64,000 nucleotides of DNA from positions 4,047 through 68,046 of the forward strand of contig JBNMHA010000001.1 in NCBI GenBank assembly GCA_050872545.1, in the 5' to 3' direction. The DNA is from Spirochaetales bacterium. GTDB taxonomy: Bacteria > Spirochaetota > GWE2-31-10. A model generated the notes under the pieces. The model worked only from the letters and a program-made list of their open reading frames with translations, made no database searches and was not told where the DNA came from. Within the stretch, counting starts at the first letter, position 1, and each line of letters starts with the position of its first letter. Below, piece after piece: positions 1 to 64,000 of this stretch. Made by a program: the position numbers and the translations under genes.

Positions 1-338
1 GGCTTGCCGGACTGAAAAAACTTTACGTTCCTGTTCGTCACGGCGAGGGAAAATTTATCACAAAGGATGCGGCAGTACTGGAGCGACTGAAAAAAAACGG
101 TCAAGTTGCGTTGCGTTACACTACAGAAGATGGCAGTGAAACTGTTTATCCTTATAATCCTAACGGTTCCGTTTATGATATTGCCGGCATTACAAATGAA
201 AAAGGAAATGTTTTGGGACTTATGCCGCATCCGGAAGCTTATATTTCAAAAGAGTTGCGTCCAAGATGGACAGAAGGAATTGTTGATGAGCATACGGGGC
301 TTGATATTTTCAAAAACGCCGTTTCATATTTCAAATAA
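1..338 (+). CDS. purQ: FGAM synthase glutamine amidotransferase domain (PurQ/PurL C-terminal fragment; 5' end outside the window)
   Basis: The frame is open from the window edge (frame 3) to TAA at 336-338. Translation contains HGEGKF and [10 protein letters not shown], which are characteristic of the class-I GATase of phosphoribosylformylglycinamidine synthase. Confidence 0.7.
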
Positions 339-360
339 CATGTTTTAATCTATTTAATTT

Positions 361-407
361 GGCTGTTCCGGAAGTACGAAAAACTTCACTGGAACAGCCT
401 TTTTTTA
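361..407 (+). terminator. Rho-independent terminator after the purQ fragment
   Basis: Hairpin GGCTGTTCC...GGAACAGCC (9-bp stem) followed by a T7 run, directly after the stop at 338. It also lies at the 3' end of the convergent minus-strand operon. Confidence 0.5.
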
Positions 408-410
408 TTT

Positions 411-575
411 CGTTAAAACTTAACACAAAGAGCGATTGCTGCACCGTTCGGCGTTGCCTGTTGTCTGTGGCTTCTGCCACACGAAAGTTCACCTTTGTTC
501 CCGGAAGTCAGCCCAATGTCTACCGAAAATCGGTTCATTTCACCTTTCAGCCAAGCCCTTGCACCTAATGCCCCG
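411..575 (-). repeat. Conserved 3'-end module, copy 1 of 4 (~165 nt, ~95% nucleotide identity), covering the last ~47 codons, the stop and the intergenic linker
   Basis: Direct comparison with the segments at 1327-1490, 2109-2275 and 3023-3190. Confidence 0.85.
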
Positions 576-1318
576 AACATGAACGATAAGCCAGTACTGC
601 TTACCAAACCGCCAAAAATAGAAAGTGCTCCGCCTAAAACTCGAATAGAATAAGTTGATGAATCTGATTTCCTTAGATTTTCTTCTATCACGCCTAAATG
701 TGTACCTGTAAATAATATTATTCCGCTTATAAACATAGGAACAAAACATCCTCCAACTACACCAAAAGAAATTGCTATTCTCTTGTATAATTTCAGGTGT
801 TTGTTTGAAAGATTGATAAAACGTTCTTTATCTTTAATTTCTCCATTTTGACAAACATCATCTCCTATAATGCTGAATATAATTCCACTCACCAAAAATA
901 CTTGAGAAATAAAAACGGGAAATAGTCCAAAGAAGAAAGTAAAAGGCAGCAAAATTGTACTCATATTCGGGGTTTCAACATCAAAGCATATCTTTTCCCA
1001 CCATTTTGGAATAACGTGATAAGCATATCCTACCGACGCAACTGTATAAGGAACAGACAATGCCAATGAAGTAAATCCTAAAAAACGAGTAGCATGACCT
1101 CTTATTATTTTATATTCTGGAGTTCTTCGCAATGCTCTGCGTTTATTTCGTGCATTACGTCTTTCTTGACGTTCCTGCTTTCTTATTTTTTTATAATCAT
1201 TTTCTATTGAAAAATCTGGTACTGCATTTTCTATTTCCGGCAAATTTTCTGTTTTTTCATTAGCGAAAAAACTTAATGTGCAAAAAAGTAAAACTGTTAT
1301 TAAAATCAATCGCTTCAT
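413..1318 (-). CDS. Polytopic membrane protein, paralog type A (copy 1): signal peptide, Arg/Lys-rich segment, 4-5 TM helices, conserved hydrophilic C-tail
   Basis: ORF of 301 aa. Its N-terminal 40 aa and C-terminal ~50 aa (...AWLKGEMNRFSVDIGLTSGNKGELSCGRSHRQQATPNGAAIALCVKF) are near-identical to the ORF at 2112..3014, while the core diverges. An 11-nt gap separates it from the upstream gene. Confidence 0.6.
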   Translation of the reverse strand: MKRLILITVLLFCTLSFFANEKTENLPEIENAVPDFSIENDYKKIRKQERQERRNARNKRRALRRTPEYKIIRGHATRFLGFTSLALSVPYTVASVGYAYHVIPKWWEKICFDVETPNMSTILLPFTFFFGLFPVFISQVFLVSGIIFSIIGDDVCQNGEIKDKERFINLSNKHLKLYKRIAISFGVVGGCFVPMFISGIILFTGTHLGVIEENLRKSDSSTYSIRVLGGALSIFGGLVSSTGLSFMFGALGARAWLKGEMNRFSVDIGLTSGNKGELSCGRSHRQQATPNGAAIALCVKF

Positions 1319-1326
1319 TTCTGTCT

Positions 1327-1490
1327 CCGTTAGAACTTAACGCAAAGAGCAATCGCTGCACCGTTCGGCGTTATTTGTTGTCTGCGGCTTCTGTCACACG
1401 AAAGTTCGCCTTTATTCCCGGAAGTCAACCCAATGTCTACTGAAAGTCGGTTCGTTTGCCCTTTCAGCCAAGCAGACATTGCGAGACTGG
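1327..1490 (-). repeat. Conserved 3'-end module, copy 2 of 4
   Basis: Nucleotide identity to the modules at 411-575, 2109-2275 and 3023-3190. Confidence 0.85.
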
Positions 1491-2100
1491 TTATCATAAT
1501 CGGAAGAGTAAACAAAGCTGAACTTCCAAATGAAATTAAAATAATTCCAAGAGTAAGCAAATCTTTGTTGTTTTCGTTAAAACAGGCTGCTCCAATTATA
1601 CCGCCGCCAGCTCCTGCAATTGTCAGCCCAACGCCTGTAACAATACCGAATACTAATGCTAATGTTTGCCAAAGTTTTATTCTTGATTTGTAATATTCTG
1701 CCAATTTTTCACTTGAACAATACTGCTGTCTTTTCTGATACAGTTTAACTCCTGTCGACAACATAATTATTCCCGGTATCATAAATCCTAAAGGAATAAC
1801 GCTGAAAAATACCGCATTAAAAAGCCCTAAAGGGAAAACTGTTAATGCAAAATTTATTGATAACGGAACACAGATTAATGACAAAATTCCCGAATGTGCC
1901 AAAAATATGCTTCCTATTGCTGTTCGCCGGATAGCTTTATATGTTTTCACTTCCATTGATTTTTCATCCAAGCGAAATTCCGGCTGTGTTTGCGTATCCT
2001 TTTCTATACAAAACGATGTTTTATCTTCTATTTCATTTGAATATATTTGAATAACCGAAAATATACTTATAAATATTGCTGCAACTAATAACTTGCTCAT
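1330..2100 (-). CDS. Polytopic membrane protein, paralog type B (copy 1)
   Basis: ORF of 256 aa. Its N-terminal ~45 aa (MSKLLVAAIFISIFSVIQIYSNEIEDKTSFCIEKDTQT...) and C-terminal ~60 aa are shared with the ORF at 3026..3799. The hydrophobic core is variable. Confidence 0.6.
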   Translation of the reverse strand: MSKLLVAAIFISIFSVIQIYSNEIEDKTSFCIEKDTQTQPEFRLDEKSMEVKTYKAIRRTAIGSIFLAHSGILSLICVPLSINFALTVFPLGLFNAVFFSVIPLGFMIPGIIMLSTGVKLYQKRQQYCSSEKLAEYYKSRIKLWQTLALVFGIVTGVGLTIAGAGGGIIGAACFNENNKDLLTLGIILISFGSSALFTLPIMITSLAMSAWLKGQTNRLSVDIGLTSGNKGELSCDRSRRQQITPNGAAIALCVKF

Positions 2101-2108
2101 TTCTGCCT

Positions 2109-2275
2109 CCGTTAAAACTTAACACAAAGAGCGATCGCTGCACCGTTCGGCGTTGCATGTTGTCTGCGGCTTCTGTCACACGAAAGTTCGCCTTTGTTCC
2201 CGTAAATCAGCCCAATGTCTACCGAAAGTCGGTTCATTTCACCTTTCAGCCAAGCCCTCGCACCTAATGCCCCGA
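2109..2275 (-). repeat. Conserved 3'-end module, copy 3 of 4
   Basis: Nucleotide identity to the other three copies. Confidence 0.85.
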
Positions 2276-3014
2276 ACATGAATGAGAATCCAAGTCCGGA
2301 AAATATTGTTCCTAAAGTTGTAAGAATTACACCGGATTGTAAGTTAAGAGTGTCTTGATATACTGTTCCACATTTTATTCCGCAAAGTATTCCAATTCCA
2401 CCAGCAAACATTGGGATAAATAATGTTCCAAATACAGCACCAACAATCGTAATGCTGCGAAATATTTTAGATAATTTGATTGAGACTATTTTAAATTGGG
2501 TTTCATCGATTTTTTCTATATTACGTTTTTTATAATATTTGCCGTATGCCAAACTTAAACCTATTCCCACACCGACAGAAGCAATTCCTAACAAAATAGG
2601 AACACTCAAGAAGATAAAAAACAAGGAATATGCAATCCCCCAACTCCAATCGTATGATGATGTGACATCAAATCCGGAATCAAAAAAAAATGCAGCAGCA
2701 GAAGCAAGCGGAATCATTACATGATAGATATAACCTGCTGTCAAAATAGTTGCCGGAACAGAAAAAACTGATGTTGTGACTGCACCAAAAACAATTAAAG
2801 AACTTTTTAACATTTTGTATTCTGCTGTTCTTTTTAAAGCTCTTTTTTCTCGTCGTCTCTCCAATTTTTCTTGCCGCCAAATTTCTCGCTGTTCATTTTC
2901 TATTGAAAAATCTGGTACTGCATTTTCTATTTCCGGCAACGCTTCAGCTTTTTCATTAGCGAAAAAACTTAGTGTGCAAAAAAGTAAAATTGTTATTAAA
3001 ATTAATCGTTTCAT
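2112..3014 (-). CDS. Polytopic membrane protein, paralog type A (copy 2)
   Basis: ORF of 300 aa, mosaic relative to 413..1318 (conserved termini, divergent core). Confidence 0.6.
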   Translation of the reverse strand: MKRLILITILLFCTLSFFANEKAEALPEIENAVPDFSIENEQREIWRQEKLERRREKRALKRTAEYKMLKSSLIVFGAVTTSVFSVPATILTAGYIYHVMIPLASAAAFFFDSGFDVTSSYDWSWGIAYSLFFIFLSVPILLGIASVGVGIGLSLAYGKYYKKRNIEKIDETQFKIVSIKLSKIFRSITIVGAVFGTLFIPMFAGGIGILCGIKCGTVYQDTLNLQSGVILTTLGTIFSGLGFSFMFGALGARAWLKGEMNRLSVDIGLIYGNKGELSCDRSRRQHATPNGAAIALCVKF

Positions 3015-3022
3015 TTCTGCCT

Positions 3023-3190
3023 CCGTTAAAACTTAACGCAAAGAGCGATTGCTGCACCGTTCGGCGTTGCCTGTTGTCTGTGGCTTCTGTCACACGAAAG
3101 TTCGCCTTTATTCCCAGAAGTCAGCCCAATGTCTACAAAAAACCGATTCATTTCACCTTTCAGCCAAGCAGACATTGCGAGACTGGTTAT
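3023..3190 (-). repeat. Conserved 3'-end module, copy 4 of 4
   Basis: Nucleotide identity to the other three copies. Confidence 0.85.
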
Positions 3191-3799
3191 CATAATCGGA
3201 AGAGTTGAAAACACACTTCCACTTCCCACGAATGTAAAAATATTACCTAAGATTCCGTAAGTCGGATTGCTCACTGAAGCAAATAAACTTACGCAAATTA
3301 ATCCTATTCCAGCCAATGCTATCCCTCCACTGCATGAACAAATAATTCCAGATACAATTGCTGATGTCTTTAGTTTCATCAATTTTTTTGTAATAAACGG
3401 CTGCAATTTTTCTAAATGCATATACGAATGCTTGTATTTTTTTATCCCAGAAGACAATAAAACACTGCCCGAGATTAATGTTCCTAATAACCCACCCACA
3501 GATAAACATGTTAATGTTGCACTTAAAACAATTGAACTTATTGAACGCAAATCTGTTAGTAAAAAAACATCAGTCACCGCACAAACATTGAATATTGTTG
3601 TTGCGCTACCTATTAGGATTGCTCCGGCATGAATTTTATTTATTTGGTTTACTAAAATTTTTTCATCCAAGCGAAATTCCGGATGAGTTTGTGTATCCTT
3701 TTCTATACAAAACGATGTTTTATCTTCTATTTCATTTGAATATATTTGAATAACCGAAAATATACTTATAAATATTGCTGCAACTAATAACTTGCTCAT
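3026..3799 (-). CDS. Polytopic membrane protein, paralog type B (copy 2)
   Basis: ORF of 257 aa, mosaic relative to 1330..2100. Confidence 0.6.
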   Translation of the reverse strand: MSKLLVAAIFISIFSVIQIYSNEIEDKTSFCIEKDTQTHPEFRLDEKILVNQINKIHAGAILIGSATTIFNVCAVTDVFLLTDLRSISSIVLSATLTCLSVGGLLGTLISGSVLLSSGIKKYKHSYMHLEKLQPFITKKLMKLKTSAIVSGIICSCSGGIALAGIGLICVSLFASVSNPTYGILGNIFTFVGSGSVFSTLPIMITSLAMSAWLKGEMNRFFVDIGLTSGNKGELSCDRSHRQQATPNGAAIALCVKF

Positions 3800-3811
3800 T
3801 TCTGCCTCCTG

Positions 3812-6800
3812 TTAATCAAAAAGATTAATTAATTTATCATTCATTAAATTAGAATCTATTTCATTCATAGCATCATTAAATACACAATAAATTCTAGTAG
3901 TTTGATGATCATAAAAACCATCCCATCCAAATGTAAAAGAATTTTCCAAAGGAATTGCTTTTTCGATTTGATACCAGTATTTCTCAATATTTTTGTCGTA
4001 ATAACTACGCCCTGCACCAGAAATAAATCCATCAATACTAATATTATTTGAGAAATCAACAAAGTGAGCTTCATCTCTGTAAAGAATATGGATTTCTTGA
4101 GAAATCTTACATGCTGCTAATCGAATTAACTGAACAGTTAAATATGTAAAATCTAAAAAAGTTACAGCTAGCGCAATCTGAAGTGCAATTTCCCAAGAAT
4201 AATTATAAGGCGGAATAATTCCATCATCAAAAGCCGGCGGAACAATTTCATCATCATTACTATAAAAATTGTACATTTTTACCTTTTTGTCGCCGCTGAG
4301 TGAATTAAATGTCTTATTCGGAAACTTAAAGCAATCTCTGTTAGATTTTTCGTTGTCTCCTATATCTGCTGTACTTGTTCCTACGCCGTTCAGTCCTACT
4401 ACAAATGGGATTTCACTCGCAAACTTTTCCATTTTGTCAGTTTGCAGATTGTGCATTGTGATGTTATTCACCGTTACACCGTGCGAATGCCCTATAAGTA
4501 TTATTTGAGACGCTCGGCAGTAAAAAAGGTTTGCCGCTACTCTGTCGTATATAAATTTTTCCAGTGCTTCGGCTGCCGCGTCACGGTATTCATAATTGTT
4601 TTCGCCCGACCAGTTGAAGTAATACGCTTTGTCATTTTGCGAATAATCCAAATTCAAAGCTTTTGCTACAGACGGCTGTTTAAAAAATTTTGCGGTATTT
4701 CCTTCACCGTTTTCGCAAAACATGTAATAGTTTCCATGCTGTTTAGCTTCAGTTACCCACTTATAAAAAAGCGTTCCATGTGTAAATATTACTATTCTGC
4801 TTGTAGGTACATCGTCAAGTTCCGATAAAAACTCCCGGCTGTCATCAGCTTCTTCCGTTACTTCAAACTTTACCACACTGTAATCTTTATACAATTTGTA
4901 CGTATAACTTGTAGTTACGCCTTGGCTGTCTTTTTGTGAACTGACATAAAGAGCCCAATATCCTTCGGTAGCTTTCCTTAAATCTTCCCTAAATGTGTCA
5001 TGCTCATAACCGCTTCCGTTGCTGGATGATGTATGTGATTTCATGTGAATGGAAACAGTTTTCACATATCTAAAATATGACGTACACAATTCATTGCCAT
5101 TTTTATCTAAAAGCGGAACACCTTTTACAAACTTTTTTGTAGGAATATACGGCTGTCCGTTTTTTTGCAGGTAGTATTCGGTATCGCCAATGCGAAAAAG
5201 ATTATTTGAATGAGGTTCACCGCTTTGGTAACAGGCATTCCGCACTGCATTTTCAGTCGCTGCAATTCTGAATTCGCCGACATTGTTTGAAAAAATTGCC
5301 GGAGTCTGCGGTACTTCTATTCTTACTTCCGGTTCATCCGCATCAATAAAATACATATCATTTTCAGGTTCTTTCTGTTCCACTCCGGCAAAGTCCGCCA
5401 GTTTCGCCACAATCTGCATTGCGGTTTCATTTGCCTTTATGTAATCATTATCCCGAAATGTTTTTTGCAGTTTTTTTGTGTCATCAAGCAAATCAATTTG
5501 TTTCCTTGTATCTTCATCCGCCGCCAAACTGACAAGGCGCGAAGTCAATTCCCACAACGTTATGCCCTCTGCACGCCGTACACTGCTTACGTTAGTTGAA
5601 ACTCCTATTAAATCAAAAGTTACTTCCTCATCACGGTCTGCATTTACAAGATACGGAAAACTCAATGTCATATTCGCACCGGCAGCCAATTCTACAGATG
5701 TAGATTTTAAATCCATTTGGACAAACGACGGAATATTTTCAAAACGCAGACATATCACATCAGTTTGCTTTGCATTATTTGTAACTGTTACTTTTATCTG
5801 GCTTTTTACACCTTTAGTGTAATAACCGACATTTGATTGAATCGAAAAATCGGCATCTACAACATTCAGTTTAATGACATGTTCACGTTTTACTTTAGGA
5901 TTGTTTGCCGAACTGCAAATTATCTTTACTTCAGTACTTTTCTTTTCAGTAAGCTTCACTGCAACTTCTATTGTTTCATGAGATTTTCCGTTTAATGCAG
6001 CTGTATTTTTAGATAACTTAACTTGGGCAAAATCAGAATCCGCACTGATAAAATATGAATCCTTAATATCCGTATTATTATGAATTACGATCGATGTTAA
6101 AATTTCTGCATTCAACGGCAATGACAATGAAGAATTTCCAGATATTGTGAAATCCGCATTGCTTGGATTAAACGTAATAGTAAAACTCTGCTTTTGCGCT
6201 GGATTGTTCACTGATGTCAAAGTAATTACTGCTTCTTTTGATGACGTTTCGTTTAGTTTCGCTTCCAATACAAGACTTTTGCTTTCACCGGATTTCACAG
6301 CAAATAAATTTGTCTCGGCTGATATTTCAAGACCAACGGATGGTTCTGTTTCTACTTTGTACGTATCATCAACATCACCATTATTTGTTATATTCAGTGT
6401 CTGCCGAGTACTTTCATTCACTGCTACAAACAACGCATTATTTCCAGATATTGTGAAATCCACGTTACTTGGATTAAACGTAATAATGAAACTTTGTTTC
6501 TGTGCCGGATTGTTCACTGATGTCAAAGTAATTACTGCTTCTTTTGATGATGTTTCGTTTAGTTTCGCTTCCAGCGCAAGACTTTTGCTTTCACCGGATT
6601 TCACGGCAAATAAATTTGTCTCGGCTAATATTTCAAGACCAGCGGATGATTCTGTTTCTACTTTGTACGTATCATCAACATCGCCGTTATTTGTTATGTT
6701 CAGTGTCTGCCGAGTACTTTCGTTCACCGCAACAAACAGCGCATTATTTCCAGATATTGTGAAATCCGCATTGCTCGGGTTAAACGTAATGGTAAAACTC

Positions 6801-8392
6801 TGCTTTTGCGCTGGATTGTTTACTGATGTCAAAGTAATTACTGCTTCTTTTGATGATGTTTCGTTTAGTTTCGCTTCCAGTGCAAGGCTTTTGCTTTCAC
6901 CGGATTTCACTGCAAATAAATTTGTCTCGGCTGATATTTCAAGACCGGCGGATGATTCTGTTTCTACTTTGTACGTATCATCAACATCGCCGTTATTTGT
7001 TATATTTAGCGTCTGCCGAGTACTTTCATTCACCGCAACAAACAACGCATTATTTCCAGATATTGAAAAATCCGCATTGCTTGGGTTAAACGTAATAATG
7101 AAACTCTGCTTTTGTGCCGGATTGTTTACAGATGTCAAAGTAATTACTGCTTCTTTTGATGATGTTTCGTTTAGTTTCGCTTCCAGTGCAAGACTTTTGC
7201 TTTCACCGGATTTCACTGCAAATAAATTTGTCTCGGCTAATATTTCAAGACCAACGGATGGTTCTGTTTCTACTTTGTACGTATCATCAACATCGCCGTT
7301 ATTTGTTATATTTAGCGTCTGCCGAGTGCTTTCATTCACCGCAACAAACAGCACATTATTTCCAGATATTGTGAAATCCACGTTACTTGGATTAAACGTA
7401 ATGGTAAAACTCTGCTTTTGCGCCGGATTGTTCACTGATGTCAAAGTAATTACTGCTTCTTTTGATGACGTTTCGTTTAGTTTCGCTTCCAGTGCAAGGC
7501 TTTTGCTTTCACCGGATTTCACGGCAAATAAATTTGTCTCGGCTGATATTTCAAGACCGACGGATGATTCTGTTTCAACTTTGTATGTATCATCAACATC
7601 GCCATTATTTGTTATGTTCAGTGTCTGCTGAGTACTTTCATTCACTGCTACAAACAGCGCATTATTTCCAGATATTGTGAAATCCGCGTTACTTGGATTA
7701 AACGTAATGGTAAAACTACAGTTTTCATTTGAATCATTTTCCGAAACTGCGGTAATATCGACTTTGCCGATTCTTGATTCCGGCAGCATAACGCTGTAAT
7801 CTACAGTTTCATACTCTCCGGAAGAGATTTTAACTTCAGTTTTTGTCAACGTTAAGCTAACATTTTCACATACCGCCGACAGCGCATATTTATCCGAAAA
7901 TTTTCCGGTATTTCTTACAATGAAATTTCCGGTCAATTGTTTATTCACCGGCAAATACAAAGATGAATCTCCGATTATCTCAACTTTTGCCGGAGTAGAA
8001 ATATCTACAGTCAACAAAATTTCTTTTTTATTCGGACGAAAAGATTCCCCGCCTACGACAAATATAGCTGCCTTGTAACTTCCTTTTTTCAAAGCTTTTA
8101 CGCAAAATATCGCTTCTTTCTTTTCACGTGCATTTACAGAAATTTTTTCTGCAAACTCCAAGTTGAAGCCTTCAGATTTTTCTGCTGACAAATAAAAATC
8201 CTGCGAATAATCCTCTTGATTTTCTATAAATACAGAAAGCAATTGCTCTGTTTCCAACGGCATTTTTTTAAGCAGCTGATTTTCCGACAGTGCAAATTTG
8301 TACTCTCTGTGAGTTTTCACTTCGTTCCATTGTTCCTGCGTACAGCTGAAAATAAACAGCAGCATTATCGACAACAAACTATAGTATTTCAT
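3812..8392 (-). CDS. Giant surface lipoprotein (1526 aa): lipobox, Ig/CARDB-like region, 5.3 near-identical 102-aa tandem repeats, C-terminal alpha/beta-hydrolase (lipase/esterase-like) domain
   Basis: Signal peptide with lipobox IFSC. The unit FTITFNPSN...AQKQS is repeated. The C-terminal region carries HG (FTHGT) and the nucleophile-elbow GHSHG motif typical of lipase/esterase folds. The gene overlaps its neighbours in the operon. Confidence 0.6.
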   Translation of the reverse strand: MKYYSLLSIMLLFIFSCTQEQWNEVKTHREYKFALSENQLLKKMPLETEQLLSVFIENQEDYSQDFYLSAEKSEGFNLEFAEKISVNAREKKEAIFCVKALKKGSYKAAIFVVGGESFRPNKKEILLTVDISTPAKVEIIGDSSLYLPVNKQLTGNFIVRNTGKFSDKYALSAVCENVSLTLTKTEVKISSGEYETVDYSVMLPESRIGKVDITAVSENDSNENCSFTITFNPSNADFTISGNNALFVAVNESTQQTLNITNNGDVDDTYKVETESSVGLEISAETNLFAVKSGESKSLALEAKLNETSSKEAVITLTSVNNPAQKQSFTITFNPSNVDFTISGNNVLFVAVNESTRQTLNITNNGDVDDTYKVETEPSVGLEILAETNLFAVKSGESKSLALEAKLNETSSKEAVITLTSVNNPAQKQSFIITFNPSNADFSISGNNALFVAVNESTRQTLNITNNGDVDDTYKVETESSAGLEISAETNLFAVKSGESKSLALEAKLNETSSKEAVITLTSVNNPAQKQSFTITFNPSNADFTISGNNALFVAVNESTRQTLNITNNGDVDDTYKVETESSAGLEILAETNLFAVKSGESKSLALEAKLNETSSKEAVITLTSVNNPAQKQSFIITFNPSNVDFTISGNNALFVAVNESTRQTLNITNNGDVDDTYKVETEPSVGLEISAETNLFAVKSGESKSLVLEAKLNETSSKEAVITLTSVNNPAQKQSFTITFNPSNADFTISGNSSLSLPLNAEILTSIVIHNNTDIKDSYFISADSDFAQVKLSKNTAALNGKSHETIEVAVKLTEKKSTEVKIICSSANNPKVKREHVIKLNVVDADFSIQSNVGYYTKGVKSQIKVTVTNNAKQTDVICLRFENIPSFVQMDLKSTSVELAAGANMTLSFPYLVNADRDEEVTFDLIGVSTNVSSVRRAEGITLWELTSRLVSLAADEDTRKQIDLLDDTKKLQKTFRDNDYIKANETAMQIVAKLADFAGVEQKEPENDMYFIDADEPEVRIEVPQTPAIFSNNVGEFRIAATENAVRNACYQSGEPHSNNLFRIGDTEYYLQKNGQPYIPTKKFVKGVPLLDKNGNELCTSYFRYVKTVSIHMKSHTSSSNGSGYEHDTFREDLRKATEGYWALYVSSQKDSQGVTTSYTYKLYKDYSVVKFEVTEEADDSREFLSELDDVPTSRIVIFTHGTLFYKWVTEAKQHGNYYMFCENGEGNTAKFFKQPSVAKALNLDYSQNDKAYYFNWSGENNYEYRDAAAEALEKFIYDRVAANLFYCRASQIILIGHSHGVTVNNITMHNLQTDKMEKFASEIPFVVGLNGVGTSTADIGDNEKSNRDCFKFPNKTFNSLSGDKKVKMYNFYSNDDEIVPPAFDDGIIPPYNYSWEIALQIALAVTFLDFTYLTVQLIRLAACKISQEIHILYRDEAHFVDFSNNISIDGFISGAGRSYYDKNIEKYWYQIEKAIPLENSFTFGWDGFYDHQTTRIYCVFNDAMNEIDSNLMNDKLINLFD
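6100..7717 (-). repeat. In-frame tandem repeat array inside the giant lipoprotein gene: 306-bp unit, about 5.3 copies, more than 95% identical
   Basis: Plus-strand shadow ORFs in 6147..7680 recur with a 306-nt period. The protein repeat 'ITFNPSN(A/V)DF(T/S)ISGNN' occurs six times. Confidence 0.9.
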
Positions 8393-8939
8393 TTTCCCTC
8401 CTTATTGTGAAATCAACAACCTTACACTTAATAAAAGGACGATAACTTATTGAACTGACATAACCATTGCCGAAATATGTACTGGCAGATAAACATTGCT
8501 GCACAACAAACGGATAAACAGATAAGGCTTTGTATATTCTGTTATAAAATGAACTTTCCGATTCAGTCACCGGTTCAAATTTTCTGCTAAATGTTATCAA
8601 TTGATTTTCCCGATAGAATATTTCAATTCCGTTGTCTTCACCGTAAACCATACACGGAAGCTTCTTAGGTGTTCTGTTCAATCGATACAAACTGCCGCTT
8701 TCAGAAATAAAAATAAGTTCTTGTTTTGAAAGTCCGTTTACATCGTAAATGTCATTAGCCTGATTTACTAACTTTACAGATGTCAAAGTTTCTTCATCGA
8801 CTTCACTTTCAATTTTTGCCGTATTGTCCACTTGTACTGTAACATTGTCTTCTTCCTGCAAAGTTTTATGGCTTTTCCAAGTACACCCGACATTGATGGC
8901 CACAAAAAGCAGCACAATTATTAACTTAGAAAAAATCAC
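8379..8939 (-). CDS. Hypothetical lipoprotein
   Basis: ORF of 186 aa with signal peptide and Cys (INVGC). Its start and stop overlap the flanking genes, consistent with operon coupling. Confidence 0.5.
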   Translation of the reverse strand: MIFSKLIIVLLFVAINVGCTWKSHKTLQEEDNVTVQVDNTAKIESEVDEETLTSVKLVNQANDIYDVNGLSKQELIFISESGSLYRLNRTPKKLPCMVYGEDNGIEIFYRENQLITFSRKFEPVTESESSFYNRIYKALSVYPFVVQQCLSASTYFGNGYVSSISYRPFIKCKVVDFTIRRENEIL

Positions 8940-10300
8940 ATTTCCTCCCCATAAAAAAAATTAATCTGATAAACAGCAAACTCGTATTTCGTATCGAGAG
9001 TTTTCTTCCTTGCTTCGATTATCCGTTCAATTGCATTTTTTATTTCGTATACTTCGATAAGCCCTTTCTGAAATGCCTCTGTAACTTCCCGATACTCTTC
9101 TTCCGACAATTTTTCATACGCTTCTAACGTTCTTATTTTTTTTCTGTAGTTTTGAATTTGTTTTGTATGCAAGGCATTTTTGTATTCTTTGATTTCTTGA
9201 TGTTCTTGAAGTTCATACTGAAGTTTCTTCTGCTCTTTCCTCAAGTCGCACAATCGCAGCTGTTGTTTGGAGAACGGTAAGGAAAAATTCAAAGGCATTT
9301 TTACAACGAAATTCAAGCTTCCGACTTTGTCATTCCAATATTTGCCGCTATTTTCAAACCAATCTCCTAACCAAGGATTGCGTGTATAACTGGGTGAAAA
9401 CAAGTAATTTACTTGAAGTGACGGAATGAAATGCGCAATTTCTTCCGCAATATTAAGTTTCAGTTCTTTTTGCCGCAACGAAAATTCTTCTTCACGATAT
9501 TCAGAACATGTTTTTTCATCAAAAAAACTCTCATTATGAAAATCTTCTAATTCGCCTGAAAAATAAATATTTTCTTCTCCAAGCAAAAAATTAAGGAACA
9601 TAAGACTTTTCTCATACAAGTTTTCTGTTTCATCAACTTCCTGTTGCAATTCATTTTTTTTCAATTCTGAATAAATAGTTCTGTATTTTTCCAAGCGATC
9701 ATCACATAAAGCCAGCATATTGCAAAATTGTTTTGTCAGTTCTGCATGTTCATTTGTCACTGCATTTTTTGCTTTATGATAAAAAACAGCAGCACAACCG
9801 GATAAAGCTGTTTTCCTAATTTCATTTTCAGCAAGTTCAAATGAAAGTTTGTTCTGCTTTAATAAATTTAACTTACTGCACAGTGACAAAATTGAAGCCA
9901 CGTTAAATTCCCAAACTGAATATGCTGTAAAATTTACACTCCAACGAGGTTTGGTCACATCAAAAGAGTTTGGGATAACTTCATCATATCCATTTGCAGT
10001 CGCACTTAATAAGTTAGGAAGCAATTCTTCGTATGTCGTTGTTCTGTCTTTATCACTCAAATTAGAACGAGAAAAGCTGCCGCATATTCCAAACTGCGGA
10101 ATAAACTCATCAAAACTTTCGATTATTTTCAGTTTTTTCTGCAATATGCTAATATTTTTTTGTTTAAGCGAAAGGCAATGTTTAACTGCCGTATCTGCGG
10201 CTTCTGCCGGAGTGATTAAAACATTTGCTCCGGCAAAAACTACAGAAAACAGAAATACTGAAATTGAAATAAGTTTTTGCATCGACAAAAATTCTTTCAT
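8936..10300 (-). CDS. Secreted coiled-coil protein, possibly a TolC-like outer-membrane channel
   Basis: ORF of 454 aa with a signal peptide. Long helical heptad-like segments alternate with short beta-like stretches, resembling the outer-membrane efflux protein architecture. The family assignment is uncertain. Confidence 0.35.
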   Translation of the reverse strand: MKEFLSMQKLISISVFLFSVVFAGANVLITPAEAADTAVKHCLSLKQKNISILQKKLKIIESFDEFIPQFGICGSFSRSNLSDKDRTTTYEELLPNLLSATANGYDEVIPNSFDVTKPRWSVNFTAYSVWEFNVASILSLCSKLNLLKQNKLSFELAENEIRKTALSGCAAVFYHKAKNAVTNEHAELTKQFCNMLALCDDRLEKYRTIYSELKKNELQQEVDETENLYEKSLMFLNFLLGEENIYFSGELEDFHNESFFDEKTCSEYREEEFSLRQKELKLNIAEEIAHFIPSLQVNYLFSPSYTRNPWLGDWFENSGKYWNDKVGSLNFVVKMPLNFSLPFSKQQLRLCDLRKEQKKLQYELQEHQEIKEYKNALHTKQIQNYRKKIRTLEAYEKLSEEEYREVTEAFQKGLIEVYEIKNAIERIIEARKKTLDTKYEFAVYQINFFYGEEM

Positions 10301-10315
10301 TTCATCACACCCTGT

Positions 10316-10669
10316 TTAGTCGGCACGAACAAAAGTGCCCCAACTCCAAAGTGTCAACTTTCCGCCTGACAATGTGTAAGCGTAAGTTTCATCTTTGTCT
10401 TTAAAGTTGATTATACCGCTTTCGGATTTATCAATTTCCCACTCAAAGCTATTTGAAACCGAACCATTTTTGTAAACATAGTCCACTTTCATTTTGTCAT
10501 TAGATGTGAATTCCAGATTATATTTCTCATACACAGAAAATTCTTTGCTATCAAAATCTTCCGGAACCCATTTCCCAATAAGTCCGCATTCCACTCCAGC
10601 AGGAGTACAGCTCGCCAATGCAAAAATAAATGCAACAGTAATAAAACAAATTTCTAATCCTCTTTTCAT
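10316..10669 (-). CDS. Small 'GKW-motif' lipoprotein (117 aa), first gene of operon 1
   Basis: Lipobox LASC followed by the motif TPAGVECGLIGKW. It is paralogous to 11321..11701 and 63449..63814. Confidence 0.6.
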   Translation of the reverse strand: MKRGLEICFITVAFIFALASCTPAGVECGLIGKWVPEDFDSKEFSVYEKYNLEFTSNDKMKVDYVYKNGSVSNSFEWEIDKSESGIINFKDKDETYAYTLSGGKLTLWSWGTFVRAD

Positions 10670-10706
10670 AGTTAATATCCTTGTAATAAAATTTCACGAA
10701 ACTGTA

Positions 10707-10738
10707 AGATTAGCCGGCTATTGCAATCTCGCTGTCAA
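10707..10738 (-). promoter_or_regulatory. Candidate sigma70-like promoter for operon 1
   Basis: On the minus strand: TTGACA (10738-10733), a 20-nt spacer, then TAATCT (10712-10707), about 40 nt upstream of the RBS AAGGAT and the ATG at 10669. The spacer is longer than optimal. Confidence 0.25.
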
Positions 10739-10770
10739 GTTTTATCGTTCATGAAAAGCGATTTTGCAAG

Positions 10771-10815
10771 AAAAAAAACTTCCCGGAGGTCAAGAAAATT
10801 CTCCGGGAAGTTTTT
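10771..10815. terminator. Bidirectional intrinsic terminator (A8, CTTCCCGGAG, 12-nt loop, CTCCGGGAAG, T5)
   Basis: Perfect 10-bp GC-rich inverted repeat flanked by an A-run and a T-run. It separates operon 2 and the repeat element from the operon-1 promoter. Confidence 0.65.
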
Positions 10816-11027
10816 CTTGGTAAATTTTTTGTTAGTTATATTGATTTTGAAATTAATACAAGTATAATTAAAATTTTTTGTTATAAACAAATCAAGACTT
10901 TATACCAATTTAGTATTATTTACAAAATGTGTGGCAATTTTCTTTGCAGGGGACAGACCTCAATTCTAACTTGGGATACAAGTAAATTCGGGTGGATATG
11001 AAAGTAAACTAAGGGACCGACCTATAT

Positions 11028-11205
11028 GCTATTTTAGAATTAAAGTCTGTCCCTTGTGTTAATGAGATCTCCGGGTCAAGCCCGAAGATGACATAAAATT
11101 TCACAAATTACTTTGTTATTCCCTAACTTGCGTCCTATTGTCATTGCCCGGTGCGACCGGATAATGACATTAGGCTTGTATGGTGTCAGACCTATATGCT
11201 ATTTC
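11028..11205. repeat. 187-bp structured repeat unit (1.1 copies) with internal inverted repeats
   Basis: Contains GGTCTGTCCC pairing with GGGACAGACC upstream, the hairpin ATCTCCGGG-tcaag-CCCGAAGAT, and CCTATTGTCATT-19nt-AATGACATTAGG. Confidence 0.7.
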
Positions 11206-11320
11206 CACATATAAATACAGCGCAAAAAGCATAAAAAAAGCGGCAAGAAATTTTTGTTTCTTACCGCTTATTTCAAAAAGGATTATGTTTATTATTTGCC
11301 GACAAAACAATTTTCCAAAA

Positions 11321-11701
11321 TTAACATGTTCGTTCTAAAACTAAAGATCTGGAGAAAATTAAGTATCCGCCGCTTAAAATACATGAAATTTCTCCGTCCG
11401 GAAGTCCTTTGCCCTCACCGTCAATACACTCAATTTCCAAAATTGTTCCATTAAAAATGCAGCCATCGCCTTCTTTACTTGTACCTGTTATTTTATATAC
11501 CTCAGAAAGTTTTTCACTTCCGTTATCCCAAGAATAAACGAAAGTATCATCTGCATAAAATTCTATAATATACGTAACTCCGCCGGATTCGCCGCTCCAT
11601 TTTCCCAATAAATCGCAACTAACGCCAGCACAAGTACACGATATTATCAAAAAAAACAAAGCAACCGGCAGCAATGCAAAAAATCCAATTTTACTTTTCA
11701 T
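11321..11701 (-). CDS. Small 'GKW-motif' lipoprotein (126 aa), last gene of operon 2
   Basis: Lipobox IISC followed by TCAGVSCDLLGKW. Its signal-peptide coding sequence and RBS are identical to those of 11711..12712. Confidence 0.6.
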   Translation of the reverse strand: MKSKIGFFALLPVALFFLIISCTCAGVSCDLLGKWSGESGGVTYIIEFYADDTFVYSWDNGSEKLSEVYKITGTSKEGDGCIFNGTILEIECIDGEGKGLPDGEISCILSGGYLIFSRSLVLERTC

Positions 11702-11710
11702 TGTCGTCTC

Positions 11711-12712
11711 CTAAATCAAAGAACATGTCAAATTTATCATGTTATATTTGTATACTTTATCTGTCCAAGCTTGAATTATGTAGATATTATCCCCATGCCG
11801 TGCGCTATCCGTATCTTTCGTTTTTATTGAAACTCTATCTTTTTCAACACCGCTTCTATCGAATGTTACAATCGATTTATTTGTTAAAAGAGTAATGAAA
11901 TCATCATTTTGATAGAGTGAATTCACACTAAAAAAGCCTCCTGTAGAAAAAACTTTTTCTACATTTAAAACATTATCAATTACCGAATAACGAAACAGAT
12001 CAACATCACGCCTTTCTCTTTCCCCATTATTTTCAGATACAACAAAAGTTCCGAGCAAATAAGGATCATAAAAATCTAAATACAAATAATCTTTATCAAA
12101 GCACGATAAATCAACAAATTTCTTTTGTGTAAGGTTATAAATATCGCTATACCCTAAACTATAAAGCAGAGAAACATAAACATTATTACCATTATGACCG
12201 GCAAATTTAGTCAAATACATTTCGCCTCCCGGCAGTGTCTCGTAGCGTATCTTTCTTGTTTGTGCATTATACACCGCATAAGTCACTGGAACATCTTTGA
12301 ATCCGGGAACACATGGTGCAATCCAAAGTTCATTATTTACATACGTAAAACATTCTGCAACTCTGGAAAGTTCAAAATGGAGTTCCTGTACTTTCCCGGT
12401 CAACGGATTCAAGCGGGCTATACGACCGTTTACAGTTAAAAAATACACGCTTTCATCAAAACTTTTATCATAAAAGAAATCACAAATTATACTTTCCGGG
12501 AATTTATACGTATATATCGCAGTTTCGGTTTTGGTATCGAAAGCAATTATTTTATGGCAATTGTCATCCCATCGGGATGTTAAGAAAATTGTATTTTCAT
12601 CAACATTTATTGGTTTGAAAGACGGAAACGGTGACAACGGTGCTTCACAAGACGTTATCAAAGAAAACAAAGCAAGCAGCAGCAATGCAAAAAATCCAAT
12701 TTTACTTTTCAT
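11711..12712 (-). CDS. Paralogous lipoprotein family member 1 (333 aa)
   Basis: Lipobox ITSC. The N-terminal ~180 aa and the C-terminal RHGDNIYIIQAWTDKVYKY.MINLTCSLI are shared with 12722..13735. A 9-nt intergenic gap precedes it. Confidence 0.6.
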   Translation of the reverse strand: MKSKIGFFALLLLALFSLITSCEAPLSPFPSFKPINVDENTIFLTSRWDDNCHKIIAFDTKTETAIYTYKFPESIICDFFYDKSFDESVYFLTVNGRIARLNPLTGKVQELHFELSRVAECFTYVNNELWIAPCVPGFKDVPVTYAVYNAQTRKIRYETLPGGEMYLTKFAGHNGNNVYVSLLYSLGYSDIYNLTQKKFVDLSCFDKDYLYLDFYDPYLLGTFVVSENNGERERRDVDLFRYSVIDNVLNVEKVFSTGGFFSVNSLYQNDDFITLLTNKSIVTFDRSGVEKDRVSIKTKDTDSARHGDNIYIIQAWTDKVYKYNMINLTCSLI

Positions 12713-12721
12713 TGTCGTCTC

Positions 12722-13735
12722 CTAAATCAAGGAACATGTCAAATTTATCATGTCATATTTGTATACTTTATCTGTCCAAGCTTGAATTATGTAGATATTA
12801 TCCCCATGCCGTGCGCTATACTCACCTTTTATGTCTATTGGAACTCTAGCTTTCTCTCTATAATTATTTTTTTTATCAAAAGCAATGAATGAATCTGTAG
12901 TCACATAAACTATAACATCATCATTTTGATAAAGTGAATTCATATTATAGAAACCATCAGCAAAAAAAAGTTTTTCTACACTCAACACATTATCAGTTAT
13001 CGAATAATGAAATACATCTGTATTACGCTGATTTTGCTGTTCATTCCAATGTACACAAACCATATAAGGGTCATAAAATTCTATACAAAAATAGCATTTA
13101 TTTTCCTTATCCAAACAGGATATATCCACACCTTTTTTCTGTGTAATATTGTAAATCTCTGCCGGCTGCTGTGAAATATAAAATGAAATATATGTATTTC
13201 CATTTTCATATCCGGCATATTCTTCACAAAAGATTACCCCACTCGGCAACGTTTCGTAGCGTACCTTTCCTGTTTGGGCATTATACACCGCATAAGTTAC
13301 CGGAACATCTTTGAATCCGGGAACACACGGTGCAATCCAAAGTTCATTATTTATATACGTAAAACGTTCTGCAACTCTGGAAAGTTCAAAATGAAGCTCT
13401 TGTACTTTCCCGGTTAACGGATTCAATCGGGCTATACGACCATTGAGAGTCAGAAAATACATGCTTTCATCAAAACTTTTGTCATAAAAGAAATCATAAA
13501 TTATACTTTCCGGGAATTTATACGTATATATCGCAGTTTCGGTTTTGGTATCAAAAGCAATTATTTTATGGCAATTGTCATCCCATCGGGATGTTAAGAA
13601 AATTGTATTTTCATCAACATTTATTGGTTTGAAAGACGGAAACGGTGACAACGGTGCTTCACAAGACGTTATCAAAGAAAATAAAACTAACATCGGCAAT
13701 AACAACAACACAAGAAAATTTATTCCGCTTTTCAT
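12722..13735 (-). CDS. Paralogous lipoprotein family member 2 (337 aa)
   Basis: Mosaic relative to 11711..12712. The RBS AAGGAG lies upstream. Confidence 0.6.
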   Translation of the reverse strand: MKSGINFLVLLLLPMLVLFSLITSCEAPLSPFPSFKPINVDENTIFLTSRWDDNCHKIIAFDTKTETAIYTYKFPESIIYDFFYDKSFDESMYFLTLNGRIARLNPLTGKVQELHFELSRVAERFTYINNELWIAPCVPGFKDVPVTYAVYNAQTGKVRYETLPSGVIFCEEYAGYENGNTYISFYISQQPAEIYNITQKKGVDISCLDKENKCYFCIEFYDPYMVCVHWNEQQNQRNTDVFHYSITDNVLSVEKLFFADGFYNMNSLYQNDDVIVYVTTDSFIAFDKKNNYREKARVPIDIKGEYSARHGDNIYIIQAWTDKVYKYDMINLTCSLI

Positions 13736-13926
13736 CGATTCTCCTTAGTGATAGGGGATGTCTAATAAGTTTAAGTCCTAGAGGTCATTGAGCCCGTCGA
13801 AATGACCAAATGTGGTTTCGATATAACCAAAAACTAAAGTTTTTGGCTTGCTCAAACATCGCATTTTCAACTTTTAGGACATTCCCTTTATTTAGTAACT
13901 GTTTGATACACAATTTGAAAATTACG

Positions 13927-14949
13927 CTATTCAATAACTTTCATTGAAAAATCTTCCAAATTGATTTTATAAATACTGTGAGTATCACCTTTTACGCAGT
14001 AAAAGAATCCGTCACGAACATAATTGGAAAAAGAAGATTGCATATTTAAAGAATTTGATTTTTTAAGTCTATAATTATCTTTAGCATAAACCAGAAAACT
14101 TCTTTTTTCAGGATCTATACCATAAACAAATAGATATTTTTCTGTTTCATATACTCCCTGAACTCTAATTTTTTTAATATTAAGAAGTTTATTTACTTCT
14201 AATTTTGGCACTATTGATTTTATTTTATATATAAATACTTCATCTATACTGTCTGCTACTAAAAACCCATTGTAATAATCGTACCAAGAACATTTAACAG
14301 AATTATCCAATGACGATATGTCAAGTTTTTTCTTATCTGTATAATTATATATTTCAGCTTCATCCATATATAATGGCAAGAAAACTTTATCATCCATTTT
14401 AAAAGGTGTTGCATTTAACAAAATTCCTTCCGGCAATTCTTCATAACGATACGAATCGGTAGCCGGTGTATATACAAAATATTTTACAGGGGTATTTTTA
14501 AAACCCGGATAATTCGGACTTACCCACACTTCGTTATTGAAAATTACCAAATCTTCCGGTTCTCTGATTAATTCTATATTTTTAATTTCACTCATTTTCC
14601 CGGAAGTTACATCCAGTTTTGCTGTTCGCCCATCCCCAAATATTACATATATATTGTTTTTATCTGTTTCATAATCATAGGCTACTTCATAAAGACTTAA
14701 ATTTTTATCGAATACATATCTGTAAAGAAGCTTTTGTTTATCTGAATCAAATACAATTATTTCATTTAATTCACTGCCATCTTTTGCGGTAGAGCCATCA
14801 CAATTATCAAAAACAAAAATATTTTCATGCATTTCTATAGATACATCAAACGTCGGCAAAGGAACATCTTTTTGGTTTTCCTCCATATTGCAGCCTACAC
14901 AACTTGTAAATAGACAGAATAAAGCTATGATTTTATATATAAATTTCAC
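13927..14949 (-). CDS. Paralogous lipoprotein family member 3 (about 341 aa from a GTG start)
   Basis: The ORF track starts at 14979, but AAGGAG followed by 6 nt and GTG at 14949 gives the typical signal peptide MKFIYKIIALFCLFTSC. The C-terminus ...KINLEDFSMKVIE is shared with the two upstream paralogs. Confidence 0.5.
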   Translation of the reverse strand: MKFIYKIIALFCLFTSCVGCNMEENQKDVPLPTFDVSIEMHENIFVFDNCDGSTAKDGSELNEIIVFDSDKQKLLYRYVFDKNLSLYEVAYDYETDKNNIYVIFGDGRTAKLDVTSGKMSEIKNIELIREPEDLVIFNNEVWVSPNYPGFKNTPVKYFVYTPATDSYRYEELPEGILLNATPFKMDDKVFLPLYMDEAEIYNYTDKKKLDISSLDNSVKCSWYDYYNGFLVADSIDEVFIYKIKSIVPKLEVNKLLNIKKIRVQGVYETEKYLFVYGIDPEKRSFLVYAKDNYRLKKSNSLNMQSSFSNYVRDGFFYCVKGDTHSIYKINLEDFSMKVIE

Positions 14950-14970
14950 TGTTTGTCTCCTTAGTGATAA

Positions 14971-14995
14971 CTCCCCCATAAAACAAGGGGGGGAG
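14971..14995. other. Intergenic GC hairpin with a homopolymer (C5, 9-nt loop, G7) immediately upstream of the RBS of the 13927 gene
   Basis: CTCCCCC-ATAAAACAA-GGGGGGGAG followed by TTTTATTT. A paralogous copy at 16148-16170 has G6. Confidence 0.7.
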
Positions 14996-15036
14996 TTTTA
15001 TTTAATGACTGCTTGATACACAATTTGAAAATTACA

Positions 15037-16128
15037 CTATTCAATAACTTTCATTGAAAAATCTTCCAAATTGATTTTTAAAACTGCCGGATTTTCTTCA
15101 CCTACAGAGTTTATTGTATAAACATATTTTCCAACTTGGTAAAATTGCTCCAAACTTATAGTCGGATTATATTTTTTCACATCTGGATAATGCTCCCTAA
15201 AAGAATCCAATATTTCGTTTGTTTCAGGATCATACTTTAGAATATCTTTATAAGCTTCGCCTGTATCTAAATACAAATAATCACCATACTCAAGATCTGC
15301 ATAACATACGACATCGAGTGTTTGCAGCGGCTTAGAAACTTTAAACTTTGATTCTCCAAATTCTTCAAGTTTGTACAACGTAGTTTTTGTTTCGTACATC
15401 ATTTTCTCTTCATTTCTTATTTTTTTTCTTTTTCCTACAATGCCTTTTTTGAAAAAAGAAACAAAATGAAAAGCCGTAACTGAATCATCGATTAAATCAG
15501 GAAAATAATCATTCAAATCGATATTCATATCTTTTTGCTTTGTCCAGTTATAAATATCTCTTTGTGTATATGCATTATAAACTGAATCCGCAGCTACAAC
15601 ATATATATCACCGTCATACTTAAAGGGAGAACCTAGAAATTTATACGGTTCTGAAGTAAGCTCTTCGGTTTGGTAATAATAACGATATATTTTATCATTA
15701 TGATTATCCATAAAAAGCAAGTTGTCACTTTCGAATTCAAACATAGAAACCGTTCCGCCCAATGTTGGTTCTCCAAAATATTTTATTTTAGCAGTAGCCG
15801 GATCAAACTCAGACAAACGTGCTAATTTTCTTGAATCCCTATGTCCATGATATACAAAATAGCATTTCTTCTGCTCCTTCACGTATTTAAAATCATGGGT
15901 AATGTTTTTATCTGGATCTAAATGATACCGCTTTACGATTCTATCTGTAGATAAATCAACTGCTAAAAATTGTCTGTTTTTTCCGCAATCAAAAAAGAAA
16001 TATATTGAATCAGTAACTTCTATAGGCTTAAATTCAGGAAATGAACCATCTATTTCTTCTGTACAGCAAGAAAATAAAACTAACATCGGCAATAGCAGCA
16101 ACACAGGAAATTTTATTCCGCCTTTCAT
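15037..16128 (-). CDS. Paralogous lipoprotein family member 4 (363 aa)
   Basis: Signal peptide ending LFSCC. It is about 75% identical to 16212..17309 and shares the C-terminus NPAVLKINLEDFSMKVIE. Confidence 0.6.
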   Translation of the reverse strand: MKGGIKFPVLLLLPMLVLFSCCTEEIDGSFPEFKPIEVTDSIYFFFDCGKNRQFLAVDLSTDRIVKRYHLDPDKNITHDFKYVKEQKKCYFVYHGHRDSRKLARLSEFDPATAKIKYFGEPTLGGTVSMFEFESDNLLFMDNHNDKIYRYYYQTEELTSEPYKFLGSPFKYDGDIYVVAADSVYNAYTQRDIYNWTKQKDMNIDLNDYFPDLIDDSVTAFHFVSFFKKGIVGKRKKIRNEEKMMYETKTTLYKLEEFGESKFKVSKPLQTLDVVCYADLEYGDYLYLDTGEAYKDILKYDPETNEILDSFREHYPDVKKYNPTISLEQFYQVGKYVYTINSVGEENPAVLKINLEDFSMKVIE

Positions 16129-16147
16129 CGATTCTCCTTAGTAATAA

Positions 16148-16170
16148 CTCCCCCATAAAACAGGGGGGAG
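16148..16170. other. Intergenic GC hairpin with a homopolymer (C5, 8-nt loop, G6) upstream of the RBS of the 15037 gene
   Basis: CTCCCCC-ATAAAACA-GGGGGGAG followed by TTTTATTT. Confidence 0.7.
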
Positions 16171-16211
16171 TTTTATTTAATGACTGTTTGATACACAATT
16201 TGAAAATTACG

Positions 16212-17309
16212 CTATTCAATAACTTTCATTGAAAAATCTTCCAAATTGATTTTTAAAACTGCCGGATTTTCTTCACCTACAGAGTTTATTGTATAAACAT
16301 ATTTTCCAACTTGGTGAAATTGCTCCCAACTTATAGGAGGGTTATATTTTTTCACATCTGGATAATGCTCCCTAAAAGAATCCAATATTTCGTTTGTTTC
16401 AGGATCATACTTTAGAATATCTTCATAAGCTTCACCGGTATTTAAATACAAGTAATTCCCATATTCAAAATTTTTATAACATCCTACATCAAGCACCTTC
16501 AACGGCTCGGAAACTTTAAACTTTGATTCTCCAAATTCTTCAAGTCTGTATAACGTAGTTTCAACGTCATAACGCATACTCTCATTATTTCTTGTTTTTT
16601 TCCTTTTCCCAACAATGCCTTTTTTGAAAAAAGAAATAAAATGAAAAGTTTCATTTGGAATATAATCATCAAGTAAATCAGGAAAATAATCATTTAAATC
16701 GATATTCATATCTTTTTGCTTTGTCCAGTTATAAATATCTCTTTGTGTATCTGAATCATAAACTGAATCTGCACCAACAACATATATATCACCGTCATAC
16801 TTGAAAGGAGACCCTAAATATTTATATGTTTCTGTAGTAAATTCACCTGTTTCATAATAATAACGATATATTTTATTCATATAATTATCCATAAAAAGCA
16901 AATAATCATCTTCAAGATTTAATGGAAAAACAAAACCTCCTAAAATCGGAACTTCAAAATATTTTATCTTTGCTGTAATTGGATCAAACTCTGCCAGCTT
17001 ATTCTTCCCCATTGCATCTCTATGTCCTAAATATGTGAAATAACATTTCTTTTGCTCCTTTATATAAATGAAATTATCAACAAGATTTTTATCCGGACTC
17101 AACTTGTATCTTTTAACAACTTTATCTGTAGATAAATCAACTGCTAAGAACTGTTTGTTTTTTTCACAATCAAAAAAGAAATACATTGAATCAGTAACTT
17201 CTATAGGCTTAAATTCAGGAAATGAGCCATCTATTTCTTCTGTACAGCAAGAAAATAAAACTAACATCGGCAATAGCAGCAACACATGAAAATTTATTCC
17301 GCTTTTCAT
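16212..17309 (-). CDS. Paralogous lipoprotein family member 5 (365 aa from the second ATG)
   Basis: The RBS GGAGAC lies inside the first ATG codons, which favours the start MKSGINFHVLLLL at 17309. It overlaps the upstream gene's stop. Confidence 0.55.
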   Translation of the reverse strand: MKSGINFHVLLLLPMLVLFSCCTEEIDGSFPEFKPIEVTDSMYFFFDCEKNKQFLAVDLSTDKVVKRYKLSPDKNLVDNFIYIKEQKKCYFTYLGHRDAMGKNKLAEFDPITAKIKYFEVPILGGFVFPLNLEDDYLLFMDNYMNKIYRYYYETGEFTTETYKYLGSPFKYDGDIYVVGADSVYDSDTQRDIYNWTKQKDMNIDLNDYFPDLLDDYIPNETFHFISFFKKGIVGKRKKTRNNESMRYDVETTLYRLEEFGESKFKVSEPLKVLDVGCYKNFEYGNYLYLNTGEAYEDILKYDPETNEILDSFREHYPDVKKYNPPISWEQFHQVGKYVYTINSVGEENPAVLKINLEDFSMKVIE

Positions 17310-18940
17310 TGTCGTCTCCATATCACAACATTAGTTTTTTTATTGTATATTTTTGTTCGACCATAATTCCACATGTAAAATCCTCCGGTAGATGTCCATT
17401 CCCATTTTCCTTTCCACCATTCCCACCATTTACCAGTCTTTTCCCATCTCCAATACCCAGTCGGAACCCATACACGGAACCAAGCATAACCATACTGGTC
17501 TGATGAAGAATCATAAATATCATCAGGAGTAATAATCCTTCCCACACAACCTCGAATAATTGCATGAGCAGGAAACAAAAGTAGAGCATCTAACCATACA
17601 AAAGATTGAAGAGCCGGATATTGATTTTTTACATCGGAATTCAAATCTATTCCTATACTTTTATATCCTGCATAAGGCATATAACTACAGTAAATATTTT
17701 TGGTTAAATCATATTTAAAATTATCATCATCTTCTTTGTCATTATATTTATTTACTGTATATGCTACAGCCCTTTCCATTTCTGTTTCAGAAGTACGTAT
17801 AGGTTCCAAAATTGCAATTCTTTCTCCATTAGTAAAATTTTTCAACGGTTCAAATGACGGATACCCTAAATGTTCAGGCATTCTGTCTCCCTGCAAATCA
17901 CCTTTTGATGTTTTAGGATACGCCGAGAAAACAAAACTTGTAGAATTCGTGGCATTTATCTTACCGTCTGCCATTTTCTTACCTCTTAAATCAATCAATC
18001 CAGCATGGTCGTATGTTCCATATATGCAGCCTTTACTTTTTAGTTTAGAAACCCTGCAAATAATTTGCCCTGTTTTCAATTTACCGTCTTTTATTTCTTC
18101 ATCCGTTATCAAGTTATTGCTATAATAACTGCCGCTGGAGCTGCTGCTTCGAGTTGCCATTGAATTTAGTTTTTTGTGATAGTTTTGAATCTTTTTAATG
18201 TCTATATTTTTATCCAATAAATCAGAGATTTCCATAACTTCATCTTGGTAATTCAAAAGTGCTAAAAAATGAACAAATGACGCTGCATTAACTTTCACTT
18301 CATTGTTTGCCAAAGTTGCTCTACTGTTTCTCGATTTTCTGTATGATAAATATTTTTTTATATTTAATTTTGTACTTCTGGAATTTGAATCATTATATAA
18401 TTCCATCATTGATAAATCTGCTTTAGCATCAACACTCTCATTAGCTGTTAAAATCAACTCTTCTTCAAAGAATTTTTTTTCAATCTCTTTCAACATCTCA
18501 CCTTCGGCAATTTTTGCCTGAATATAATCAGATGTTAAATCATCCTGATTTTTCAATTCCAGTGTTGTTAAATAGTGATATTCCACTTTTACATCATCAT
18601 TTGCACACGCTTCCTCAAACCCTATTTTTAATTCATCAGGCATACTCATATAGAAATCCAATAACTCTTCTTCTGCCTGAACTGTAACAAAATCTGAAGT
18701 TTCGTCTTCTTGTATTCCCCTACTTCTCCTACTTTGCGCAGACTTTATTTTTGTTAATAAATCATTTTCTAAAACTCGTTTATAATCTCTAGTTACGACT
18801 TCATTTTCTGAAATAATTTCTCTAACATCATTTTTTTCCGACACATTTTCTTTCTTCTCCGTGTTTGCCGCATCACAACCTGCGAATAATACAACTGCCG
18901 CCGATAAAACAGACAGACATAAAGCTTTACATCTTTTCAT
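17306..18940 (-). CDS. Lipoprotein (544 aa) with a possible papain-fold (NlpC/P60-like) region and a tryptophan-rich C-terminal tail, first gene of operon 2
   Basis: Lipobox FAGC. Candidate catalytic residues lie in the order Cys (YCSYM) then His (FPAHAI). The last ~45 aa contain 12 Trp (WFRVWVPTGYWRWEKTGKWWEWWKGKWEW...). The enzymatic assignment is speculative. Confidence 0.4.
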   Translation of the reverse strand: MKRCKALCLSVLSAAVVLFAGCDAANTEKKENVSEKNDVREIISENEVVTRDYKRVLENDLLTKIKSAQSRRSRGIQEDETSDFVTVQAEEELLDFYMSMPDELKIGFEEACANDDVKVEYHYLTTLELKNQDDLTSDYIQAKIAEGEMLKEIEKKFFEEELILTANESVDAKADLSMMELYNDSNSRSTKLNIKKYLSYRKSRNSRATLANNEVKVNAASFVHFLALLNYQDEVMEISDLLDKNIDIKKIQNYHKKLNSMATRSSSSSGSYYSNNLITDEEIKDGKLKTGQIICRVSKLKSKGCIYGTYDHAGLIDLRGKKMADGKINATNSTSFVFSAYPKTSKGDLQGDRMPEHLGYPSFEPLKNFTNGERIAILEPIRTSETEMERAVAYTVNKYNDKEDDDNFKYDLTKNIYCSYMPYAGYKSIGIDLNSDVKNQYPALQSFVWLDALLLFPAHAIIRGCVGRIITPDDIYDSSSDQYGYAWFRVWVPTGYWRWEKTGKWWEWWKGKWEWTSTGGFYMWNYGRTKIYNKKTNVVIWRRQ

Positions 18941-18977
18941 AATTAATATCCTTGTAATAAGATTTCACGAAATTGTA

Positions 18978-19009
18978 AGATTAGCCAGCTATTGCAATCT
19001 TATTGTCAA
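18978..19009 (-). promoter_or_regulatory. Candidate sigma70-like promoter for operon 2 (copy of the 10707-10738 element)
   Basis: TTGACA (19009-19004), 20-nt spacer, TAATCT (18983-18978), inside the duplicated module. Confidence 0.25.
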
Positions 19010-19041
19010 GTTTTATCGTTCATGAAAAGCGATTTTGCAAG

Positions 19042-19086
19042 AAAAAAAACTTCCCGGAGGTCAAGAAAATTCTCCGGGAAGTTTTT
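19042..19086. terminator. Bidirectional intrinsic terminator (copy of 10771-10815)
   Basis: A8, CTTCCCGGAG, loop, CTCCGGGAAG, T5. It would terminate the mrp-plus-repeat transcript. Confidence 0.65.
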
Positions 19087-19288
19087 CTTGGTAAATTTTT
19101 TGTTAGTTCTATTGATTTTGAAATTAGTATAATTATAATAAAAAGTTTTTAATTATCAAATAATTAAGATTTTATGCCTATTTAGTATTATTTACAAAAT
19201 GTGTAACAATTTTTTTGCAGGGGACAGACCTCAATTCTATTTTAAGATACAAGCAAATTCGGGTGAATATAAAATATACTAAGGGACA

Positions 19289-19671
19289 GATTAGTATCCC
19301 ATCTTGGGATTAAGGTCTGTCCCTTGTGTTAATGAGATCTCCGGGGCAAGCCCGAAGATGACACGGATTTTCACAAATCACTTTGTTATTCCCGAACTTG
19401 CTTCCTATTGTCATTGCCCGGCGTGATCAGATAATGACAATAGACTTGTATGGTGTCAGACCTATATGCTATTTCGGAATTAAGGTCTACCCCCTTGTGC
19501 TAATGAGATCTCCGGGTCTAGCACGAAGATGACGCGAAATTTCACAAATCATCTTGTTATTCCCGAACTTGCTTCCTATTGTCATTACCCGACGTAACCG
19601 GACAATGACAATAGACTTGCATAGTGTCAGATCTATATTCTATTCCGGAATCATGGTCTGTCCCTTATAAT
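19289..19671. repeat. Tandem array of the 187-bp structured repeat (units 19289-19475 and 19476-19660, plus a partial unit)
   Basis: Units are about 88% identical. Each carries the hairpin ATCT(C/T)CGGG-5nt-CCCGAAGAT and CTATTGTCATT-19nt-AATGACAATAG. Confidence 0.85.
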
Positions 19672-20892
19672 TTAATGACAACAGCCACCACTGCAACTGC
19701 CACCTTCATGACCGGAGCAAGTTCCTTCTCGGTCTGTCAATTTATTTTCTATATAAAGTTGAATAATCGACGAACATTTCCCGACACCTACGCCGCGAAA
19801 AAGTTTTATTCCGAAAGAACGGCAAATATTTGCAGCTTCATCACCCATTCCGCCTGCAATTATCACTTCTACTTTCTTTTCATTTTTCAGCCAAGCAATT
19901 ACATCAGCATGACTTCCTTTGATTACCGAAATCTCTTCTTCTGCCGCTACTGATTTTTGTTTTGTCGTATACAAAGTAAAATATTTTGTATGACCAAAAT
20001 GCGGATTCAGCAGACCATCTTCCGACGGAATTGCCACAACAATTTCTCTATTTGCAATTTCTTCAACTTTAGTCATAACATTCTTGCCAATTTGTGCCAT
20101 AGCTTTTCCTGCAGCGGTTTCTGCATAAAGCGTAACATAAGGTTTGCCTGCGTCCGTTGCATTTACAACCTGCGGTTCCAATGGAATTTTTCCCAATACT
20201 TCGGTACCAAAATCCTCTGCTGTTTGCAAAGTTCCATCAGTTTTAAAAATATCAACAGTTTCACCACAATGCGGACAAACAAAACCGGACATATTTTCAA
20301 CAATTCCTATTACAGGAAGATTCAGCATTCCGGCAAATTTCAATGACTTGCGAACATCCAGCAACGCAACCTGCTGCGGAGTAGAAACAATAACTGTTCC
20401 GGATACATCACCGATTGTCTGAATTACGGACAACGGCTCATCACCTGTTCCCGGCGGGCAATCTACAATTAAGAAATCAAGCTCCGGCCAAAAAATTTCA
20501 TCCAAAAACTGACGTATCACGCCATTTTTTGCCGGTCCGCGCCAAATAATCGGGTCATCGGGTGATTCTAAAATCGATGCAACTGTTACAACATACAAAT
20601 TTTCCTGAGTCGGAACTTGTATCGGAACAGGCAGCCCCTGTTCATTAGTTTTCAAGCGCATTCCCTCGATTCCTGTCATCTTAGCTACTGACGGTCCATG
20701 TACATCTACATCCAGTAATCCAACTTTTTTTCCCTGTGACGCAAGATAATACGCAAGATTTACACTAACCGTACTCTTGCCTACACCACCTTTTCCACTC
20801 ATTACTACAATTTTATGCTTCATCTTATTAAGATTTTCCTGCAAAAAAGACTGCTGCATATCTCCCATTTTTATCTCCTTCTTTAATATCAA
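19672..20892 (-). CDS. mrp: Mrp/NBP35-family Fe-S cluster carrier ATPase fused to a NifB/NifX-like (dinitrogenase FeMo-cofactor-binding) domain with a Cys/His-rich tail
   Basis: Walker A GKGGVGKST, the ParA/Mrp fold, a C-terminal DUF with AGGMGDEAANICRSFGIKL, and the terminal CSGHEGGSCSGGCCH. Confidence 0.7.
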   Translation of the reverse strand: MILKKEIKMGDMQQSFLQENLNKMKHKIVVMSGKGGVGKSTVSVNLAYYLASQGKKVGLLDVDVHGPSVAKMTGIEGMRLKTNEQGLPVPIQVPTQENLYVVTVASILESPDDPIIWRGPAKNGVIRQFLDEIFWPELDFLIVDCPPGTGDEPLSVIQTIGDVSGTVIVSTPQQVALLDVRKSLKFAGMLNLPVIGIVENMSGFVCPHCGETVDIFKTDGTLQTAEDFGTEVLGKIPLEPQVVNATDAGKPYVTLYAETAAGKAMAQIGKNVMTKVEEIANREIVVAIPSEDGLLNPHFGHTKYFTLYTTKQKSVAAEEEISVIKGSHADVIAWLKNEKKVEVIIAGGMGDEAANICRSFGIKLFRGVGVGKCSSIIQLYIENKLTDREGTCSGHEGGSCSGGCCH

Positions 20893-21030
20893 TGATATAA
20901 CCTGTTTTATTCATGCGTACTTTTTTCAATCTTTTATTACGCTTAACTTGTTTTTTAAAGTTCTGCCTCGATAAATAAAAAAGAACCTCCAAATTAATGG
21001 AGGCTCTGTTCAAATATTAACAGACTAAAT

Positions 21031-22113
21031 TTATTTTATTTCCAAAGTCCAGCCAAATTCATCTTTGATTTCACCAAGCTGAATTCCGGTGATAGTATCA
21101 TAAATTTTCTTACTTAATTCCCCGATTCCGCCGTCTTTTACTTGAAGTACCTGATCTTCAAAGCGCAAATGACCTACCGGAGAAATAACAGCGGCTGTTC
21201 CTGTGCCGAAAACTTCTTCCAATGTTCCGCTCTTTGCAGCTTCAAACAATTCATCTACAGAAATTCTGCGTTCTTCTACCGGAACGCCCCAATGCTTGCA
21301 CAAATTGATAACAGAATCTCTTGTTACGCCCGGCAGAATACTTCCGTTAAGCACCGGCGTTACAACAGTTCCGTTAATTTTGAAGAAAATGTTCATTGCA
21401 CCGACTTCTTCAATATATTTACGCTCTACTCCATCCAGCCATAAAACTTGCGAATAACCTTCATCATGCGCTTTTACCTGCGCCTTCAAGCTTGCACAAT
21501 AATTTGCTCCGGTTTTAGCTTCTCCTAAACCGCCGCGTATTGCACGAACATAATCATCTTCTATCCAAATTTTTACAGGATTCAAACCTTCAGGATAATA
21601 TGCGCCTACCGGTGAAAGAATTATCATAAATAAATAAGTATTTGACGGACGAACACCTAAAAACGGATCTGTCGCAATAATAAACGGTCTTATATACAAA
21701 GATGTTCCCGGTTTTGTCGGAATCCAAGCCTTATCGGTTTTTACAACTGCTTCAATAGCCTGTATAAAATCTTCTTGTGGAATTTCGGGAATGCAAATTC
21801 TTTTGTTTGTATTATTTGCACGTTCTGCATTTTTATCTGGGCGAAACAACAAAATTCTGCCGTCTTTTGTTTTATATGCTTTTAAACCTTCAAACATTTC
21901 CTGTCCGTAATGAAATACCATCGATGAAGGTGCCAGTTCCAACGGCTGATACGGAACAATACGAGGATCAAACCAACCTTTGCCTGTTTCATAATTCATA
22001 ATAAACATGTGGTCTGTAAAAATTGTTCCGAATTTTAAAGGATTATCTTCCCCCGGAATCTCTTTCGGATTAGTAGTTTTCTCATAACGAATATTCAACA
22101 TAATGTCCTCCAT
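21031..22113 (-). CDS. ilvE: Branched-chain amino acid aminotransferase (fold type IV PLP enzyme)
   Basis: Length of 360 aa and sequence resemblance to IlvE (…FGTIFTDHMF…, EGLKAYK…, …GTGTAAVISPV…). Confidence 0.75.
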   Translation of the reverse strand: MEDIMLNIRYEKTTNPKEIPGEDNPLKFGTIFTDHMFIMNYETGKGWFDPRIVPYQPLELAPSSMVFHYGQEMFEGLKAYKTKDGRILLFRPDKNAERANNTNKRICIPEIPQEDFIQAIEAVVKTDKAWIPTKPGTSLYIRPFIIATDPFLGVRPSNTYLFMIILSPVGAYYPEGLNPVKIWIEDDYVRAIRGGLGEAKTGANYCASLKAQVKAHDEGYSQVLWLDGVERKYIEEVGAMNIFFKINGTVVTPVLNGSILPGVTRDSVINLCKHWGVPVEERRISVDELFEAAKSGTLEEVFGTGTAAVISPVGHLRFEDQVLQVKDGGIGELSKKIYDTITGIQLGEIKDEFGWTLEIK

Positions 22114-22186
22114 CTAAATACAATTTACAATAAAGTAAAAACGACGGCATTCTATGATTATTTCATATAATTGTAAATGAGAAAAA

Positions 22187-23686
22187 TTATAACCTTCCGT
22201 ATAATGCTGTTATTTCAGCAAGAAATTCTTCATGTTCCGATGTCAAATCATCCCACTTGAATCGCCACTGCCAATTTCCGGAAGCACTTCCCGGCAAGTT
22301 CATTCGAGCTTCACTGCCTTTTCCAAGCAAATCCTGCATAGGCGCAACGGCAATATTTGCAGTACTTGCCCAAGCCGCACGAATAAAATCATAATGCAGC
22401 ATGTCTTTATTTTTTATTCCCAAGTATTTATCTGCCATTTTCTTGTCAATATCTTTTGCCGCATTATACCAACCGTGAACAGTATCGTTATCATGCGTTC
22501 CTGTATAAACAGCACAGTTTTTATCATAAACATGAGGGAAAAACGTTTTGCTGCTAGCTTCTTCGGAATCAAATGCAAATTGCAAAATTTTCATTCCGGG
22601 AAGATTATATTTTTCACGCAGTGCAACAACATCTTCTGTTATCACTCCCAAATCTTCCGCCAGAATAGGAATATTACCGAAAGTTTTTTGCAGAGCTTCA
22701 AAAAGTTCGTTACCCGGAGCCTGCTTCCATTCTCCGTTTATTGCTGTTTCTTCACCGTAAGGAACTTGCCAAAATGCACACAACCCACGGAAGTGATCCA
22801 AACGCAAAATATCAGCCCAATGCAGATTTGCCTCGATTCTCTTAATCCACCATTTAAAACCGTTCGATTTCATATAATCCCAGCGGTAAATAGGATTGCC
22901 CCACAGCTGTCCGGTCGCCGAAAAATAATCAGGCGGAACACCGGCTACTTTCTGCGACAGACCGGTTTTATCATCCAGTAAAAACAATTCGGGAGAAGCC
23001 CAAGCATCACTGGAATCAGCAGCGATATATAAAGGAATATCACCAATAATCTGGATAAAATTGCGGTTTGCATACGCTTTTAGTTCCAGCCATTGTTCTG
23101 AAAATATATACTGCAAAAACTGATAAAACATAATTTCATCGGCAAGTTCTTTTTTATAATGTTCCAATGCATCATGTTTACGCAGTCGAATATCCTCATC
23201 CCAAGTAAACCAAGCTTTTCCGCCGAATTTATCCTTTAAACTCATAAACAGCGCATAGTCATCAAGCCAATCTTTATTCTTGAAAATAAAGTTCTGAAAC
23301 TTCGCATTCTCACGAACTTTTTTTTCACACTTAAATCTTTCAAATGCCTTCTTGAGAATAGGAAACTTCCATTTAATTACTTTGCCGTAATCAACTTTTT
23401 CAGAAGTAAAAGAATGTTCTTCAATATCATTCATTGTTAAAAAACCGCGCAGTACAAGGCATTCCAAATCTATCAGCAGCGGATTACCGGCAAAAGCGGA
23501 AAAACATTGATAAGGCGAATCACCGTATCCGGTATGACCAAGCGGACATACCTGCCACAAAGACTGCCTAGACACAATCAAAAAATCTACAAATCTGTAC
23601 GCTTCACGTCCTAAAGTTCCGATACCGTATTTACCCGGCAGTGATGTAGGATGGAGTAAAATTCCGCTTTTGCGTTTTTCATTCAT
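22187..23686 (-). CDS. malQ: 4-alpha-glucanotransferase (amylomaltase, GH77)
   Basis: The motif SGILLHPTSLPGKYGIGTLG lies at the N-terminus. I chose the start at the ATG preceded by GGAGG; the ORF track extends to 23734. Confidence 0.75.
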   Translation of the reverse strand: MNEKRKSGILLHPTSLPGKYGIGTLGREAYRFVDFLIVSRQSLWQVCPLGHTGYGDSPYQCFSAFAGNPLLIDLECLVLRGFLTMNDIEEHSFTSEKVDYGKVIKWKFPILKKAFERFKCEKKVRENAKFQNFIFKNKDWLDDYALFMSLKDKFGGKAWFTWDEDIRLRKHDALEHYKKELADEIMFYQFLQYIFSEQWLELKAYANRNFIQIIGDIPLYIAADSSDAWASPELFLLDDKTGLSQKVAGVPPDYFSATGQLWGNPIYRWDYMKSNGFKWWIKRIEANLHWADILRLDHFRGLCAFWQVPYGEETAINGEWKQAPGNELFEALQKTFGNIPILAEDLGVITEDVVALREKYNLPGMKILQFAFDSEEASSKTFFPHVYDKNCAVYTGTHDNDTVHGWYNAAKDIDKKMADKYLGIKNKDMLHYDFIRAAWASTANIAVAPMQDLLGKGSEARMNLPGSASGNWQWRFKWDDLTSEHEEFLAEITALYGRL

Positions 23687-23708
23687 CGGTAAGCCTCCGC
23701 ACTTCGTA

Positions 23709-24620
23709 TTATAAATATGATTTTCTGTACTCATCAGCCGCAGTATGAAGCTGTTTTATTCTATTCATAACTTCATCAACCTGACATTGACGACTTTCCT
23801 CTTTTCCTTCTACATTAGGATTTGCGGCTGCAACTTCGGCAATAAATGATTTTGTATCAGTTACTTCTCCAAAGTTGAAAACCATAACATCCTGAAGGAA
23901 AGATTCACGCGTCATATCTTCATGTTCCTTAGGCGGCATATTGTTTCCGTTAATCGAACAGCAGCAAATATAATCAAAAATATTCAGATATGCCATAGTT
24001 TCTTTCATTCCCTTGCCGCTTGACGGATCCCACTCTCTGTAGCGTGTTCCTGCCGGATAAAGAACAAAAATATTGCCTTTGTTTTTTAACTCCATAATTT
24101 TTCGAGTTGCACGCATGTTTATTTTTTTTGCCAGTTCATATTCTTCTTTTTTACTGTCATCATGTGCAATTTTATTCATTCCGCGAATCGGGTAAATAAC
24201 AATTCTTGTAAACATTTCAGTATAAAGCTTAACCAGCGGAGTCTGATTCAATTTCACTCCGGCAACAAAAACAAGCTTGTCGAACAACTTCGCAACTTCT
24301 TCATCACCGCAGTCTTCAAAGCGTGTAAACATACTCGGAACATCCATATTGGAAAGGTGCTCCGACAATATCAAGCAGGATTTGCCTGATTCTGCAAGCT
24401 GTCCGAGTTTTCTTATATTCTCCATTCCTAAAATAGTACTGCCCGGCAAATGACCTAAGCGCATAATTTCAAGCAGCATAGGACGATTCTTTGTATATGC
24501 CTGTTGATAAATATTTTCCGGTGTAATTACCGTATCTTCATTCATTTTTGAGTTCTGCATCATTTTCTTTGCATAATCAAAAAATTCTTTTGTCTTTTCC
24601 CTGCTTTCACTCATTTTCAT
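23709..24620 (-). CDS. Lysophospholipid acyltransferase-like protein (PlsC/GPAT superfamily)
   Basis: An HX4D motif (EHLSNMD), a length of 303 aa and a soluble acyltransferase-like profile. Confidence 0.45.
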   Translation of the reverse strand: MKMSESREKTKEFFDYAKKMMQNSKMNEDTVITPENIYQQAYTKNRPMLLEIMRLGHLPGSTILGMENIRKLGQLAESGKSCLILSEHLSNMDVPSMFTRFEDCGDEEVAKLFDKLVFVAGVKLNQTPLVKLYTEMFTRIVIYPIRGMNKIAHDDSKKEEYELAKKINMRATRKIMELKNKGNIFVLYPAGTRYREWDPSSGKGMKETMAYLNIFDYICCCSINGNNMPPKEHEDMTRESFLQDVMVFNFGEVTDTKSFIAEVAAANPNVEGKEESRQCQVDEVMNRIKQLHTAADEYRKSYL

Positions 24621-25242
24621 TTCCTCCCATATTATCTTCTATATTATTTTCCCATTGATAAAAAACCAATACATTAATTCCGTAACGGCGATAATCAGTC
24701 TGAACCAATTTTCCTATTTGGCTATCAAATGAATCCGTGTACTTTGCATGAATTACAATTATTCCGTTGTCTTTTAGCAGCTCTTTCTGCTCCAACAGTT
24801 CCAAAAGCGACTGCTTATCTTCCATTTTGAACGGAGGATCAAGCATTATGAAATCGTACTTTTTCACACAGCGACGAATATAAGCAAATGCATCCGAAAT
24901 TATCGGGTTAATTTTTCCGGTAAGCCCCAATCTGTCAATATTACCGTTCAAGACAACCTTTTTACCATAGTCGCCTTCTACTACATCTGCGGATTTCACC
25001 ATTCCTCGTGAATATCCTTCAATAGAAATTGATGCCGAACCTGAAAAAAGATCAAGCATTTCCATATCTTTGCGCCCAAACATGATATTGAACAACGCCT
25101 GTTTGCACATCGAAGTCATCGGGCGAATTTCTCCCGGTGGGCAGTCCAGCTTTCTTCCTTTTAATGTTCCTGAGGCAACACGAATGGATAACTTTTTTAT
25201 ATTGTTGTTTCGAGGATTCCTTTTTGTTCCGCCTTTCTGCAT
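24607..25242 (-). CDS. rsmD: 16S rRNA (guanine966-N2)-methyltransferase RsmD-like
   Basis: The DPPF/DPPY-type motif IMLDPPFKM together with an N-terminal RsmD-like region. Confidence 0.6.
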   Translation of the reverse strand: MQKGGTKRNPRNNNIKKLSIRVASGTLKGRKLDCPPGEIRPMTSMCKQALFNIMFGRKDMEMLDLFSGSASISIEGYSRGMVKSADVVEGDYGKKVVLNGNIDRLGLTGKINPIISDAFAYIRRCVKKYDFIMLDPPFKMEDKQSLLELLEQKELLKDNGIIVIHAKYTDSFDSQIGKLVQTDYRRYGINVLVFYQWENNIEDNMGGNENE

Positions 25243-25245
25243 AAC

Positions 25246-26568
25246 TTATCCTAATATCGGAATAATTTTTGGGTCAACTTTGAGGATTTTTGCATCCTGC
25301 TGCCTAATCTTTTCAATTGCACGCTGAATTTGAACAAAAGTACAAGGCATTGTAGCAACGGAGAAAATTGCTGTCTCGCCGGAAGTTCTTACATTGTGGC
25401 TTACAGTTTCAATGTTAATATTTTCACTGCCGATTGCCGTCGTGATTATTCCGGTAATTCCCGGAATATCTTCCGTATCAAATGTAATGTTGTAAGCAAT
25501 TTTCATTTCATCAAATGAAAGGAACTTCAAATTTTGTGTCGGATAACTGCGTAGACTTGCAGTTCCGTAACGAGCAATAAACACAATATCGGAAACGATC
25601 GCACTTCCTGTTTCCGTAGAACCGGCACCTTGTCCAATCAAAATATTTTCATAAGAATATTTTCCGGTAACTTTTACCGCGTTTGTCGCATTGTTAATTT
25701 CCGACAAGAAATTTTCATCACGCACCATCATCGGGCGCACAGTCGCATAAACGCCGTCATTCTCTTTCTTTGCAAAACAAATTAGTTTTATCACCGCTCC
25801 GATTTCTTTCGCAAATGCAGTATCTTCCGCTGTAATCGTGTCAATTCCTAAAATCGGCAGTTCATCCACGCCGACATCCAGCCCATAAATAATTTTAAGC
25901 AACAAAATCAACTTGTGACCGGCATCATGACCGTTAATATCAAGAGTCGGATCTGCTTCCGCATAACCTTTTTCCTGCGCACTTTTTAACGCATCTGCAA
26001 AACTTTTGCCCTCATTTGCCATTTTTGAAAGAATGTAATTACTTGTTCCATTCATAATTCCCTGAACACATGTAATTTCATCTCCGGTAAAGCATTCATT
26101 CACGCCTTTTATTATAGGAATTGCGCCACAAACAGCCGCTTCAAAACCTATAGTTCTGTTGTTTTGAAACGCAGTATCGATAATGGTTTTACTGTATTTT
26201 GCGAGCAAAGCTTTATTTGCTGTAACAAGATGTTTTCCTGAGTTCAAAACGCCTTTTACCGTATTAAGCAGATTTTCTGATGAACCGCCAATAGTTTCCA
26301 CTACTAAATCAATCGAATCATCATCAAGAATTGCCTGCGTAAACTTAGGCATATCGTCTTTAGTCAATTCTTTTCCTTCTCCGCAGAATAATTCGATAGG
26401 AATTCCATGACGTTCAGATGATTTTTTAGGAAATAAATCGAGGATTTTAGCTATCTCAATTTGTTTTCCGCTTTTTATTGCTAATGACTGTGCTTGTTCT
26501 AATATGATTTTGGCAACTCCGCCACCGACTGTTCCACAGCCGAGAATTGCTACTCTGAATTTCTCCAT
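25246..26568 (-). CDS. hom: Homoserine dehydrogenase with C-terminal ACT domain
   Basis: The NAD-binding site ILGCGTVGGGV, a central catalytic domain and a length of 440 aa. Confidence 0.75.
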   Translation of the reverse strand: MEKFRVAILGCGTVGGGVAKIILEQAQSLAIKSGKQIEIAKILDLFPKKSSERHGIPIELFCGEGKELTKDDMPKFTQAILDDDSIDLVVETIGGSSENLLNTVKGVLNSGKHLVTANKALLAKYSKTIIDTAFQNNRTIGFEAAVCGAIPIIKGVNECFTGDEITCVQGIMNGTSNYILSKMANEGKSFADALKSAQEKGYAEADPTLDINGHDAGHKLILLLKIIYGLDVGVDELPILGIDTITAEDTAFAKEIGAVIKLICFAKKENDGVYATVRPMMVRDENFLSEINNATNAVKVTGKYSYENILIGQGAGSTETGSAIVSDIVFIARYGTASLRSYPTQNLKFLSFDEMKIAYNITFDTEDIPGITGIITTAIGSENINIETVSHNVRTSGETAIFSVATMPCTFVQIQRAIEKIRQQDAKILKVDPKIIPILG

Positions 26569-26702
26569 TTATATCTCCCAAATGTTAATTATTAGGTTCA
26601 ATTTCGAGTTTTGGTAAAAACTGTCATTCCTATGCAGCGGCACGACAGTGACATAAAAAATACTCCCCGACATTCGACCTATTAGCTTATTAAAATTTCC
26701 AC

Positions 26703-26732
26703 AGTTATAATTGATGAGTGTAAAATTGTCAA
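26703..26732 (-). promoter_or_regulatory. Candidate sigma70 promoter for hom
   Basis: On the minus strand: TTGACA (26732-26727), 18-nt spacer, TATAAC (26708-26703), about 135 nt upstream of the hom ATG. Confidence 0.35.
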
Positions 26733-26889
26733 ATCTTGCCATTTTGTCGGTTTTTCACTGGATTAATCGGTAAAAATCCGATACAATCACCCGGCTTAAA
26801 AAAATGTTACAAAAAAACAATTGTTTCAATCAGCAAATTTTGCCGATTCGCACAATCAATACTTTTAACAGTTGTTTAATGGAGGAAAA

Positions 26890-28161
26890 ATGGGTGTCAC
26901 TGCAATTTGCGGAATAAACTGGGGAGATGAAGGAAAAGGCAGAATGGTCGACTATTTTGCCGAGACTGCGGATTATATTGTTCGCTTTCAAGGTGGAAAT
27001 AACGCCGGTCATACCGTTATGAATCAATTCGGAAAATTTGCGCTGCACTTGCTTCCATCCGGAATTTTCAATAAAAAAGCAATGAACATTATCGGCAACG
27101 GTGCCGTTGTAAATCCGCAGGCTTTATATGAAGAAATACAAACTATTGAGAAATCAGTAGGTAAAATTTCAAATCTGCTTGTTTCAGAACGCGCTCATGT
27201 TATTTTTCCGTATCATATACTTTTTGATGAACTGGAAGAAGAACGCTTAAAAGATAAAAAATTCGGCTCAACAAAACGTGGAATCGCACCTGTCTACAGT
27301 GATAAATATCTTAAAACCGGTATTTTAATGTCTGATTTATTAAACCGTGATTACTTGGCGCAGCGAGTAAGAAATAATCTGGAATACAAAAATATTATAG
27401 TACAAAGTGTCTACAACAGACCGGCAATCAATGCTGATGAAATGATTGAATGGGGCTGGAATTACGGTCAGAAATTGAAAGAATATATTGCAAATACCGT
27501 AACACCGATTCACAAAGCAATCAAAGAAGATAAAAAAATACTTTTAGAAGGTCAGTTAGGCGCTCTGCGTGATATTGAATTCGGGATTTATCCTTACACT
27601 ACATCGTCATCACCTATTCCCGGATATGCCGGAGCCGGTGCCGCAGTGCCACCGTACGAAATCAAACGTGTTACCGGAGTAATGAAAGCGTATTCCACAT
27701 GTGTCGGAGAAGGTCCGTTTGTTACCGAACTTTTTGATGAAACAGCAGATGAAATCAGAACAAAAGGTCATGAATTCGGAGCTTCTACAGGTCGTGCAAG
27801 AAGAATCGGCTGGTTCGACGGTGTTGCTTCCCGTTATGGATGCGACATTACAGGAGCAACCGAGTTGGCACTTACGCTACTTGACGTCTTGACCGGTCAA
27901 AAAGAATTAAAAATATGCGATGGATACGAAGTTGACGGAAAAACAATAACTGATTTTCCTACAACCGAAAAATTATACAATGCAAAACCACATTACATTA
28001 CATTGCCCGGCTGGGAAGAAGACATTACAGCAATCCGAGAGTACGATAAACTTCCGCTTAATGCACAAAAATACATAAAGAAAATAGAAGAAATTGTTAA
28101 TGTAAGAATTAAATACATTTCAGTCGGTCCGGAAAGGGAGCAGCTGATTAAAAAAGATTAA
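26890..28161 (+). CDS. purA: Adenylosuccinate synthetase
   Basis: The GTP-binding P-loop motif GDEGKGR, the motif GGNNAGHTV and the TKRGIGP-like motif TKRGIAP. The ATG at 26890 is preceded by GGAGG. Confidence 0.85.
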   Translation: MGVTAICGINWGDEGKGRMVDYFAETADYIVRFQGGNNAGHTVMNQFGKFALHLLPSGIFNKKAMNIIGNGAVVNPQALYEEIQTIEKSVGKISNLLVSERAHVIFPYHILFDELEEERLKDKKFGSTKRGIAPVYSDKYLKTGILMSDLLNRDYLAQRVRNNLEYKNIIVQSVYNRPAINADEMIEWGWNYGQKLKEYIANTVTPIHKAIKEDKKILLEGQLGALRDIEFGIYPYTTSSSPIPGYAGAGAAVPPYEIKRVTGVMKAYSTCVGEGPFVTELFDETADEIRTKGHEFGASTGRARRIGWFDGVASRYGCDITGATELALTLLDVLTGQKELKICDGYEVDGKTITDFPTTEKLYNAKPHYITLPGWEEDITAIREYDKLPLNAQKYIKKIEEIVNVRIKYISVGPEREQLIKKD

Positions 28162-29302
28162 ATCCGTAAAACGTGATTTCATAAAAAGGGGAAGTCGAAA
28201 CATATTTGATTTCCCTTTTTTCATTGGAACTGTCAGCATTTCGGTACGTCAGTCTTATTCTGTATAAATACTTTTTGTTGAATTTGATTTTGTCCGACCG
28301 CAGTTTTTCTCTCTGCAAATTTTGAAACAAAGTTTTCTTTGCACAACTTCTTACCGGTTCCGAAAATACATAATCGGCAACAAGTTCTTCTTTATTATTT
28401 CTTTCATACAGCAGAATTTCCATTTCTGTTAAATATGACAAATCCTGTAATTCCCATTCAATCGTATTCAAATCCTCCGACAAAACCGTTACTGTCGGTG
28501 CACCGTAATTCGGTCCATTTTCATTGCCATAAATATCTTTTAGGAAATAAATATCTTGAATAATGCCACTCTTCCCAAAAAAGAATTGGATATGATATTC
28601 GCCGCATTCGATATAATCACTGTGTGTTGAGTCTTTAATATTTGAAATTGCTTTATATACATTATCATCAAACACATCAGGCTTTATATCCCAATAGAAA
28701 TCTTTTGAAGGCGGAATTATACGCACTTTTTCAAGAACAACATCATCAGTCGTTTCTGCATAACAAGAAAACATAAGCGAAACATTTCGTGCATTGTTGG
28801 TAAAATCCGAATTAATTGACTGAATATCAAAAGCCAAATCTTTAGGATAATATATATTTCTGCATTCACCTTCAAAAGTTTCCAGCACTTCGTTATCTTT
28901 GTTCTTACATGCAATCTTAAATTTTATGCAGTCATAGTTAAAATAGCTTGTAACCGAAATGCTTTCTGAAAAAGTTGATTGAAGTTTATTTTCGCCGATT
29001 TTACCGTCAGCAAGAAGAATATCATCCATATCGAACAACTGATATTCAAGAAATACCTTTTCTTTATGAAAAGAAACAATAAAAGAAAAGGTATATTCTA
29101 CAGAATAAAATTCTGAATTATTTTTTTTTTCTGCATTTGTTACAGAAAGAGACGACTTGAATTCTGTAAGCTTTTCTTTCGGCAGCTCTACATCCGAAAG
29201 GTTCTGCTCTTTTTTAATCTTTTCTTCTCTCACTTCCGCTTTATTCAGACAGGAAAAAAGCAGAAGTGGAAAAATTAAGAGTAAAAAGTTGCAATATTTC
29301 AT
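28148..29302 (-). CDS. Hypothetical lipoprotein co-transcribed with the che operon
   Basis: ORF of 384 aa with signal peptide LFSC. Its start overlaps the cheY stop by 4 nt. It contains an A10 tract at about 29120-29130. Confidence 0.5.
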   Translation of the reverse strand: MKYCNFLLLIFPLLLFSCLNKAEVREEKIKKEQNLSDVELPKEKLTEFKSSLSVTNAEKKNNSEFYSVEYTFSFIVSFHKEKVFLEYQLFDMDDILLADGKIGENKLQSTFSESISVTSYFNYDCIKFKIACKNKDNEVLETFEGECRNIYYPKDLAFDIQSINSDFTNNARNVSLMFSCYAETTDDVVLEKVRIIPPSKDFYWDIKPDVFDDNVYKAISNIKDSTHSDYIECGEYHIQFFFGKSGIIQDIYFLKDIYGNENGPNYGAPTVTVLSEDLNTIEWELQDLSYLTEMEILLYERNNKEELVADYVFSEPVRSCAKKTLFQNLQREKLRSDKIKFNKKYLYRIRLTYRNADSSNEKREIKYVSTSPFYEITFYGFNLF

Positions 29303-29736
29303 TTTCTTACAACACTTGCAAGACGTTCCAAAACTTTTACTCGATCTAAAGGTTTGATAATGAAATTTTTTGCGCCCAAAAGAAGTGCCTTTTTTACTAA
29401 TTCTTCTTTACCCAATGCACTGATCATAACTACTCTTGCATTTTTATCAAATTTCATAATTTGTTCCAATGCGGTAATTCCATCCATTTTAGGCATTGTT
29501 ATATCCATTGTTACAAGGTCAATATTCGGATAATGTTCCTTATATTTCGCTATAGCCTCTTCTCCGTCGCCGGCAGAATCTACAACCTCATAATCTTGAG
29601 ACAAAAGAATTTGCTGCAGCTGTTTTTTTACAAATATAGAATCATCAACCAATAATACTCGATATTTAGAGCCATCATCTTTCAACCCATCCGGGACTTT
29701 TGCATTAATCGTAGGAAAATCTGATGTGGATTTCAT
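29299..29736 (-). CDS. cheY: Chemotaxis response regulator CheY
   Basis: Receiver-domain motifs LLVDDS, MDITMP (phospho-acceptor Asp) and the conserved Lys. Confidence 0.85.
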   Translation of the reverse strand: MKSTSDFPTINAKVPDGLKDDGSKYRVLLVDDSIFVKKQLQQILLSQDYEVVDSAGDGEEAIAKYKEHYPNIDLVTMDITMPKMDGITALEQIMKFDKNARVVMISALGKEELVKKALLLGAKNFIIKPLDRVKVLERLASVVRK

Positions 29737-29752
29737 AATACTTCATTCCTTT

Positions 29753-30223
29753 TTATTTATAAATATTTTCTTTGATTGCTACATTTATACAAAGATTGCC
29801 TTCTTCCAATTCCAATGGAACAACCAACGCTTCTATTTTATTATCTGTCAAACGTAAATTATCACCAACAAACAAAGCCGGTGGAGTTAAATCAAATTTA
29901 AATCCAAGTTCATGGAGTTTTGTAACTGCATTTCCAGTAATCATATTTCCAAGCTCTGTCAATGTTGCAGATACTAATTCATCCAAACTGTCTAAACGTT
30001 CTCCATTCATTGATGATGCTACATTCAACGCAGTTTCTTCTGACATATCCAAAACTACACGACCTGAAACCTGACCTGCAAGACCTACAATAATAGCAAC
30101 ACCTTGAATATTGTTAATACTTGTAGATAGCTTTGGAGTTCCTCTTTTTACATTTTCTGAAACTGTCGATTTTAACACCGACATAGCAGATTCTACGAAT
30201 GGATTGATATACTCAACTCTCAT
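29753..30223 (-). CDS. cheX: CheY-P phosphatase CheX (CheC/CheX/FliY family)
   Basis: Length of 156 aa with the E-x2-N motif (LTELGNMITGNAV), positioned between cheW and cheY. Confidence 0.75.
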   Translation of the reverse strand: MRVEYINPFVESAMSVLKSTVSENVKRGTPKLSTSINNIQGVAIIVGLAGQVSGRVVLDMSEETALNVASSMNGERLDSLDELVSATLTELGNMITGNAVTKLHELGFKFDLTPPALFVGDNLRLTDNKIEALVVPLELEEGNLCINVAIKENIYK

Positions 30224-30244
30224 TTTGTTTTCTCCCCATAAAAT

Positions 30245-31570
30245 TTATTTTTTTATAAGAACAGAAAAATCCTGTCCTTCCATTCTGATAAAAGCATCAG
30301 AAGCAACTACTTCTGAATCTCCAACAATTAGAATTCCATTAGGAACCAGATGTTCCGCCACATCTTTTATGAACTGAGCATATTCAGCTTCTTTCATAAA
30401 CAGAGACAAATCACGTGCAACAATAATCTGGAACTTTCTGTCATCAGTAGACAAATTTTTTGCATCATGGAATTCAAAATAGATCTGATCATTTATTTCT
30501 TTTTTTACTTTGTATTGATTTCCGCCGGCATCGATAAAGTTCTTATTGATTTCCATCCAGCTAGGAATTTCACTGCTGTCAACTTCTATTCCTGATGCAT
30601 TACTGATTGCCGCTAAATTGCTGTCCGTTGCAACCAACTGAACATTAGAAAAAGTATTCTGCAAAATAAAATACAGCGAAAATGTTTCATATCCGTTTCC
30701 GCAGCCAATATCCATTCCCTTTATTTCAGATGAAGCAATTTTTTTCAACAAAGGACAAATTTCATTTTTAAAAGAATTATATTGCTTTTCATTCCAGAAA
30801 CTTTCCGTATTTGCAGAATAGAATTCTTTAACTATTTTATCCGCATCATCTTTTGTCAGTTTAGGCATGTCTTTTACATTATTTTCTTTCACATAAACAG
30901 AGTAAAGTTCTCTGAATTTATTTTTATTTGCAGAATGAATATGTACACCGCCGAGTTCTTCGACTTGATTGGAAAAATATACAAAAACTTCTTCTGCCAA
31001 ATCAGATTCCTGCGCCAATATTTCCTTTTTAGCTTTTTCTTTATCTCCAAAAATAGCTTCTGTATCCAAAATAACGTACAATCTTTTTTCTATATCAATA
31101 ATTCCGGAAATATATTCTTCGTTAATACTGCCTAACAATGAACTTGGCGGCTGTATATTGCTCTTTTGAATAGGAAAAACTTGCATAATTTCTTCAACAA
31201 TTACACCAATCAGTAAATTTCCTACTTTTAAAATAATAACAGATTCGCCTTCTTCGGGAACATCGTGCTCAACATTAAGATGAAATAATTTAGAAAGTTC
31301 TATAATCGGGATAATCTCTCCACGCAGGTTAAACACTCCACGTACAAAATCCAAAGCGTTCGGAATCGGAGTAAACTTCTTTTCACATAAAATTTCTTTA
31401 ACCATCATAATGTCAATTCCGTAAAACTGATTGCCTATTCGGAAAGACACTATTTTGGAATCATACTCAATCATTTGTTTGTTATCTCGTTCCTGAATAG
31501 AAAGTGAACTATTAATTTTCTGCTGATTTTGCATTAAATACTTAAAATCCATACCTTTAATTTCGCTCAT
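30245..31570 (-). CDS. cheW: CheW-like coupling domain fused to a CheR-type SAM-dependent methyltransferase
   Basis: An N-terminal CheW fold (…FRIGNQFYGIDIMMVKEI…) and a C-terminal SAM-binding motif (GMDIGCGNGYETFSLYF). Confidence 0.7.
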   Translation of the reverse strand: MSEIKGMDFKYLMQNQQKINSSLSIQERDNKQMIEYDSKIVSFRIGNQFYGIDIMMVKEILCEKKFTPIPNALDFVRGVFNLRGEIIPIIELSKLFHLNVEHDVPEEGESVIILKVGNLLIGVIVEEIMQVFPIQKSNIQPPSSLLGSINEEYISGIIDIEKRLYVILDTEAIFGDKEKAKKEILAQESDLAEEVFVYFSNQVEELGGVHIHSANKNKFRELYSVYVKENNVKDMPKLTKDDADKIVKEFYSANTESFWNEKQYNSFKNEICPLLKKIASSEIKGMDIGCGNGYETFSLYFILQNTFSNVQLVATDSNLAAISNASGIEVDSSEIPSWMEINKNFIDAGGNQYKVKKEINDQIYFEFHDAKNLSTDDRKFQIIVARDLSLFMKEAEYAQFIKDVAEHLVPNGILIVGDSEVVASDAFIRMEGQDFSVLIKK

Positions 31571-31573
31571 AGT

Positions 31574-33958
31574 TTAATCCTTTCTGTTATTCTTTCGATT
31601 TTGTTGATTTTCCTGTTCTTGTTTCATTCCTAACTCAATAATCTGAGACACATCAAGAATCAAACTAACGGTTCCGTCACCAAGAACAGTTGCACCTGCA
31701 ATTCCCGGAGTTGTAGTATATTTGTCTTTCAGCGGTTTGATTACAATATCTTCTTCCCCAATTAAAGAATCAACAAGCAGTCCCATTTTCTTATCATTTA
31801 TTCCGACAATTACAACAAAATAAGATTCCAGTTCTTCAGATTTCTTCAAGTTGAACAAACGGCTCAACCTTAGCAATGAAAGAACTTCATTTCTTACATT
31901 AATAACTTCATAATTGTCGATTGACTTAATATCTTTCGGACTGATTCTGATACTTTCAATTACGGAAGATATTGGCAGTACATATATTTCAGATTGAACT
32001 CTTACCATCAAACCTTGAATAATCGCTAAAGTAAGTGGCAGTTTAATGATAAAAGTTGTTCCTTTGCCATGCACTGATGTAATACGAACAGTTCCGCTCA
32101 TCTTTTCAATATTTTTCTTTACAACATCAAGCCCAACTCCACGACCGGAAACAGACGTTATTTTTTCAGCCGTAGAAAATCCCGGTTCAAAAAGCAACGC
32201 AAACATGTCCTGTTCGCTCAACTGCTTATCAGGTGAAATAATTTTCTTTTCAATTGCTTTTTTTCTGACTCCCTCAGCGTCAATTCCACGTCCATCATCT
32301 GAAATATAGATTGAAATTAAGTTTCCTTCATTAGCAGCTTTTAATTTTACTGTTCCCGGAACACTTTTTCCTGCGGCAATACGTTCTTCCGGTGTTTCCA
32401 TACCGTGATCTACCGCATTTCTTATCATGTGAATTAACGGATCTGATAAATCATCAAGCATAGCTTTATCAACTTCTGTTTCTTCACCTTCCATTACCAG
32501 ATTTATTTCTTTATGCAAATCTCTCGACAAGTCTCTTACTAAACGAGGGAAACGGCTGAAAACCTGCTTAATTTGAATCATTCTTACGCGCATAACACCT
32601 TCACGCAAATCAGAAGATATTCTATCTAAGTTCTGAGATGTCGAACGGAATTTTTCTACTACATCTTTATAATCATTTAAAAATGAATCAAATTGTCCTG
32701 CAAATCCAGCAATATCTTTCTGATACTCGTTTTTCAGTCCATCTGCATTGTTGCCCGCAGAATTATGAGCCAGCAATCCAGCAAAATGTTTATTTTTATC
32801 CTTAAAAGAATTCATTAATGTAGAAAAGTTATCAATGCTTTCATAATACTTAATAGCCAGCTGATTAAATGTCGCTTTATTAATAACTATTTCTGATACC
32901 AAATTAAGAAGTTCGTCGATTCGGGATGAATCTACACGAAGTACAGAAGATGTAAGATTTTTAGCGTCTTTTACAGCCGGAGTCGGAGCTTTCTTTTTTA
33001 TTTCCTCTTGACTCTTCTTTACTTCTTTAGCTGCTTCCGCAACTTGAGGCGGCGGAGCTTTTTCGATATAAGCACTTAACGTTTCTTTTACGTCATTTTT
33101 CTTAGGTAAAGCAGTCGGTTTTGCTGCCGGTTCTTCTGATTCGGAATCAGAAGGCGTAAAAGGCACAACCGTAATTTTTTTAGTCATATCCGGCAAATCA
33201 ATAACTTCTTGCAATTTTTCCTTAGATTCAGAAGAAGCAACAATATAAACTACTGTCTGGTAGAAATCATCAGAATATAAAGAATCAAAATCCGGCACTG
33301 TCTTCAAAACTGTACCAACATCACGCAACGATGTAAAAACCTGAATTCCCCCAACAGTTCGCATTGGGTTATCTTCATTAAAGTCTACCGTTACCTGCCA
33401 CATCGGTAAATGTTCTGTATTTGCCTGCTTGATTTCTATCAAATCATATTCGCCAAACTCGTAAATGCCGTCATTTTGAGCAGGCTCTTCTTTTTTTTCA
33501 GCAACCGGCTCTTTCTTTTTTTCCGGTTCAGCTTTTTTTGCCGGTTTTGAAGCAGAATCACCGCCGACAGAATGTTCAGCAATCTTTTTCAATTCATTCA
33601 ATGTATCATCAATATTTTCAGAATAAACGTTTCCTTGAGCTCTTGCTGCAACCATCTCTTTTATTATATCAAGTGCACGCAGCAGAATATCTACAATCTC
33701 GGATGAAACTTTTACCGCTCCGTTTCTGATTTCATCCATTGCATCTTCCATTGTATGCGTAAAATGGCTTATTTCCAAAAACTGAACTGTCGCCGATCCA
33801 CCTTTTAAAGTATGTGCCGCTCGGAACAAAGCATCAATCGCTTCTGTATCCGATGTATTGCTTTCGAGAACAAGCAAACTTTGTTCTATTCCGTCAATTA
33901 AATCATACGCTTCTTCAAACCATTCTTTTAAAAGCTCTTCATCAATAAAATCACTCAT
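31574..33958 (-). CDS. cheA: Chemotaxis histidine kinase CheA
   Basis: HPt with AHTLKGG, a dimerisation domain, an HATPase_c region (G-boxes) and a C-terminal CheW-like domain. Confidence 0.9.
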   Translation of the reverse strand: MSDFIDEELLKEWFEEAYDLIDGIEQSLLVLESNTSDTEAIDALFRAAHTLKGGSATVQFLEISHFTHTMEDAMDEIRNGAVKVSSEIVDILLRALDIIKEMVAARAQGNVYSENIDDTLNELKKIAEHSVGGDSASKPAKKAEPEKKKEPVAEKKEEPAQNDGIYEFGEYDLIEIKQANTEHLPMWQVTVDFNEDNPMRTVGGIQVFTSLRDVGTVLKTVPDFDSLYSDDFYQTVVYIVASSESKEKLQEVIDLPDMTKKITVVPFTPSDSESEEPAAKPTALPKKNDVKETLSAYIEKAPPPQVAEAAKEVKKSQEEIKKKAPTPAVKDAKNLTSSVLRVDSSRIDELLNLVSEIVINKATFNQLAIKYYESIDNFSTLMNSFKDKNKHFAGLLAHNSAGNNADGLKNEYQKDIAGFAGQFDSFLNDYKDVVEKFRSTSQNLDRISSDLREGVMRVRMIQIKQVFSRFPRLVRDLSRDLHKEINLVMEGEETEVDKAMLDDLSDPLIHMIRNAVDHGMETPEERIAAGKSVPGTVKLKAANEGNLISIYISDDGRGIDAEGVRKKAIEKKIISPDKQLSEQDMFALLFEPGFSTAEKITSVSGRGVGLDVVKKNIEKMSGTVRITSVHGKGTTFIIKLPLTLAIIQGLMVRVQSEIYVLPISSVIESIRISPKDIKSIDNYEVINVRNEVLSLLRLSRLFNLKKSEELESYFVVIVGINDKKMGLLVDSLIGEEDIVIKPLKDKYTTTPGIAGATVLGDGTVSLILDVSQIIELGMKQEQENQQNRKNNRKD

Positions 33959-34243
33959 AAAAACCCCTTACGAACACCGATGATACGAATAAATTAATAT
34001 AATGTACTACATTTTTTTAGGAATGTAGCAAAATAATTGGTTTTCACAATAAAGATTGCATTTTACTCTTTCCTTTTTAAAAAGTAAAGTTTTACTTAAA
34101 ATCAAGTTTACTTGTAAAACATTCGGAAAACAGATATAATTACGAGTTATATATTATAAATTACGCTAATCAGCACAACTCAAACAGTTGTCAATTCATA
34201 ATTCCAGAGGAGGCGTATTATAAATCCGTCTAACCCATTAATT

Positions 34244-35896
34244 GTGCAAAGCGATAACTCACTGCTTCTTGAAGTTTATAACCCAAATTTTGAAATAGTA
34301 CGAAACGAACTTTCAAAATTTGCTGAATTAGTAAAATCTCCGGAACATATTCATACATATTTAATAAGTTCTATAAGTATTTGGAACGCATCTGCCAGCG
34401 GTGTCGCATTGGAAGAAATCATTTCTACAATAGAAAACTACTCAAAGTTCGATGTTCCGCAAAACGTTATCGAAAACATAAAAACAATCTACCAGCGTTT
34501 TGGGAAAATAGAATTAATCAAAGGTCAAAGCGACGACGAACTGCTTCTTAACGTGAAAGAAAAAAATATTGAATTGGAAATTTTAGCCAATCCCAAATTA
34601 AAAAAATATTTGCAAATGAAAGATGAGTCGGGCAAATATAAAATCAGTCTTGAAGTGCGCGGTGATTTAAAAGTCGATTTCTTCAATTATAATCTTCCAA
34701 TAAATGATATTGCCGGTTATACACCGGGCAAATTTCTTGATATAAATCTGCGAGAAACTACATTAGAAAACAAACCTTTTGCGCCAAGGGAATACCAAAA
34801 ATTGGCTTCCGAATCTTTTTATCAAGCTGGAACAAATTTAGGAGGACACGGAACTATCGTTCTGCCGTGCGGCTCGGGTAAAACAATAATCGGAATCGAT
34901 ATATTAGCCAAAGTAAAAATGTGTACTCTTATTTTAGCCACAAGCGTTGCGTCTGTTCACCAGTGGATCAGAGAAATTCTCGATAAAACAACAATTACAC
35001 CGGATCAAATAGGCGAATACACCGGAGATAAAAAAGAAATTAAGCCAATTACGGTAACTACCTATCAAATGCTGATTTACAGGAAAAAACAGACAGATGA
35101 GTTTCCGCATTTCGGTATTTTCCAAGCGCAAGACTGGGGATTAATTATTTATGATGAAGTTCATCTGCTGCCGGCTCCGGTATTTAAAGTTACATCCGGA
35201 ATTCAAAGCAAACGCCGTTTAGGACTTACCGCAACTTTAGTTCGTGAAGACGGTCATGAAAAAGATGTATTCTGCTTAATAGGTCCAAAGCGTTTTGATA
35301 CACCTTGGAAAGTTCTTGAAAAACAAGGGTGGATTTCCGAAGCATTGTGTCACGAAATAAAACTTCCTCTGCCTGAGGATGAAATGATTGACTATCTTAC
35401 TGCCGACCAAAAGTCAAAATTTGCACAATCATCCCAAAATCCGTACAAAATTGACGCTGTAAAAGATATTTTGCTGAAACATCAAAATCAGCAGGTTTTG
35501 ATAATCGGTCAGTATATAGACCAATTAAAAACCATTGCAGAAGCACTAAATGTTCCGCTGATAACAGGGAAAACTCCAAATGCAGAACGTGAAGATTTAT
35601 ATGCAAAATTTCGTACAAAAGAAATTCGAATTTTGGTTGTAAGCAAAATTGCTAATTTTTCAATAGATCTGCCGGATGCAAGCGTTTTGCTGCAAATCAG
35701 CGGAACATACGGCTCACGTCAAGAAGAAGCACAGCGGCTAGGCAGAATACTTCGCCCAAAAGAAGAAAACATATCGTACTTTTACACATTTACAACAAAA
35801 GATTCACTGGAAGAAGACTACGCGCACAAACGCCAGAGATTTCTTACAGAGCAGGGATATTCTTACCAAATTGATTATTGGGAACCAAGGAAGTAA
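34244..35896 (+). CDS. XPB/ERCC3-like SF2 DNA helicase
   Basis: Walker A (GSGKT), the DEVH box and the XPB-specific RED motif (TATLVREDGHE), followed by a C-terminal helicase domain. Confidence 0.8.
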   Translation: MQSDNSLLLEVYNPNFEIVRNELSKFAELVKSPEHIHTYLISSISIWNASASGVALEEIISTIENYSKFDVPQNVIENIKTIYQRFGKIELIKGQSDDELLLNVKEKNIELEILANPKLKKYLQMKDESGKYKISLEVRGDLKVDFFNYNLPINDIAGYTPGKFLDINLRETTLENKPFAPREYQKLASESFYQAGTNLGGHGTIVLPCGSGKTIIGIDILAKVKMCTLILATSVASVHQWIREILDKTTITPDQIGEYTGDKKEIKPITVTTYQMLIYRKKQTDEFPHFGIFQAQDWGLIIYDEVHLLPAPVFKVTSGIQSKRRLGLTATLVREDGHEKDVFCLIGPKRFDTPWKVLEKQGWISEALCHEIKLPLPEDEMIDYLTADQKSKFAQSSQNPYKIDAVKDILLKHQNQQVLIIGQYIDQLKTIAEALNVPLITGKTPNAEREDLYAKFRTKEIRILVVSKIANFSIDLPDASVLLQISGTYGSRQEEAQRLGRILRPKEENISYFYTFTTKDSLEEDYAHKRQRFLTEQGYSYQIDYWEPRK

Positions 35897-35900
35897 AAAC

Positions 35901-37376
35901 ATGCCTAACGAATACAAGCTAAATTCTTTGAAAGACGATGAAATTTTAAAATTATACGAGCTTTTTTTCGGTCCGATTCTTAAACATCAGGAAACGGAAT
36001 TTTATCTGGAAAGTTTAAAATCATTTTTGAACAAAGATTCTTCGATTGAAAAAATTGTTAATAAACTGAACGCACTGGAAATAGAAATAATCAAATTGTT
36101 ATCACAGTTGGAGCAAGTACCCTCTGCATTTCTGAACGAAAAATTAAGCATTATCTTCGGAGAACATCCATCGCTTATCGGGAAAATGCTGCAAAACCTT
36201 GTTTCAAAAAATTATATCTTTACGCATGATGAAAAATATTTCTTTGTTCCGGAACTGCTTTCCAAACATTACAAAAGAGAAGGAATAACAGCTGTAAAAG
36301 TTGATACAGCAGAACAAATTTACAACAGTGAAAAATTCAGCGACGTAATTAATGTCATTATTTATTTTCTTTCCAAAGGGTTAAAATTTTCAAAAAGCGG
36401 AGGATTATACAAAAAAGATTTTGAAATTCTTTCTACAATCTTTTGTACGTCTTCCGGCTATTTGCGAGACGAATACGATATTATCGGATATTTTTTTTCC
36501 ACTTCATTTATATATGAAGATGAGCTTCAAACTGAAAAAATTCAAGACTTCTTCAAGTTGTCTCAATTGGAACGAATGCTTACATTGACAGAAAAAGTTT
36601 TCCCATACCTAAAACCTGTAATATCACAAGTTTATGCGGACAAAACAAGTTATAGAATAAACAAAAACGATTTAAAACTTCTGTTCAAAATATTGCTGCT
36701 TGCGTCAGTACTGAATCATGAACCTTACAGAGCCGATTTTGACAGCATTATTGACTTTCTTACAAAAATCGGACTTTGCCGCACTGAAAACGACGACATT
36801 ATTTTCGTATATTACGAATCATCAAATGTTCTTCCTATGGAACTCAAAATTACAAGCAATTTTGCCATATATACAAATTCCTGCAATACAGACAGTGATT
36901 ATTACTTGTGCGCATTGTTCAGCGAATTTATTAAATACGACAAAATTACAGAACTGGAAATCAATGACCGCTCTATCTGCCGGGCAATACAAAACGGCTA
37001 TACATTTGAACAATTTGAAGATTTCATTCTGCAGCACAGCATTAATTTGGGCTCAAATGTAAGTACAACGATAAAAGAATGGTTCTCGCGTCATAATTCA
37101 TTCTTTTACGTAGAAGGCACAGTTTTCTTTGCCGAATCGCTTGAAAAAGGCAAAACTATAACACGCTTGATAGAAAGCGGAACAATAAAAGCATTTCCGG
37201 TAAAAAAAGATTCAGTGTTTTTGATTCCGGATGAAGAAAAAGAGCTGTTTTTCTCGTTTATGTCACGCTCCAATTTTACATTCTTTGAAAAAAAACCGCA
37301 TAAAACTCCGGATAAGGAAATACAAACCGAAGAACCGATCGAATATAAGACTTTTCTTACTTTTAACAACAACTGA
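35901..37376 (+). CDS. XPB-associated protein of unknown function (candidate Bax1-like partner)
   Basis: The ATG lies 4 nt after the XPB stop, with the RBS AAGGAAG, which suggests translational coupling. It is about 490 aa long and I recognised no catalytic motif. Confidence 0.4.
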   Translation: MPNEYKLNSLKDDEILKLYELFFGPILKHQETEFYLESLKSFLNKDSSIEKIVNKLNALEIEIIKLLSQLEQVPSAFLNEKLSIIFGEHPSLIGKMLQNLVSKNYIFTHDEKYFFVPELLSKHYKREGITAVKVDTAEQIYNSEKFSDVINVIIYFLSKGLKFSKSGGLYKKDFEILSTIFCTSSGYLRDEYDIIGYFFSTSFIYEDELQTEKIQDFFKLSQLERMLTLTEKVFPYLKPVISQVYADKTSYRINKNDLKLLFKILLLASVLNHEPYRADFDSIIDFLTKIGLCRTENDDIIFVYYESSNVLPMELKITSNFAIYTNSCNTDSDYYLCALFSEFIKYDKITELEINDRSICRAIQNGYTFEQFEDFILQHSINLGSNVSTTIKEWFSRHNSFFYVEGTVFFAESLEKGKTITRLIESGTIKAFPVKKDSVFLIPDEEKELFFSFMSRSNFTFFEKKPHKTPDKEIQTEEPIEYKTFLTFNNN

Positions 37377-37427
37377 AAGAAAAAAATAATATAATTTCGT
37401 AATCATAATTTTATTTAGGAGGAATCT

Positions 37428-38753
37428 ATGGCTATAAAAAATTTCGTTTTAGATACAAACGTTATTCTCCATGATGCAAACTGCATAATGAATTTTGCAG
37501 AAAACAACATCATCATTCCTATGGCGGTACTTGAAGAAGTCGATAAATTCAAAAAAGGCGATGAACAAAAAAACTTTCAAGCACGCTATTTCATCAGAAA
37601 ACTGGATTCAATTTATACCGATTCAATTGATTTCAAAACCGGAGCAAAACTCGGTGAAGGCAAAGGAACACTGCGTATAATTGCAGGTGACGACAATTCT
37701 CCGGAAGTAAAAAAATTATTTATGGCTGATTTTGCCGACCACAGGATTTTAACGGTTGCCTACAATATGAAGTACCGTGATAATCTTGAAAATGTAGTCC
37801 TTGTCACAAAAGACATAAATCTGCGAATGAAAGCCAAAGCTCTTAATATAAAAGCAGAAGACTACACAAGCGGCACTGTAAGAGATGTCGACACGCTTTA
37901 TACTGGAAAATGTGAAATTGAAGATAATTCCGGAGAAATCAGCAACAAAATTTTTGACAGCGGCATAAATATAAAAGAATTTGAGAAAATAACCGGCAAA
38001 AATCTTACCTTTAACCAATATGTCATTATTAAAAGTAACAACAATTCGATTCTTGCACGATATGACGCAGCTTCCGGCAAAGTTCGCCCTGTAGAAACAA
38101 AAAGTGCCTACGGAATTCGTCCGCGAAATGCAGAACAAACATTTGCAATGGATGCGCTGCTTGATGACAATATCCCGATTGTAACAATTTCCGGCAAAGC
38201 AGGAACAGGAAAAACTCTTCTTGCGCTGGCGTGCGGACTGGAACGACGTTCCGGCTACAAGCAAATATTTGTTTCGCGTCCTATTATTCCGTTAAGCAAT
38301 AAGGAAATCGGATTTTTGCCGGGCGATATAAAATCTAAGCTCAATCCATACATGCAGCCACTGTGGGATAACCTTAAAGTTATAAAAAATCAGTATTCCG
38401 AAAAAGCAAAGGAATCACAAAAAATAGAAGATTTAACCGAAACAGGAAAACTTCTTATTGAACCGCTTGCATACATTCGCGGTCGTTCATTAAACAAAAT
38501 TTACTTCATTGTAGATGAAGCGCAAAACCTTACACCGCATGAAGTAAAAACTATAATCACACGTGTTGGCGAGGGAACTAAAATTATATTTACCGGCGAC
38601 CCACACCAGATTGACACGCCGTATTTAGATATTCACTCCAACGGGCTTACATATTTAATTTCACGTTTTACCGGACAAAAATTATTTGCTCATTTAACAC
38701 TTGAAAAAGGCGAACGTTCGGCACTTGCGGAACTGGCAAGCGACCTTCTGTAA
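37428..38753 (+). CDS. PIN-domain / PhoH-like ATPase (YlaK-type)
   Basis: An N-terminal PIN (VLDTNVILHD) and the PhoH Walker A motif GKAGTGKT. Confidence 0.8.
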   Translation: MAIKNFVLDTNVILHDANCIMNFAENNIIIPMAVLEEVDKFKKGDEQKNFQARYFIRKLDSIYTDSIDFKTGAKLGEGKGTLRIIAGDDNSPEVKKLFMADFADHRILTVAYNMKYRDNLENVVLVTKDINLRMKAKALNIKAEDYTSGTVRDVDTLYTGKCEIEDNSGEISNKIFDSGINIKEFEKITGKNLTFNQYVIIKSNNNSILARYDAASGKVRPVETKSAYGIRPRNAEQTFAMDALLDDNIPIVTISGKAGTGKTLLALACGLERRSGYKQIFVSRPIIPLSNKEIGFLPGDIKSKLNPYMQPLWDNLKVIKNQYSEKAKESQKIEDLTETGKLLIEPLAYIRGRSLNKIYFIVDEAQNLTPHEVKTIITRVGEGTKIIFTGDPHQIDTPYLDIHSNGLTYLISRFTGQKLFAHLTLEKGERSALAELASDLL

Positions 38754-40280
38754 ATGCAGCCCGAAAACAAAAGAATTGCCCGAAATACTTTAATGCTTTA
38801 TTTCCGGCAAATACTCATTCTGCTCACAAGCTTGTATACAGTGCGCATTGTACTACAGGCTCTGGGAGCAGAAGATTACGGAATTTACAATGTTGTTGCC
38901 GGAACTGTTACCATGTTCGGCTTTTTAAGCAGCAGCATGGCTACAGCGTCGCAGCGTTTTTTCAGTTTTGAAATGGGACAAGGAAATGCGGAAAAGTTGC
39001 AAAGAATCTTCAGTCTGATGTTTATAATATACGTCATTCTGGCAATCTTTATATTTGCAGCTGCCGAGACTGTCGGACTGTGGTTCCTGAAAAACAAGCT
39101 TGTGATTCCCGAAGAACGCTTAAAAGCCGCATTTTGGATTTACCAATTTACAATCCTTTCATTCATAATCACGATATTAACAACGCCTTATATGGCTGCA
39201 ATAATCGCTCATGAGAACATGAAAATTTATGCTTATGCCGGTATCGCAGAAGCAGCTCTGAAATTTGCAGTCGCTCTATCTTTAAAATTTCTGCCTTTTG
39301 ATAAATTAACAATTTACGGTTTTCTGCTAATGCTTGTAACTTCAATAAACACCGCAGTCTACAGATTTTACTGTGCCGCACACTATCCGGAATGCCGACT
39401 AATTTTTGTTTGGGATAAAGAAAAGGTTAAAGAAATTATTTCATACAGCAGCTGGAATCTTTTCGGCTCAAGCGTCGGCATTATCAAAAATCAAGTTCTC
39501 AATATTTTACTAAACGTATTTTTCAACCCGATTGTAAACGCGGCACGCAGCATATCAATACAAGTAAATAATGCAGTAAACAGTTTTGCCAACAACTTCA
39601 CCACGGCAATGCGTCCGCAAATTATAAAACAATACGCCGCCGGAAATTACGAAAATGCTGCCGGATTGGTTTTCAGCGGCTGCAAATACACTTTTTTTCT
39701 GATGTTCATTTTTTCAATGCCGCTTATCTTGGAAATGGACTACGTGCTGAAAATCTGGCTTTCAAATCCGCCGAAATTAGCCGCAATTTTCACTCGACTG
39801 GCATTAATCGACGCAGTAATAACATCAATCAGCTACCAAATAATGACGCTAGCTCAAGCTACCGGAAAAATAAAATTGTATCAAAGTTTAGTCGGCGGCA
39901 TTCTTCTGCTGAACCTGCCGATAAGCTACGTCGTTTTAAAACAGGGTGCTCCGGCGTATTCCGTAATGATTGTCACTATTATTATTTCATGTCTCGCAAC
40001 AATCGCTCGACTGCTGATTCTCAAGCGTTTAGTGCCTTTTTCATTAACAAAATTTTTCACTAAATCTATGCTGCCGATGTTCAGTGCAGCTTCGGCAGCC
40101 TGCATATTCCCGACAATCATACATTTCACAATGGCTGAAAATTTTGTGCGCTTCTGCACTGTTGTACTTATCGCTGTTTTTACGACCGTTTTCTGCATTT
40201 TTGCGGTCGGACTTTCCCACAGTGAACGAATCGGCATTTTAGAGTTTATAAAAAAGAAAATTTCACACGGCAGCAAATAA
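38754..40280 (+). CDS. Polysaccharide flippase (Wzx/MOP superfamily)
   Basis: ORF of 508 aa with about 12-14 predicted TM helices, sitting in a polysaccharide-modification context. Confidence 0.6.
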   Translation: MQPENKRIARNTLMLYFRQILILLTSLYTVRIVLQALGAEDYGIYNVVAGTVTMFGFLSSSMATASQRFFSFEMGQGNAEKLQRIFSLMFIIYVILAIFIFAAAETVGLWFLKNKLVIPEERLKAAFWIYQFTILSFIITILTTPYMAAIIAHENMKIYAYAGIAEAALKFAVALSLKFLPFDKLTIYGFLLMLVTSINTAVYRFYCAAHYPECRLIFVWDKEKVKEIISYSSWNLFGSSVGIIKNQVLNILLNVFFNPIVNAARSISIQVNNAVNSFANNFTTAMRPQIIKQYAAGNYENAAGLVFSGCKYTFFLMFIFSMPLILEMDYVLKIWLSNPPKLAAIFTRLALIDAVITSISYQIMTLAQATGKIKLYQSLVGGILLLNLPISYVVLKQGAPAYSVMIVTIIISCLATIARLLILKRLVPFSLTKFFTKSMLPMFSAASAACIFPTIIHFTMAENFVRFCTVVLIAVFTTVFCIFAVGLSHSERIGILEFIKKKISHGSK

Positions 40281-40337
40281 GCGTATCTGGAAAAAAATAC
40301 GGCCTTGTGATACAACACCGGGAAAAGAGGTTTACAG

Positions 40338-41243
40338 ATGGAATTCATACTGGACTGCTGCACTTGCATAGTAAAGCAAGCGGCTCAAGTAGCTGATATA
40401 AAAAATTTTGAAAAAGACAAAGCGAATAAAATAATGCGGAACATTCTGCAGAACTTGGCAAATGCCGATTATACAAAATCAACTCCGCAGCTTATGGGTG
40501 AAGTCTGGGATATTCTGGAAGAAGAACTCGGCACGCGCGATGTTTACCGAGAAATAAAATATTACTACGACAACGCAGTTCTGGAACAAAAAAACCGCAT
40601 TACCGAAAATATTGCGTCACATAACAGCGACTACGACAGATTTACCAAAGCACTGATTTTTTCAATCTGCGGAAATCTTATTGATCTGGCAGCAACGGCT
40701 TCTTTTGACACACAAACTTTTTTTAATACAGCGGTTAATCTCGCCGCAACTCCGTTTGCGGTAAATGACACGCAGCTTTTGTATAATGCTCTTAAATCCT
40801 GCAAGGAATTACTTTATTTGGGAGACAATTGCGGCGAAATTGTGACCGATAAAATCTTTATTCAGGAAATAAAACGTCAATTTCCGCAAATTCATTTTAC
40901 TTACGCTGTGCGCGGCTTTGCGGTACTGAATGATGTGACAATGTACGATGCCGATACAATAAATATGCACGAGGCAGCAACAGTGATTTCAAACGGAAGC
41001 AAAGCCGCCGGTACCGTTTTGGAAGAAGTTGATGATAAATTTAAAACAGCTTTTAATAATGCAGATATAATAATTTCAAAAGGGCAGGGGAATTACGAAA
41101 GTTTACACCCAATCGAAAGAGAAAACCTCTTTTTCCTGCTGATGGCAAAATGTCCGGTAATTGCAAAACTTTTCAATGTTCCGCCGATGTCTGCTATCTG
41201 CATGAAAAACACATGTGGCAAAAAAGGTTCGCATGAAAATTAA
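40338..41243 (+). CDS. DUF89 (ARMT1-like) metal-dependent phosphatase family protein
   Basis: The motifs LGDNCGE and KGQGNYE are characteristic of the family. Confidence 0.55.
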   Translation: MEFILDCCTCIVKQAAQVADIKNFEKDKANKIMRNILQNLANADYTKSTPQLMGEVWDILEEELGTRDVYREIKYYYDNAVLEQKNRITENIASHNSDYDRFTKALIFSICGNLIDLAATASFDTQTFFNTAVNLAATPFAVNDTQLLYNALKSCKELLYLGDNCGEIVTDKIFIQEIKRQFPQIHFTYAVRGFAVLNDVTMYDADTINMHEAATVISNGSKAAGTVLEEVDDKFKTAFNNADIIISKGQGNYESLHPIERENLFFLLMAKCPVIAKLFNVPPMSAICMKNTCGKKGSHEN

Positions 41244-42402
41244 TGAATTAAGAAACTGCACCGGATGTCACGCATGTTATTCTGCATGTCCGCAAGAATC
41301 AATTACAATGCACCGCGATAATGAAGGCTTTCTTTATCCTGTCGTAAATAAAATTTCCTGTACAAAATGCGGACTTTGCGAGAAAGTTTGTCCAATTATC
41401 ACGCCGCTTCAGCGTATCGCAACGTCCGACTCCGCAGCATTTGCAGCTATCAACAAAAACGACAAAATCAGAGCCGAAAGTTCAAGCGGCGGAATTTTCA
41501 CCGCAATTGCAGAAAAAATAACAACTATGGGTGGCGTTGTATTCGGCGCAAAGTTCGCATCCGACTTTTCCGTAATTCACAGCCACACAAGCAACACCGA
41601 CAACATTGCTGACTTCAGAGGCTCAAAATATGTGCAAAGTATAATAGGAAATTCTTATAAGGAATGCAAAGATTTGCTTGATTCCGGCAAAACAGTCTTA
41701 TTTTCCGGTACACCTTGTCAAATCGGTGGTCTGAAAGCCTTTTTGAAAAAAGATTACTGCAATCTTATTACTATAGATTTTATTTGCCACGGTGTACCGT
41801 CGCCTTTGCTTTGGAAAAAATATATCAGCTTCAAATCAGCGGACGATCAAAGAATTACAAAAATCACTTTCCGAGACAAAAGCAACGGTTGGGAAAATTA
41901 CTCATTCACTGTTAATTATGCTGACGGCAATGTTTGCAGGCAAATTTTCCGAAGTAATGAATATATGCGGTTATTCCTGAAAGATGTCAGCCTGCGTCCG
42001 TCATGTTACAATTGCAATTTCAAAGGAATTTCCCGGTATTCGGATATTACACTTGGCGATTTTTGGGGAATCCATCAGGAGCTTCCGAGTTTTAATGATA
42101 ATCGCGGAACGTCTTTTATTATCGTTCACACCGATAATGGTAAAGAAATAATTGCGAAACTCGACAACTGCATAATACAAGAAATTTCAACAGAACAAGG
42201 CGCAAAACATAATCCGTCACTGACAAAATCTGCGAACAGCCCGGCTTCACGAAACGCTTTCTTTGCAGATTTGCACGCTGGAAATTTCAACATAAAAAAA
42301 CTTGCCGCTAAGTATGCTGCCGAATCATTTTCAGTACGGCTTAAAAAAGCATTAAACTGCGCTTTAAGAAAATTATCGAAAATATTAAGGAAGAAAAAAT
42401 GA
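41233..42402 (+). CDS. FrhB-like (coenzyme F420 hydrogenase beta-subunit family) 4Fe-4S protein
   Basis: The ferredoxin motifs CTGCHACYSACP and CTKCGLCEKVCP, plus an FrhB-like C-terminal domain. This family commonly pairs with pyruvyl transferases. Confidence 0.55.
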   Translation: MKINELRNCTGCHACYSACPQESITMHRDNEGFLYPVVNKISCTKCGLCEKVCPIITPLQRIATSDSAAFAAINKNDKIRAESSSGGIFTAIAEKITTMGGVVFGAKFASDFSVIHSHTSNTDNIADFRGSKYVQSIIGNSYKECKDLLDSGKTVLFSGTPCQIGGLKAFLKKDYCNLITIDFICHGVPSPLLWKKYISFKSADDQRITKITFRDKSNGWENYSFTVNYADGNVCRQIFRSNEYMRLFLKDVSLRPSCYNCNFKGISRYSDITLGDFWGIHQELPSFNDNRGTSFIIVHTDNGKEIIAKLDNCIIQEISTEQGAKHNPSLTKSANSPASRNAFFADLHAGNFNIKKLAAKYAAESFSVRLKKALNCALRKLSKILRKKK

Positions 42403-43511
42403 AAATCGGAATTATGACATTCTGGTGGTCTGATGATAACTATGGACAGCTGCTACAGTGTTACGCTCTGCAAAAATATTTACGTGATTTGGGTCATGCT
42501 CCGTATCTTATAAGATACAAATGGTATTCTGATGTAATCAAAAATCCGTTGCCTATGCGCATTTTGAAAGCTTTGAATCCGGTATTTATGTACAATTTTT
42601 TAATAAATAAAAAAAATAAGGCACTGCTGAAAAAAGAAGCAGCCATAAATTCACGCGGTTTTGATGACTTTAGAAAACGTTACATTGCACAATCGGAAAC
42701 ACAATTTTTTTCACTGCGGCAACTTAGGGAAAATCCGCCGACAGCTGATGTTTACATTGTCGGGTCAGATCAAGTTTGGAACTTCTGGAACAATCCAGTT
42801 CGGCGTTTCCGTAATGTTATTCATGCATATTTTCTTGACTTCGGGGCGCAAGAAACAAAGCGCGCTTCTTATGCTGCAAGCTGGGGAGTAAAAAATATAA
42901 GCTCGGAATATATAAAAGAAATTTCCCCATTGCTTGCAAAATTCGATTATATAAGCGTGCGTGAATCAAGCGGAATCGATTTATGCAGGAAATGCGGCGC
43001 AAAATCCGCAGAATGGGTTCCTGACCCGACGCAGCTTTTATCTGCTGATAATTATCGTAATTTGTACAATGAAAACAATTTGCGAAAGCCGCAGAATAAA
43101 TATCTTCTTCTTTATATTTTAAACAACAAATGCAGTATCGATATTCAAGCTGTTTACGATTTTGCCGCAGCCCGAAAGTTAGAAGTAATTTATGTAACCG
43201 GCAACGGAACAATTGATAAATATCCGAAATTTTTTGCAACTATTCCCGAATGGCTTTACCTTATTGACAATGCCGAATATGTGATAACCAATTCATTTCA
43301 TTGCAGCGTATTTTCAATTTTGTTTGGCAAACAATTTGCCGCACTGCCACTGACAGGCAAACATGTGGGAATGAACGACAGATTGGAATCACTTTTTAAG
43401 CGTTATGAAATAGAACCTCGCTTTATTCATGCGAATGATTTTTCTGTACTGGATAAGCCCTACGCCGCAAAGTCGGCAACAAATACAACTGTTAATAAGG
43501 AGCTGATTTAA
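42399..43511 (+). CDS. Polysaccharide pyruvyl transferase
   Basis: ORF of 370 aa resembling the pyruvyl-transferase fold. It is coupled to the FrhB-like gene by an ATGA overlap. Confidence 0.6.
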   Translation: MKIGIMTFWWSDDNYGQLLQCYALQKYLRDLGHAPYLIRYKWYSDVIKNPLPMRILKALNPVFMYNFLINKKNKALLKKEAAINSRGFDDFRKRYIAQSETQFFSLRQLRENPPTADVYIVGSDQVWNFWNNPVRRFRNVIHAYFLDFGAQETKRASYAASWGVKNISSEYIKEISPLLAKFDYISVRESSGIDLCRKCGAKSAEWVPDPTQLLSADNYRNLYNENNLRKPQNKYLLLYILNNKCSIDIQAVYDFAAARKLEVIYVTGNGTIDKYPKFFATIPEWLYLIDNAEYVITNSFHCSVFSILFGKQFAALPLTGKHVGMNDRLESLFKRYEIEPRFIHANDFSVLDKPYAAKSATNTTVNKELI

Positions 43512-44833
43512 TGAACTGGGAACTTTTAATTACATGCAGCGACAATAATGATAACAACGGACGAGATTTATTCCAACGAGATCATGACAGATTAATTTTT
43601 TCATCAGCATTCCGCAGCTTGAACCAAAAGACACAGGTTTTTCCGATGCCCGAAAGTTATTTTATCCACAACCGAATGACGCACAGCATAGAAACATCAT
43701 GCGTAGGGCGGTCACTCGGAGAAAATACCGCCGCAAGGATTGCCGAAATTAATAAAATAAAAAACGCGTATGAGTTCCAAGTAAAAATCGGACGAATTAC
43801 AGAAACAGCCTGCCTTGCTCATGACATAGGCAATCCGCCGTTCGGTCATTCCGGCGAATCTGCAATTTCAAGCTTTTTTGAAACAAATTCGGCAGTTTTA
43901 TCCGAACTGAACGAGAAGCAAAAAAATGACTTACTAAATTTTGAAGGCAATGCGCAAGGCTTTCGGCTTTTGTCACGTAAAGAAAGCGAACTAGATGTTA
44001 CTTACAATGTTTTAGCTGCATTTACCAAATATCCGCGTGAAAGTCATGTCACCGATTACAAAGATTGTAAAGCACACGAAAGAAAAGACCAAAAGAAGTA
44101 CGGTTTTTTCCAAAGTGAGAAAAACATTTTTGTAAATATTGCCGCTGAATTCAATTTTCATTCACTTACAAATAGAAATGACATTGCATTTGCCCGTTCG
44201 CCTTTGGCTTTTCTCGTAGAAGCTGCAGATGACATTTGTTACACAATAATGGATATAGAAGATGGAGTACGGTTGAAAATTTTACCGTTTGCAAAAGCGA
44301 AAGAACTTCTTATGCCGATACTAAAAGTTTCCGAGCACAACAGTATTACTCAACGCTGCAGCAGACTTTCCGATGACATTCAAAAAATTGGTTATCTGCG
44401 TGCAAAAGTTATAAACGAACTGACACGGCAATGCTGCGATTGTTTTATTGAAAACTTAACTGAAATCGAAAATGGAACATATCCCAAATCTTTGATTACC
44501 GAAATTCCGAGTGCAAAATCTGTTAATGCTCTGAAAAAACTGGCGGAAAATAATTTGTACAATTATCAGCCGGTAGCGGAAATCGAAACTGCCGGTTTTG
44601 AGATTATTCACGGACTGCTTGAAATTATTTTGGAACTGCAAACTTCTCCCGACACAAAGCGCAATAAACAGCGTGCTTTGTTATTCCCGGAGCATATTGT
44701 AAAACCGGCGGAAAATCTTTCGCATTATGAAAAGTTATTGACTGCAACAGATTTTGTTTCCGGACTGACTGACGGCGCAGCAATTAATTTGTTCAATAAA
44801 ATACGCGGAGTTTCATTTCCGCGCATTTATTAG
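43511..44833 (+). CDS. dgt: dGTP triphosphohydrolase-like HD-domain protein
   Basis: The HD motif (AHDIGNPPFGH) and a length of 440 aa. Its start overlaps the upstream stop (TAATG). Confidence 0.75.
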   Translation: MNWELLITCSDNNDNNGRDLFQRDHDRLIFSSAFRSLNQKTQVFPMPESYFIHNRMTHSIETSCVGRSLGENTAARIAEINKIKNAYEFQVKIGRITETACLAHDIGNPPFGHSGESAISSFFETNSAVLSELNEKQKNDLLNFEGNAQGFRLLSRKESELDVTYNVLAAFTKYPRESHVTDYKDCKAHERKDQKKYGFFQSEKNIFVNIAAEFNFHSLTNRNDIAFARSPLAFLVEAADDICYTIMDIEDGVRLKILPFAKAKELLMPILKVSEHNSITQRCSRLSDDIQKIGYLRAKVINELTRQCCDCFIENLTEIENGTYPKSLITEIPSAKSVNALKKLAENNLYNYQPVAEIETAGFEIIHGLLEIILELQTSPDTKRNKQRALLFPEHIVKPAENLSHYEKLLTATDFVSGLTDGAAINLFNKIRGVSFPRIY

Positions 44834-44852
44834 ACTGCTTCATTAAAAAACG

Positions 44853-45896
44853 CTATTTGGGTACAAATTCCAGTTTATATTTTTGTTCGATTCGCCGATT
44901 TTCCGCATCAACAGCATTTCTTTTTGCTTCATATTCGAGCAGTCTCTTAATATTTTCCGTCATTTCCTCAAAAGCAATTTCGCCCTCATCGTTAATTTCT
45001 TCAACTTTCAGAAGTTCATAACCTACGGCAGTTTCTATAATTTCCGAAACTTCACCTTTATTTAAATTAAAAGCCGCACGCTCCAACTTTTCATCCTGCA
45101 AGCTTCCTCTTGTAATAAAATCAGGAAGAAAGCCGCCGTTTTCTGTGCTGATTTTATCTTCTGAATATTTTTTTGCAGCCGCCGCAAAATCTTTTCCGGC
45201 AGAAATTTCATTTTTTGCACGGTTGATTTTGGCAAATGATTTCTGTTTATTAAAGTCCGGTGAAAAACTGACAAATATATGACGCACCTGCAGTGACGGG
45301 TTAATTTTGGAAATACTTGGGTTGGTTTTGTAGTAAGCTAAAATATCTTCATCATCGGCTTCATCGTAAGAGATTTTCTCATTTCGATATTTTTCGATAA
45401 TCACATTTTTCTTTAAATCTTCCGCAATAAACGAGTAACTTAACGGAGAATCTTTTAAATACATTTTAAACTGCTCTACATCCCCAATATAAGCTTCCAC
45501 TTGTTTATTAATTTCATCTTCATTATAAACAAAGCCCGATGCGGCAATTTCACGGTAATAAAGTTCTTTCTGAGCAAGAGAATACGCCATAAAATAGAAC
45601 AGTTCGTTAATTCGGTCTTTTGACACCGCAGAAAAATCAAGACTGTCCGCCGAAACCTGATAATACAAAAACGGCAGAACGTATTTATTGGTTACAGAAA
45701 ATTCTGTTGTATTTACTAAAGGCACTTCATTTTCCAAAGAAAACAACTTGGATTTCTTTTCCATATTCTTCGCAAAAATAAAAATATTGCCAGTGTAGTT
45801 AAATGCATCGGTAGATAAAAAAGGGCTGCATTCTTTTCCGGCAGAGCATGACATTAAAACAATAGAAGCTATCAATAAAAAATATTTAACTTTCAC
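44853..45896 (-). CDS. Periplasmic peptidyl-prolyl isomerase (SurA/PrsA-like, parvulin domain)
   Basis: A signal peptide, an N-terminal chaperone-like region and a parvulin region (…LQVRHIFVSF…). Confidence 0.55.
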   Translation of the reverse strand: MKVKYFLLIASIVLMSCSAGKECSPFLSTDAFNYTGNIFIFAKNMEKKSKLFSLENEVPLVNTTEFSVTNKYVLPFLYYQVSADSLDFSAVSKDRINELFYFMAYSLAQKELYYREIAASGFVYNEDEINKQVEAYIGDVEQFKMYLKDSPLSYSFIAEDLKKNVIIEKYRNEKISYDEADDEDILAYYKTNPSISKINPSLQVRHIFVSFSPDFNKQKSFAKINRAKNEISAGKDFAAAAKKYSEDKISTENGGFLPDFITRGSLQDEKLERAAFNLNKGEVSEIIETAVGYELLKVEEINDEGEIAFEEMTENIKRLLEYEAKRNAVDAENRRIEQKYKLEFVPK

Positions 45897-45925
45897 TTAA
45901 CAAATCTCCGTATAACAAAAAGAAA

Positions 45926-45950
45926 AAAGACCTCACTTGCCTGAGGTCTC
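45926..45950 (-). terminator. Intrinsic terminator downstream of the STAS gene
   Basis: On the minus strand: GAGACCTCAGG-loop-GAGGTCT followed by TTTTTTCTTTTT. Confidence 0.45.
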
Positions 45951-45969
45951 TGCTGATAAATACAATAAT

Positions 45970-46356
45970 TTACTGAATTTGAATTTCAATCAAGCCGGGA
46001 GCTAACATAGACAACATTTTCAATGAAGTTTCCTGCCAAGTTATCTGAGAATTTGCGATAACTTTGAAATTATATTTCTTATCTGCCGGCAACGGAGTAA
46101 CTTTAGTTATCCATTTAATGAGGGTTTTTATTCCGCTGGAATTTAAAAATGTTAATTTTGAAAAATCCAGTTCTACATATTTAATACCATTCTCAATTAT
46201 TTTGTTGTGTATTTGTTCAAAAAAAGGAACAAATATCGGTTCAGGATTCTGAACATCAATATCACCTGAGAAACTTACTTTCACACCGTTATCAAGATCT
46301 GTAAGCTCTACATTTGCCTTTTCTGTAACAACATTATCCAATCCAAATTTATTCAT
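45970..46356 (-). CDS. STAS-domain anti-sigma-factor antagonist
   Basis: ORF of 128 aa with a SpoIIAA-like fold, including the conserved Ser/Gly region (…NSSGIKTLIK…). Confidence 0.6.
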   Translation of the reverse strand: MNKFGLDNVVTEKANVELTDLDNGVKVSFSGDIDVQNPEPIFVPFFEQIHNKIIENGIKYVELDFSKLTFLNSSGIKTLIKWITKVTPLPADKKYNFKVIANSQITWQETSLKMLSMLAPGLIEIQIQ

Positions 46357-46372
46357 ACAATACTACCCCATT

Positions 46373-46855
46373 CTATTTTAAGTCAAAAATTACTGAAACT
46401 TTCAATAAATTGTTTTCTGTTGAAAATTTTATATCTGCATTACTCTCATAACGTATTCTGGCAAGTCCAAGCTGAGAACCGCCGTCTGTTCTCAATGCAG
46501 CTTCCGCCATCTTCTTCAAGTAAACTTCTTCAGGATTACCGCTGTTGATTCTTTCAATTTCATTTCGCAGAACTTCACAGTTCACCGGATTTGAAAAGTT
46601 TTCAACTGAAAGATAAAGCTTGTTTTCTTCCGGCTTATGCTCCACAGTAACTTTAGTTCCTTCTTCAGATGCATACTTTACCGCATTTTCCAGAAGCTCG
46701 CTTGCAGCCATTGATATTACATCGGCTTTCTTGCAGTCTGTCAACGCTATAGCAAGAAAACTTTGGAGAAATGAACGCACCGCAGCAATGTAAGTCCATC
46801 TCGGTCCGAAAACGAGTTCTATAAAACCATCTTTTATATTTTTTGAGAGTTCCAT
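46373..46855 (-). CDS. Anti-sigma regulatory factor (RsbW/SpoIIAB-like Ser kinase, HATPase_c)
   Basis: ORF of 160 aa with an N-box-like ELLENAVKYA, adjacent to the STAS gene. Confidence 0.55.
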   Translation of the reverse strand: MELSKNIKDGFIELVFGPRWTYIAAVRSFLQSFLAIALTDCKKADVISMAASELLENAVKYASEEGTKVTVEHKPEENKLYLSVENFSNPVNCEVLRNEIERINSGNPEEVYLKKMAEAALRTDGGSQLGLARIRYESNADIKFSTENNLLKVSVIFDLK

Positions 46856-47052
46856 AAAATATTTCTCTATTTATTAATTTTTAATGGAGTCACGATACAA
46901 TATTGTTTGGTGTATTGCAACAATTTTCTAACCTTTAACTTTTTTCACATTTTTTTAAACAGAAGTGCATTCTTTTCTTAATGTTCTTTGTTAAAGTAAA
47001 ATTATAAAATTGTCGACCTTGTTATATATTTAAACAAAAAAGGTCTGAACAA

Positions 47053-48507
47053 ATGAAGAACATATCTTTGCATACAAGAACAATTATAACAGCCGCCTCA
47101 TTAATATTTTTCATTTTCGCTTTAATGTTCATTGGAAGTATTTCTCTATCCAAAAAGCAGATAAAGAAACGATTCAATGCCGAAATAGAACAATTCAAAT
47201 CTACAGCTGCCGGCTGCTTATATTTGCCTATAAAGGAAAAACAAACTGAAAACGTATCTGAAATTCTTTCCGGATTACTGCAAAAAAAAGATGTCTTGTG
47301 CATTGAAATATATCTTGCAAATTCACCTAAAGAAATATTTTTTGCCAAACAAAAAATTGACGGCGATATAAAAGAAACTACGCTCCCTTTTACCGAAACT
47401 CCGAAACAAATTGCAACTCAGATGACGTTGCGTCCAATAGATAACACAGGAATAAGTGCAGGATATATAAGATTTTTCTTCGATACCGCATCAATGCACG
47501 CCGATTACAATGAAGCAAGAAGAAGAAGCTTAATTCTGTTTATTTGCGGCTGGCTTGTATTATCTGCGCTTATATATCTTTTTGTTCAAAGAACTTATCT
47601 TTCTCCATTAAAAAAATTAACGGTTAATATTGAAAACCTAAGTGTAACTTCTTTCGACAGCCAAATTTACATGAAAACATTCCAGAATTCTCAAAGAGAA
47701 TTTGCTGTAATTGAGAACTTTCTGAATCAGTACATAAGAAAAACTGCCAATATTACAGAACGGCTTCAAAATTTTTTCCGACAACTCAAAGATGTTTCCA
47801 AAGAGAACTTGAAGTTATCTTTGGATTTTGAAGATTCTGTTAATTCCGAAGCAAGTGCAATTGAGGAAATTTCGGCTACGTTGGTAGAATCAAGTGCATC
47901 TATTTTAAATATTTCAAACAGCACGCATTCAAGTGCAGAAAAACTTTCTACAAGTGCGGAAAAAGCTAAGGCAAGCTTTACATTAATAGATCAAATCACT
48001 TCGTCAATAACCGATATTTCCGAACAATCTAAAAAAATTCAGAATGCGCTGTCACTGATTTACGATGTTACAAATGAAACGGAAATGCTAGCAATGAATG
48101 CGTCCATTGAAGCTGCAAAAGCCGGAGAATTCGGAAAGGGTTTTTCTGTTGTAGCAAACGAAATCCGAGAACTGGCAGAAAAATCGCAGGAATCTGTTTC
48201 CGACATAGATGAGAAAATCAAACAGAACAACGAAATTGTAGAAAACACACAAACCGTCATTGCCGACAGTCAAAAGACATTGAAAGAAATTCTGGAAATG
48301 ACAGTTGTTTCCGACCAATTTTTGTCACAAATCGCCGTAGCAATTAACGAAACTTCTACCGGACAAGATGAGTTGTTGAAAGCTGTTGATAATATAAATG
48401 CTGCAATGACAAAAATTGTTGGTCTTGTAAGTGAAATGAAGACAAGAGCAAAAAGAATTGATGAAATCTCTTCTGTAATGGAAAGTGTTCTAAAACAACA
48501 GAAGTAA
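47053..48507 (+). CDS. Methyl-accepting chemotaxis protein
   Basis: An N-terminal TM, a periplasmic region, a second TM, and the signalling domain with [33 protein letters not shown]. Confidence 0.85.
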   Translation: MKNISLHTRTIITAASLIFFIFALMFIGSISLSKKQIKKRFNAEIEQFKSTAAGCLYLPIKEKQTENVSEILSGLLQKKDVLCIEIYLANSPKEIFFAKQKIDGDIKETTLPFTETPKQIATQMTLRPIDNTGISAGYIRFFFDTASMHADYNEARRRSLILFICGWLVLSALIYLFVQRTYLSPLKKLTVNIENLSVTSFDSQIYMKTFQNSQREFAVIENFLNQYIRKTANITERLQNFFRQLKDVSKENLKLSLDFEDSVNSEASAIEEISATLVESSASILNISNSTHSSAEKLSTSAEKAKASFTLIDQITSSITDISEQSKKIQNALSLIYDVTNETEMLAMNASIEAAKAGEFGKGFSVVANEIRELAEKSQESVSDIDEKIKQNNEIVENTQTVIADSQKTLKEILEMTVVSDQFLSQIAVAINETSTGQDELLKAVDNINAAMTKIVGLVSEMKTRAKRIDEISSVMESVLKQQK

Positions 48508-48513
48508 AAAAAA

Positions 48514-48568
48514 TGAAGTGTATTCCAAATCTTTCGTGTTAGGAAATACACTTCATTTTTTCATAAGC
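48514..48568. terminator. Bidirectional terminator between the MCP gene and the convergent small gene
   Basis: The 10-bp inverted repeat GAAGTGTATT...AATACACTTC followed by a T-run. Confidence 0.5.
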
Positions 48569-48588
48569 GACTTATTTTATTTAAGCAA

Positions 48589-49011
48589 TTAATTCAAATC
48601 AATTTCTATTTCATCAATATTAAATTTTTCGGCAACTTCAGAGCTTACAAGTTCCGCATATCGGTAAACAGAATCACTGTGATTATCGGAAAGATAAAGT
48701 TTAACAGTATCGGCTTTTTTATTTTTCAAAATGATATTCATTTGAGGTGCAATAGTTTCATCATTTTCAGTAAATCGGAAAGCTTTCTTTTCTCTAAAAA
48801 ATTTATTAGGAACATACAAAACCTTAACTGAATGATCTCGGTCAAAATAATTGATTATAAGACCTTCTCTGCACTGAAAAACTTTTTTAATCATATAATT
48901 ATTTACAGTGTATTTATCTTCTTTTCCTTCTTCAGATGTTTCCTGAGCAAACGCACCCACAGCACAAACGGCAAACGCCAAAATAAAAACCAACATTTTT
49001 CTATACATCAA
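48589..49011 (-). CDS. Hypothetical secreted protein
   Basis: ORF of 140 aa with a signal peptide ending AFA-QE. Confidence 0.4.
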   Translation of the reverse strand: MMYRKMLVFILAFAVCAVGAFAQETSEEGKEDKYTVNNYMIKKVFQCREGLIINYFDRDHSVKVLYVPNKFFREKKAFRFTENDETIAPQMNIILKNKKADTVKLYLSDNHSDSVYRYAELVSSEVAEKFNIDEIEIDLN

Positions 49012-49231
49012 AATTCCTCCTTAAATCCTTTTATAGAAACTTCCCATATATTACCGAAAAGCAGTATAAAATCAAGAAAAAAAAGAGAAAATAATTTACT
49101 TTGCCGGAACATTAAGATATACTCCGGCAACAAAAAAACAGATAATCTTAAAGAAAAACTCTGATTCTTATTGAAGACAAGCTTTAATTTTAATCAAACA
49201 TTGTGATTTTATAAGGTTAGAAGAGGAGTAA

Positions 49232-49735
49232 ATGTTGGACTTACAAGAATTGCATCTTGCAGTAAACGACACATTCAAAGTACTTCCCGCTCCGGGACTG
49301 CTCTTATTGTCAAATGACGGAACCCAAAAAAATCTTATTACCATAGGTTGGCTGCAATTCGGAAATCTTTGGAACAAATGGACAGTAAACGTTTTCATCC
49401 GTCTATCACGTCACTCATTTAAAATATTAAACAACAGCGAATATTTTTCACTGAATGTTTTAGCCCCACAGAAATATATAAACCAAATAAATCTGTGTGC
49501 ACAGACATCCGGCAGAAACTGCGACAAAATAAAAGAAAGCGGATTGACAATTGCTGAAAACAGTGAAACAAAAATAATCTCAATAGCCGAAGCTCAAACC
49601 GTATTTGAATGCAAAATTCTCAATAAAGTAATGTTGGACAAAGCAAATCTTTCCGACGATTTACACAAAAAATTTTATTCAAACGATGACTTTCACCAAC
49701 TTATTACCGCAGAAATACTAAATATTAAAAGATAA
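49232..49735 (+). CDS. Flavin reductase-like FMN-binding domain protein
   Basis: Length of 167 aa with an N-terminal …LLLSNDGTQKNLITIGW… segment that resembles the split-barrel flavin-reductase-like fold. Confidence 0.5.
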   Translation: MLDLQELHLAVNDTFKVLPAPGLLLLSNDGTQKNLITIGWLQFGNLWNKWTVNVFIRLSRHSFKILNNSEYFSLNVLAPQKYINQINLCAQTSGRNCDKIKESGLTIAENSETKIISIAEAQTVFECKILNKVMLDKANLSDDLHKKFYSNDDFHQLITAEILNIKR

Positions 49736-49745
49736 GGACTGTACT

Positions 49746-51107
49746 ATGAAAAAAGAAGCAGAAGAAATCAACAGTATATTAAAAAATTCATCACCTACCT
49801 TTTACTCTGTATTAAGCGAATTGGGAAAACGTCTTTACATGCCGAAAGGGATTATTTTCCAAAGCAATCAATCAAAAAATCATGCAAATCATTATAATGC
49901 GTCTATCGGGATTGCCAAAGAAAACATCGGTTTTGACGAAAGCAAAGGCATTACCGTAGAGAATCTTGCGCCGATGACGCTTAATTCCATAGGCAAGTAT
50001 TTTACCGGATTGGGACAAAACGAAATTTTCAATTATGCACCGCAACCCGGACTTCCGGCATTGCGCGACTACTGGCATGAAAAAATTGTACGCCAAAATC
50101 CGTGCCTGAAAAGTAAAGAACAAATAAGCCGTCCTATTTTAACAGGCGGACTGACTCATGCAATAAGTTTGGCAGCAGAGCTGTTTACCGATCCGGGCGA
50201 TGAACTTTACCTTGCCGATAAATTTTGGGAAAACTATTCATTGATTTTCGATGTGAGATACCAAGTAAATCTGATTCATTATAAATTGTACAAAGATGAT
50301 TACTCCGGTTTTAACCTCGAATCATTGGAAAATACTTTGCGAAAATCCAAGAAAGACAAGCTGATTATGCTGTTTAATTTTCCGAATAACCCAACAGGCT
50401 ACACTGCAACTGAAAAAGAAATGGACGCAATCCGAGATATTTTAGTTCGTATTGCGGAAACTGGAAAAAAACTTGTCGTTCTGTGCGATGATGCTTATTA
50501 CGGTTTATTCTACGATAAAGACATTTATCCCGGCTCAATTTTTTCAAAGCTTGCAGGCGTACATGACAACATTGTTGCTGTAAAAATCGACGGCGTATCG
50601 AAAGAATGTTACGCTTGGGGATTTCGAGTTGGTTTCATAACTTTTGCTGATAATTTCCAATCGGAAGACGGTTACGGTGTAATGGAAGAAAAAGCAGTCG
50701 CCGGCATACGAAGTTCTGTTTCTTCATGTTCCAGCATTGCGCAGTCCGTTTTAAGCCACGCAATAAAAGATGAAGATTACCCTAAAGAAAAGGCTGAAAA
50801 ATTTGCAATATTGGAATCACGCGTCGCAAAGGTAAAAGAAATCGTTTACCGTGAAGAATACAAATCTTACTGGGACGTTTATCCGTTTAATTCCGGTTAT
50901 TTTATGTGCCTAAAGATAAAAAATATACCGGCAGAAACAGTCCGCAAACATGCTCTTTTCCGCTATGGATTGGGTACAATCGCATTTGACCAAGATTTGC
51001 GTGTAGCATTCTCGTGCATTTCAGAAGAAAATCTTGAAACTGTTTTCCATATCATAGCTAAATCAATAGAAGATATTAAAAAAGGCGACATTGAAACAGG
51101 GAACTAA
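49746..51107 (+). CDS. PLP-dependent aminotransferase (class I/II)
   Basis: A candidate Schiff-base lysine in VSKE, an NPTG motif and a length of 453 aa. The substrate is unassigned. Confidence 0.6.
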   Translation: MKKEAEEINSILKNSSPTFYSVLSELGKRLYMPKGIIFQSNQSKNHANHYNASIGIAKENIGFDESKGITVENLAPMTLNSIGKYFTGLGQNEIFNYAPQPGLPALRDYWHEKIVRQNPCLKSKEQISRPILTGGLTHAISLAAELFTDPGDELYLADKFWENYSLIFDVRYQVNLIHYKLYKDDYSGFNLESLENTLRKSKKDKLIMLFNFPNNPTGYTATEKEMDAIRDILVRIAETGKKLVVLCDDAYYGLFYDKDIYPGSIFSKLAGVHDNIVAVKIDGVSKECYAWGFRVGFITFADNFQSEDGYGVMEEKAVAGIRSSVSSCSSIAQSVLSHAIKDEDYPKEKAEKFAILESRVAKVKEIVYREEYKSYWDVYPFNSGYFMCLKIKNIPAETVRKHALFRYGLGTIAFDQDLRVAFSCISEENLETVFHIIAKSIEDIKKGDIETGN

Positions 51108-51113
51108 TTAATA

Positions 51114-51686
51114 ATGAAAGTAAGCATAAGAATTAAAAATGAAGATTGGAAACGCGACCTTCAAGAAGCAGCGATGAATACTATCAATAAAAAATGGAAT
51201 GAAGGAAAAGAGCTGACCGAAGAACTGCTGCGAAAATACATAATAAGTGAACATTCGCCTATTCGTGCAGTGGAACTGAGAATTACCCTTTATGAAATTC
51301 CAAGCCCGAACAGCGTTCACTTTGCTCGTCATGTTCATTCAGTTCCTTATGTTACCACACACCGCCCGGACAGAACAGGTCAAGAACGCAGCGTAAATGA
51401 CACATGCACACATATAATGGATGTAAATATTCAAGCACTGATTGACATGGCACGAAAACGCCTTTGCATCGGGAAAGTAGACAAAGTAACTTATGCTTAT
51501 ATGCTGGAAATAAAAAAAGAGCTTATTGCAATGGGAAGTTACTACAAAGTAATCGGTGAATGTTTAGTACCAAACTGCGTGTACAGAGGCGGCTGCCCGG
51601 AATTCAAATCATGTGGGTTCTGCAGCAAATATACCGAAACAGGAATTGCTGAACGTTACAAAAAATACAACGACGAGTTATCATAA
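51114..51686 (+). CDS. Hypothetical protein with a C-terminal Cys cluster
   Basis: ORF of 190 aa ending CLVPNCVYRGGCPEFKSCGFC. Confidence 0.4.
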   Translation: MKVSIRIKNEDWKRDLQEAAMNTINKKWNEGKELTEELLRKYIISEHSPIRAVELRITLYEIPSPNSVHFARHVHSVPYVTTHRPDRTGQERSVNDTCTHIMDVNIQALIDMARKRLCIGKVDKVTYAYMLEIKKELIAMGSYYKVIGECLVPNCVYRGGCPEFKSCGFCSKYTETGIAERYKKYNDELS

Positions 51687-51943
51687 TCTTTCATCACCAC
51701 GCAGCCTTGCAAAATTCTCTTTGACTGCATACTTTTTCCCTTAATACAAATTCACTTTTTTTTCTTAAAAAGTTATAAAGCATACAAAATTTTTTAGGCA
51801 TTCGAGCTTTGTCTCATTTTTGTTTTTATGAAAATGTAAAAAATGAGAAATTGAAATAATTTTGTTTATAAACTCTCGTTCTGCTTTAAACCACTTTTTA
51901 TAACAAAGAAACATGTGAAAACTAATGCAAAAAGAGGCTTTTT

Positions 51944-54856
51944 ATGAAACTTGGACTTGACATTGGCTCTACTACAATAAAATGTACAGTTTTGGATGAT
52001 GACAATAAAATTGTTCATCAATCATACGACCGACACTATTCACGAATAATAGAACAGGCAAAAATACTTTTTAATGACCTGTCAAAGAAGTTCCCCGATG
52101 CCGAAATGAAAGTTGCAGTTTCGGGTTCCGCCGGAATGGGAATTGCCGACAGTCTGAATCTTCCTTTTATACAAGAAGTTTATGCTACAAAAGTTGCGGC
52201 TGAACATTTTGCCCCAGAAACGGACGCAATCATTGAACTCGGCGGCGAAGACGCAGAAATTCTTTTTCTGACCGGGAATTTGGAAGTCAGAATGAACGGC
52301 TCTTGCGCCGGCGGAACAGGTGCATTTATAGACCAAATGTCTACACTGCTGAATCTGACTGTAGCACAAATGAATGAAGAGGCTGCAAAAGCGCAAAAAG
52401 TTTATACAATAGCTTCCCGGTGCGGAGTTTTTGCGAAGTCCGATATTCAGCCGTTATTAAATCAAGGTGCATTAAAAAGTGATATTTCGGCAAGTATATT
52501 TGCCGCCGTTGTTAATCAAACTATTGCTGGACTGGCTCAAGGACGTCCGATTGAAGGCAACATTTTATATCTGGGCGGTCCGCTTACATTTATTTCCGAA
52601 CTACGCAAAGCATTTGATGAGGCTCTCGGCAAAAAAGGTTTATGCCCGGAAAACTCCCTTTACTTTGTAGCTTTAGGAAGTGCAATGCAAGCTTCTACAT
52701 CAATAAAGTTATCTGATGTCGCAGAAAGAATCAGCCATTACAAAGGCAATTGTGCCTCATCTACAACATTGCCGGCACTTTTCAAAAATGAAGCGGAATA
52801 CCACGAATTTGCTACTCGCCATGAAAAGGACAAAGTTCCGTGCAGAGACCCAAATTCTTATACCGGAGACGTTTTTTTAGGAATTGACGCCGGTTCTACT
52901 ACTATCAAAATGACCGTAATAAATACGGAGCGTGAAATCCTGCTGACAAGTTATCAGTCCAACAGCGGAAATCCGATTCCTTTGGTGTTAAAATTTTTGG
53001 AAGATTTCTACAAGAATCATCCGAATTTGCATTTGGCAGGAGCTGCGGTTACAGGTTACGGAGAGGAAATTATTAAAAATGCCTTTCTGATTGATGAAAA
53101 TATTGTTGAGACAGTAGCTCATTTTACTGCCGCAAAAGCATTTTTGCCCGATGTAGAATTCATTATAGATATAGGCGGTCAAGATATTAAATGTTTTAAA
53201 ATTGCCAACGGAACAATAGACAATATTTTCCTTAATGAAGCATGTTCCTCCGGCTGCGGTTCATTTTTGCAAACATTTGCAAGTGCGCTCGGATACTCAA
53301 TTGCAGATTTTGCGAAATTCGGACTGAAAGCCGACCACCCTGTAGATTTAGGCTCACGCTGTACGGTTTTTATGAATTCATCTGTAAAACAAGCCCAAAA
53401 AGACGGCGCAACAATCGAAAATATTTCAGCCGGGTTGTCTATAAGCGTAGTAAAAAATGCACTTTACAAAGTAATACGAGTAGGTTCGGCAAATGAACTC
53501 GGAACAAAAATAGTAGTTCAGGGCGGAACATTTTTAAATGATGCCGTACTTAGAGCTTTTGAGCAAGAACTAGGCGTAAATGTTGTTCGTCCGTCATTAT
53601 CCGGGTTGATGGGTGCATACGGTGCGGCTCTTTACGCTGCCGAACATGTAAAAAACGGCACAACCGTACTTTCTGCAGAACAATTAAAAACATTTAAACA
53701 TGAAGTAAAAGCTACGACCTGCGGGCTTTGCAGCAACCACTGTCAACTTACCATAAACACATTCGGAAACGGCAGAAAATTCATCGGCGGCAACAGATGT
53801 GAACGCCCGGTAACAAAGCGCGATTCAATCAACAATTTGGACATGTACCAATATAAACTTGAATTACTGCAAAATTACTGCAAGCCACAGACAAATCCGG
53901 GCAAGCGTGGAAAAATCGGAATTCCTATGGGGTTGAATTTTTATGAATTGCTTCCGTTCTGGTATGCATTTTTTACATCATTGGGTTTTGAAATTGTAAC
54001 ATCTCCTGTATCAAACAGAACTTTGTTTTTGGATGGGCAGCACACGATTCCGTCCGATACAGTTTGTTTCCCGGCAAAACTACTGCATGGTCATATCAAA
54101 GCATTAGCAGATAAAGGAATAAAAAGAATTTTTTATCCTTGTTTGTCGTACAATTTAAATGAAAAACTTGGAGACAATCATTACAACTGCCCTGTTGTAG
54201 CGTATTATCCGGAAGTTATTCACGCAAATATGCCGGAAATCAAACAAATAGATTTCAAATACGATTACTTAGGAATTCACCGAAAAAAAGATTTTCCTAA
54301 GAAAGTTCTGCCAATTCTGCAAGATTGGGCAAAAGACATTAAACTTAAAGAAGTTCAAAAAGCTGCGGACAAAGCATACGAAGCGCATGAAAATTATTTA
54401 GCTAAAATTCGTGCAAAAGGTTGGGAAATGATTAACGAAGCCAGAAGCAAAAAAATGCCTATCATCATCCTTGCCGGCAGACCGTACCACATTGACCCGG
54501 AAATTAACCATGGAATTAACAGATTGCTTGCAGCCTGCGGTGTCGCGGTAATATCGGAAGATGTCGTAAGCGACAAAGTAGAGCGTTTCCCGACTGCGGT
54601 ACTGAACCAATGGACTTATCATTCAAGATTGTACGCTGCAGCTAAGTACATCGGAGATGTAAAAGACATGAATTTAATTCAGCTGGTTTCATTCGGCTGC
54701 GGAGTTGACGCAATCACTACAGATGAAGTACGAAGTATCCTTGAAGAAAAAGGAAAAATCTATACACAATTAAAAATCGATGAAATTACAAATCTGGGTG
54801 CGGTAAAAATCAGACTGCGAAGCCTTTTTGCTGCAATCGGTCACAAGGAGAGTTAA
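51944..54856 (+). CDS. CoA-substrate-specific enzyme activase (tandem BadF/BadG/BcrA/BcrD-type ATPase domains; 2-hydroxyglutaryl-CoA dehydratase activator-like)
   Basis: Two acetate/sugar-kinase-like ATPase modules (DIGSTTIKCTV and IDAGSTTIKMTV) and a length of 970 aa. Confidence 0.65.
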   Translation: MKLGLDIGSTTIKCTVLDDDNKIVHQSYDRHYSRIIEQAKILFNDLSKKFPDAEMKVAVSGSAGMGIADSLNLPFIQEVYATKVAAEHFAPETDAIIELGGEDAEILFLTGNLEVRMNGSCAGGTGAFIDQMSTLLNLTVAQMNEEAAKAQKVYTIASRCGVFAKSDIQPLLNQGALKSDISASIFAAVVNQTIAGLAQGRPIEGNILYLGGPLTFISELRKAFDEALGKKGLCPENSLYFVALGSAMQASTSIKLSDVAERISHYKGNCASSTTLPALFKNEAEYHEFATRHEKDKVPCRDPNSYTGDVFLGIDAGSTTIKMTVINTEREILLTSYQSNSGNPIPLVLKFLEDFYKNHPNLHLAGAAVTGYGEEIIKNAFLIDENIVETVAHFTAAKAFLPDVEFIIDIGGQDIKCFKIANGTIDNIFLNEACSSGCGSFLQTFASALGYSIADFAKFGLKADHPVDLGSRCTVFMNSSVKQAQKDGATIENISAGLSISVVKNALYKVIRVGSANELGTKIVVQGGTFLNDAVLRAFEQELGVNVVRPSLSGLMGAYGAALYAAEHVKNGTTVLSAEQLKTFKHEVKATTCGLCSNHCQLTINTFGNGRKFIGGNRCERPVTKRDSINNLDMYQYKLELLQNYCKPQTNPGKRGKIGIPMGLNFYELLPFWYAFFTSLGFEIVTSPVSNRTLFLDGQHTIPSDTVCFPAKLLHGHIKALADKGIKRIFYPCLSYNLNEKLGDNHYNCPVVAYYPEVIHANMPEIKQIDFKYDYLGIHRKKDFPKKVLPILQDWAKDIKLKEVQKAADKAYEAHENYLAKIRAKGWEMINEARSKKMPIIILAGRPYHIDPEINHGINRLLAACGVAVISEDVVSDKVERFPTAVLNQWTYHSRLYAAAKYIGDVKDMNLIQLVSFGCGVDAITTDEVRSILEEKGKIYTQLKIDEITNLGAVKIRLRSLFAAIGHKES

Positions 54857-54861
54857 TTCTT

Positions 54862-56169
54862 ATGAAAGAAAATATAACAGATGATGTAAACAATAGACTG
54901 CGTGACAGTCAGGGAAGAGTTCTTTTCACAAAAGATATGAAAGATTTCACCATTTTGATTCCGATGATGCTTCCTATTCATTTTACACTGATAAAAAATG
55001 TTTTTAATCACGCCGGTTACAATATGGAGCTGCTGACAAACACCGGACCTGCCGTAGTACAGGAAGGGCTGAAATATGTTCACAACGACACATGCTATCC
55101 GGCATTGCTGGTTATCGGGCAGTTAATAGATGCACTAAAAAGCGGAAAATACGATGTAAACAAAACAGCGTTAATCATTACACAAACCGGCGGAGGCTGC
55201 CGTGCATCCAACTACATCCACCTGCTGCGTAAAGCATTAAATAAAGCCGGATTCGGTTTTGTTCCGGTAATTTCGCTTAACATCGGCGGCTTGGAAAAAA
55301 ATGCCGGCTTCAAATTGACAATTCCGATTCTACGCCGAGCAATTGCCGCATTAGCTTACGGTGATGTGCTTATGACATTGAATAATCAAGTAAAAGCATA
55401 CGAGGACAATCCCGGTGAAACCAAAAAGCTTACAGATGAATGGGTAGCAAAACTTGCCGATGAAGTAAGCTGCGACAGAGGTTTAACAACAAAAGAAATG
55501 GAGAAAAATCTTCATGCAATAATAAAATCATTCAGTGATATTCCGCGCCATGTTGTTCCTAAAGTGAAAGTCGGAATTGTCGGTGAAATTTTTGTTAAAT
55601 ATTCCGGTCTGGGAAATAACGAACTGGAAGCTTTCCTTGCGTCACAAGACTGTGAAGTTATGGTGCCGGGTTTAATGGGATTTATGCTGTTCAAAATTGA
55701 CAACCGACTGGAAGATATTCGACTTTACGGCGGAAGCCGCATGAAAAAAATCGTAGTTTCCATATTAATGCAATTCTTTACAAAGATGGAAACTCTTATG
55801 ATTGATATTTTCAAAGATTATCCAGAATTTATTCCGCCTTCATCATATAAGCACACAAAATCATTAGTAAAAGGAATGATCGGCTACGGAAATAAAATGG
55901 GCGAAGGCTGGCTTCTTACCGCCGAAATTCTCGAACTTATTGAACTAGGTTATGCAAATGTTGTTTGTACGCAACCTTTCGGATGTCTGCCAAATCATAT
56001 TTGCGCAAAAGGTATGATTCATAAAATCAGAGAAAGATACAATGACGCAAATATTGTCGCTGTAGACTACGACCCGGGCGCAACAAAAGTTAATCAGGAA
56101 AACAGAATAAAGCTCATGCTTTCTATTGCACGGGAAAATCTCGCAGGAAAAAATAAAACTCATGAGTAA
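54862..56169 (+). CDS. 2-hydroxyacyl-CoA dehydratase family protein (HgdB/D-component-like partner of the activase)
   Basis: A length of 435 aa and a position immediately downstream of the activase. I assign the family by its typical pairing. Confidence 0.45.
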   Translation: MKENITDDVNNRLRDSQGRVLFTKDMKDFTILIPMMLPIHFTLIKNVFNHAGYNMELLTNTGPAVVQEGLKYVHNDTCYPALLVIGQLIDALKSGKYDVNKTALIITQTGGGCRASNYIHLLRKALNKAGFGFVPVISLNIGGLEKNAGFKLTIPILRRAIAALAYGDVLMTLNNQVKAYEDNPGETKKLTDEWVAKLADEVSCDRGLTTKEMEKNLHAIIKSFSDIPRHVVPKVKVGIVGEIFVKYSGLGNNELEAFLASQDCEVMVPGLMGFMLFKIDNRLEDIRLYGGSRMKKIVVSILMQFFTKMETLMIDIFKDYPEFIPPSSYKHTKSLVKGMIGYGNKMGEGWLLTAEILELIELGYANVVCTQPFGCLPNHICAKGMIHKIRERYNDANIVAVDYDPGATKVNQENRIKLMLSIARENLAGKNKTHE

Positions 56170-57427
56170 ATTATATTTAGTAAAAGCCGGAACAAACGAA
56201 TCTTTTGAAGTTCAAGACAACTGCACTGTAGGAAGGGAAGCATCAAATGAAATTGTGCTTTCTTCTTCCTACATCAGCAAGTACCACTGCAAACTGACAA
56301 AGAAAGAAAATGTTTGGCTGCTAAGCGATTTAAATTCCACAAACGGAACATTTTTAAACGGTGAAAAAGTCACTCACACTACTGTACTGCGCGACAAAGA
56401 TACGATAATGCTCGGTTGCAGCGATTTCACTTACAATGTGAAAGTTGACAATGACATTGAAATCCCGGAAATAAAAACGACTGTTCTGAATAATGAAAAT
56501 ATTGAGATTCTGCAGCATAATGAAAAGCCGCAGACTTTTTCAGAACACTTCAAACTGACCAATAATGCAAATCATGACAAACTTTTATACATTTTAGTTC
56601 CGTCTGTTGCCGGGATATTTCTGCTTTTCCTAATTATCGCAAGCATTATCGGGTATTTTAAACAACCGAAAGCTGATGAAAAAAATACTGCGGCTGCCAA
56701 TGTAATTGTCCGCAATGAACACACCGCTTTGGGAACCGGCATTACTCAAAATCAGCAAGTAACGCTTCCTGAAAAAGAAAAAATGCATTACATCGAGGAT
56801 TTTATCGTAGAACGATTGATGAAACTCGGTGAAAAGCGTGAAAACATCACAACCGATATGATTACCAGAACAATTTATTACATGGAATATTACAGACAAG
56901 GACAAACTTTTTATGACAGAATGGAAAAGCGCAAAAAGTACGTGCAGATTATCGAAGATGAACTGAAAAAAGTTAATTTGCCTGCAAGTTATTCTTTTAT
57001 TCCTTTTGTTGAATCCGGATACGAACCTGAAGCATACAATAAAAAATCTGGAGCAAGAGGGATGTGGCAGTTTGTCCCTGCAACAGCCAAAGAGTACGGC
57101 TTAGCAGTCACAAAAAACCGAGACGACCGTACAGATGTCCGCAAATCCGCCAAAGCCGCCGCAAGATACCTTTCCGATATGTGTGCGGTTTTCGGTAATG
57201 ACGCATTTCTACTTGTGACTGCTTCATTTAATTGCGGCGATGGACGGTTGAGAATTGCACTGAAAGAAGCCAATGCACATGACGGAGATTCCAAAAGAAA
57301 ACGCTCCTTTTTTTACTTATACGATAAAAAACTGATTCCACCTGAAACAAGAGATTATGTTTTCAAAGTCGTTGCGGCGGCTTTGCTTTCTGAATATCTT
57401 GCCCAACAGGAAATTACGGAGAAATAA
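56162..57427 (+). CDS. FHA-domain protein with C-terminal lytic transglycosylase (SLT) domain
   Basis: An FHA region (…TVGREASNEIVL…SKYHC…NSTNGTFLNGEKV), one TM and the SLT motif …GARGMWQF…. Confidence 0.65.
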   Translation: MSKLYLVKAGTNESFEVQDNCTVGREASNEIVLSSSYISKYHCKLTKKENVWLLSDLNSTNGTFLNGEKVTHTTVLRDKDTIMLGCSDFTYNVKVDNDIEIPEIKTTVLNNENIEILQHNEKPQTFSEHFKLTNNANHDKLLYILVPSVAGIFLLFLIIASIIGYFKQPKADEKNTAAANVIVRNEHTALGTGITQNQQVTLPEKEKMHYIEDFIVERLMKLGEKRENITTDMITRTIYYMEYYRQGQTFYDRMEKRKKYVQIIEDELKKVNLPASYSFIPFVESGYEPEAYNKKSGARGMWQFVPATAKEYGLAVTKNRDDRTDVRKSAKAAARYLSDMCAVFGNDAFLLVTASFNCGDGRLRIALKEANAHDGDSKRKRSFFYLYDKKLIPPETRDYVFKVVAAALLSEYLAQQEITEK

Positions 57428-58138
57428 ATGGCTTCTTGGGAAAACTTTCTTGATGAAAACAAAGAACTTGTTGATTCTATATTTACACACTTAAAGGAAG
57501 AAACTCGAAACGGAATTGAAATTACACCGCCGAAAGAACTTAGGCTGCGCTTTACATCACGTCAGCTTTCATCGGTAAAAATATTAATTTTAGGACAAGA
57601 CCCGTATCCGCAATCCGGCGTAGCTACAGGACGAGCGTTTGAAGTAGGAACGCTGCATTCTTGGTTCGACAGCTTCAGAAATACATCGCTGAAAAACATT
57701 GTCCGTGCAATTTACGCTGCTGGAAATGACAGAATTTTGAAATTCAATGAAATTTTGCAGGAAATAAAAGCCGGCAATTTTAAAATTCTTGCGCCAAACG
57801 AACTATTTGCAGCACTTGAAGCGCAGGGCGTTCTGTTTTTAAACACCGCATTCAGCTGCCGAGTCGGTGAACCGGGTTCACACATAAAACTTTGGGAACC
57901 ATTTACCGCTAAATTGCTTTCATTTATATCAAAAGAAAACCCGGAAATTCTCTGGTTCATCTGGGGAAGCATTGCCGAAAAGCAAACGCAAAATCTTTCC
58001 ATTAAGAAACTGGTGTCATCACATCCTATGATATGCTGCAATAAACCGAAAGATTTTCTGTTTGACGTAAATATGTTTAAGCAAACAAAAGACTTAATCT
58101 GCTGGACAGGAATACACGATCAGTGCATTAATGATTAA
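57428..58138 (+). CDS. Uracil-DNA glycosylase superfamily protein
   Basis: The GQDPY motif (ILILGQDPYPQ) and a length of 236 aa. Confidence 0.5.
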   Translation: MASWENFLDENKELVDSIFTHLKEETRNGIEITPPKELRLRFTSRQLSSVKILILGQDPYPQSGVATGRAFEVGTLHSWFDSFRNTSLKNIVRAIYAAGNDRILKFNEILQEIKAGNFKILAPNELFAALEAQGVLFLNTAFSCRVGEPGSHIKLWEPFTAKLLSFISKENPEILWFIWGSIAEKQTQNLSIKKLVSSHPMICCNKPKDFLFDVNMFKQTKDLICWTGIHDQCIND

Positions 58139-58186
58139 TCATTAGGTCTAATAATCAATATATGATTTCACAAAAGGGGGAGGAAA

Positions 58187-58777
58187 ATGAATCATATTAA
58201 CAAGAAATTTTTATCTATTATAATTCTTCTAACGGCTTTTTGTGCCAACGCAATCGAGATTGTAAATCCGGAATCACCGAAAGAACCGGAAGCAGAAAAG
58301 AAAAACATCACAAAAAAACAATACAACATCGAGTTTAAAAAACAAGACGGGCTTTTTTACCGCGGCTATACAGAAAGCATGACAGGTTTTTATCTTGACA
58401 AACTGACTTGGGACGGCAACAGCGAGGGAAATCAGGCGAAACTCATAGATTTTGTGAAATCAATCAATATTAAAGGCTACAAAATGAGTAAACGAACAGC
58501 CGAAAATTTGTCACTCGTATATTATATTCCGTATATTTTTGATATTGAACTGAAAAACGGCACAATAATCAAAGACGCTAAAGGCAGAATTCCGCAAATT
58601 GATTCATTTTATGTCTTTGATGAAACCGGGAAAGAAAAGTGCTTTACATATTTTATGCGCTACTGGCTTGAAGACAAGCGGATTTTTTCCGACAACAATT
58701 CCGATGATTACGATGAAACGCCGCCTTTGCCTAAAGAACTTGTCACATTCATCGAATTCGGTACGACAAAGAAATAA
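58187..58777 (+). CDS. Hypothetical secreted protein
   Basis: A signal peptide (…FCANA) and a length of 196 aa. Confidence 0.4.
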   Translation: MNHINKKFLSIIILLTAFCANAIEIVNPESPKEPEAEKKNITKKQYNIEFKKQDGLFYRGYTESMTGFYLDKLTWDGNSEGNQAKLIDFVKSINIKGYKMSKRTAENLSLVYYIPYIFDIELKNGTIIKDAKGRIPQIDSFYVFDETGKEKCFTYFMRYWLEDKRIFSDNNSDDYDETPPLPKELVTFIEFGTTKK

Positions 58778-58789
58778 AGGAAACAAAAA

Positions 58790-59056
58790 ATGCGACTTGA
58801 TAAATATTTAAAAACCGCACTTATTTTCAAAACCAGAAGCGGCGGTGAGAAAAATATAGAAAACGGCGGCGTTTTGCTTAACGGCAAACCAGCTAAACCG
58901 GCCTCCAATGTAAAAGAAGGCGACTTAATCACAATCCGCACTTTGGAAAAAGAAACAACTTACAAAATTGTACAACTTCTGGAAAAAAATGTATCGCGTC
59001 AAATGGCAAAAGAAATGTACGAAATCGTAAGCGAGACAAAGTTAGATATTATCTGA
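58790..59056 (+). CDS. S4-domain RNA-binding protein (Hsp15/YlmH-like)
   Basis: MRLDKYLK…GKPAKPASNVKEGDLITI, matching the S4 fold. Confidence 0.6.
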   Translation: MRLDKYLKTALIFKTRSGGEKNIENGGVLLNGKPAKPASNVKEGDLITIRTLEKETTYKIVQLLEKNVSRQMAKEMYEIVSETKLDII

Positions 59057-59075
59057 CACAAAGTCTGGAAAGTTT

Positions 59076-59369
59076 TTGGTAATGTACGGCATAAGCGATA
59101 AAGTTCTGAATTCCATTATAGAATCAGCCATTTCTTATGAATTGGAATACGTCATTTTATTCGGATCACGTGCAAGAGGTGATTATAAAGAACGAAGCGA
59201 TATAGATTTGGCAGTACTCGGCAAGAACGCAGATATATTCGGCATTGAGGCAGAAGAAAAAATTCCTACGTTATTAAAATTTGATGTTGTAAATATGGGC
59301 AAACCAATTCAAAAAGATTTGCTTGATTCAATAAAAAAGGACGGAGTAATTATTTATGAAAAAATATGA
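59076..59369 (+). CDS. Nucleotidyltransferase (MNT-type antitoxin)
   Basis: A GSRARGD motif with DIDLAV, matching the minimal nucleotidyltransferase signature. Confidence 0.65.
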   Translation: MVMYGISDKVLNSIIESAISYELEYVILFGSRARGDYKERSDIDLAVLGKNADIFGIEAEEKIPTLLKFDVVNMGKPIQKDLLDSIKKDGVIIYEKI

Positions 59370-59760
59370 AAACTTTTGCCGGGCATATAAAAACCTTTCA
59401 GATGCAATTACACTTGAACCTCCTTACAGCACTGTAGTTCTTACCGGACTTGTAGGATTATTTGAAATCACATTTGAACAAGCTTGGAAAATGATGAAAG
59501 AATTGCTGGAATACAGCGGTTACTCCGAGAACTGCACGGACTCACCGCGAATGGTAATAAAAACCGCATACCAAGCCGGAATGATAAATGATGAAACCGC
59601 CTGGCTTAACGCTCTGGCAGCACGCAACAATGTAACGCACTCTTATAACGAAGATATTGCATTGTCCATTATTGATGATACAAAACGGCTTTTTATGAAA
59701 ATGTTTGCGCAGCTGAAAGACGAAACAGAACATAAATGGCTGCCAATGAATGAATTATGA
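59356..59760 (+). CDS. HepT-like nucleotidyltransferase substrate-binding protein (HI0074 family toxin)
   Basis: Length of 134 aa, overlapping the MNT gene by 14 nt, and helical. Confidence 0.55.
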   Translation: MKKYENFCRAYKNLSDAITLEPPYSTVVLTGLVGLFEITFEQAWKMMKELLEYSGYSENCTDSPRMVIKTAYQAGMINDETAWLNALAARNNVTHSYNEDIALSIIDDTKRLFMKMFAQLKDETEHKWLPMNEL

Positions 59761-59864
59761 TAACTTTTATGTGAAATGTAGCTGATATTTCTCATAATTA
59801 TGAGATAAACTACAACTTTTATTCCGCTTAAAATCCTCACTTTGTAACTTTTACAAGAATTCTA

Positions 59865-59886
59865 CCCCCCCCCCCACGTTTTTTTT
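59865..59886. promoter_or_regulatory. Homopolymeric C11 tract followed by T8 upstream of the MCP gene
   Basis: CCCCCCCCCCC ACG TTTTTTTT at 59865-59886, about 145 nt upstream of the ATG at 60019. Confidence 0.6.
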
Positions 59887-60018
59887 ACATTTTCGCCAAC
59901 TTTTAATACTTAATTTCTTTTTCATTGAATTTTGAATTTAATTCTTCTATTTTTATCCTAAATATTCATTATATTGTTCAATCAATCGCAACATACGCAA
60001 ATCCAAAGGAGGTTTTCC

Positions 60019-62121
60019 ATGAAATCGGCAGCAAAAAAACAAGGAAAACTTGTTCATAATTTCATTTTATCAATCGGTTTATGTATTTTTGTATTCATTA
60101 CTTTTCAAATATTTTACTTATCTAATGAAGTAAAAAGCAAAATCTCACAGTTATACCAAGCATCATGCAGTGAAATCGTTGTTGCAAGAGCGGCTCAAAT
60201 TTCAGAATGGAATGAAATCTTTATTAATGACTTGCGCTACTTGACAGAACAAAAAGTTGTGAAAAACGGAAATATTGACGAGATTCACACTTGGATAGAA
60301 GAACACGGCGACTTTCCTAATCCCGAATTCGGAATGACATTATTTGCAGACATCAACGGCAATACAACTGTTTTCAATAGTTCTGCAAGTGCGAATATTT
60401 CAGACAGAAACTACTTTAAAAACTTTATCAGTAAAAAACCTGCCGAGTTTACAACAGCACCGGTAAAAGAACGGGCTTACGAACGCTACATGTATTTCTG
60501 TGCAAAAACCGCCTACAATTCACAAAATATTCCGATTGGATTCTTTGCAAACGGCGTTTACCTAGATAACCTGATAGAAATATGCAACAACATTAAATTG
60601 GGTAACAATGCGCATTCCGTTATTCTCGACGGTGACGGAAGAGTTATTTCCCATTACAACAAAGACTACATAATGAAAGTAAATTACCTTACAGATCCGG
60701 AAGGTGCCGACAACAAAGGATTGCAAAATCTTGCAAGAAAAATGGTTGCCGGAGAAACATCAAGCTCTTGGATAAGGAAAGATAAAGTAGATTACTTTGC
60801 AGCGTTTGCGCCGGTGCCGGGAACCGACTGGTCAATTGCTTTGGAAATTCCGAAACTGCAAATTAACAAAATTGCCAATGTGCTTTCACTTACTATTTTT
60901 GTATTCGGCATTATAATGGCACTGGCAATTACCGTTGTCGTAGTGTTTCTTTTCTCAAAAATTACAAAGCCTCTTAATGAGTTTGAACATGCGATGCTTG
61001 AAATTGCTTCCGGAGAAGCCGATTTGACCAAAAGAATTAACATTGACCGCAATGACGAAATAGGTCGACTTGCTGCAAGTTTCAACATGTTTATGGAAAG
61101 AAACCAAAATATTATACTGACAATCAAACAATCGGAACAACGGCTTTCCGAAATTGAAAGTGAAACGGCGCAGAAACTTGTTGATACAAAAGACGCAATC
61201 AAACAATTGTCATACAACATTGATAATATTGAAACGCAAGAAAAAAATCAGTCGGGTGCAGTGGATGAAACAGCCGGCGCAGTAGAAGAAATTACGCAGA
61301 ATATTGACTCGCTGGAACGAATGATTCAAACAACAGCCGCCGGAATGACGCAAGCTTCCGCTGCAATCGAACAGATGATAAGTAATATTAATTCAATCAA
61401 TACTTCTGTGGAAAAAATGTCTGCTGACTTTAATGAACTGCAAAAAGATGCACACGTCGGAATCGAAAAGCAGCACGCTGTAAATGAAACTGTTATTTCA
61501 ATTTCAGAACAATCTGCAATGCTTATGAATGCAAACAACGCTATTGCCAATATTGCCAACCAGACAAATATGCTGGCAATGAATGCCGCTATAGAAGCCG
61601 CTCATGCCGGAGATGCCGGAAAAGGTTTCTCGGTAGTTGCCGATGAAATCCGCAAATTATCAGAAACTTCTGCGGAACAATCACGCACAATAGGAGATGA
61701 ACTGAAAAAAATTACCGGCTCAATTTCATCTGTTGTAAAAATGTCTGATGATTCTGCAAAAACTTTCAGTTCCGTATCGAAAAGAATCGAACAAACAGAC
61801 AACGTCATAAATCAAATTCACAACGCTATGGAAGAACAAAAAGACGGCTCCACTCAAATCCTTGAAGCACTTCGTACAGTAAACGACAATACTTCGGAAC
61901 TGAAAGTTGCCGCTACGGAAATGGCAGCCGGAAACAAAACAATTCTTGAAAGTATGAAACTTCTGCGTGATGTAACGCTTACAATCAATAATTCAATAGA
62001 AAAAATGGCTGTTGAAACAGAACATCTTCAGGAGGTAGAAAAACGATTGTCCGAAATGACAGAAGATATGTCTGCATCGGTTAAACAAATCGGTGAAGAA
62101 ATAGATCAATTCCAAGTATAA
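60019..62121 (+). CDS. Methyl-accepting chemotaxis protein with a periplasmic Cache-like sensor
   Basis: RBS AAGGAGG, TM, a roughly 250-aa periplasmic domain, TM, HAMP, and the MA domain [33 protein letters not shown]. Confidence 0.85.
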
Positions 62122-62149
62122 TTAAAAAAGTAACCAAGGCTAAATCTAA

Positions 62150-62185
62150 TCTCAAGGCAGCTTTCCGTTGGTAGCTGCCTTCCTT
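62150..62185. terminator. Bidirectional terminator between the MCP gene and capA
   Basis: AAGGCAGCT-ttccgttggt-AGCTGCCTT followed by CCTTTATTT. Confidence 0.55.
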
Positions 62186-63327
62186 TATTTATCAGGCGTG
62201 TCAATTTTTTCCCAAGGCAGAATTTCTCCGAGTTGCTCTTTCATCAGATTGAAGCGCGTTATGTAATAATCTTTCAGTTCGTCCGATTCCAAACTATCGA
62301 TAAATGCTTCGTTAAACTCATAAAGCTTTATCTGTGCTGACGAATAATCAACTTTTGTCGTTATCTGAATCGGCGTAAGTCGGTACTCAAATTTTTTGTT
62401 CTGCCAATGTCTAAGCACATCAACTTTAAGGATATACGAATCCCCGGTATACTCGCGAAAAGCTCCGGGATTTTTATAATTCATTTTGTAACGTTGCCCG
62501 GAAATAAAATTTCCCATTGAGTACATTATCAACGTTTCACGATTATCCGAAGCTGCGTATTTTTCCCAAGCTTGTACGACATGCGGATGATGTGCCCAAA
62601 TAATATCCGCACCGCTTTCTGCCAATTTTCTGAAATATTCTCGGCGCAAATCGGTAATACTGCGCACATATTCAGGTTCCGCCGTATGAACAGAAAGAAC
62701 AAGCAAATCGCACATCGTTCTTTCTCTGATTTCAGCAACTTTCTCGGCAAACTCCCGGCGATATTCCTTGTTGTAATAGTAAAGCTGCACTTTATGCCTG
62801 CTTTCGTCATAAAGATTAAGAATTTCCGTCACTGCCACAAACGCAATTCGCAAATTATTCTTGCATATAATCTGCACATCAAGCCCGTCAAACGCAGTTT
62901 TCCGTATTCCCGAAAAATAGATTTTTCTATGTCCTTTCTTATCGTATTTTTTTTGCAGAAATTTTGCCGAATCAAGCGTTGCCAAAACTCCGCTGATTCC
63001 TTGGTCATTGGAATGATTATTTGCAAGAGAAAAAATATCCACACCTGCGTTAATAACAGCTTCCACATATTCACTGTGGACATTAAAATTAGGGTAGGTA
63101 GAATATGGAAGCGAATTATCTATTGGGAATTCAAGATTGCCGAAAGTTAAATCGTCCGCTAGAAGATATTCGGCTACATTCTCATACATTACGGAAAAAT
63201 CTTTCATATTAAAATTAACATCATGCGCCATAACATCGCCGATAAAACTAAGCTTCAAAACTTGGGAAGAACAGCCGCACAAAAATACTGCGGCAACAAA
63301 AGATAAAAAATAATTCCTCACTTTCAC
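62185..63327 (-). CDS. capA: CapA/PgsA-family metallophosphatase (poly-gamma-glutamate/capsule biosynthesis-like)
   Basis: A signal peptide, the metallophosphatase motifs and the YSMGNFIS motif. Confidence 0.65.
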   Translation of the reverse strand: MKVRNYFLSFVAAVFLCGCSSQVLKLSFIGDVMAHDVNFNMKDFSVMYENVAEYLLADDLTFGNLEFPIDNSLPYSTYPNFNVHSEYVEAVINAGVDIFSLANNHSNDQGISGVLATLDSAKFLQKKYDKKGHRKIYFSGIRKTAFDGLDVQIICKNNLRIAFVAVTEILNLYDESRHKVQLYYYNKEYRREFAEKVAEIRERTMCDLLVLSVHTAEPEYVRSITDLRREYFRKLAESGADIIWAHHPHVVQAWEKYAASDNRETLIMYSMGNFISGQRYKMNYKNPGAFREYTGDSYILKVDVLRHWQNKKFEYRLTPIQITTKVDYSSAQIKLYEFNEAFIDSLESDELKDYYITRFNLMKEQLGEILPWEKIDTPDK

Positions 63328-63448
63328 TCCAAAAGCGATACTTTATTTATCTTATATCGCAATGTCAACAGTTATTTTTTATTACTTTACAGAAAACTTT
63401 TATTAATGTAAAAATAACGATAAATCAAAATTCAAAGGAGGTCATTTT

Positions 63449-63814
63449 ATGACTAAAAAATTTCTATCTTTATTTGCAGTATTAAGTATTGCTGCTATGG
63501 CTATTTTGAGTAGCTGTACTTCTGCCGGTGTAGAATGCGGTTTAATCGGAAAATGGGAATACTCTGAAAGTGGATTAAAAATCACTGCAGAATTTACATC
63601 CGATGACTTGTTCAAAGTTACTACAGAAGCAACTGTTTTCTCAGTAACAACCACAAATACTACCGAATCTAATGTTAAATCCGTAAAAGATCATACTGTA
63701 ACAACTGAAAAAAGTGGTGTAGAAGCAGACGTTGAATACAAAGATTTGGGATGTGATTCTGTTAAATTCAAATTTGTCGGTGAAGATTGGCGAACTTATA
63801 AAAAAGTATTCTAA
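63449..63814 (+). CDS. Small 'GKW-motif' lipoprotein, third family member
   Basis: Lipobox LSSC followed by TSAGVECGLIGKW. The RBS AAGGAGG lies upstream. Confidence 0.6.
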   Translation: MTKKFLSLFAVLSIAAMAILSSCTSAGVECGLIGKWEYSESGLKITAEFTSDDLFKVTTEATVFSVTTTNTTESNVKSVKDHTVTTEKSGVEADVEYKDLGCDSVKFKFVGEDWRTYKKVF

Positions 63815-63844
63815 TAGCTAAACACTGAAATTTAACCGTACAAA

Positions 63845-63895
63845 CAAAATGCCTCCGGGAACTGTAAAACGCTCAATTCCCGAAGGCATTTTTTT
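63845..63895 (+). terminator. Intrinsic terminator after the small lipoprotein gene
   Basis: GCCTCCGGGAA...TTCCCGAAGGC hairpin followed by T7. Confidence 0.6.
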
Positions 63896-64000
63896 GTTTT
63901 CATACGTAGGTTTATGCTTATGTCATTGCGTCTATTTGTAAAATCTATAAGTATAACTGCTCGCTATTTTCTTTACCAAAACCGTATCTGGCGTGTAATC

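Follow-up and report, generated by a model that had tools for sequence, protein, structure and literature searches.

The window, a 64,000-nucleotide stretch of DNA from an uncultured gut spirochaete, carries a giant lipoprotein gene, known from metagenome assembly, and downstream of it four paralogous membrane-protein genes. A giant lipoprotein and an array of diversified membrane proteins after the hydrolase gene had been described in the initial annotation; the 1,526-aa ORF, its lipobox and the array were all confirmed. From upstream to downstream, the features are:

8936..10300, minus strand: gene of a TolC-like outer-membrane efflux protein, overlapping the start of ORF186 in the same gene string (Pfam OEP, E 4.2e-08)
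8379..8939, minus strand: 186-aa lipoprotein ORF (ORF186), the first 55 codons of which are the N-terminus of the hydrolase of the sibling strain L020
7718..8772, minus strand: 1,055-bp segment without a counterpart in L020
3812..8392, minus strand: giant lipoprotein gene, 1,526 aa, ATG start
8342..8392, minus strand: signal peptide and lipobox, aa 1-17 (...LLFIFSC)
7703..8341, minus strand: strain-specific N-terminal module, aa 18-230, two diverged Ig-like domains, absent from L020 and from 17/17 relatives
6173..7702, minus strand: five near-identical 102-aa Ig-like units, aa 231-740 (TRF and Pfam)
5558..6172, minus strand: two diverged Ig-like domains, aa 741-945, common to the whole family
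4847..5557, minus strand: conserved helical linker and β-rich region, aa 946-1182, with many invariant columns
4226..4846, minus strand: α/β-hydrolase core, aa 1183-1389 (motifs, profile comparison)
3923..4225, minus strand: hypervariable hydrophobic cap/tail segment, aa 1390-1490, here of type A (family comparison)
3815..3922, minus strand: conserved C-terminal segment, including His1496 (DHQTTR), a candidate catalytic residue, and a final helix
3815..4370, minus strand: segment wholly replaced in L020, aa 1341 to the end (blastn map)
3026..3799, minus strand: first in the array, type M2, 257 aa, a candidate for the immunity protein or other cognate partner of tail type A (same pairing in locus L014)
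2112..3014, minus strand: array gene of type M1, 300 aa, non-cognate
1330..2100, minus strand: array gene, type M0 (256 aa), which directly follows tail type C in other loci
413..1318, minus strand: last array gene, type M3, 301 aa, first neighbour of tail type B1 elsewhere, including L020

The lipoprotein N-terminus, MKYYSLLSIMLLFIFSC, ends in a lipobox-like ...FSC, and Ser16-Cys17 showed no substitution in the alignment of family members (16/16). The product is probably a lipid-anchored protein of the envelope or surface, in which nine Ig-like domains would serve as a stalk for the conserved middle region and for a serine α/β-hydrolase of highly divergent sequence. The middle region, about 240 aa upstream of the hydrolase part, had no match in the family search, and AlphaFold confidence was low there. 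All 17 database relatives (17/17) are 784-910 aa long and lack the repeated unit; the giant, repeat-bearing form is the exception within its family.

Tandem Repeats Finder (TRF) reported an array at 6134-7717 with a period of 306, 5.2 copies, 92% matches between copies, no indels and a score of 2685. The Pfam models fn3_6 (E 1.4e-15), FixG_C (6.8e-13) and HYDIN/VesB Ig-like matched the repeats above cut-offs. Pairwise DNA identity among the five units was 91.2-95.1%, equivalent to 15-27 differences per 306 nt; the 306-bp repeats noted earlier are thus real, while their supposed identity of more than 95% was too high. Because 30 of the 41 variable nucleotide columns fall on third codon positions, the units are old enough for purifying selection to have shaped their divergence, and they are evidently Ig-like domains on which such selection acts. 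Four diverged Ig-like domains flank them, two N-terminal (aa ~33-230) and two C-terminal (aa 741-945), with 23-30% identity to the repeat units. The five domains probably represent a recently amplified 102-aa unit, the number of which differs between strains.

The initial annotation had predicted length variation by slipped-strand or unequal recombination and had proposed comparing copy number between strains. The count is not fixed, with ~5.2 units here versus ~1.3 in L020, where the flanks are 96% identical. Length variation was therefore borne out; with units of 306 bp and a divergence of 5-9%, slipped-strand mispairing is an unlikely mechanism. The sole documented length change was a 2.3-kb recombination at a 17-18-nt microhomology, in which the 5' end of the gene was lost too; the microhomology ACTTTGACATCTGTAAA lies at codons 51-56 of ORF186. 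The TolC-like gene is present in L020 and absent from the other loci. Near-identical Ig-like units in strain-dependent number are shared with variable-number Ig-like surface proteins. However, the units here have diverged, mostly by synonymous changes, and the documented change was microhomology-mediated rather than a simple gain or loss of units.

The hydrolase-like part covers ~340 aa (aa 1183-1526), not the ~450 aa first assigned to it, although the motifs and the proposed fold held. FTHGT lies at aa 1203-1207 (4772-4786) and GHSHG at aa 1301-1305 (4478-4492), with the Ser1303 codon at 4484-4486; the core also holds WSGENN..R..AA..L and NDDEIVPPAFDD (Asp1381/Asp1389). In the alignment, neither FTHGT nor the elbow serine varies (16/16 members), and Asp1381, Asp1389 and His1496 are conserved, with His1496/Gln1497 kept in every full-length member. 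The members compared are 57-80% identical, and the oxyanion HG, the elbow Ser, the acidic residue and the His are invariant among them; one has a GYSHG elbow and retains the Ser. Ser1303, Asp1381 (or Asp1389) and His1496 are the predicted catalytic residues.

The C-terminal domain had no direct match in Pfam, NCBIfam or PDB, and the only hits of an exhaustive profile search, which covered 1.84 billion representatives, were P0018 at E 2e-12 and P0019 at E 9e-4. Both retain HGT / W.G.N / R..AA..L / SHG. A remote-homology check had been suggested for this domain, and profile-profile comparison (hhalign) with the P0019 family, 21/30 members of which match Pfam α/β-hydrolase models, linked it to genuine α/β-hydrolases (97.7% probability, E 1.9e-12). 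Nearly all top Foldseek matches were carboxylesterases or lysophospholipases, none significant, and two AlphaFold models had pLDDT values of 36 and 55. Sub-threshold similarity to Tle3 was confined to P0018 and one P0019-family member. Judged by its motifs and profile, the domain is evidently a very divergent α/β-hydrolase with an invariant elbow serine. Generic α/β-hydrolases (Abhydrolase_6/Hydrolase_4/PGAP1-like, the P0019 family) share the series HGT...F.WSG.N...R..AA..L...GHSHG with acid and His downstream, and some P0019-family members bear hydrophobic insertions after the strand following the nucleophile helix. In contrast, only ~70 columns align significantly, and the lipoprotein family falls below every Pfam threshold and is set apart by the unique 240 aa that precede the hydrolase part and by a hypervariable putative lid.

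The main new result is a one-to-one co-variation of the tail type and the gene that directly follows. At least 8 types of the hypervariable hydrophobic segment, which lies between the Asp motif and the His motif, were distinguished, and the type predicts that of the first neighbour in 20/20 loci (~13 independent, all from metagenome assemblies of uncultured organisms) and in three chromosomal contexts. L020, a locus found later, fits the rule with a B-type tail followed by M3. Mantel tests gave r = 0.87 (p about 5e-5) for tail versus first neighbour and r = 0.03 (p = 0.37) for conserved body versus first neighbour; second and later array genes are of non-cognate types and showed no link to the tail type. 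The conserved bodies share 92-99% identity as far as sharp breakpoints, which fall at aa ~1330-1340 or ~1376-1392. The exchanged unit takes in a single downstream gene, or a single fixed gene pair, and no more; the locus thus has a cassette structure.

Directly downstream lies a gene for a signal-peptide-bearing polytopic membrane protein or, in two cases, a two-gene pair (s145+s161, M6+M7). Every tail contains at least one TM-grade hydrophobic segment, and the array proteins contain 2-4. The array genes are intact, tightly packed ORFs, each with its own signal peptide; their 5' and 3' ends are homogenised, and sibling strains have the genes in permuted order. In two siblings, each array includes, as an additional gene, the type cognate to the other strain's tail. 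The hydrolase and array families are identically and extremely narrowly distributed, and neither occurs without the other. Both are best read as otherwise unknown families, the hydrolase being lineage-restricted.

We favor, with a probability of about 50%, a lineage-restricted polymorphic effector, a hydrolase borne on a lipoprotein, whose cognate immunity proteins or partners would be polytopic membrane proteins. The initial annotation had raised a resemblance to effector/immunity modules; it is much stronger than stated there, because of the one-to-one co-variation. Hydrophobic hypervariable segments interrupt the enzyme at what would be the lid positions of lipases: one is a 31-aa insert that follows the GTST strand and is optional, and the other covers 100-160 aa from the Asp motif to the His motif. 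This second segment and the adjoining downstream gene(s) move between strains as one recombination cassette, with the remainder of the enzyme recombining independently. The cognate membrane protein would specifically bind the variable hydrophobic segment. Displayed on the cell surface or vesicles, the hydrolase may attack membrane lipids and would be neutralised in the producer by this protein, as in polymorphic toxin/immunity systems; extra array paralogues might guard against the alleles of neighbouring strains.

Several observations count against the effector reading. The variable part is an insertion inside an enzyme and not a separable toxin domain, and linkage alone could produce co-variation of adjacent DNA. 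Pfam, NCBIfam, PADLOC and PHROG gave no direct match, and neither an apparatus for secretion or delivery nor any known toxin or immunity domain was found; orphan array genes had no orphan toxin fragments beside them. The distant homologue P0018 lacks such an array.

A non-antagonistic module, in which the lipoprotein hydrolase docks via its hydrophobic segment onto a cognate membrane protein, is possible but rather unlikely. It would form a surface structure, or a complex that remodels lipids or lipoproteins of the envelope, and be diversified by phage or host immune pressure, with the array as alternative or silent partner cassettes shuffled through conserved gene ends. Specific interaction would suffice for co-variation, with no need of toxicity, and the missing delivery system and toxin domain fit this, as do the homogenised, recombination-prone ends, the permuted order and a variable-length Ig-like stalk typical of exposed surface proteins. 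However, the array genes are not promoterless fragments, and the siblings' mutual carriage of cognate types is predicted by an immunity repertoire and not needed for antigenic variation. Moreover, the catalytic motifs are strictly conserved and only the lid-like segment varies.

α/β-Hydrolases with Ig-like stalks are common among gut bacteria. This and the conserved core would suit an ordinary secreted or surface esterase/lipase for nutrition (e.g. on dietary or host esters), beside functionally unrelated membrane proteins. Co-transfer within recombination tracts is expected for adjacent sequences, but we regard this explanation as improbable, since the association is one-to-one over at least 8 types in three contexts, divergence is graded in parallel while the equally adjacent upstream body is uncorrelated, exchange has an exact limit, and the two families always co-occur. 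A mainly adhesive protein, with a catalytically dead domain for binding and repeats tuning its reach, would suit the nine Ig-like domains, the missing direct hydrolase match and the poorly predicted structure, but is very improbable given candidate catalytic residues that are invariant at 57-80% identity, retained in P0018 and P0019, and a serine kept even in the GYSHG variant.

Among known systems, the effector reading has a close parallel in polymorphic toxin systems, whose defining feature is that variable C-termini are exchanged by recombination (Zhang, Aravind et al. 2012, PMC3482391). These systems (CDI CdiA-CT/CdiI, Rhs) share a conserved N-terminal body, a recombining C-terminal part, a co-varying cognate gene directly downstream, tandem non-cognate (orphan) genes and intra-species polymorphism. 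In the spirochaete protein, however, the lipoprotein signal is the only known trafficking feature, the variable part is a hydrophobic insertion between one enzyme's conserved catalytic motifs rather than unrelated toxin domains, orphan toxin tips are absent and toxicity is inferred. SitA toxins have nuclease-type C-terminal domains and depend on TraA/TraB. Like the spirochaete protein, these myxobacterial toxins (SitA/SitI, outer-membrane exchange) are polymorphic lipoproteins with the cognate gene downstream, and they are used between close relatives (PMC5562445, PMC8546572). They differ in that there is no sequence similarity, no TraAB evidence was found here, and the spirochaete partners are polytopic membrane proteins.

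The Tle/Tli pairs of T6SS combine antibacterial GxSxG serine α/β-hydrolases with adjacent immunity genes, often in multiple copies. The same features occur in the T7SS lipase toxins of S. aureus (PMC13560087). In contrast to both, the spirochaete protein has no Tle family match and no T6SS or T7SS context. The immunity proteins known for lipase effectors are soluble or lipoproteins, whereas the candidates here are polytopic. Immunity to membrane-active effectors usually comes from polytopic membrane proteins, sometimes a pair (PMC12744356). EsxX and similar toxins are small, helical, T7SS-secreted pore-formers, unlike a hydrophobic segment embedded in an enzyme; nonetheless, they too have a hydrophobic segment matched by multi-spanning membrane proteins, and the two-protein immunity pair ExiCD parallels s145+s161 and M6+M7 (PMC12744356).

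The giant gene (3812-8392, minus strand) encodes 1,526 aa with the N-terminus MKYYSLLSIMLLFIFSC. This N-terminus and Ser16-Cys17, kept in all 16 aligned family members, make the product most likely a lipoprotein. The main features of the protein and of the paralogous membrane-protein genes downstream were as follows, with residues counted in the giant protein.

aa ~33-230, minus strand, two more diverged Ig-like domains before the repeat units
aa 231-740 (window 6173-7702), minus strand, five full 102-aa units
aa 741-945, minus strand, two more diverged Ig-like domains after the units
aa 1203-1207, minus strand, FTHGT motif
aa 1301-1305, minus strand, GHSHG, nucleophile elbow G-x-S-x-G
3026-3799, minus strand, first array gene
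2112-3014, minus strand, second array gene
1330-2100, minus strand, third array gene
413-1318, minus strand, fourth array gene

Tandem Repeats Finder detected a single array (6134-7717) with a period of 306, 5.2 copies, 92% matches and no indels, which agreed with the 306-bp tandem repeat described in the initial annotation. The identity of more than 95% given there was too high, since the five units were 91.2-95.1% identical pairwise at the DNA level; with this one numeric overstatement, the observation was real. The units differed by 15-27 nt per pair, and 30 of the 41 variable columns were third codon positions, so the units are diverged copies under purifying selection. The proposal that they are a substrate for slipped-strand events did not hold. 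Polymerase slippage was rejected for 306-bp units that are 5-9% diverged and share in-register identical tracts of 32-67 nt at the longest; such units are a poor slippage substrate, and homologous recombination between them could be feasible. The units matched the Pfam models fn3_6 (57.7 bits, cut-off 26.4, E 1.4e-15) and FixG_C (49.3 bits, cut-off 25.6, E 6.8e-13), and also exceeded the gathering scores of PulA_N1 (41.3 bits against 27) and the HYDIN/VesB Ig-like model (30.9 against 25.5). By these above-threshold matches, they are predicted Ig-like or fn3-like domains.

A word-indexed protein search returned 17 relatives of 784-910 aa, 59-77% identical, without Pfam domains and originating from metagenomes or Spirochaetota MAGs. 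The true number is at least 17, because neither the large protein search nor the exact look-up found the giant protein or its 1,037-aa sibling, although the collection includes the contigs and neighbouring genes of both. Among about 185,000 species-representative genomes, three encoded a relative, all of them gut Spirochaetota MAGs. In all relatives, a lipobox was followed in order by a pair of Ig-like domains, a conserved region rich in helices and beta structure, the core of the hydrolase and a hypervariable hydrophobic segment. The amplified 102-aa unit and aa 18-230 were absent from all 17 relatives found, and the giant form is an exception within the family. The Asp motif NDDEIVPPAFDD and a conserved His motif border the hypervariable segment (hereafter the tail), which is 100-160 aa long, and some relatives carry a 31-aa hydrophobic insert after ...GTST. 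We take both to lie at sites where alpha/beta-hydrolases have cap or lid elements. Every tail type contained at least one hydrophobic stretch of transmembrane grade, and type B contained three or four.

The FTHGT and GHSHG motifs noticed in the initial annotation were both present. The elbow Ser1303 was invariant in 16 of 16 members, with the elbow varying as GYSHG in the family and as SQSHG and AHSHG in two distant homologues, P0018 and P0019. RIVIFTHGT, which holds the oxyanion-hole H-G, was invariant in the family, and its HGT was kept in P0018, P0019 and the relatives of P0019. Downstream of the elbow, Asp1381 and Asp1389 were both invariant, and either is a candidate catalytic acid; His1496, within D/E-H-Q-x-T-R, was conserved in every full-length member. 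Sequence and profile searches of Pfam, NCBIfam and PDB with the C-terminal 581 and 329 aa gave Cutinase as the best match, at E 0.15, and a search of the literature on the GHSHG motif turned up nothing relevant. An exhaustive HMMER search of 1.84 billion representatives with the family profile gave just two matches outside the family, P0018 (E 2e-12) and P0019 (E 9e-4), both of which keep H-G-T, W-x-G-x-N, R-x-x-A-A-x-x-L and S-H-G. At L022:1330-4149, P0018 (707 aa), the sole protein with distant homology over the entire C-terminal region, belongs to another organism; an unrelated PEP-CTERM-type protein (...VPEPGASILFGTGLLALAGCRRRR) is encoded upstream of it, and no downstream array was present at its locus.

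The relatives of P0019 had the consensus ...VHGT...F-WSG-N...R..AA..L...IGHSHGGN...GDEA...HS, and 21 of the 30 matched Pfam alpha/beta-hydrolase models (Abhydrolase_6 / Hydrolase_4). In hhalign, this family aligned with that of the window protein at a probability of 97.7% (E 1.9e-12) over 69 columns covering the strand-helix-strand-elbow segment. AlphaFold2 gave a mean pLDDT of 36 for aa 946-1526 (581 aa, 11 sequences) and 55 for aa 1183-1526 (344 aa, 41 sequences including the P0019 family), with values of 60-80 in the oxyanion-to-elbow segment only, too low to judge triad geometry. Foldseek against PDB found no significant match (best E 0.012, TM <=0.25), and almost all of its top, non-significant matches were carboxylesterases, acyl-protein thioesterases or lysophospholipases. 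The profile alignment and the invariant serine favour the alpha/beta-hydrolase reading of the initial annotation, and point to a very divergent hydrolase domain that is probably active.

In each of the four array proteins, a signal peptide was followed by a variable middle, containing 2-4 hydrophobic helices, and then by a conserved C-terminus. The latter, of about 45 aa (...NRLSVDIG.TSG..GEL...PNG.A.AL.VKF, with a final Phe), was the same in all paralogues of one genome and different from genome to genome. The 3' end of an array gene, the intergenic spacer and the signal peptide of the following gene make up a repeat of 160-300 bp with 88-94% identity (window 413-3799; also L001-L020, retrieved loci of relatives). 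This repeat and the genome-specific C-termini suggest concerted evolution or a substrate for recombination. Among 5.8 billion proteins, the array family accounted for 48 clusters; none was annotated, and every one came from metagenomes or Spirochaetota MAGs, a distribution as narrow as that of the hydrolase. Between 1 and 9 array genes followed the hydrolase gene in every spirochaete locus retrieved with downstream sequence, in at least three different chromosomal contexts. A conserved 555-aa lipoprotein (no Pfam match) and a protein of about 225 aa were encoded after the arrays at L001:17241-19696, L003 and L014:4253-6495.

The tails were clustered, and so were the array proteins, by their variable middles only, because whole-length clustering merged array types through their shared termini. 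The mapping from tail type to the first downstream gene was one-to-one in all loci.

First downstream gene for each tail type (M0-M7, s145 and s161 are gene types)
Tail A (window, L014): M2
Tail B1 (L001-3, L019): M3
Tail B2 (L006): M6+M7 pair
Tail B3 (L017/18): M5
Tail C (L004, L005, L010): M0
Tail C' (L013): M0 variant
Tail D (L009, L015, L016): split pair s145+s161
Tail E (L011/12): M4

The second and later array genes showed no correspondence to tail type. In Mantel tests, the tail correlated with the first neighbour at r = 0.87 (p about 5e-5), and the conserved rest of the hydrolase (the body) at r = 0.03 (p = 0.37). Bodies were mosaic and 72-98% identical; tails of different types were 17-37% identical. 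Between L006 and L009, the body was 98% identical and the tail 22%. Identity broke sharply, at aa ~1330-1340 or ~1376-1392. The hydrophobic variable segment and the gene or genes directly behind it are exchanged jointly, in a locus that also combines a lipoprotein stalk of variable length, a divergent alpha/beta-hydrolase and arrays of non-cognate paralogues. Each locus held 1-8 orphan, that is non-cognate, partner genes, and a search of all loci and the whole window found no silent or orphan tail or body fragments. M6 (L006:5896-6780, L011:9853-10737) fell outside the array family, with a signal peptide, a beta-rich 294-aa body and no transmembrane helices; it is possibly an outer-membrane protein, and was always accompanied by the array-family member M7, the two forming the cassette after tail B2.

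A sibling strain (L020), found later, provided a prospective confirmation of the rule linking tail and first neighbour. Its flanks were 96-97% identical to the window, and the hydrolase body was about 96% identical in DNA up to aa 1340, beyond which lay the 31-aa insert and a B-type tail. Its first downstream gene was M3, 96% identical to the fourth array gene of the window. The arrays were permuted (M2-M1-M0-M3 in the window, M3-M0-M1-M5like-M2-M1'-M4like in L020), and each strain therefore carries the cognate type of the other as an extra gene.

The two strains also differed at the 5' end of the hydrolase gene. The L020 orthologue had 1,037 aa and one full plus 0.3 unit, compared with 5.2 in the window, so that the repeat number, which the initial annotation had proposed to compare between strains, is not fixed. 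The N-terminus of the L020 hydrolase corresponded to the first 55 codons of ORF186, a 186-aa lipoprotein ORF of the window (8379-8939, minus strand). A microhomology of 17-18 nt, ACTTTGACATC[A/T]GTAAA, which encodes TLTSV, was present within ORF186 and closed each of the units, and recombination at this site accounts for the 5' difference, by either deletion in L020 or insertion in the window. ORF186 and L020:10558-10724 shared 53 of 55 aa, a gene split or fusion polymorphism at the TLTSV-coding microhomology. Assembly collapse is unlikely to be the source of the 1.3-unit form: the junction is precise at 17-18 nt, shorter than assembler k-mers, and two independent assemblies from different samples (L020 and L021) encode identical 1,037-aa proteins. 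A loss of extra units by collapse in the short-read assemblies keeps a small residual probability.

The gene string from 10669 to 413 was tightly packed, with overlaps or 11-12-bp gaps, in the order lipocalin-like lipoprotein, TolC-like OEP, ORF186, giant gene and four array genes. A strong terminator (11269-11238) lies ahead of it; otherwise, the numbers of promoters and terminators predicted by scanning were those expected by chance. The TolC-like outer-membrane factor gene (8936-10300, minus strand) overlaps the start of ORF186, has no obvious adaptor or pump gene adjoining, and lies upstream of the hydrolase in one lineage only (window, L020, L021). The island from an Mrp/NUBPL-type ParA gene (19672-20892) to the purQ flank consisted almost entirely of ORFans; in L001 and L013, a short hydrolase gene directly follows the ParA gene. 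An intergenic element of about 550 bp (18927-19475) contains a 171-bp tandem repeat (19309-19666, 2.1 copies, 85% matches), and occurs twice in the L020 island (4028-4573, 8292-8836) at 89-93% identity. Within 14997-17309 (minus strand), two adjacent paralogues without Pfam matches (15037-16128 and 16212-17321) were 98% and 84% identical in nucleotides to a single L020 gene (79-1210), a tandem duplication in the window strain; a third ORF of comparable length (13927-14979, 350 aa), also without a Pfam match, adjoins them. At 11321-13735 (minus strand), a pair of lipoprotein paralogues (333 and 337 aa), about 81% identical in nucleotides, gave a weak beta-propeller-like match, and a 126-aa ORF beside them has the same signal peptide; all three were without family assignment.

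We infer that the variable segment may serve as a lid or bind to membranes, with the cognate polytopic membrane protein as its specific binding partner, and that the module may act as a polymorphic effector/immunity system. The protein would be a surface- or vesicle-borne lipoprotein lipase, with the swappable lid-like segment as specificity determinant. A co-inherited polytopic membrane immunity protein would neutralise this segment, and the arrays of immunity paralogues would have built up in strains as protection from one another's alleles. We tentatively give a probability of about 0.4 to such a previously unrecognised antagonism system of gut Spirochaetota, operating without a dedicated secretion machine. 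The resemblance to effector/immunity modules suggested in the initial annotation is strengthened by the one-to-one pairing; that interpretation was right for the most part, but the most interesting feature had escaped it. Several points count against the effector/immunity reading. Domain, PADLOC and PHROGs scans found no delivery system and no known toxin or immunity domain, some of the co-variation could arise from linkage alone, all data come from MAGs, and the AlphaFold2 confidence was low. As the scans of PADLOC (defence systems) and PHROGs (phage proteins) gave no match, the module falls outside the known defence and phage modules.

The strongest alternative is a non-antagonistic enzyme-partner or surface-variation module, which would share the cognate pairing and the variable stalk; against it counts that each sibling strain carries the cognate type of the other. 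A nutritional esterase with fortuitous linkage would draw on linkage as a source of co-variation, to be set against tails that follow the neighbour and bodies that do not. A pseudo-enzyme adhesin, for which the Ig-like stalk might speak, is the weakest beside a conserved set of putative catalytic residues.

Ruminants and humans in non-industrialised populations have abundant Spirochaetota in the gut, and to our knowledge interbacterial antagonism systems are essentially undescribed in this phylum. The locus offers a compact, testable candidate: its two orphan protein families co-occurred in all spirochaete loci examined, and the cognate pairs are clear (tail A/M2, B1/M3, C/M0, D/s145+s161). 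If the variable segment were indeed a lipase lid that a membrane immunity protein recognises, the polymorphic toxin repertoire would gain a new architecture. The variable element would be a lid inside the enzyme and not a separate toxin domain, a new design principle for such toxins, and the alleles would supply a natural set of matched lid/inhibitor pairs for specificity studies. Even if non-antagonistic, the locus neatly illustrates modular recombination in an uncultured lineage, with independent exchange of the length of the stalk, the body of the enzyme, the lid and the partner.

Among known systems, the T6SS phospholipase effectors Tle1-5 differ in that the window protein had no Tle match, and no VgrG, Hcp or PAAR domains were found among the adjacent genes scanned. 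Polymorphic toxin systems have a trafficking module (T5SS/T6SS/T7SS, PrsW), whereas the module here has a lipoprotein signal peptide only; a domain scan found no trafficking-module domains in the giant protein or its immediate neighbours. Polymorphic lipoprotein toxins are known in SitA (PMC5562445, PMC8546572). SitA-type toxins are transferred in a TraAB-dependent manner; the locus has a lipobox and a co-varying downstream gene, and no sequence similarity to them. Against membrane-active effectors, it is nearly always polytopic membrane proteins, in some cases acting as a pair, that confer immunity (PMC12744356), in line with the inferred module. The inferred module matches the definition of polymorphic toxin systems (PMC3482391), with a conserved body, a recombining variable C-terminal region and a co-varying gene directly downstream. 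Such systems also have orphan cassettes; here, orphan partner genes were present and orphan toxin fragments were not found. Overall, the locus may represent a variation on the polymorphic effector/immunity theme that is restricted to one lineage and has not been described before.

Follow-up and report, generated by a model that had tools for sequence, protein, structure and literature searches.

The window, that is, the whole 64-kb stretch of DNA analysed, comes from an uncultured gut spirochaete and contains two surface-protein operons on the minus strand, each preceded at its 5′ side by a copy of the same 545 nt of non-coding DNA (Table 1). The two copies lie 8.3 kb apart. Copy A stands before an operon headed by a gene for a 117-aa lipocalin-like lipoprotein, and copy B lies between the gene for an Mrp-type ATPase and that for a 544-aa lipoprotein; the array of copy B reaches the Mrp stop codon at 19672. 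The 454-aa TolC-like gene, second in the operon after copy A, was found in this species only, and the 117-, 454- and 186-aa genes are species-specific.

Table 1. Features of the duplicated region and the flanking genes (positions in the window).
Feature	Position	Strand	Details
117-aa lipocalin-like lipoprotein gene	10316..10669	-	First of operon 117/454 (TolC-like)/186/1526/257/300/256/301; PF13648 and PF02321 matches
Module copy A	10661..11205	-	Unit, tail hairpin, AT-rich spacer, hairpin terminator, promoter-like region, 5′UTR/RBS and first 3 codons of the 117-aa gene; 89.2% identity to 18932-19475
Promoter-like region and 5′UTR, copy A	10670..10770	-	TTGCAA 10769-10764, N17, GATAAA 10746-10741; TTGACA 10738-10733, N20, TAATCT 10712-10707; AAGGA 10682-10678
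Hairpin terminator (predicted), copy A	10771..10815	.	Stem 10779-10788/10801-10810, 12-nt loop; + strand A8/T5; T8 3′ of the stem on the gene-sense strand
AT-rich spacer, copy A	10816..10946	-	Copy B counterpart 19087-19217
Tail hairpin element, copy A	10947..11056	-	19-nt inverted arms GGGACAGACYTYAATTCTA/TAGAATTRAGGTCTGTCCC around ~64 nt
Structured repeat unit A1, 171 nt	11035..11205	-	Family D5; nhmmer E = 6e-44
Separate intrinsic-terminator-like hairpin	11238..11269	-	Ends the 544...126-aa cluster; 13-pair stem, then TTTTTTT; just upstream of copy A
544-aa lipoprotein gene	17306..18940	-	First of the seven-gene lipoprotein cluster (to 11321)
Module copy B	18932..19671	-	Part shared with copy A, 18932-19475; array runs on with a second 171-nt unit
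Promoter-like region and 5′UTR, copy B	18941..19041	-	TTGACA 19009-19004, TAATCT 18983-18978
Hairpin terminator (predicted), copy B	19042..19086	.	Stem 19050-19059/19072-19081
Tail hairpin element, copy B	19218..19326	-	Short 39-nt hairpin in its place in L030/L031
Tandem 171-nt units B1 and B2	19305..19646	-	B1 19305-19475, B2 19476-19646; nhmmer E = 3e-44 and 5e-44

A sequence-only reading of this DNA had described the segments 10662-11205 and 18934-19475 as about 90% identical. This was borne out by blastn, in which copy A and the shared part of copy B were 89.2% identical over 546 nt (709 bits, E = 0), and by the occurrence of both sites in independent assemblies. The duplication was seen likewise in a MAFFT alignment of the two segments and was reproduced by families D5, D11, D17 and D19 of a repeat search of the window. 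All the components named in that reading (repeat, AT-rich spacer, hairpin, TTGACA/TAATCT pair, 5′UTR with RBS and the codons for MKR) were present in both copies in minus-strand order, with the corrections that the repeat, given as 187 bp, has a period of 171 nt according to TRF, and of 233 nt in other strains, that copy B runs on with a second unit to 19671, and that the TTGACA/TAATCT hexamers are 20 nt apart. The genes downstream were indeed otherwise unrelated, the 117-aa and 544-aa proteins having nothing in common save their lipoprotein signal peptides. The homology ends distally inside the repeat array and proximally after ATGAAAAGA, at codon 3-4 of the open reading frames, so that the duplication takes in three codons at the start of the 117-aa gene and the fusion falls at codon 3.

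The proximal ~190 nt of each copy consist of a hairpin with a T-run, the TTGACA...TAATCT pair, the 5′UTR, the RBS and ATGAAAAGA. The hairpin has a 10-bp stem (CTTCCCGGAG/CTCCGGGAAG) with seven G-C pairs and is bordered by A5 and T8; its calculated folding energy was -25.2 kcal/mol on the gene-sense strand (z = -6.3) and -27.8 kcal/mol on the other. The hairpin was identical in all six A and B copies compared. As a GC-rich stem-loop followed by a T-run on both strands (T8 on the gene-sense strand, T5 on the other), it is predicted to be an intrinsic (Rho-independent) terminator in either direction, and is a candidate upstream insulator or terminator of the 544-aa gene region. The AAGGA motif was found 8 nt 5′ of the ATG in both copies, and the start ATGAAAAGA (MKR) is common to both.

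The promoter-like TTGACA/TAATCT pair was also found in both copies, but its spacer is 20 nt in copies A and B and in a third species, outside the 16-19 nt usual for sigma-70-type promoters, and the pair was not called by the promoter scan. The alternative TTGCAA-N17-GATAAA has the correct spacing, but its -10 hexamer is without the final T; both candidate promoters are non-canonical. A palindrome, TAGCCGGCTA, lies within the TTGACA/TAATCT spacer. A core of ~83 nt is 100% identical in copies A and B while the flanks have diverged by 11-16%, which makes common control of the two operons a reasonable inference. The hairpin and the next 38 nt were 100% identical throughout the A and B copies compared, save for one change in the strain contig L028, which argues that the core is constrained. 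This identity would thus imply constraint and probably shared regulation, although it could stem from gene conversion between A and B instead of purifying selection.

Upstream of the hairpin, the AT-rich spacer showed 84-87% identity when an A-type copy was compared with a B-type one, and 94-99% when copies of one type were compared across strains. It is followed by the tail element and the array. Unit A1 is composed of a body of 131-133 nt with three hairpins and a 39-nt GGGACAGACC...GGTCTG hairpin (gene-sense strand, fold z = -5.3), and TRF of the B array gave a period of 171, 2.1 copies and 85% matches. The arrays hold one to three units, linked by the short hairpin or by the tail and varying between strains; in L028 the tail and body recur with a 233-nt period. 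On the gene-sense strand, the stems of the array contained 241 Watson-Crick, 51 G-U and 11 mismatched cells; the corresponding counts for the opposite strand were 241, 3 and 59. Compensatory changes were not observed among the eight copies, all closely related, in which double changes occurred in 0 of 38 pairs and counts were as in shuffles. The palindromic 171/233-nt units were seen in this species only, at two loci, and vary between strains; in addition, one 39-nt hairpin occurs at another locus of a related species.

In other strains an IS200-type element, absent from the window, is found at one fixed position inside a repeat unit; the site B orthologues L015 and L017 carry this insertion. 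Its Y1 transposase (153 aa) scored 158.9 bits with the IS200 model NF033573 and 34.8 bits with that of RAYT (cut-off 80). Because of the repeat array and the recurrent IS200 insertion, short-read assemblies of this organism, among them many contigs and public MAGs, tend to break inside the module. Logan contigs for both genes end 93 nt 5′ of the ATG, that is, k-1 past the last A/B difference.

Compared across strains, the A type and the B type each proved stable. Site A is spanned by an independent ENA contig (L039) with 99.4% identity over 7.1 kb; L003, L004 and L028 keep the arrangement of site A with a different distal array; and L030 and L031 span site B with orthologous copies of one unit. 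Both sites coexist in sample ERZ27237412, from which L028 and L030 derive. No presence/absence polymorphism was found, site A being occupied in L003, L004, L028 and L039, and site B in L015, L030 and L031.

In a third species (L033-L038), 77%-identical homologues of the 544-aa protein are encoded in an unrelated genomic context and have the same upstream region, with nhmmer matches at E values of 1e-15 to 1e-23 (profile ~105-294 in the best matches) and 72-78% identity by blastn. The TTGACA-N20-TAATCT pair and the hairpin with its T-run are kept there, and a 24-nt block, GGCTAATCTTACANTTTCGTGAAA, is 100% conserved upstream of these homologues. In a sister species (L020), the match ahead of the 547-aa homologue was weaker. 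As this upstream region also precedes the homologues in two other species, the proximal regulatory region is taken to belong natively to the 544-aa lipoprotein gene. The distal part of the spacer and the array had no counterpart in the two related species (nhmmer), yet are common to A and B, which argues for copying within this lineage, as a single piece. The difference in spacer identity between and within types indicates that the duplication predates the radiation of the strains and that the positions are fixed. The gene order in the sister species differs (Mrp, then a 907-aa operon, then the 547-aa operon), and together with the species specificity of the 117-, 454- and 186-aa genes this places the copies at rearrangement junctions.

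The reading that we favour, and hold to be probable, is that an entire intergenic region was duplicated once, locally and long ago, and that no mobile element was involved. The region copied, which separates the genes for the Mrp-type ATPase and the 544-aa lipoprotein, would have had two layers, the ~190 nt of regulatory DNA native to the 544-aa gene and, joined through the AT-rich spacer, the lineage-specific palindromic array. In the species ancestor, at least 545 nt of this region would have been copied 8.3 kb downstream, where they took the place of the DNA ahead of the 117-aa/TolC-like/186/1526-aa operon and of its first three codons. From the boundaries of the block we infer a tract of recombination or gene conversion that ended on one side in repeat-array homology and on the other at the microhomology ATGAAAAG, with which most lipoprotein genes of the locus start. 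As a consequence, the same hairpin would shield both operons from read-through and both would start from the same promoter and leader; the two operons are probably co-regulated, and the function would sit in the perfectly conserved ~83-nt core.

An alternative is that the 7.7-kb low-GC lipoprotein cluster (544...126 aa) entered as a circle with one module, by Campbell-type recombination within a module before the 117-aa gene, which left the flanking direct repeats. The cluster is flanked exactly by direct repeats, its GC content is 29-34%, lower than the 37-40% of housekeeping genes on the far side of copy B, and the third species carries the 544+361 gene pair, together with the DNA upstream of it, elsewhere on its chromosome. 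However, such an insertion requires a 544-type upstream region with its codons at the 117-aa gene beforehand, and therefore presupposes the duplication to be explained. Furthermore, in the sister species the 547-aa cluster occupies the same neighbourhood and lacks any array, no cluster-less strain was found (the sample named above has both sites), and the 13-16% divergence between the A and B spacers is common to all strains. This origin is considered unlikely.

It is a little harder still to credit that the conserved core is a transcribed RNA element, either an attenuator leader with its promoter in the AT-rich spacer (e.g., TTGATA-16-TATAAT, 19159-19132) or a duplicated sibling small RNA ending at the hairpin. 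The spacer of copy B does hold an 11/12 sigma-70-like match just 5′ of the conserved tract, the A/B identity tract begins ~40 nt before the hairpin, the homologous hairpin of the third species lies in a divergent intergenic region without a co-directional upstream gene to terminate, and the 20-nt spacer of the TTGACA/TAATCT pair is non-canonical. Nevertheless, promoter-like matches in the scan were in no excess (52 found versus 47.8 expected from shuffled sequence), the spacer promoter has decayed to TTTATA-15-TATACT in copy A and lacks conservation in the third species, and inspection of the sequence revealed nothing upstream able to form an antiterminator with the GC-rich stem. No Rfam family matched at the gathering score in the window, the only hits (E up to 10) being at chance level on the terminator hairpin, and the block best conserved across species lies downstream of the hairpin.

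The sequence-only reading had proposed a mobile insulator-promoter cassette giving identical control, a discrete 545-nt element recruited repeatedly and present in many copies before secreted-protein operons. The shared block of hairpin, promoter-like pair and leader agrees with the part of that proposal that concerns common control. The same architecture precedes two unrelated operons, the 544+361 pair has its upstream region with it elsewhere on the third species' chromosome, the array draws an IS200-type element, and leader swapping recurs in the locus, where other lipoprotein gene pairs share intergenic DNA and signal-peptide starts (families D12 and D15). Mobility, on the other hand, was not supported. 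Counting by blastn and nhmmer gave exactly two copies in the window and none further in it or in ~348 kb of related loci, and the genome, metagenome, viral, phage and plasmid collections searched gave zero matches. Neither terminal inverted repeats nor target-site duplications bound the block at either copy, its ends falling in the array and at codon 3-4; the sites are fixed, and in the third species it is the gene that has travelled, taking along the upstream DNA that belongs to it, and not the cassette by itself. This comes close to the simple segmental duplication without defined boundaries that the same reading had set against its proposal, and a mobile cassette is regarded as very improbable. 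A collapsed or chimeric repeat in the metagenome-assembled contig, which the many short-read contigs breaking inside the module might suggest, is refuted by the independent contigs spanning site A (L039) and site B (L030/L031) and by consistent type-specific A/B differences across strains.

By local duplication, then, a second, lineage-specific surface-protein operon, encoding a lipocalin-like lipoprotein, a TolC-like protein and a giant repeat protein, would have been placed behind the upstream DNA of a lipoprotein gene already present, that DNA being copied wholesale. The locus shows no new principle; the ~83-nt core, with the 20-nt spacer holding TAGCCGGCTA, is a concrete candidate regulatory site. 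A bolder extension, to which we give little credence, is that in uncultured human-gut spirochaetes the 171/233-nt units form a palindromic repeat family not described before, strand-specific and transcribed, acting as recombination and IS200 landing pads, whose homology lets adjacent insulator-promoter-leader blocks be copied before new surface-protein operons, with more copies elsewhere in the genome. If this were true, the units would be a repeat-driven mechanism rewiring surface-protein expression.

The element found in the related strains resembles the IS200/IS605 family in its Y1 transposase, the subterminal hairpins at both ends, the lack of a target duplication and the insertion beside a fixed short sequence (...CTCATT(A)^). 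The repeat unit merely supplies its target, and the element has no similarity to the unit. The distal array is itself a palindromic repeat of the REP/BIME or BOX kind that is presumably transcribed; its gene-sense strand folds far better, its unit number varies between strains and it is a repeated landing site of the IS200-type element. Pneumococcal BOX elements (boxA-boxB(n)-boxC) are co-transcribed with neighbouring genes, whose expression they are thought to affect, and occur in more than 100 dispersed copies (PMC3049150). Like them, the array is modular and intergenic, varies in how many internal units it holds and is rich in secondary structure, but it has no sequence relation to them and is known from a single uncultured species, at two adjacent loci. 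REP/BIME are intergenic palindromic units in mosaic clusters of variable number, transcribed with the flanking genes and preferred targets of some IS elements (PMC1525189; see also PMC3333891); IS200 is not among the five REP-targeting IS families surveyed (PMC1525189). The array, likewise made of intergenic palindromic units, mosaic, variable in number and an IS target, differs from the REP/BIME of enterobacteria and pseudomonads in unit size (171/233 nt versus 20-40 nt) and in being seen at two loci versus hundreds. The sole Y1 transposase found with it was a classical IS200 TnpA interrupting a unit, and not a RAYT flanked by REPs.

Among the closest parallels are also the erp genes of another spirochaete, Borrelia burgdorferi, in which diverse lipoprotein genes share promoter/operator DNA, attributed to recombination onto a single promoter and leader and associated with co-expression (PMC10016077). 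As with the erp 'upstream homology box', unrelated surface-lipoprotein genes have near-identical upstream DNA and coding starts, and the conserved DNA, with its putative promoter, precedes unrelated lipoprotein genes in the window as well. The likeness drawn here is one of arrangement. The erp loci occupy an allelic site on cp32 prophage plasmids and are numerous, whereas there are two chromosomal copies here, and this two-copy site had no phage or plasmid matches in the collections searched. The whole leader peptide is shared in erp and three codons only in the module, and the block copied here includes a hairpin terminator and a repeat array. The locus would parallel the shared promoter and leader of Borrelia erp, and adds a clean example where one can tell to which gene the promoter ancestrally belonged.

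Alignment by blastn showed that the minus-strand segments at 10661-11205 (copy A) and 18932-19475 (copy B) are 89.2% identical over 546 nt (709 bits), and the same picture was obtained with MAFFT. Among the repeat families within the window this match is split into D5, D11, D17 and D19, all with the same offset, about 8,271 nt. Repeat unit, AT-rich spacer, hairpin, TTGACA/TAATCT pair, ribosome-binding site and start codons were found in both copies in the minus-strand order described by a sequence-only reading of this DNA; the length of the repeat, given there as 187 bp, was corrected to a period of 171 nt (TRF). Copy B contains a second repeat unit, which extends as far as 19672, where the upstream gene, for an Mrp-type ATPase, has its stop codon. 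The downstream genes are unrelated, as had been claimed, the 117-aa (10316..10669, site A) and 544-aa (17306..18940, site B) products having a lipoprotein signal peptide as their sole common part.

All genes from 413 to 26568 are carried by the minus strand. Copy B is located between the Mrp gene and a seven-gene lipoprotein cluster, and copy A comes after this cluster, ahead of a second operon. The G+C content of the cluster between the copies (11001-19000) is 29–35%, as compared with 37–40% in the housekeeping genes past copy B. The 1526-aa protein of the second operon (ORF 3812-8392) contains five to six repeats of 306 nt (102 aa) in tandem at 6109-7717, 89–91% identical, and its length varies among strains (1373 aa in contig L028; split or shorter in L003 and L004); the sister-species counterpart (contig L020) has 907 aa. 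No tRNA or tmRNA was detected by scanning. For the Mrp protein of this uncultured spirochaete, close relatives (85–98%) were confined to Logan and ENA assemblies, of which some at least are gut metagenomes, and the closest entries with a name are "Spirochaetes bacterium" proteins (53–56% identical).

Features of the duplicated module, its surroundings and related contigs (L numbers)
Feature	Position	Strand	Description
Structured repeat unit	both copies	minus	first in order
"Tail" hairpin		minus	~105 nt, in both copies; second, after repeat unit
AT-rich spacer	both copies	minus	third, after tail
Hairpin CTTCCCGGAG-N12-CTCCGGGAAG		minus	between A5 and T8; -25.2 kcal/mol, z = -6.3
TTGACA + TAATCT	both copies	minus	downstream of hairpin
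AAGGA	both copies	minus	8 nt ahead of start codon
Shared coding start ATGAAAAGA	both copies	minus	A/B homology ends after codon 3
Array, site A	window		one unit + tail
Array, site B	window		two units + tail
Array, site B	L030/L031		one unit + short hairpin
Array, site A	L028		tail-unit-tail-unit-tail, period 233 nt
Lone 39-nt hairpin, third species	L037 4822-4870; L036 6577-6615
IS200-type element	L015 11540-12297; L017 1549-1654; L003 1-54; L028 1-142
Lipoprotein cluster	18940 down to 11321	minus	544, 369, 363, 350, 337, 333, 126 aa
Terminator-like hairpin closing cluster	11269-11238	minus
Repeat family D13	13887-13973, 14997-15083, 16172-16258		end-sharing among cluster lipoprotein genes
Second operon, 117 aa			lipocalin-like lipoprotein, PF13648
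Second operon, 454 aa			TolC-like, PF02321
Second operon, 186 aa
Second operon, 1526 aa			306-nt tandem repeats
Second operon, four paralogues			256–301 aa

An assembly artefact was ruled out, since site A is spanned by the independent contig L039 with 99.4% identity over 7.1 kb and site B by L030 and L031. Short-read contigs from many samples (L005-L012, L002, L013, L016, L019, L029, L032) end inside the module or array, at positions in agreement with a k-1 overlap beyond the last A/B difference; the Logan contigs for both genes begin 93 nt upstream of the ATG, again k-1 beyond that difference. For this organism, assemblies break systematically at the module repeat. An exact-pattern scan of 185,579 species genomes for the unit core returned one chance match, in a Prolixibacteraceae coding region, and assembly breakage may be the reason why no copy was found among these representative genomes. 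Neither the unit core nor the conserved leader block was matched in the JGI metagenomes (0 each). In viral contigs the unit core had a single chance match and the hairpin had none; phage and plasmid collections gave no blastn match to copy B.

The module had been taken for a portable, mobile insulator-plus-promoter cassette, a view that was not borne out. Homologues of the 544-aa protein were found in two other lineages. In the sister species (L020; Mrp 88%) the region upstream of the 547-aa homologue aligns weakly but recognisably from the T-run to the ATG. In a third species (L033-L038) the homologue is 77% identical at the protein level, and the 544+361 gene pair has a wholly different setting, adjoining a divergently transcribed ArsR-methyltransferase gene (e.g., L033 2469-5572). 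About 190 nt upstream of this homologue match the module at 72–78% (blastn; nhmmer E 1e-15 to 1e-23, up to profile positions ~105-294), with a hairpin plus T-run (-22.3 kcal/mol) and TTGACA-N20-TAATCT retained, and a 24-nt block, GGCTAATCTTACAATTTCGTGAAA, is 100% conserved, as against no more than 76.5% identity in the coding sequence. Since a module-like upstream region has been kept with the gene in an unrelated context, the hairpin-to-ATG segment is not a free-standing cassette; this proximal half is the native regulatory region of the 544-aa gene, moving together with it. The presence of the gene pair and its upstream DNA in that context also indicates that the pair has changed genomic location.

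A core of 83 nt, made up of the hairpin and the 38 nt after it, shows 100% identity between A and B and across all strains, except for one change in L028; the flanks differ by 11–16%. At the flanking divergence such identity would arise by chance with a probability of ~0.87^83 (about 1e-5), so either purifying selection acts on the core or conversion has homogenised it; selection is the simpler reading, since the core is identical across all strains. The ordinary model, an insulating hairpin with a promoter downstream, is the most likely one on these sequence data: the hairpin would halt read-through arriving at site B from Mrp through the array and at site A from the lipoprotein cluster, and a promoter just downstream of it would start the operon. 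Of two promoter candidates, TTGACA-N20-TAATCT is conserved across species, including its spacing; both hexamers of the pair first proposed are present, their spacing is 20 nt, and the pair was not called by a promoter scan. The other, TTGCAA-N17-GATAAA, directly follows the T-run, and its position is also conserved. By sequence inspection, a sigma-54 reading of the 20-nt spacer was rejected (no GG-N10-GC), as was a MerR-type one (palindrome off-centre, motifs unfitting).

Enclosed by the two hexamers of the first candidate is a perfect palindrome of 10 bp, TAGCCGGCTA, at 10713-10722 and, with one mismatch, at 18984-18993 in copy B (minus strand). It overlaps the -10-like hexamer within the conserved spacer, and its 8-bp core, AGCCGGCT, is retained in the third species. 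The palindrome is a possible operator. A weak alternative to the insulating hairpin with its downstream promoter puts the promoter in the AT-rich spacer; the hairpin would then be an attenuator or the end of a small RNA. Both copies also carry TTGATT-16-TATAAT on the plus strand (10841-10868 and 19112-19139), directed away from the operons into the array, which may be a chance match in the AT-rich spacer (52 sites found versus 47.8 expected in the region). Identical control of the two operons, as first suggested, is plausible.

The distal half is a separate, lineage-specific repeat array. Its unit consists of a 131–133-nt body with three hairpins and a linker, of which there are two forms: a hairpin of 39 nt (GGGACAGACC...GGTCTG) and a tail of ~100 nt bearing the same arms. 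Profile searches matched units only at sites A and B, and units were absent from the sister-species and third-species loci. Between convergent genes the third species has one lone hairpin of 39 nt from the GGACAGACC...GGTCTGTCC family, with TGTTTTTT (T-run) after it, and the short hairpin is suggested to be an older, dispersed terminator-like palindrome. No Rfam family was matched by the whole window at the gathering score or, with the threshold relaxed to an E value of 10, by site B. The unit stems showed no compensatory base changes, and disruptive changes are present in some copies. The gene-sense strand gave 51 G-U and 11 mismatched cells and the opposite strand 3 and 59, respectively, a marked asymmetry suggesting that any importance of the fold would lie in the transcript or the gene-sense DNA strand. 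Small ORFs in the unit were rejected on inspection, since their frames are not conserved between copies. An inverton reading of the 19-nt inverted arms was likewise rejected: no strain shows the inverted orientation, and the terminator sits between arms and gene.

In several strains the unit is interrupted by a 759-nt IS200-type element at ...CTCATT(A)^ACACAAGGG...; L015 and L017 have it downstream of Mrp, L003 and L028 upstream of copy A. The insertion point, equivalent to ~19330 and ~11060 of the window, is identical within the unit at both sites; no target duplication was seen at these insertions. The element encodes a 153-aa Y1 transposase (NF033573, 158.9 bits), which scored under the RAYT cut-off and was rejected as a RAYT, and the element is absent from the window. 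Derivation of the unit from an IS200 element (PATE/MITE) was rejected, since the two have no similarity and the window has no such element.

The array and distal spacer, both lineage-specific, are common to A and B, so the copy was made within this lineage, in a single piece of at least 545 nt. Spacer identity is 84–87% between A-type and B-type and 94–99% within type (six copies, four strains), and the duplication is therefore older than the divergence of the sampled strains, with both positions fixed. Single samples contain both sites (L028 and L030 are both from ERZ27237412), so that an "empty site", in which IS strains would lack the 544...126 cluster and have Mrp joined to the 117-aa gene, is not supported. 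Comparison of L020 11210-21209 with window 413-19671 showed the sister-species order to be Mrp, the 907-aa operon (counterpart of the 1526-aa operon) and then the 547-aa cluster, the reverse of the window's operon order. Neither the repeat array nor the GC-rich hairpin is present in the sister species (L020), and the 117/454/186 genes, also missing there, are restricted to the window's species. Given the different gene order and these species-specific genes, the two copies mark rearrangement junctions. The distal homology boundary lies inside the array and the proximal one at ATGAAAAG(A), a start common to most lipoprotein genes in the locus; we infer that a recombination or conversion tract could have been anchored at one end in repeat homology and at the other in ATGAAAAG(A) microhomology.

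Events of this kind have also taken place elsewhere in the cluster: the 126-aa lipocalin-like gene carries intergenic DNA and a signal-peptide start of the 333-aa type (D12, 11636-11845 versus 12647-12856), and a similar segment is common to the 337-, 363- and 369-aa genes (D15; 13675-13753, 16068-16146, 17249-17327). End-swapping or gene conversion is recurrent at this lipoprotein locus. Shared signal-peptide starts in the cluster include MKSKIGFFALL... and MKSGINF.VLLLLPMLVLFS..., and cluster lipoproteins also have identical C-terminal ends (...KINLEDFSMKVIE), the remaining protein parts differing.

The module is probably a one-off duplication of a regulatory region at a lipoprotein locus prone to recombination, with a small repeat family specific to the lineage joined to it. 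Like REP/BIME and pneumococcal BOX elements (PMC3333891; PMC3049150), the array is modular, palindromic and intergenic, with a variable number of units, and its use as an IS target resembles the targeting of REP by other IS families (PMC1525189); unlike REP/BIME, it was seen, in the data available, at only two sites and with no RAYT. In Borrelia, the erp "upstream homology box" loci carry diverse, co-expressed lipoprotein genes behind a conserved promoter, operator and leader (PMC10016077). The module resembles these in that a promoter and leader are common to unrelated spirochaete lipoprotein genes, but its copies number just two, both chromosomal, and have no more than three codons in common.

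Follow-up and report, generated by a model that had tools for sequence, protein, structure and literature searches.

Five tandem lipoprotein genes of a spirochaete have nearly identical boundaries and diverged interiors, which raises the question of whether these boundaries are merely constrained or have been exchanged recently between neighbouring copies. The window (the whole 64,000-nucleotide stretch of DNA that was analysed) comes from an uncultured gut spirochaete MAG with the NCBI label "Spirochaetales bacterium", and the array is chromosomal. In the ORF list the five paralogues, g2 to g6, are all on the minus strand and span 11711-17309. The coordinates given for them in the preliminary description hold with small corrections, and their proposed paralogy is evident by BLASTP. 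The genes of the cluster and the hairpin behind them are as follows.

17306-18940, minus strand: g7, a 544-aa lipoprotein with lipobox LFAGC, first gene of the unit
16212-17309, minus strand: g6, a 365-aa lipoprotein of the β-propeller family, g5/g6 subtype, lipobox LFSCC
15037-16128, minus strand: g5, a 363-aa mosaic paralogue of g6
13927-14979, minus strand: g4, a 350-aa paralogue, second subtype
12722-13735, minus strand: g3, a 337-aa paralogue, third subtype, middle cassette type B
11711-12712, minus strand: g2, a 333-aa paralogue, third subtype, middle cassette type A
11321-11701, minus strand: g1, a 126-aa small lipoprotein with a GKW motif, related to g0
11238-11269, minus strand: intrinsic-terminator-like hairpin, 13-bp stem and T run, 50 nt past the g1 stop
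10316-10669, minus strand: g0, a 117-aa Lipocalin_4-like lipoprotein, preceded by a second copy of the region upstream of g7

The g0 product matches Pfam PF13648 (E = 1.4e-5; 26.3 bits against a cut-off of 22.4). The stop codon of g7 overlaps the start of g6 (ATGA), and the g6 RBS (GGAGAC) lies within the last g7 codons. The hairpin at 11238-11269 likely marks the end of the transcription unit from g7 to g1. The genes g7-g6-g5-g4-g3-g2-g1 probably form one operon from a promoter-like site near 19159-19132 to this hairpin (11269-11238), as read from consensus scans in which promoter-like sites are not enriched over shuffles (52 observed, 47.9 expected).

Mosaic identity and repeated cassettes

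The proteins of g2 and g3 are 71% identical, g4 shares 26-29% identity with g2/g3 (E = 1e-30 to 1e-37), and g5/g6 share 23-27% with g3 (E = 1e-14 to 1e-17; all by BLASTP); g4 and g5 are only ~23% identical. The conserved ends and divergent middle first noticed in g2/g3 are borne out by both DNA and protein alignment, and one long block is homogenised.

12227-12676, minus strand: homogenised N-terminal block of g2, counterpart in g3 at 13241-13690, 85-100% identical in nucleotides

This block holds a 128-nt identical run (12667-12540); from about 12676 to 12230 its DNA is 93-100% identical, and the residues encoded there (~25-165) are 94% identical, whereas in the middle (residues 166-300) the DNA is 42-67% and the protein 43% identical. 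The end block (11821->11642), 90-98% identical in DNA, consists of the last ~35 codons, a 9-nt RBS-bearing spacer and the first ~60 nt of the next gene. The g5/g6 pair had been described as ~75% identical over the whole length. Its overall identity is indeed high (84% nt, 78% aa), but this pair too is a mosaic, which had been missed: identity is 92-100% at both ends, over ~180 nt at the start and over the final ~300 nt together with ~70 nt downstream, and 58-80% in the DNA of the interior. In the five pairs tested, the longest identical run is 27-128 nt and exceeds that in all column permutations (0/5000). Identical runs shared between the paralogues are far beyond chance.

The repeated segments at and around the gene boundaries are listed below.

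11636-11845, minus strand: junction cassette 1, copy a, with the last ~35 codons of g2, stop, RBS AGGAGACGACA and the first ~60 nt of g1
12647-12856, minus strand: junction cassette 1, copy b, with the g3 end, RBS and g2 start
13887-13978, minus strand: 3′ cassette 2, copy a, with the last 16 codons of g4 (KINLEDFSMKVIE), stop and 40 nt downstream
14997-15086, minus strand: 3′ cassette 2, copy b, at the g5 end
16172-16261, minus strand: 3′ cassette 2, copy c, at the g6 end
13675-13753, minus strand: signal-peptide cassette type II at g3, RBS and MKSGINF..LLLLPMLVLFS
16068-16146, minus strand: signal-peptide cassette type II at g5, 92% to the g3 copy
17249-17327, minus strand: signal-peptide cassette type II at g6, 80% to the g3 copy
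14956-14991, minus strand: intergenic hairpin (CTCCCCC..GGGGGAG) and RBS cassette upstream of g4, 94% to 16133-16168
16133-16168, minus strand: hairpin and RBS cassette upstream of g5, flagged terminator-like
18932-19644, minus strand: g7 upstream region, with the best promoter-like site (19159-19132) and a terminator-like hairpin
10661-11203, minus strand: second copy of the g7 upstream region, before g0, 92% over 269 nt and 84% over 186 nt

Both junction types of the preliminary description are recovered. The first, in which a gene end, the RBS and the start of the next signal peptide are repeated, is 91% identical over 210 nt (90-98% in its core), and the second is present at all three sites (93-96% over 92 nt; E = 1e-33 to 1e-35). 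The start of g1 is likewise common to g2, with a 52-nt identical run (11719-11668) and first 22 aa that are 82% identical. The type II signal-peptide, hairpin-and-RBS and upstream-region repeats are additions to the earlier list. The RBS of the g6 signal-peptide cassette is of type I, embedded in the g7 3′ end. The g7 upstream region also contains a 171-nt tandem element (x2.1, 19309-19666), and the ~570-nt duplication of this region (10661-11203 and 18932-19644) places direct repeats on either side of the g7-g1 block.

Recent exchange and strain variation

Synonymous divergence (pS) is 0.00-0.13 in the conserved blocks versus 0.4-0.97 in the interiors, and 0-0.1 in the first half of the g2/g3 N-terminal block. 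The N- and C-terminal blocks cluster by genome, whereas the middles cluster by type across species. For the N block, identity is 94-99% among genes of one species and 82-84% across species. The g3 middle is 72% identical to a gene of another species (P0002) versus 43% to the neighbouring g2, and the g2 middle has 56% identity with P0004 and 38% with P0002. Low-pS blocks beside saturated interiors, together with grouping by genome in one and by type in the other, argue for gene conversion or unequal crossing-over and not for purifying selection alone. The near-identical junction cassettes and N-terminal blocks are stretches of recent homologous exchange between paralogues, by either route. The suggestion of recombinational shuffling is supported: junction identity survives proper alignment, synonymous sites show the conserved blocks to be young, and strains differ as described below. 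A purely selective account would keep the RBS, the intercistronic hairpin, the signal peptide and the last β-strand alike by purifying selection, with no recent recombination. The RBS and signal peptides are functional elements, and the whole family keeps the C-terminal motif YKI(N/S)(L/M)(E/D)DFS.x.VI at the protein level, as this account expects. It is nevertheless most improbable: synonymous sites and the non-coding spacer are identical too (pS 0-0.1 vs 0.4-0.97), identity extends 40 nt beyond the stop codon, conserved blocks and interiors cluster in different ways, and the signal-peptide cassette in front of one gene body changes between strains.

Comparison of strains for copy content and chimeric genes, as had been proposed, reveals differences in both and in gene order. 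Among same-species metagenome contigs there are three arrangements: the window order, a g2/g3 swap and a ~5 kb insertion. One contig from an independent sample (L016) is colinear with the window (g5-end, g4, g3, g2, g1, g0; 99.1% over 7.8 kb), and the g7-g6-g5 order is also found in L015, L011 and L012. In L013 and L014, from two independent samples, g4 is followed by a g2-type gene, a g3-type gene and g1, and the first gene has a type I signal-peptide cassette in place of type II; the swap comes with a chimeric signal peptide. P0001 is a g3 body under a g1/g2-type signal peptide. The insertion in L015, between g5 and g4, comprises 179aa, Peptidase_C11, TMEM164, an upstream region and a second large gene, g7b, after which g4 comes; its boundaries fall at junction cassettes. 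The strain differences are located exactly at the near-identical tracts. The cassettes would act as portable homology arms by which gene bodies could gain or lose copies, change places and acquire other signal peptides, and the divergent interiors (about propeller blades 4-6) may be held distinct by selection.

All strain comparisons were made on short-read metagenome contigs (assembler k 127-141), and since identical repeats of 100-130 nt are close to this k, individual joins could be wrong. One could go further and attribute the array or its variants altogether to chimeric joins made across repeats by metagenome assemblers, given that the window is from a MAG, that perfect repeats reach 104-128 nt and that the 71-84 kb contigs L011 and L012 end ~40 nt past the g6 stop, inside the array. 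This is very unlikely, because the window order from the g5 end to g0 and the g7-g6-g5 order both recur as described above, the swapped order is seen in two independent samples with different assembly k, and contig mis-joining cannot yield mosaics within single genes.

Conserved flanks and variable interiors would also be expected under programmed antigenic or phase variation, in which one expressed copy is rewritten from others within the population by vls/tprK-like conversion from silent cassettes, or is controlled by invertible or slipped-strand switches; the C and G runs of 6-7 in the intergenic hairpin, which differ in length between copies, also speak for it. However, each copy is a complete ORF equipped with RBS, start codon and lipoprotein signal, promoterless partial cassettes are absent, the neighbourhood holds no recombinase or invertase gene or inverted-repeat switch, and the middle cassette types are so stable that they can be recognised across species. 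We give this explanation hardly any credence.

The large-gene/propeller unit

An earlier guess of a β-propeller is supported by the predicted structure of g3, which is 7-bladed (AF2; pLDDT 85.9, pTM 0.81, 28 strands), and the products of g2 to g6 are predicted to be lipobox-bearing 7-bladed β-propellers. E. coli YncE (3vgz) and the Leptospira lipoprotein antigen Lp49 (3bws), both bacterial 7-bladed β-propeller envelope proteins, are only 7-13% identical and eukaryotic WD40 proteins score equally, so the match is to a generic fold and not to a family. The propeller family is small and lineage-restricted: at E<=1e-3, 1.84e9 representatives yielded 44 clusters, and no member was found in 185,579 GTDB species genomes.

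In the g7 protein a helical N-half precedes a C-domain that contains His312 and Cys418, and the chain ends in a Trp-rich tail; both residues and the motifs YDHAG and YCSY are invariant in the family alignment. The C-domain aligns end to end with E. coli YiiX (BLASTP E = 6e-4 over 207 columns); His and Cys coincide, in the same order, and five motifs are in register (TGQII/TGDII, YDHAG/YSHTG, PLKNF/PLKQW, YCSY/YCSE and ITPDD/VSPQA). By this weak link, it is probably a divergent hydrolase of the YiiX/YaeF type (permuted papain-like, Cys/His; PF05708 Peptidase_C92, NlpC/P60 superfamily). YiiX itself matches Peptidase_C92 at E = 2.9e-49; in Pfam, g7 is below every threshold and no g7 relative matched. 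PDB profile searches with g7 found nothing, hhalign gives g7 and YiiX a probability of 0.3%, and the AF2 model of g7 is poor (pLDDT 46) and unusable. YiiX also lacks the ~280-aa helical N-terminal half and the Trp-rich C-terminal tail of g7, which unlike YiiX is a lipoprotein (lipobox) with a conserved propeller partner.

In every related locus with downstream DNA, from gut and groundwater samples alike, a propeller gene lies directly 3′ of a gene for a ~515-555 aa g7-like lipoprotein, and in L003 and L005 the two genes overlap by 8 nt. This adjacency is a new point of the present analysis. The propellers fall into three old subtypes (g2/g3, g4 and g5/g6), with which three g7 clades pair in other strains and species. 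The description of one expanding family is incomplete, since the five paralogues are not homogeneous, and signs of a surface-lipoprotein repertoire are limited to lipoboxes. Because in other strains and species each subtype lies behind its own clade of large YiiX-like genes, the array makes more sense as a fusion of three modules, each of two or three genes. The basic unit would be a large g7-like gene followed by a propeller gene, sometimes with a small lipocalin-like lipoprotein gene, and it is kept from groundwater to gut spirochaete-like contigs; orthologues of g1 (120 aa) come after a g2/g3-type gene in the related species. This lineage would have three diverged units: alpha, whose propellers are of the g5/g6 type, beta, whose propeller is of the g4 type, and gamma, which combines the g2/g3 type with g1. 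The window array may consist of these three joined head to tail at junction cassettes, two of them with a duplicated propeller gene, and beta and gamma without their large genes. No remnant of these two large genes is detectable in the window, so whether they were lost or never present at this site is read only from other strains. In the related species the number and order of modules vary, a gamma-gene remnant is fused to a foreign start codon before an orphaned propeller gene, and the beta and gamma genes have 5′ cassettes that match at 84% over 692 nt, against 44% identity between the proteins. We estimate a probability of roughly 0.7 that the whole is best explained as a recombining array of fused large-gene/propeller modules.

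Each propeller may have its cognate large lipoprotein as partner or target, either in the periplasm or on the surface of the cell, and the module reading makes a role as partner or inhibitor of a hydrolase as plausible as that of a variable surface antigen. A more specific proposal would see the propellers as cognate inhibitors, immunity-like proteins or specificity subunits of an exported YiiX-like cysteine hydrolase instead of a surface repertoire, and the extra copies g5, g4, g3 and g2 as duplicated or orphaned partners, kept like orphan immunity genes in polymorphic toxin loci. It rivals only the functional half of the preferred explanation and shares its recombination mechanism. The strict adjacency, the overlapping or translationally coupled starts (ATGA in the window, 8 nt elsewhere), the joint divergence of three large-gene clades with three propeller types and the orphan propeller genes beside a deleted large gene all speak for it. 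Even so we consider it rather doubtful: there is no match to PADLOC models or toxin/immunity Pfam families and no recognisable secretion-system or toxin-delivery domain, the catalytic assignment of g7 is weak, and lipoprotein signals on both partners fit a stable envelope complex equally well.

Comparison with known systems

Polymorphic toxin and type VI effector loci carry an enzyme gene and then one or several tandem or orphan immunity genes. Similarly, in the propeller loci a putative enzyme gene directly precedes paralogous small exported-protein genes, cognate pairs diverge together and orphan downstream genes outlast the enzyme gene. No toxin, immunity or delivery domain was detected, however, and there is no T6SS context; the resemblance would be one of logic only.

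In the Borrelia Erp/OspE-F family, divergent lipoprotein bodies follow a common, almost unchanged stretch of upstream/promoter DNA, the "upstream homology box" (PMC7002432). Comparable features are the upstream region common to g7, g7b and g0 and the RBS/signal-peptide cassettes that recur in the array. Erp loci are, however, scattered on cp32 prophage plasmids, whereas the propeller genes form one tandem chromosomal array, and the two have no homology. To our knowledge, 3′ junction cassettes have not been described for Erp loci.

The PFam54 genes (CspA/BBA64-73) on lp54 of Borrelia burgdorferi s.l. form a head-to-tail lipoprotein array of 6 to 11 genes between strains and species, with frequent duplications and losses and highly divergent variants maintained at one locus (PMC11389397). 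Both systems are tandem same-strand arrays of paralogous spirochaete lipoprotein genes with variable copy number. PFam54 proteins are helical, with no sequence or fold relationship to the propellers. PFam54 is plasmid-borne and has a documented host-interaction function, whereas the propeller array is chromosomal and tied to a conserved upstream large gene. The propeller family is uncharacterised, and the recombination-driven reshuffling of its array is a familiar evolutionary route for spirochaete lipoprotein families.

Gene array and junction cassettes

Eight consecutive ORFs, all on the minus strand, were called in the array region, running from the large lipoprotein gene g7 through the five tandem paralogues (g6 to g2) to two small lipoprotein genes (g1 and g0).

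Genes of the array (window positions, strand, product length, lipobox)
17306-18940, minus: g7, 544 aa, LFAGC
16212-17309, minus: g6, 365 aa, LFSCC
15037-16128, minus: g5, 363 aa, LFSCC
13927-14979, minus: g4, 350 aa, LFTSC
12722-13735, minus: g3, 337 aa, LITSC
11711-12712, minus: g2, 333 aa, LITSC
11321-11701, minus: g1, 126 aa, LIISC
10316-10669, minus: g0, 117 aa, ALASC

All eight translations start with a signal peptide that has a lipobox Cys at its end, and this Cys is invariant in an alignment of 17 sequences (C25). The products of g0-g7 are predicted lipoproteins with SPase II-type signals, and their lipidation and surface exposure are putative. BLASTP identifies g2-g6 as paralogues, with significant E-values throughout. 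At the protein level, g2 and g3 share 71% identity and g5 and g6 share 78%, and lower values were obtained for g4 with g2/g3 (26-29%), for g5/g6 with g3 (23-27%) and for g4 with g5 (only ~23%). The likeness of g1 to g2 is confined to the first 22 residues.

In sliding-window comparisons, each of the two close pairs proved to be a mosaic. Between g2 and g3, ~450 nt of the N-terminal half match at 93-100% DNA identity, the middle falls to 42-67%, and identity returns to 90-98% across the last ~35 codons, the RBS and the opening ~60 nt of the gene that follows. In g5 and g6, both ends are 92-100% identical and the DNA between them is 58-80% identical. The longest identical run exceeded that in all 5000 column permutations in the five pairs tested. 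The near-identical segments across gene boundaries listed in the preliminary description were all recovered where it had placed them, by repeat search and self-BLASTN, and the feature it described is real.

g4, g5 and g6 share, at 93-96% identity, a 92-nt 3′ cassette made up of KINLEDFSMKVIE, the stop codon and 40 nt of spacer. Alignment of all junctions further distinguishes two cassettes comprising the RBS and the start of the signal peptide.

RBS/signal-peptide cassettes
Type I: GGAGAC-GACA-ATG AAA AGT AAA ATT GGA TTT TTT (MKSKIGFF), heading g2 and g1
Type II: GGAGA-ATCG-ATG AAA AGC GGA ATA AAT TTT (MKSGINF), heading g3, g5 and g6

In g6, a type I RBS is joined to a type II signal peptide, and this RBS lies inside the last codons of g7 (WRRQ-stop, ATGA overlap). 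A cassette made up of a CTCCCCC..GGGGGAG hairpin and an RBS is found 5′ of g5 and of g4, and a strong terminator-like hairpin lies 3′ of g1 (11269-11238). No copy of the 23-nt junction core came up in an exact-match metagenome scan.

The ~570 nt upstream of g7 recur before g0 with 84-92% identity, so that a direct repeat brackets g7-g1. The repeat contains a terminator-like hairpin, the best promoter-like site of the region and the first three codons. This upstream region is found in three contexts, the third being before g7b, a second large g7-like gene in another strain (contig L015).

Copies of the upstream region
Window 18932-19666: before g7
Window 10661-11203: before g0
L015:7096-8024: before g7b

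A hairpin-rich element of 171 nt within the upstream region is present in 2.1 tandem copies before g7 and in one before g0. An Rfam search of positions 9000-21000 gave chance-level matches only and no family for this element.

Exchange tracts at gene boundaries and strain differences

All propeller relatives inspected are lipoproteins ending in YKI.LEDFS..VI, and one rival explanation holds that constraint only has kept the gene ends alike. Windowed Nei-Gojobori counts gave a synonymous divergence (pS) of 0.00-0.13 in the conserved blocks versus 0.4-0.97 in the interiors of both pairs, with synonymous sites saturated in the middle region. Because pS is low in the blocks and high in the interiors, the blocks are young and not merely constrained. 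Uniform divergence after duplication is ruled out by the heterogeneous dS. We then compared g2 and g3 by region with proteins of another strain (P0001 and P0003) and of a related species (P0002, P0004 and L003:4480).

Regional identity in the g2/g3 comparison
Residues 25-165 (N block): tracks genome, 94-99% within species and 82-84% between species
Residues 166-300 (middle): tracks type, g3 with P0002 72%, g2 with P0004 56%, g2 with g3 43%
Residues 301-337 (C block): tracks genome

This block pattern is the signature of ends evolving in concert on either side of two old middle cassettes. The large genes of the related species show the same end-versus-body pattern: two of them share 84% identity over the upstream region and the initial ~340 nt, against 44% between their proteins.

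The propeller family had no match in 185,579 species-representative genomes in two scans (one with g3, the other with a g4-type alignment), so the strain comparisons use metagenome contigs obtained by exact-protein look-up; the look-up found no record with the exact g6 sequence. Contig L016 is colinear with window positions 15140 to 7344 (99.1% identity). In L013 and L014, which come from two samples and two assemblers, the order is g4, g2-type, g3-type, g1. Their gene bodies are 97-98% identical to those of g2 and g3 in the window, in reversed order; the first gene after g4 carries the type I and not the type II signal-peptide cassette, and the spacer, when aligned to the window, shows a 23-nt gap. 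P0001 is thus a chimera of a g3 body and a g1/g2-type signal peptide.

Contig L015 has the order g7-g6-g5, a 179-aa gene, Peptidase_C11, a TMEM164-like gene, the third copy of the upstream region, g7b and g4. Its g4 is 99.4% identical to that of the window, and its g7b is 99% identical to P0078. The difference between L015 and the window starts and ends at junction cassettes, and the L015 spacer after g5 is homologous (86%) to the window spacer after g4. In L015, g7b is split into ORFs of 135 and 389 aa (L015:7935-9505), and elsewhere it is intact (P0078, 523 aa); the split points to a frameshift pseudogene or, alternatively, to an assembly error.

Assembly artefact is a rival explanation for such arrangements. 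The strain contigs are short-read assemblies in which single joins could be wrong, and two long contigs (L011 and L012, 71-84 kb) end within the array, ~40 nt past the g6 stop (~window 16175), indicating that the repeats break assemblies and that the locus is systematically under-assembled. The independent recurrence of arrangements argues against wrong joins. Recent homologous exchange tracts lie exactly at gene boundaries and N-terminal blocks, and strains differ there. The low pS in the blocks, the grouping by genome versus type and the strain differences at the tracts support the recombination proposed in the preliminary description, in what is a putative surface-lipoprotein repertoire.

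By supplying homology arms, the cassettes would enable gene conversion and unequal crossing-over. A duplication with end points within the signal-peptide regions of g1 and the g3 ancestor would have produced g2, and such a duplication yields exactly the observed order g3, chimeric g2, g1. Duplication followed by loss could permute g2 and g3, and recombination between the post-stop cassettes after g5 and after g7b would remove the 5-kb segment seen in L015. The interiors would be kept distinct by selection. Programmed antigenic variation was weighed as a rival account. A silent-cassette form of the vls or tprK type was rejected because none of the five copies is partial, each being a complete ORF with its own RBS, ATG and signal peptide, and a switch driven by a mobile element or recombinase because no such genes are present in the neighbourhood.

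A large-gene/propeller module

The AlphaFold2 model of g3, built from a 14-sequence alignment, is a confident all-β prediction (pLDDT 85.9, pTM 0.81, 28 strands). The preliminary description had guessed a β-propeller-like fold, and in the model the strands are predicted to form seven four-stranded antiparallel blades in a closed ring, that is, a 7-bladed β-propeller. Judged from strand order, the divergent residues 166-300 would correspond approximately to blades 4-6. No Pfam, NCBIfam, PADLOC or PHROGs family matched g2-g6 (none at the Pfam or NCBIfam cut-off), and an HMM search run exhaustively against 1.84 billion cluster representatives found only 44 relatives at E<=1e-3. g0 is Lipocalin_4-like (Pfam PF13648, 26.3 bits against a cut-off of 22.4); g1 has no direct PF13648 match and is related to g0 (37% over 70 aa, BLASTP E 3e-8).

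A propeller-family gene lies directly 3′ of a g7-like gene in every locus with downstream DNA available: the window, L011, L012 and L015; L001, L003, L005, L008-L010 and L025 of the related species; L019 (a solitary pair); the groundwater contigs L017 and L018; and L021, L022, L023 and L027. The large proteins form three clades, each followed by its own propeller type.

Clades of large proteins and what follows them
Alpha (g7, P0067, P0071, L019/P0074): g5/g6 type
Beta (g7b/P0078 and 521-aa proteins): g4 type
Gamma (515-516-aa proteins): g2/g3 type and a 120-aa lipocalin-like gene

Given these pairings, the window array reads as three joined modules, alpha-D-D, C and B-A-lipocalin, in which the beta and gamma large genes are missing; tblastn detected no remnants of these two genes within the array. 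The conserved module and the proposed three-module origin go beyond the preliminary description. In the related species, module number and order vary between samples. In two contigs a gamma-type large gene is reduced to its final ~85 nt, fused to a foreign start codon. This deletion remnant is a 37-codon ORF with an MNKLL start and its own RBS, directly before an intact propeller gene (L001:9895-10008; L004:1573-1686).

His312 and Cys418 of g7 are invariant in its family, within conserved motifs that appeared to resemble those of the permuted papain-like YiiX/YaeF family, and E. coli YiiX was therefore compared with g7. In this single comparison the whole domain aligned in register (BLASTP E 6e-4), with His312 and Cys418 on the YSH and YCS motifs of YiiX in the permuted His-before-Cys order. 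YiiX itself is a clear Peptidase_C92 (PF05708, 167.8 bits). This targeted BLASTP is the sole signal linking the two. PF05708 gave no match to 11 members of the g7 family at E<=5 or to five further relatives at E<=10, hhalign of g7 with single-sequence YiiX was non-significant (probability 0.3%), and searches of PDB profiles with the full family and with a three-clade C-domain alignment returned chance matches only. The family matched nothing in Pfam, NCBIfam, PADLOC or PHROGs, and the AlphaFold2 model of g7 was too poor for use (pLDDT 46). It is probable but unproven that g7 is a YiiX/YaeF-type (Peptidase_C92-like) putative hydrolase. The family also has an unusual Trp/Lys-rich tail (WFRVWVPTGYWRWEKTGKWWEWWKGKWEWTSTGGFYMW; window 17306-17500, g7 residues ~482-544) that may be a membrane- or glycan-binding element; it is conserved among alpha-clade members, and a low-confidence prediction gives it long β-hairpins.

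Neighbourhood, significance and known systems

A second, unrelated tandem family lies at 413-3799 on the minus strand, encoding four secreted proteins of 301, 256, 300 and 257 aa. Alternate members have an identical N-terminus of ~40 aa and are only 47-50% identical overall, the same pattern as in the propeller array. The family has no Pfam match, and in the related species (L001-L003) the propeller array is preceded by five to seven homologues. An ORF of 1526 aa (3812-8392, minus) encodes many Ig-like/fn3 domains, contains internal DNA repeats of ~300 nt at about 6134-7717, and adjoins a weak TolC-like OEP gene (8936-10300); with these genes nearby, the array sits in an envelope-protein-rich stretch. 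In other strains and distant relatives, a secreted protein of ~180-240 aa, a Peptidase_C11 (clostripain-like) and a TMEM164-like membrane protein recur 3′ of modules (L015:4490-7114; L001:16615-19210; L022:5841-8661; L026:621-2091). None of the three is found in the 64-kb window. A tie between them and the YiiX-like gene is conceivable, perhaps through remodelling of lipids or of the envelope.

The locus illustrates cleanly how an array of spirochaete lipoprotein genes forms and is reworked: short conserved 5′ (RBS and signal peptide) and 3′ (last β-strand and spacer) cassettes would serve as arms for conversion, deletion, permutation and signal-peptide swaps, while the interiors remain distinct. 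The organism is one of the poorly known gut spirochaetes (one source record is labelled gut metagenome), whose variable envelope proteins are candidate factors in host or phage interaction and candidate markers for strain typing. Because the array disrupts metagenome assembly, the genes that MAGs show at this locus call for caution. An uncharacterised family (no Pfam model, 44 clusters worldwide) gains a testable functional partner from its pairing with a putative YiiX-type hydrolase, and the YiiX/YaeF class, itself poorly understood, may gain a genetic context.

A further proposal, which we consider improbable, is that the YiiX-like Cys/His hydrolase and the 7-bladed propeller lipoprotein form an undescribed envelope enzyme-inhibitor (toxin/immunity-style) system, or an enzyme with its specificity subunit. 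In gut spirochaetes it would have separated into three cognate pairs whose members diverge together. Tandem and orphan propellers would then be kept as protective or specificity partners, the divergent blades 4-6 would be the recognition surface, and the junction cassettes would be the means of partner exchange between strains. An immunity or partner role of the propellers was counted among the rival explanations. Toxin-immunity loci are alike in the logic of an enzyme with tandem partners, but none of their defining features was found here; among defence and toxin-immunity models, PADLOC gave no match with E below 0.05 and PHROGs chance-level matches only.

The closest parallels in genome dynamics are among spirochaete lipoprotein families. 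The PFam54 tandem array of Borrelia varies from 6 to 11 copies with frequent duplication and loss (PMC11389397), and Erp genes have common upstream segments, the "upstream homology box", before divergent bodies (PMC7002432). The array described here is alike in these dynamics but has a different fold and no homology to PFam54 or Erp, with no Pfam or NCBIfam family at cut-off for g2-g6. The protein family is uncharacterised, and its genome dynamics are of a kind known from spirochaete lipoprotein families.
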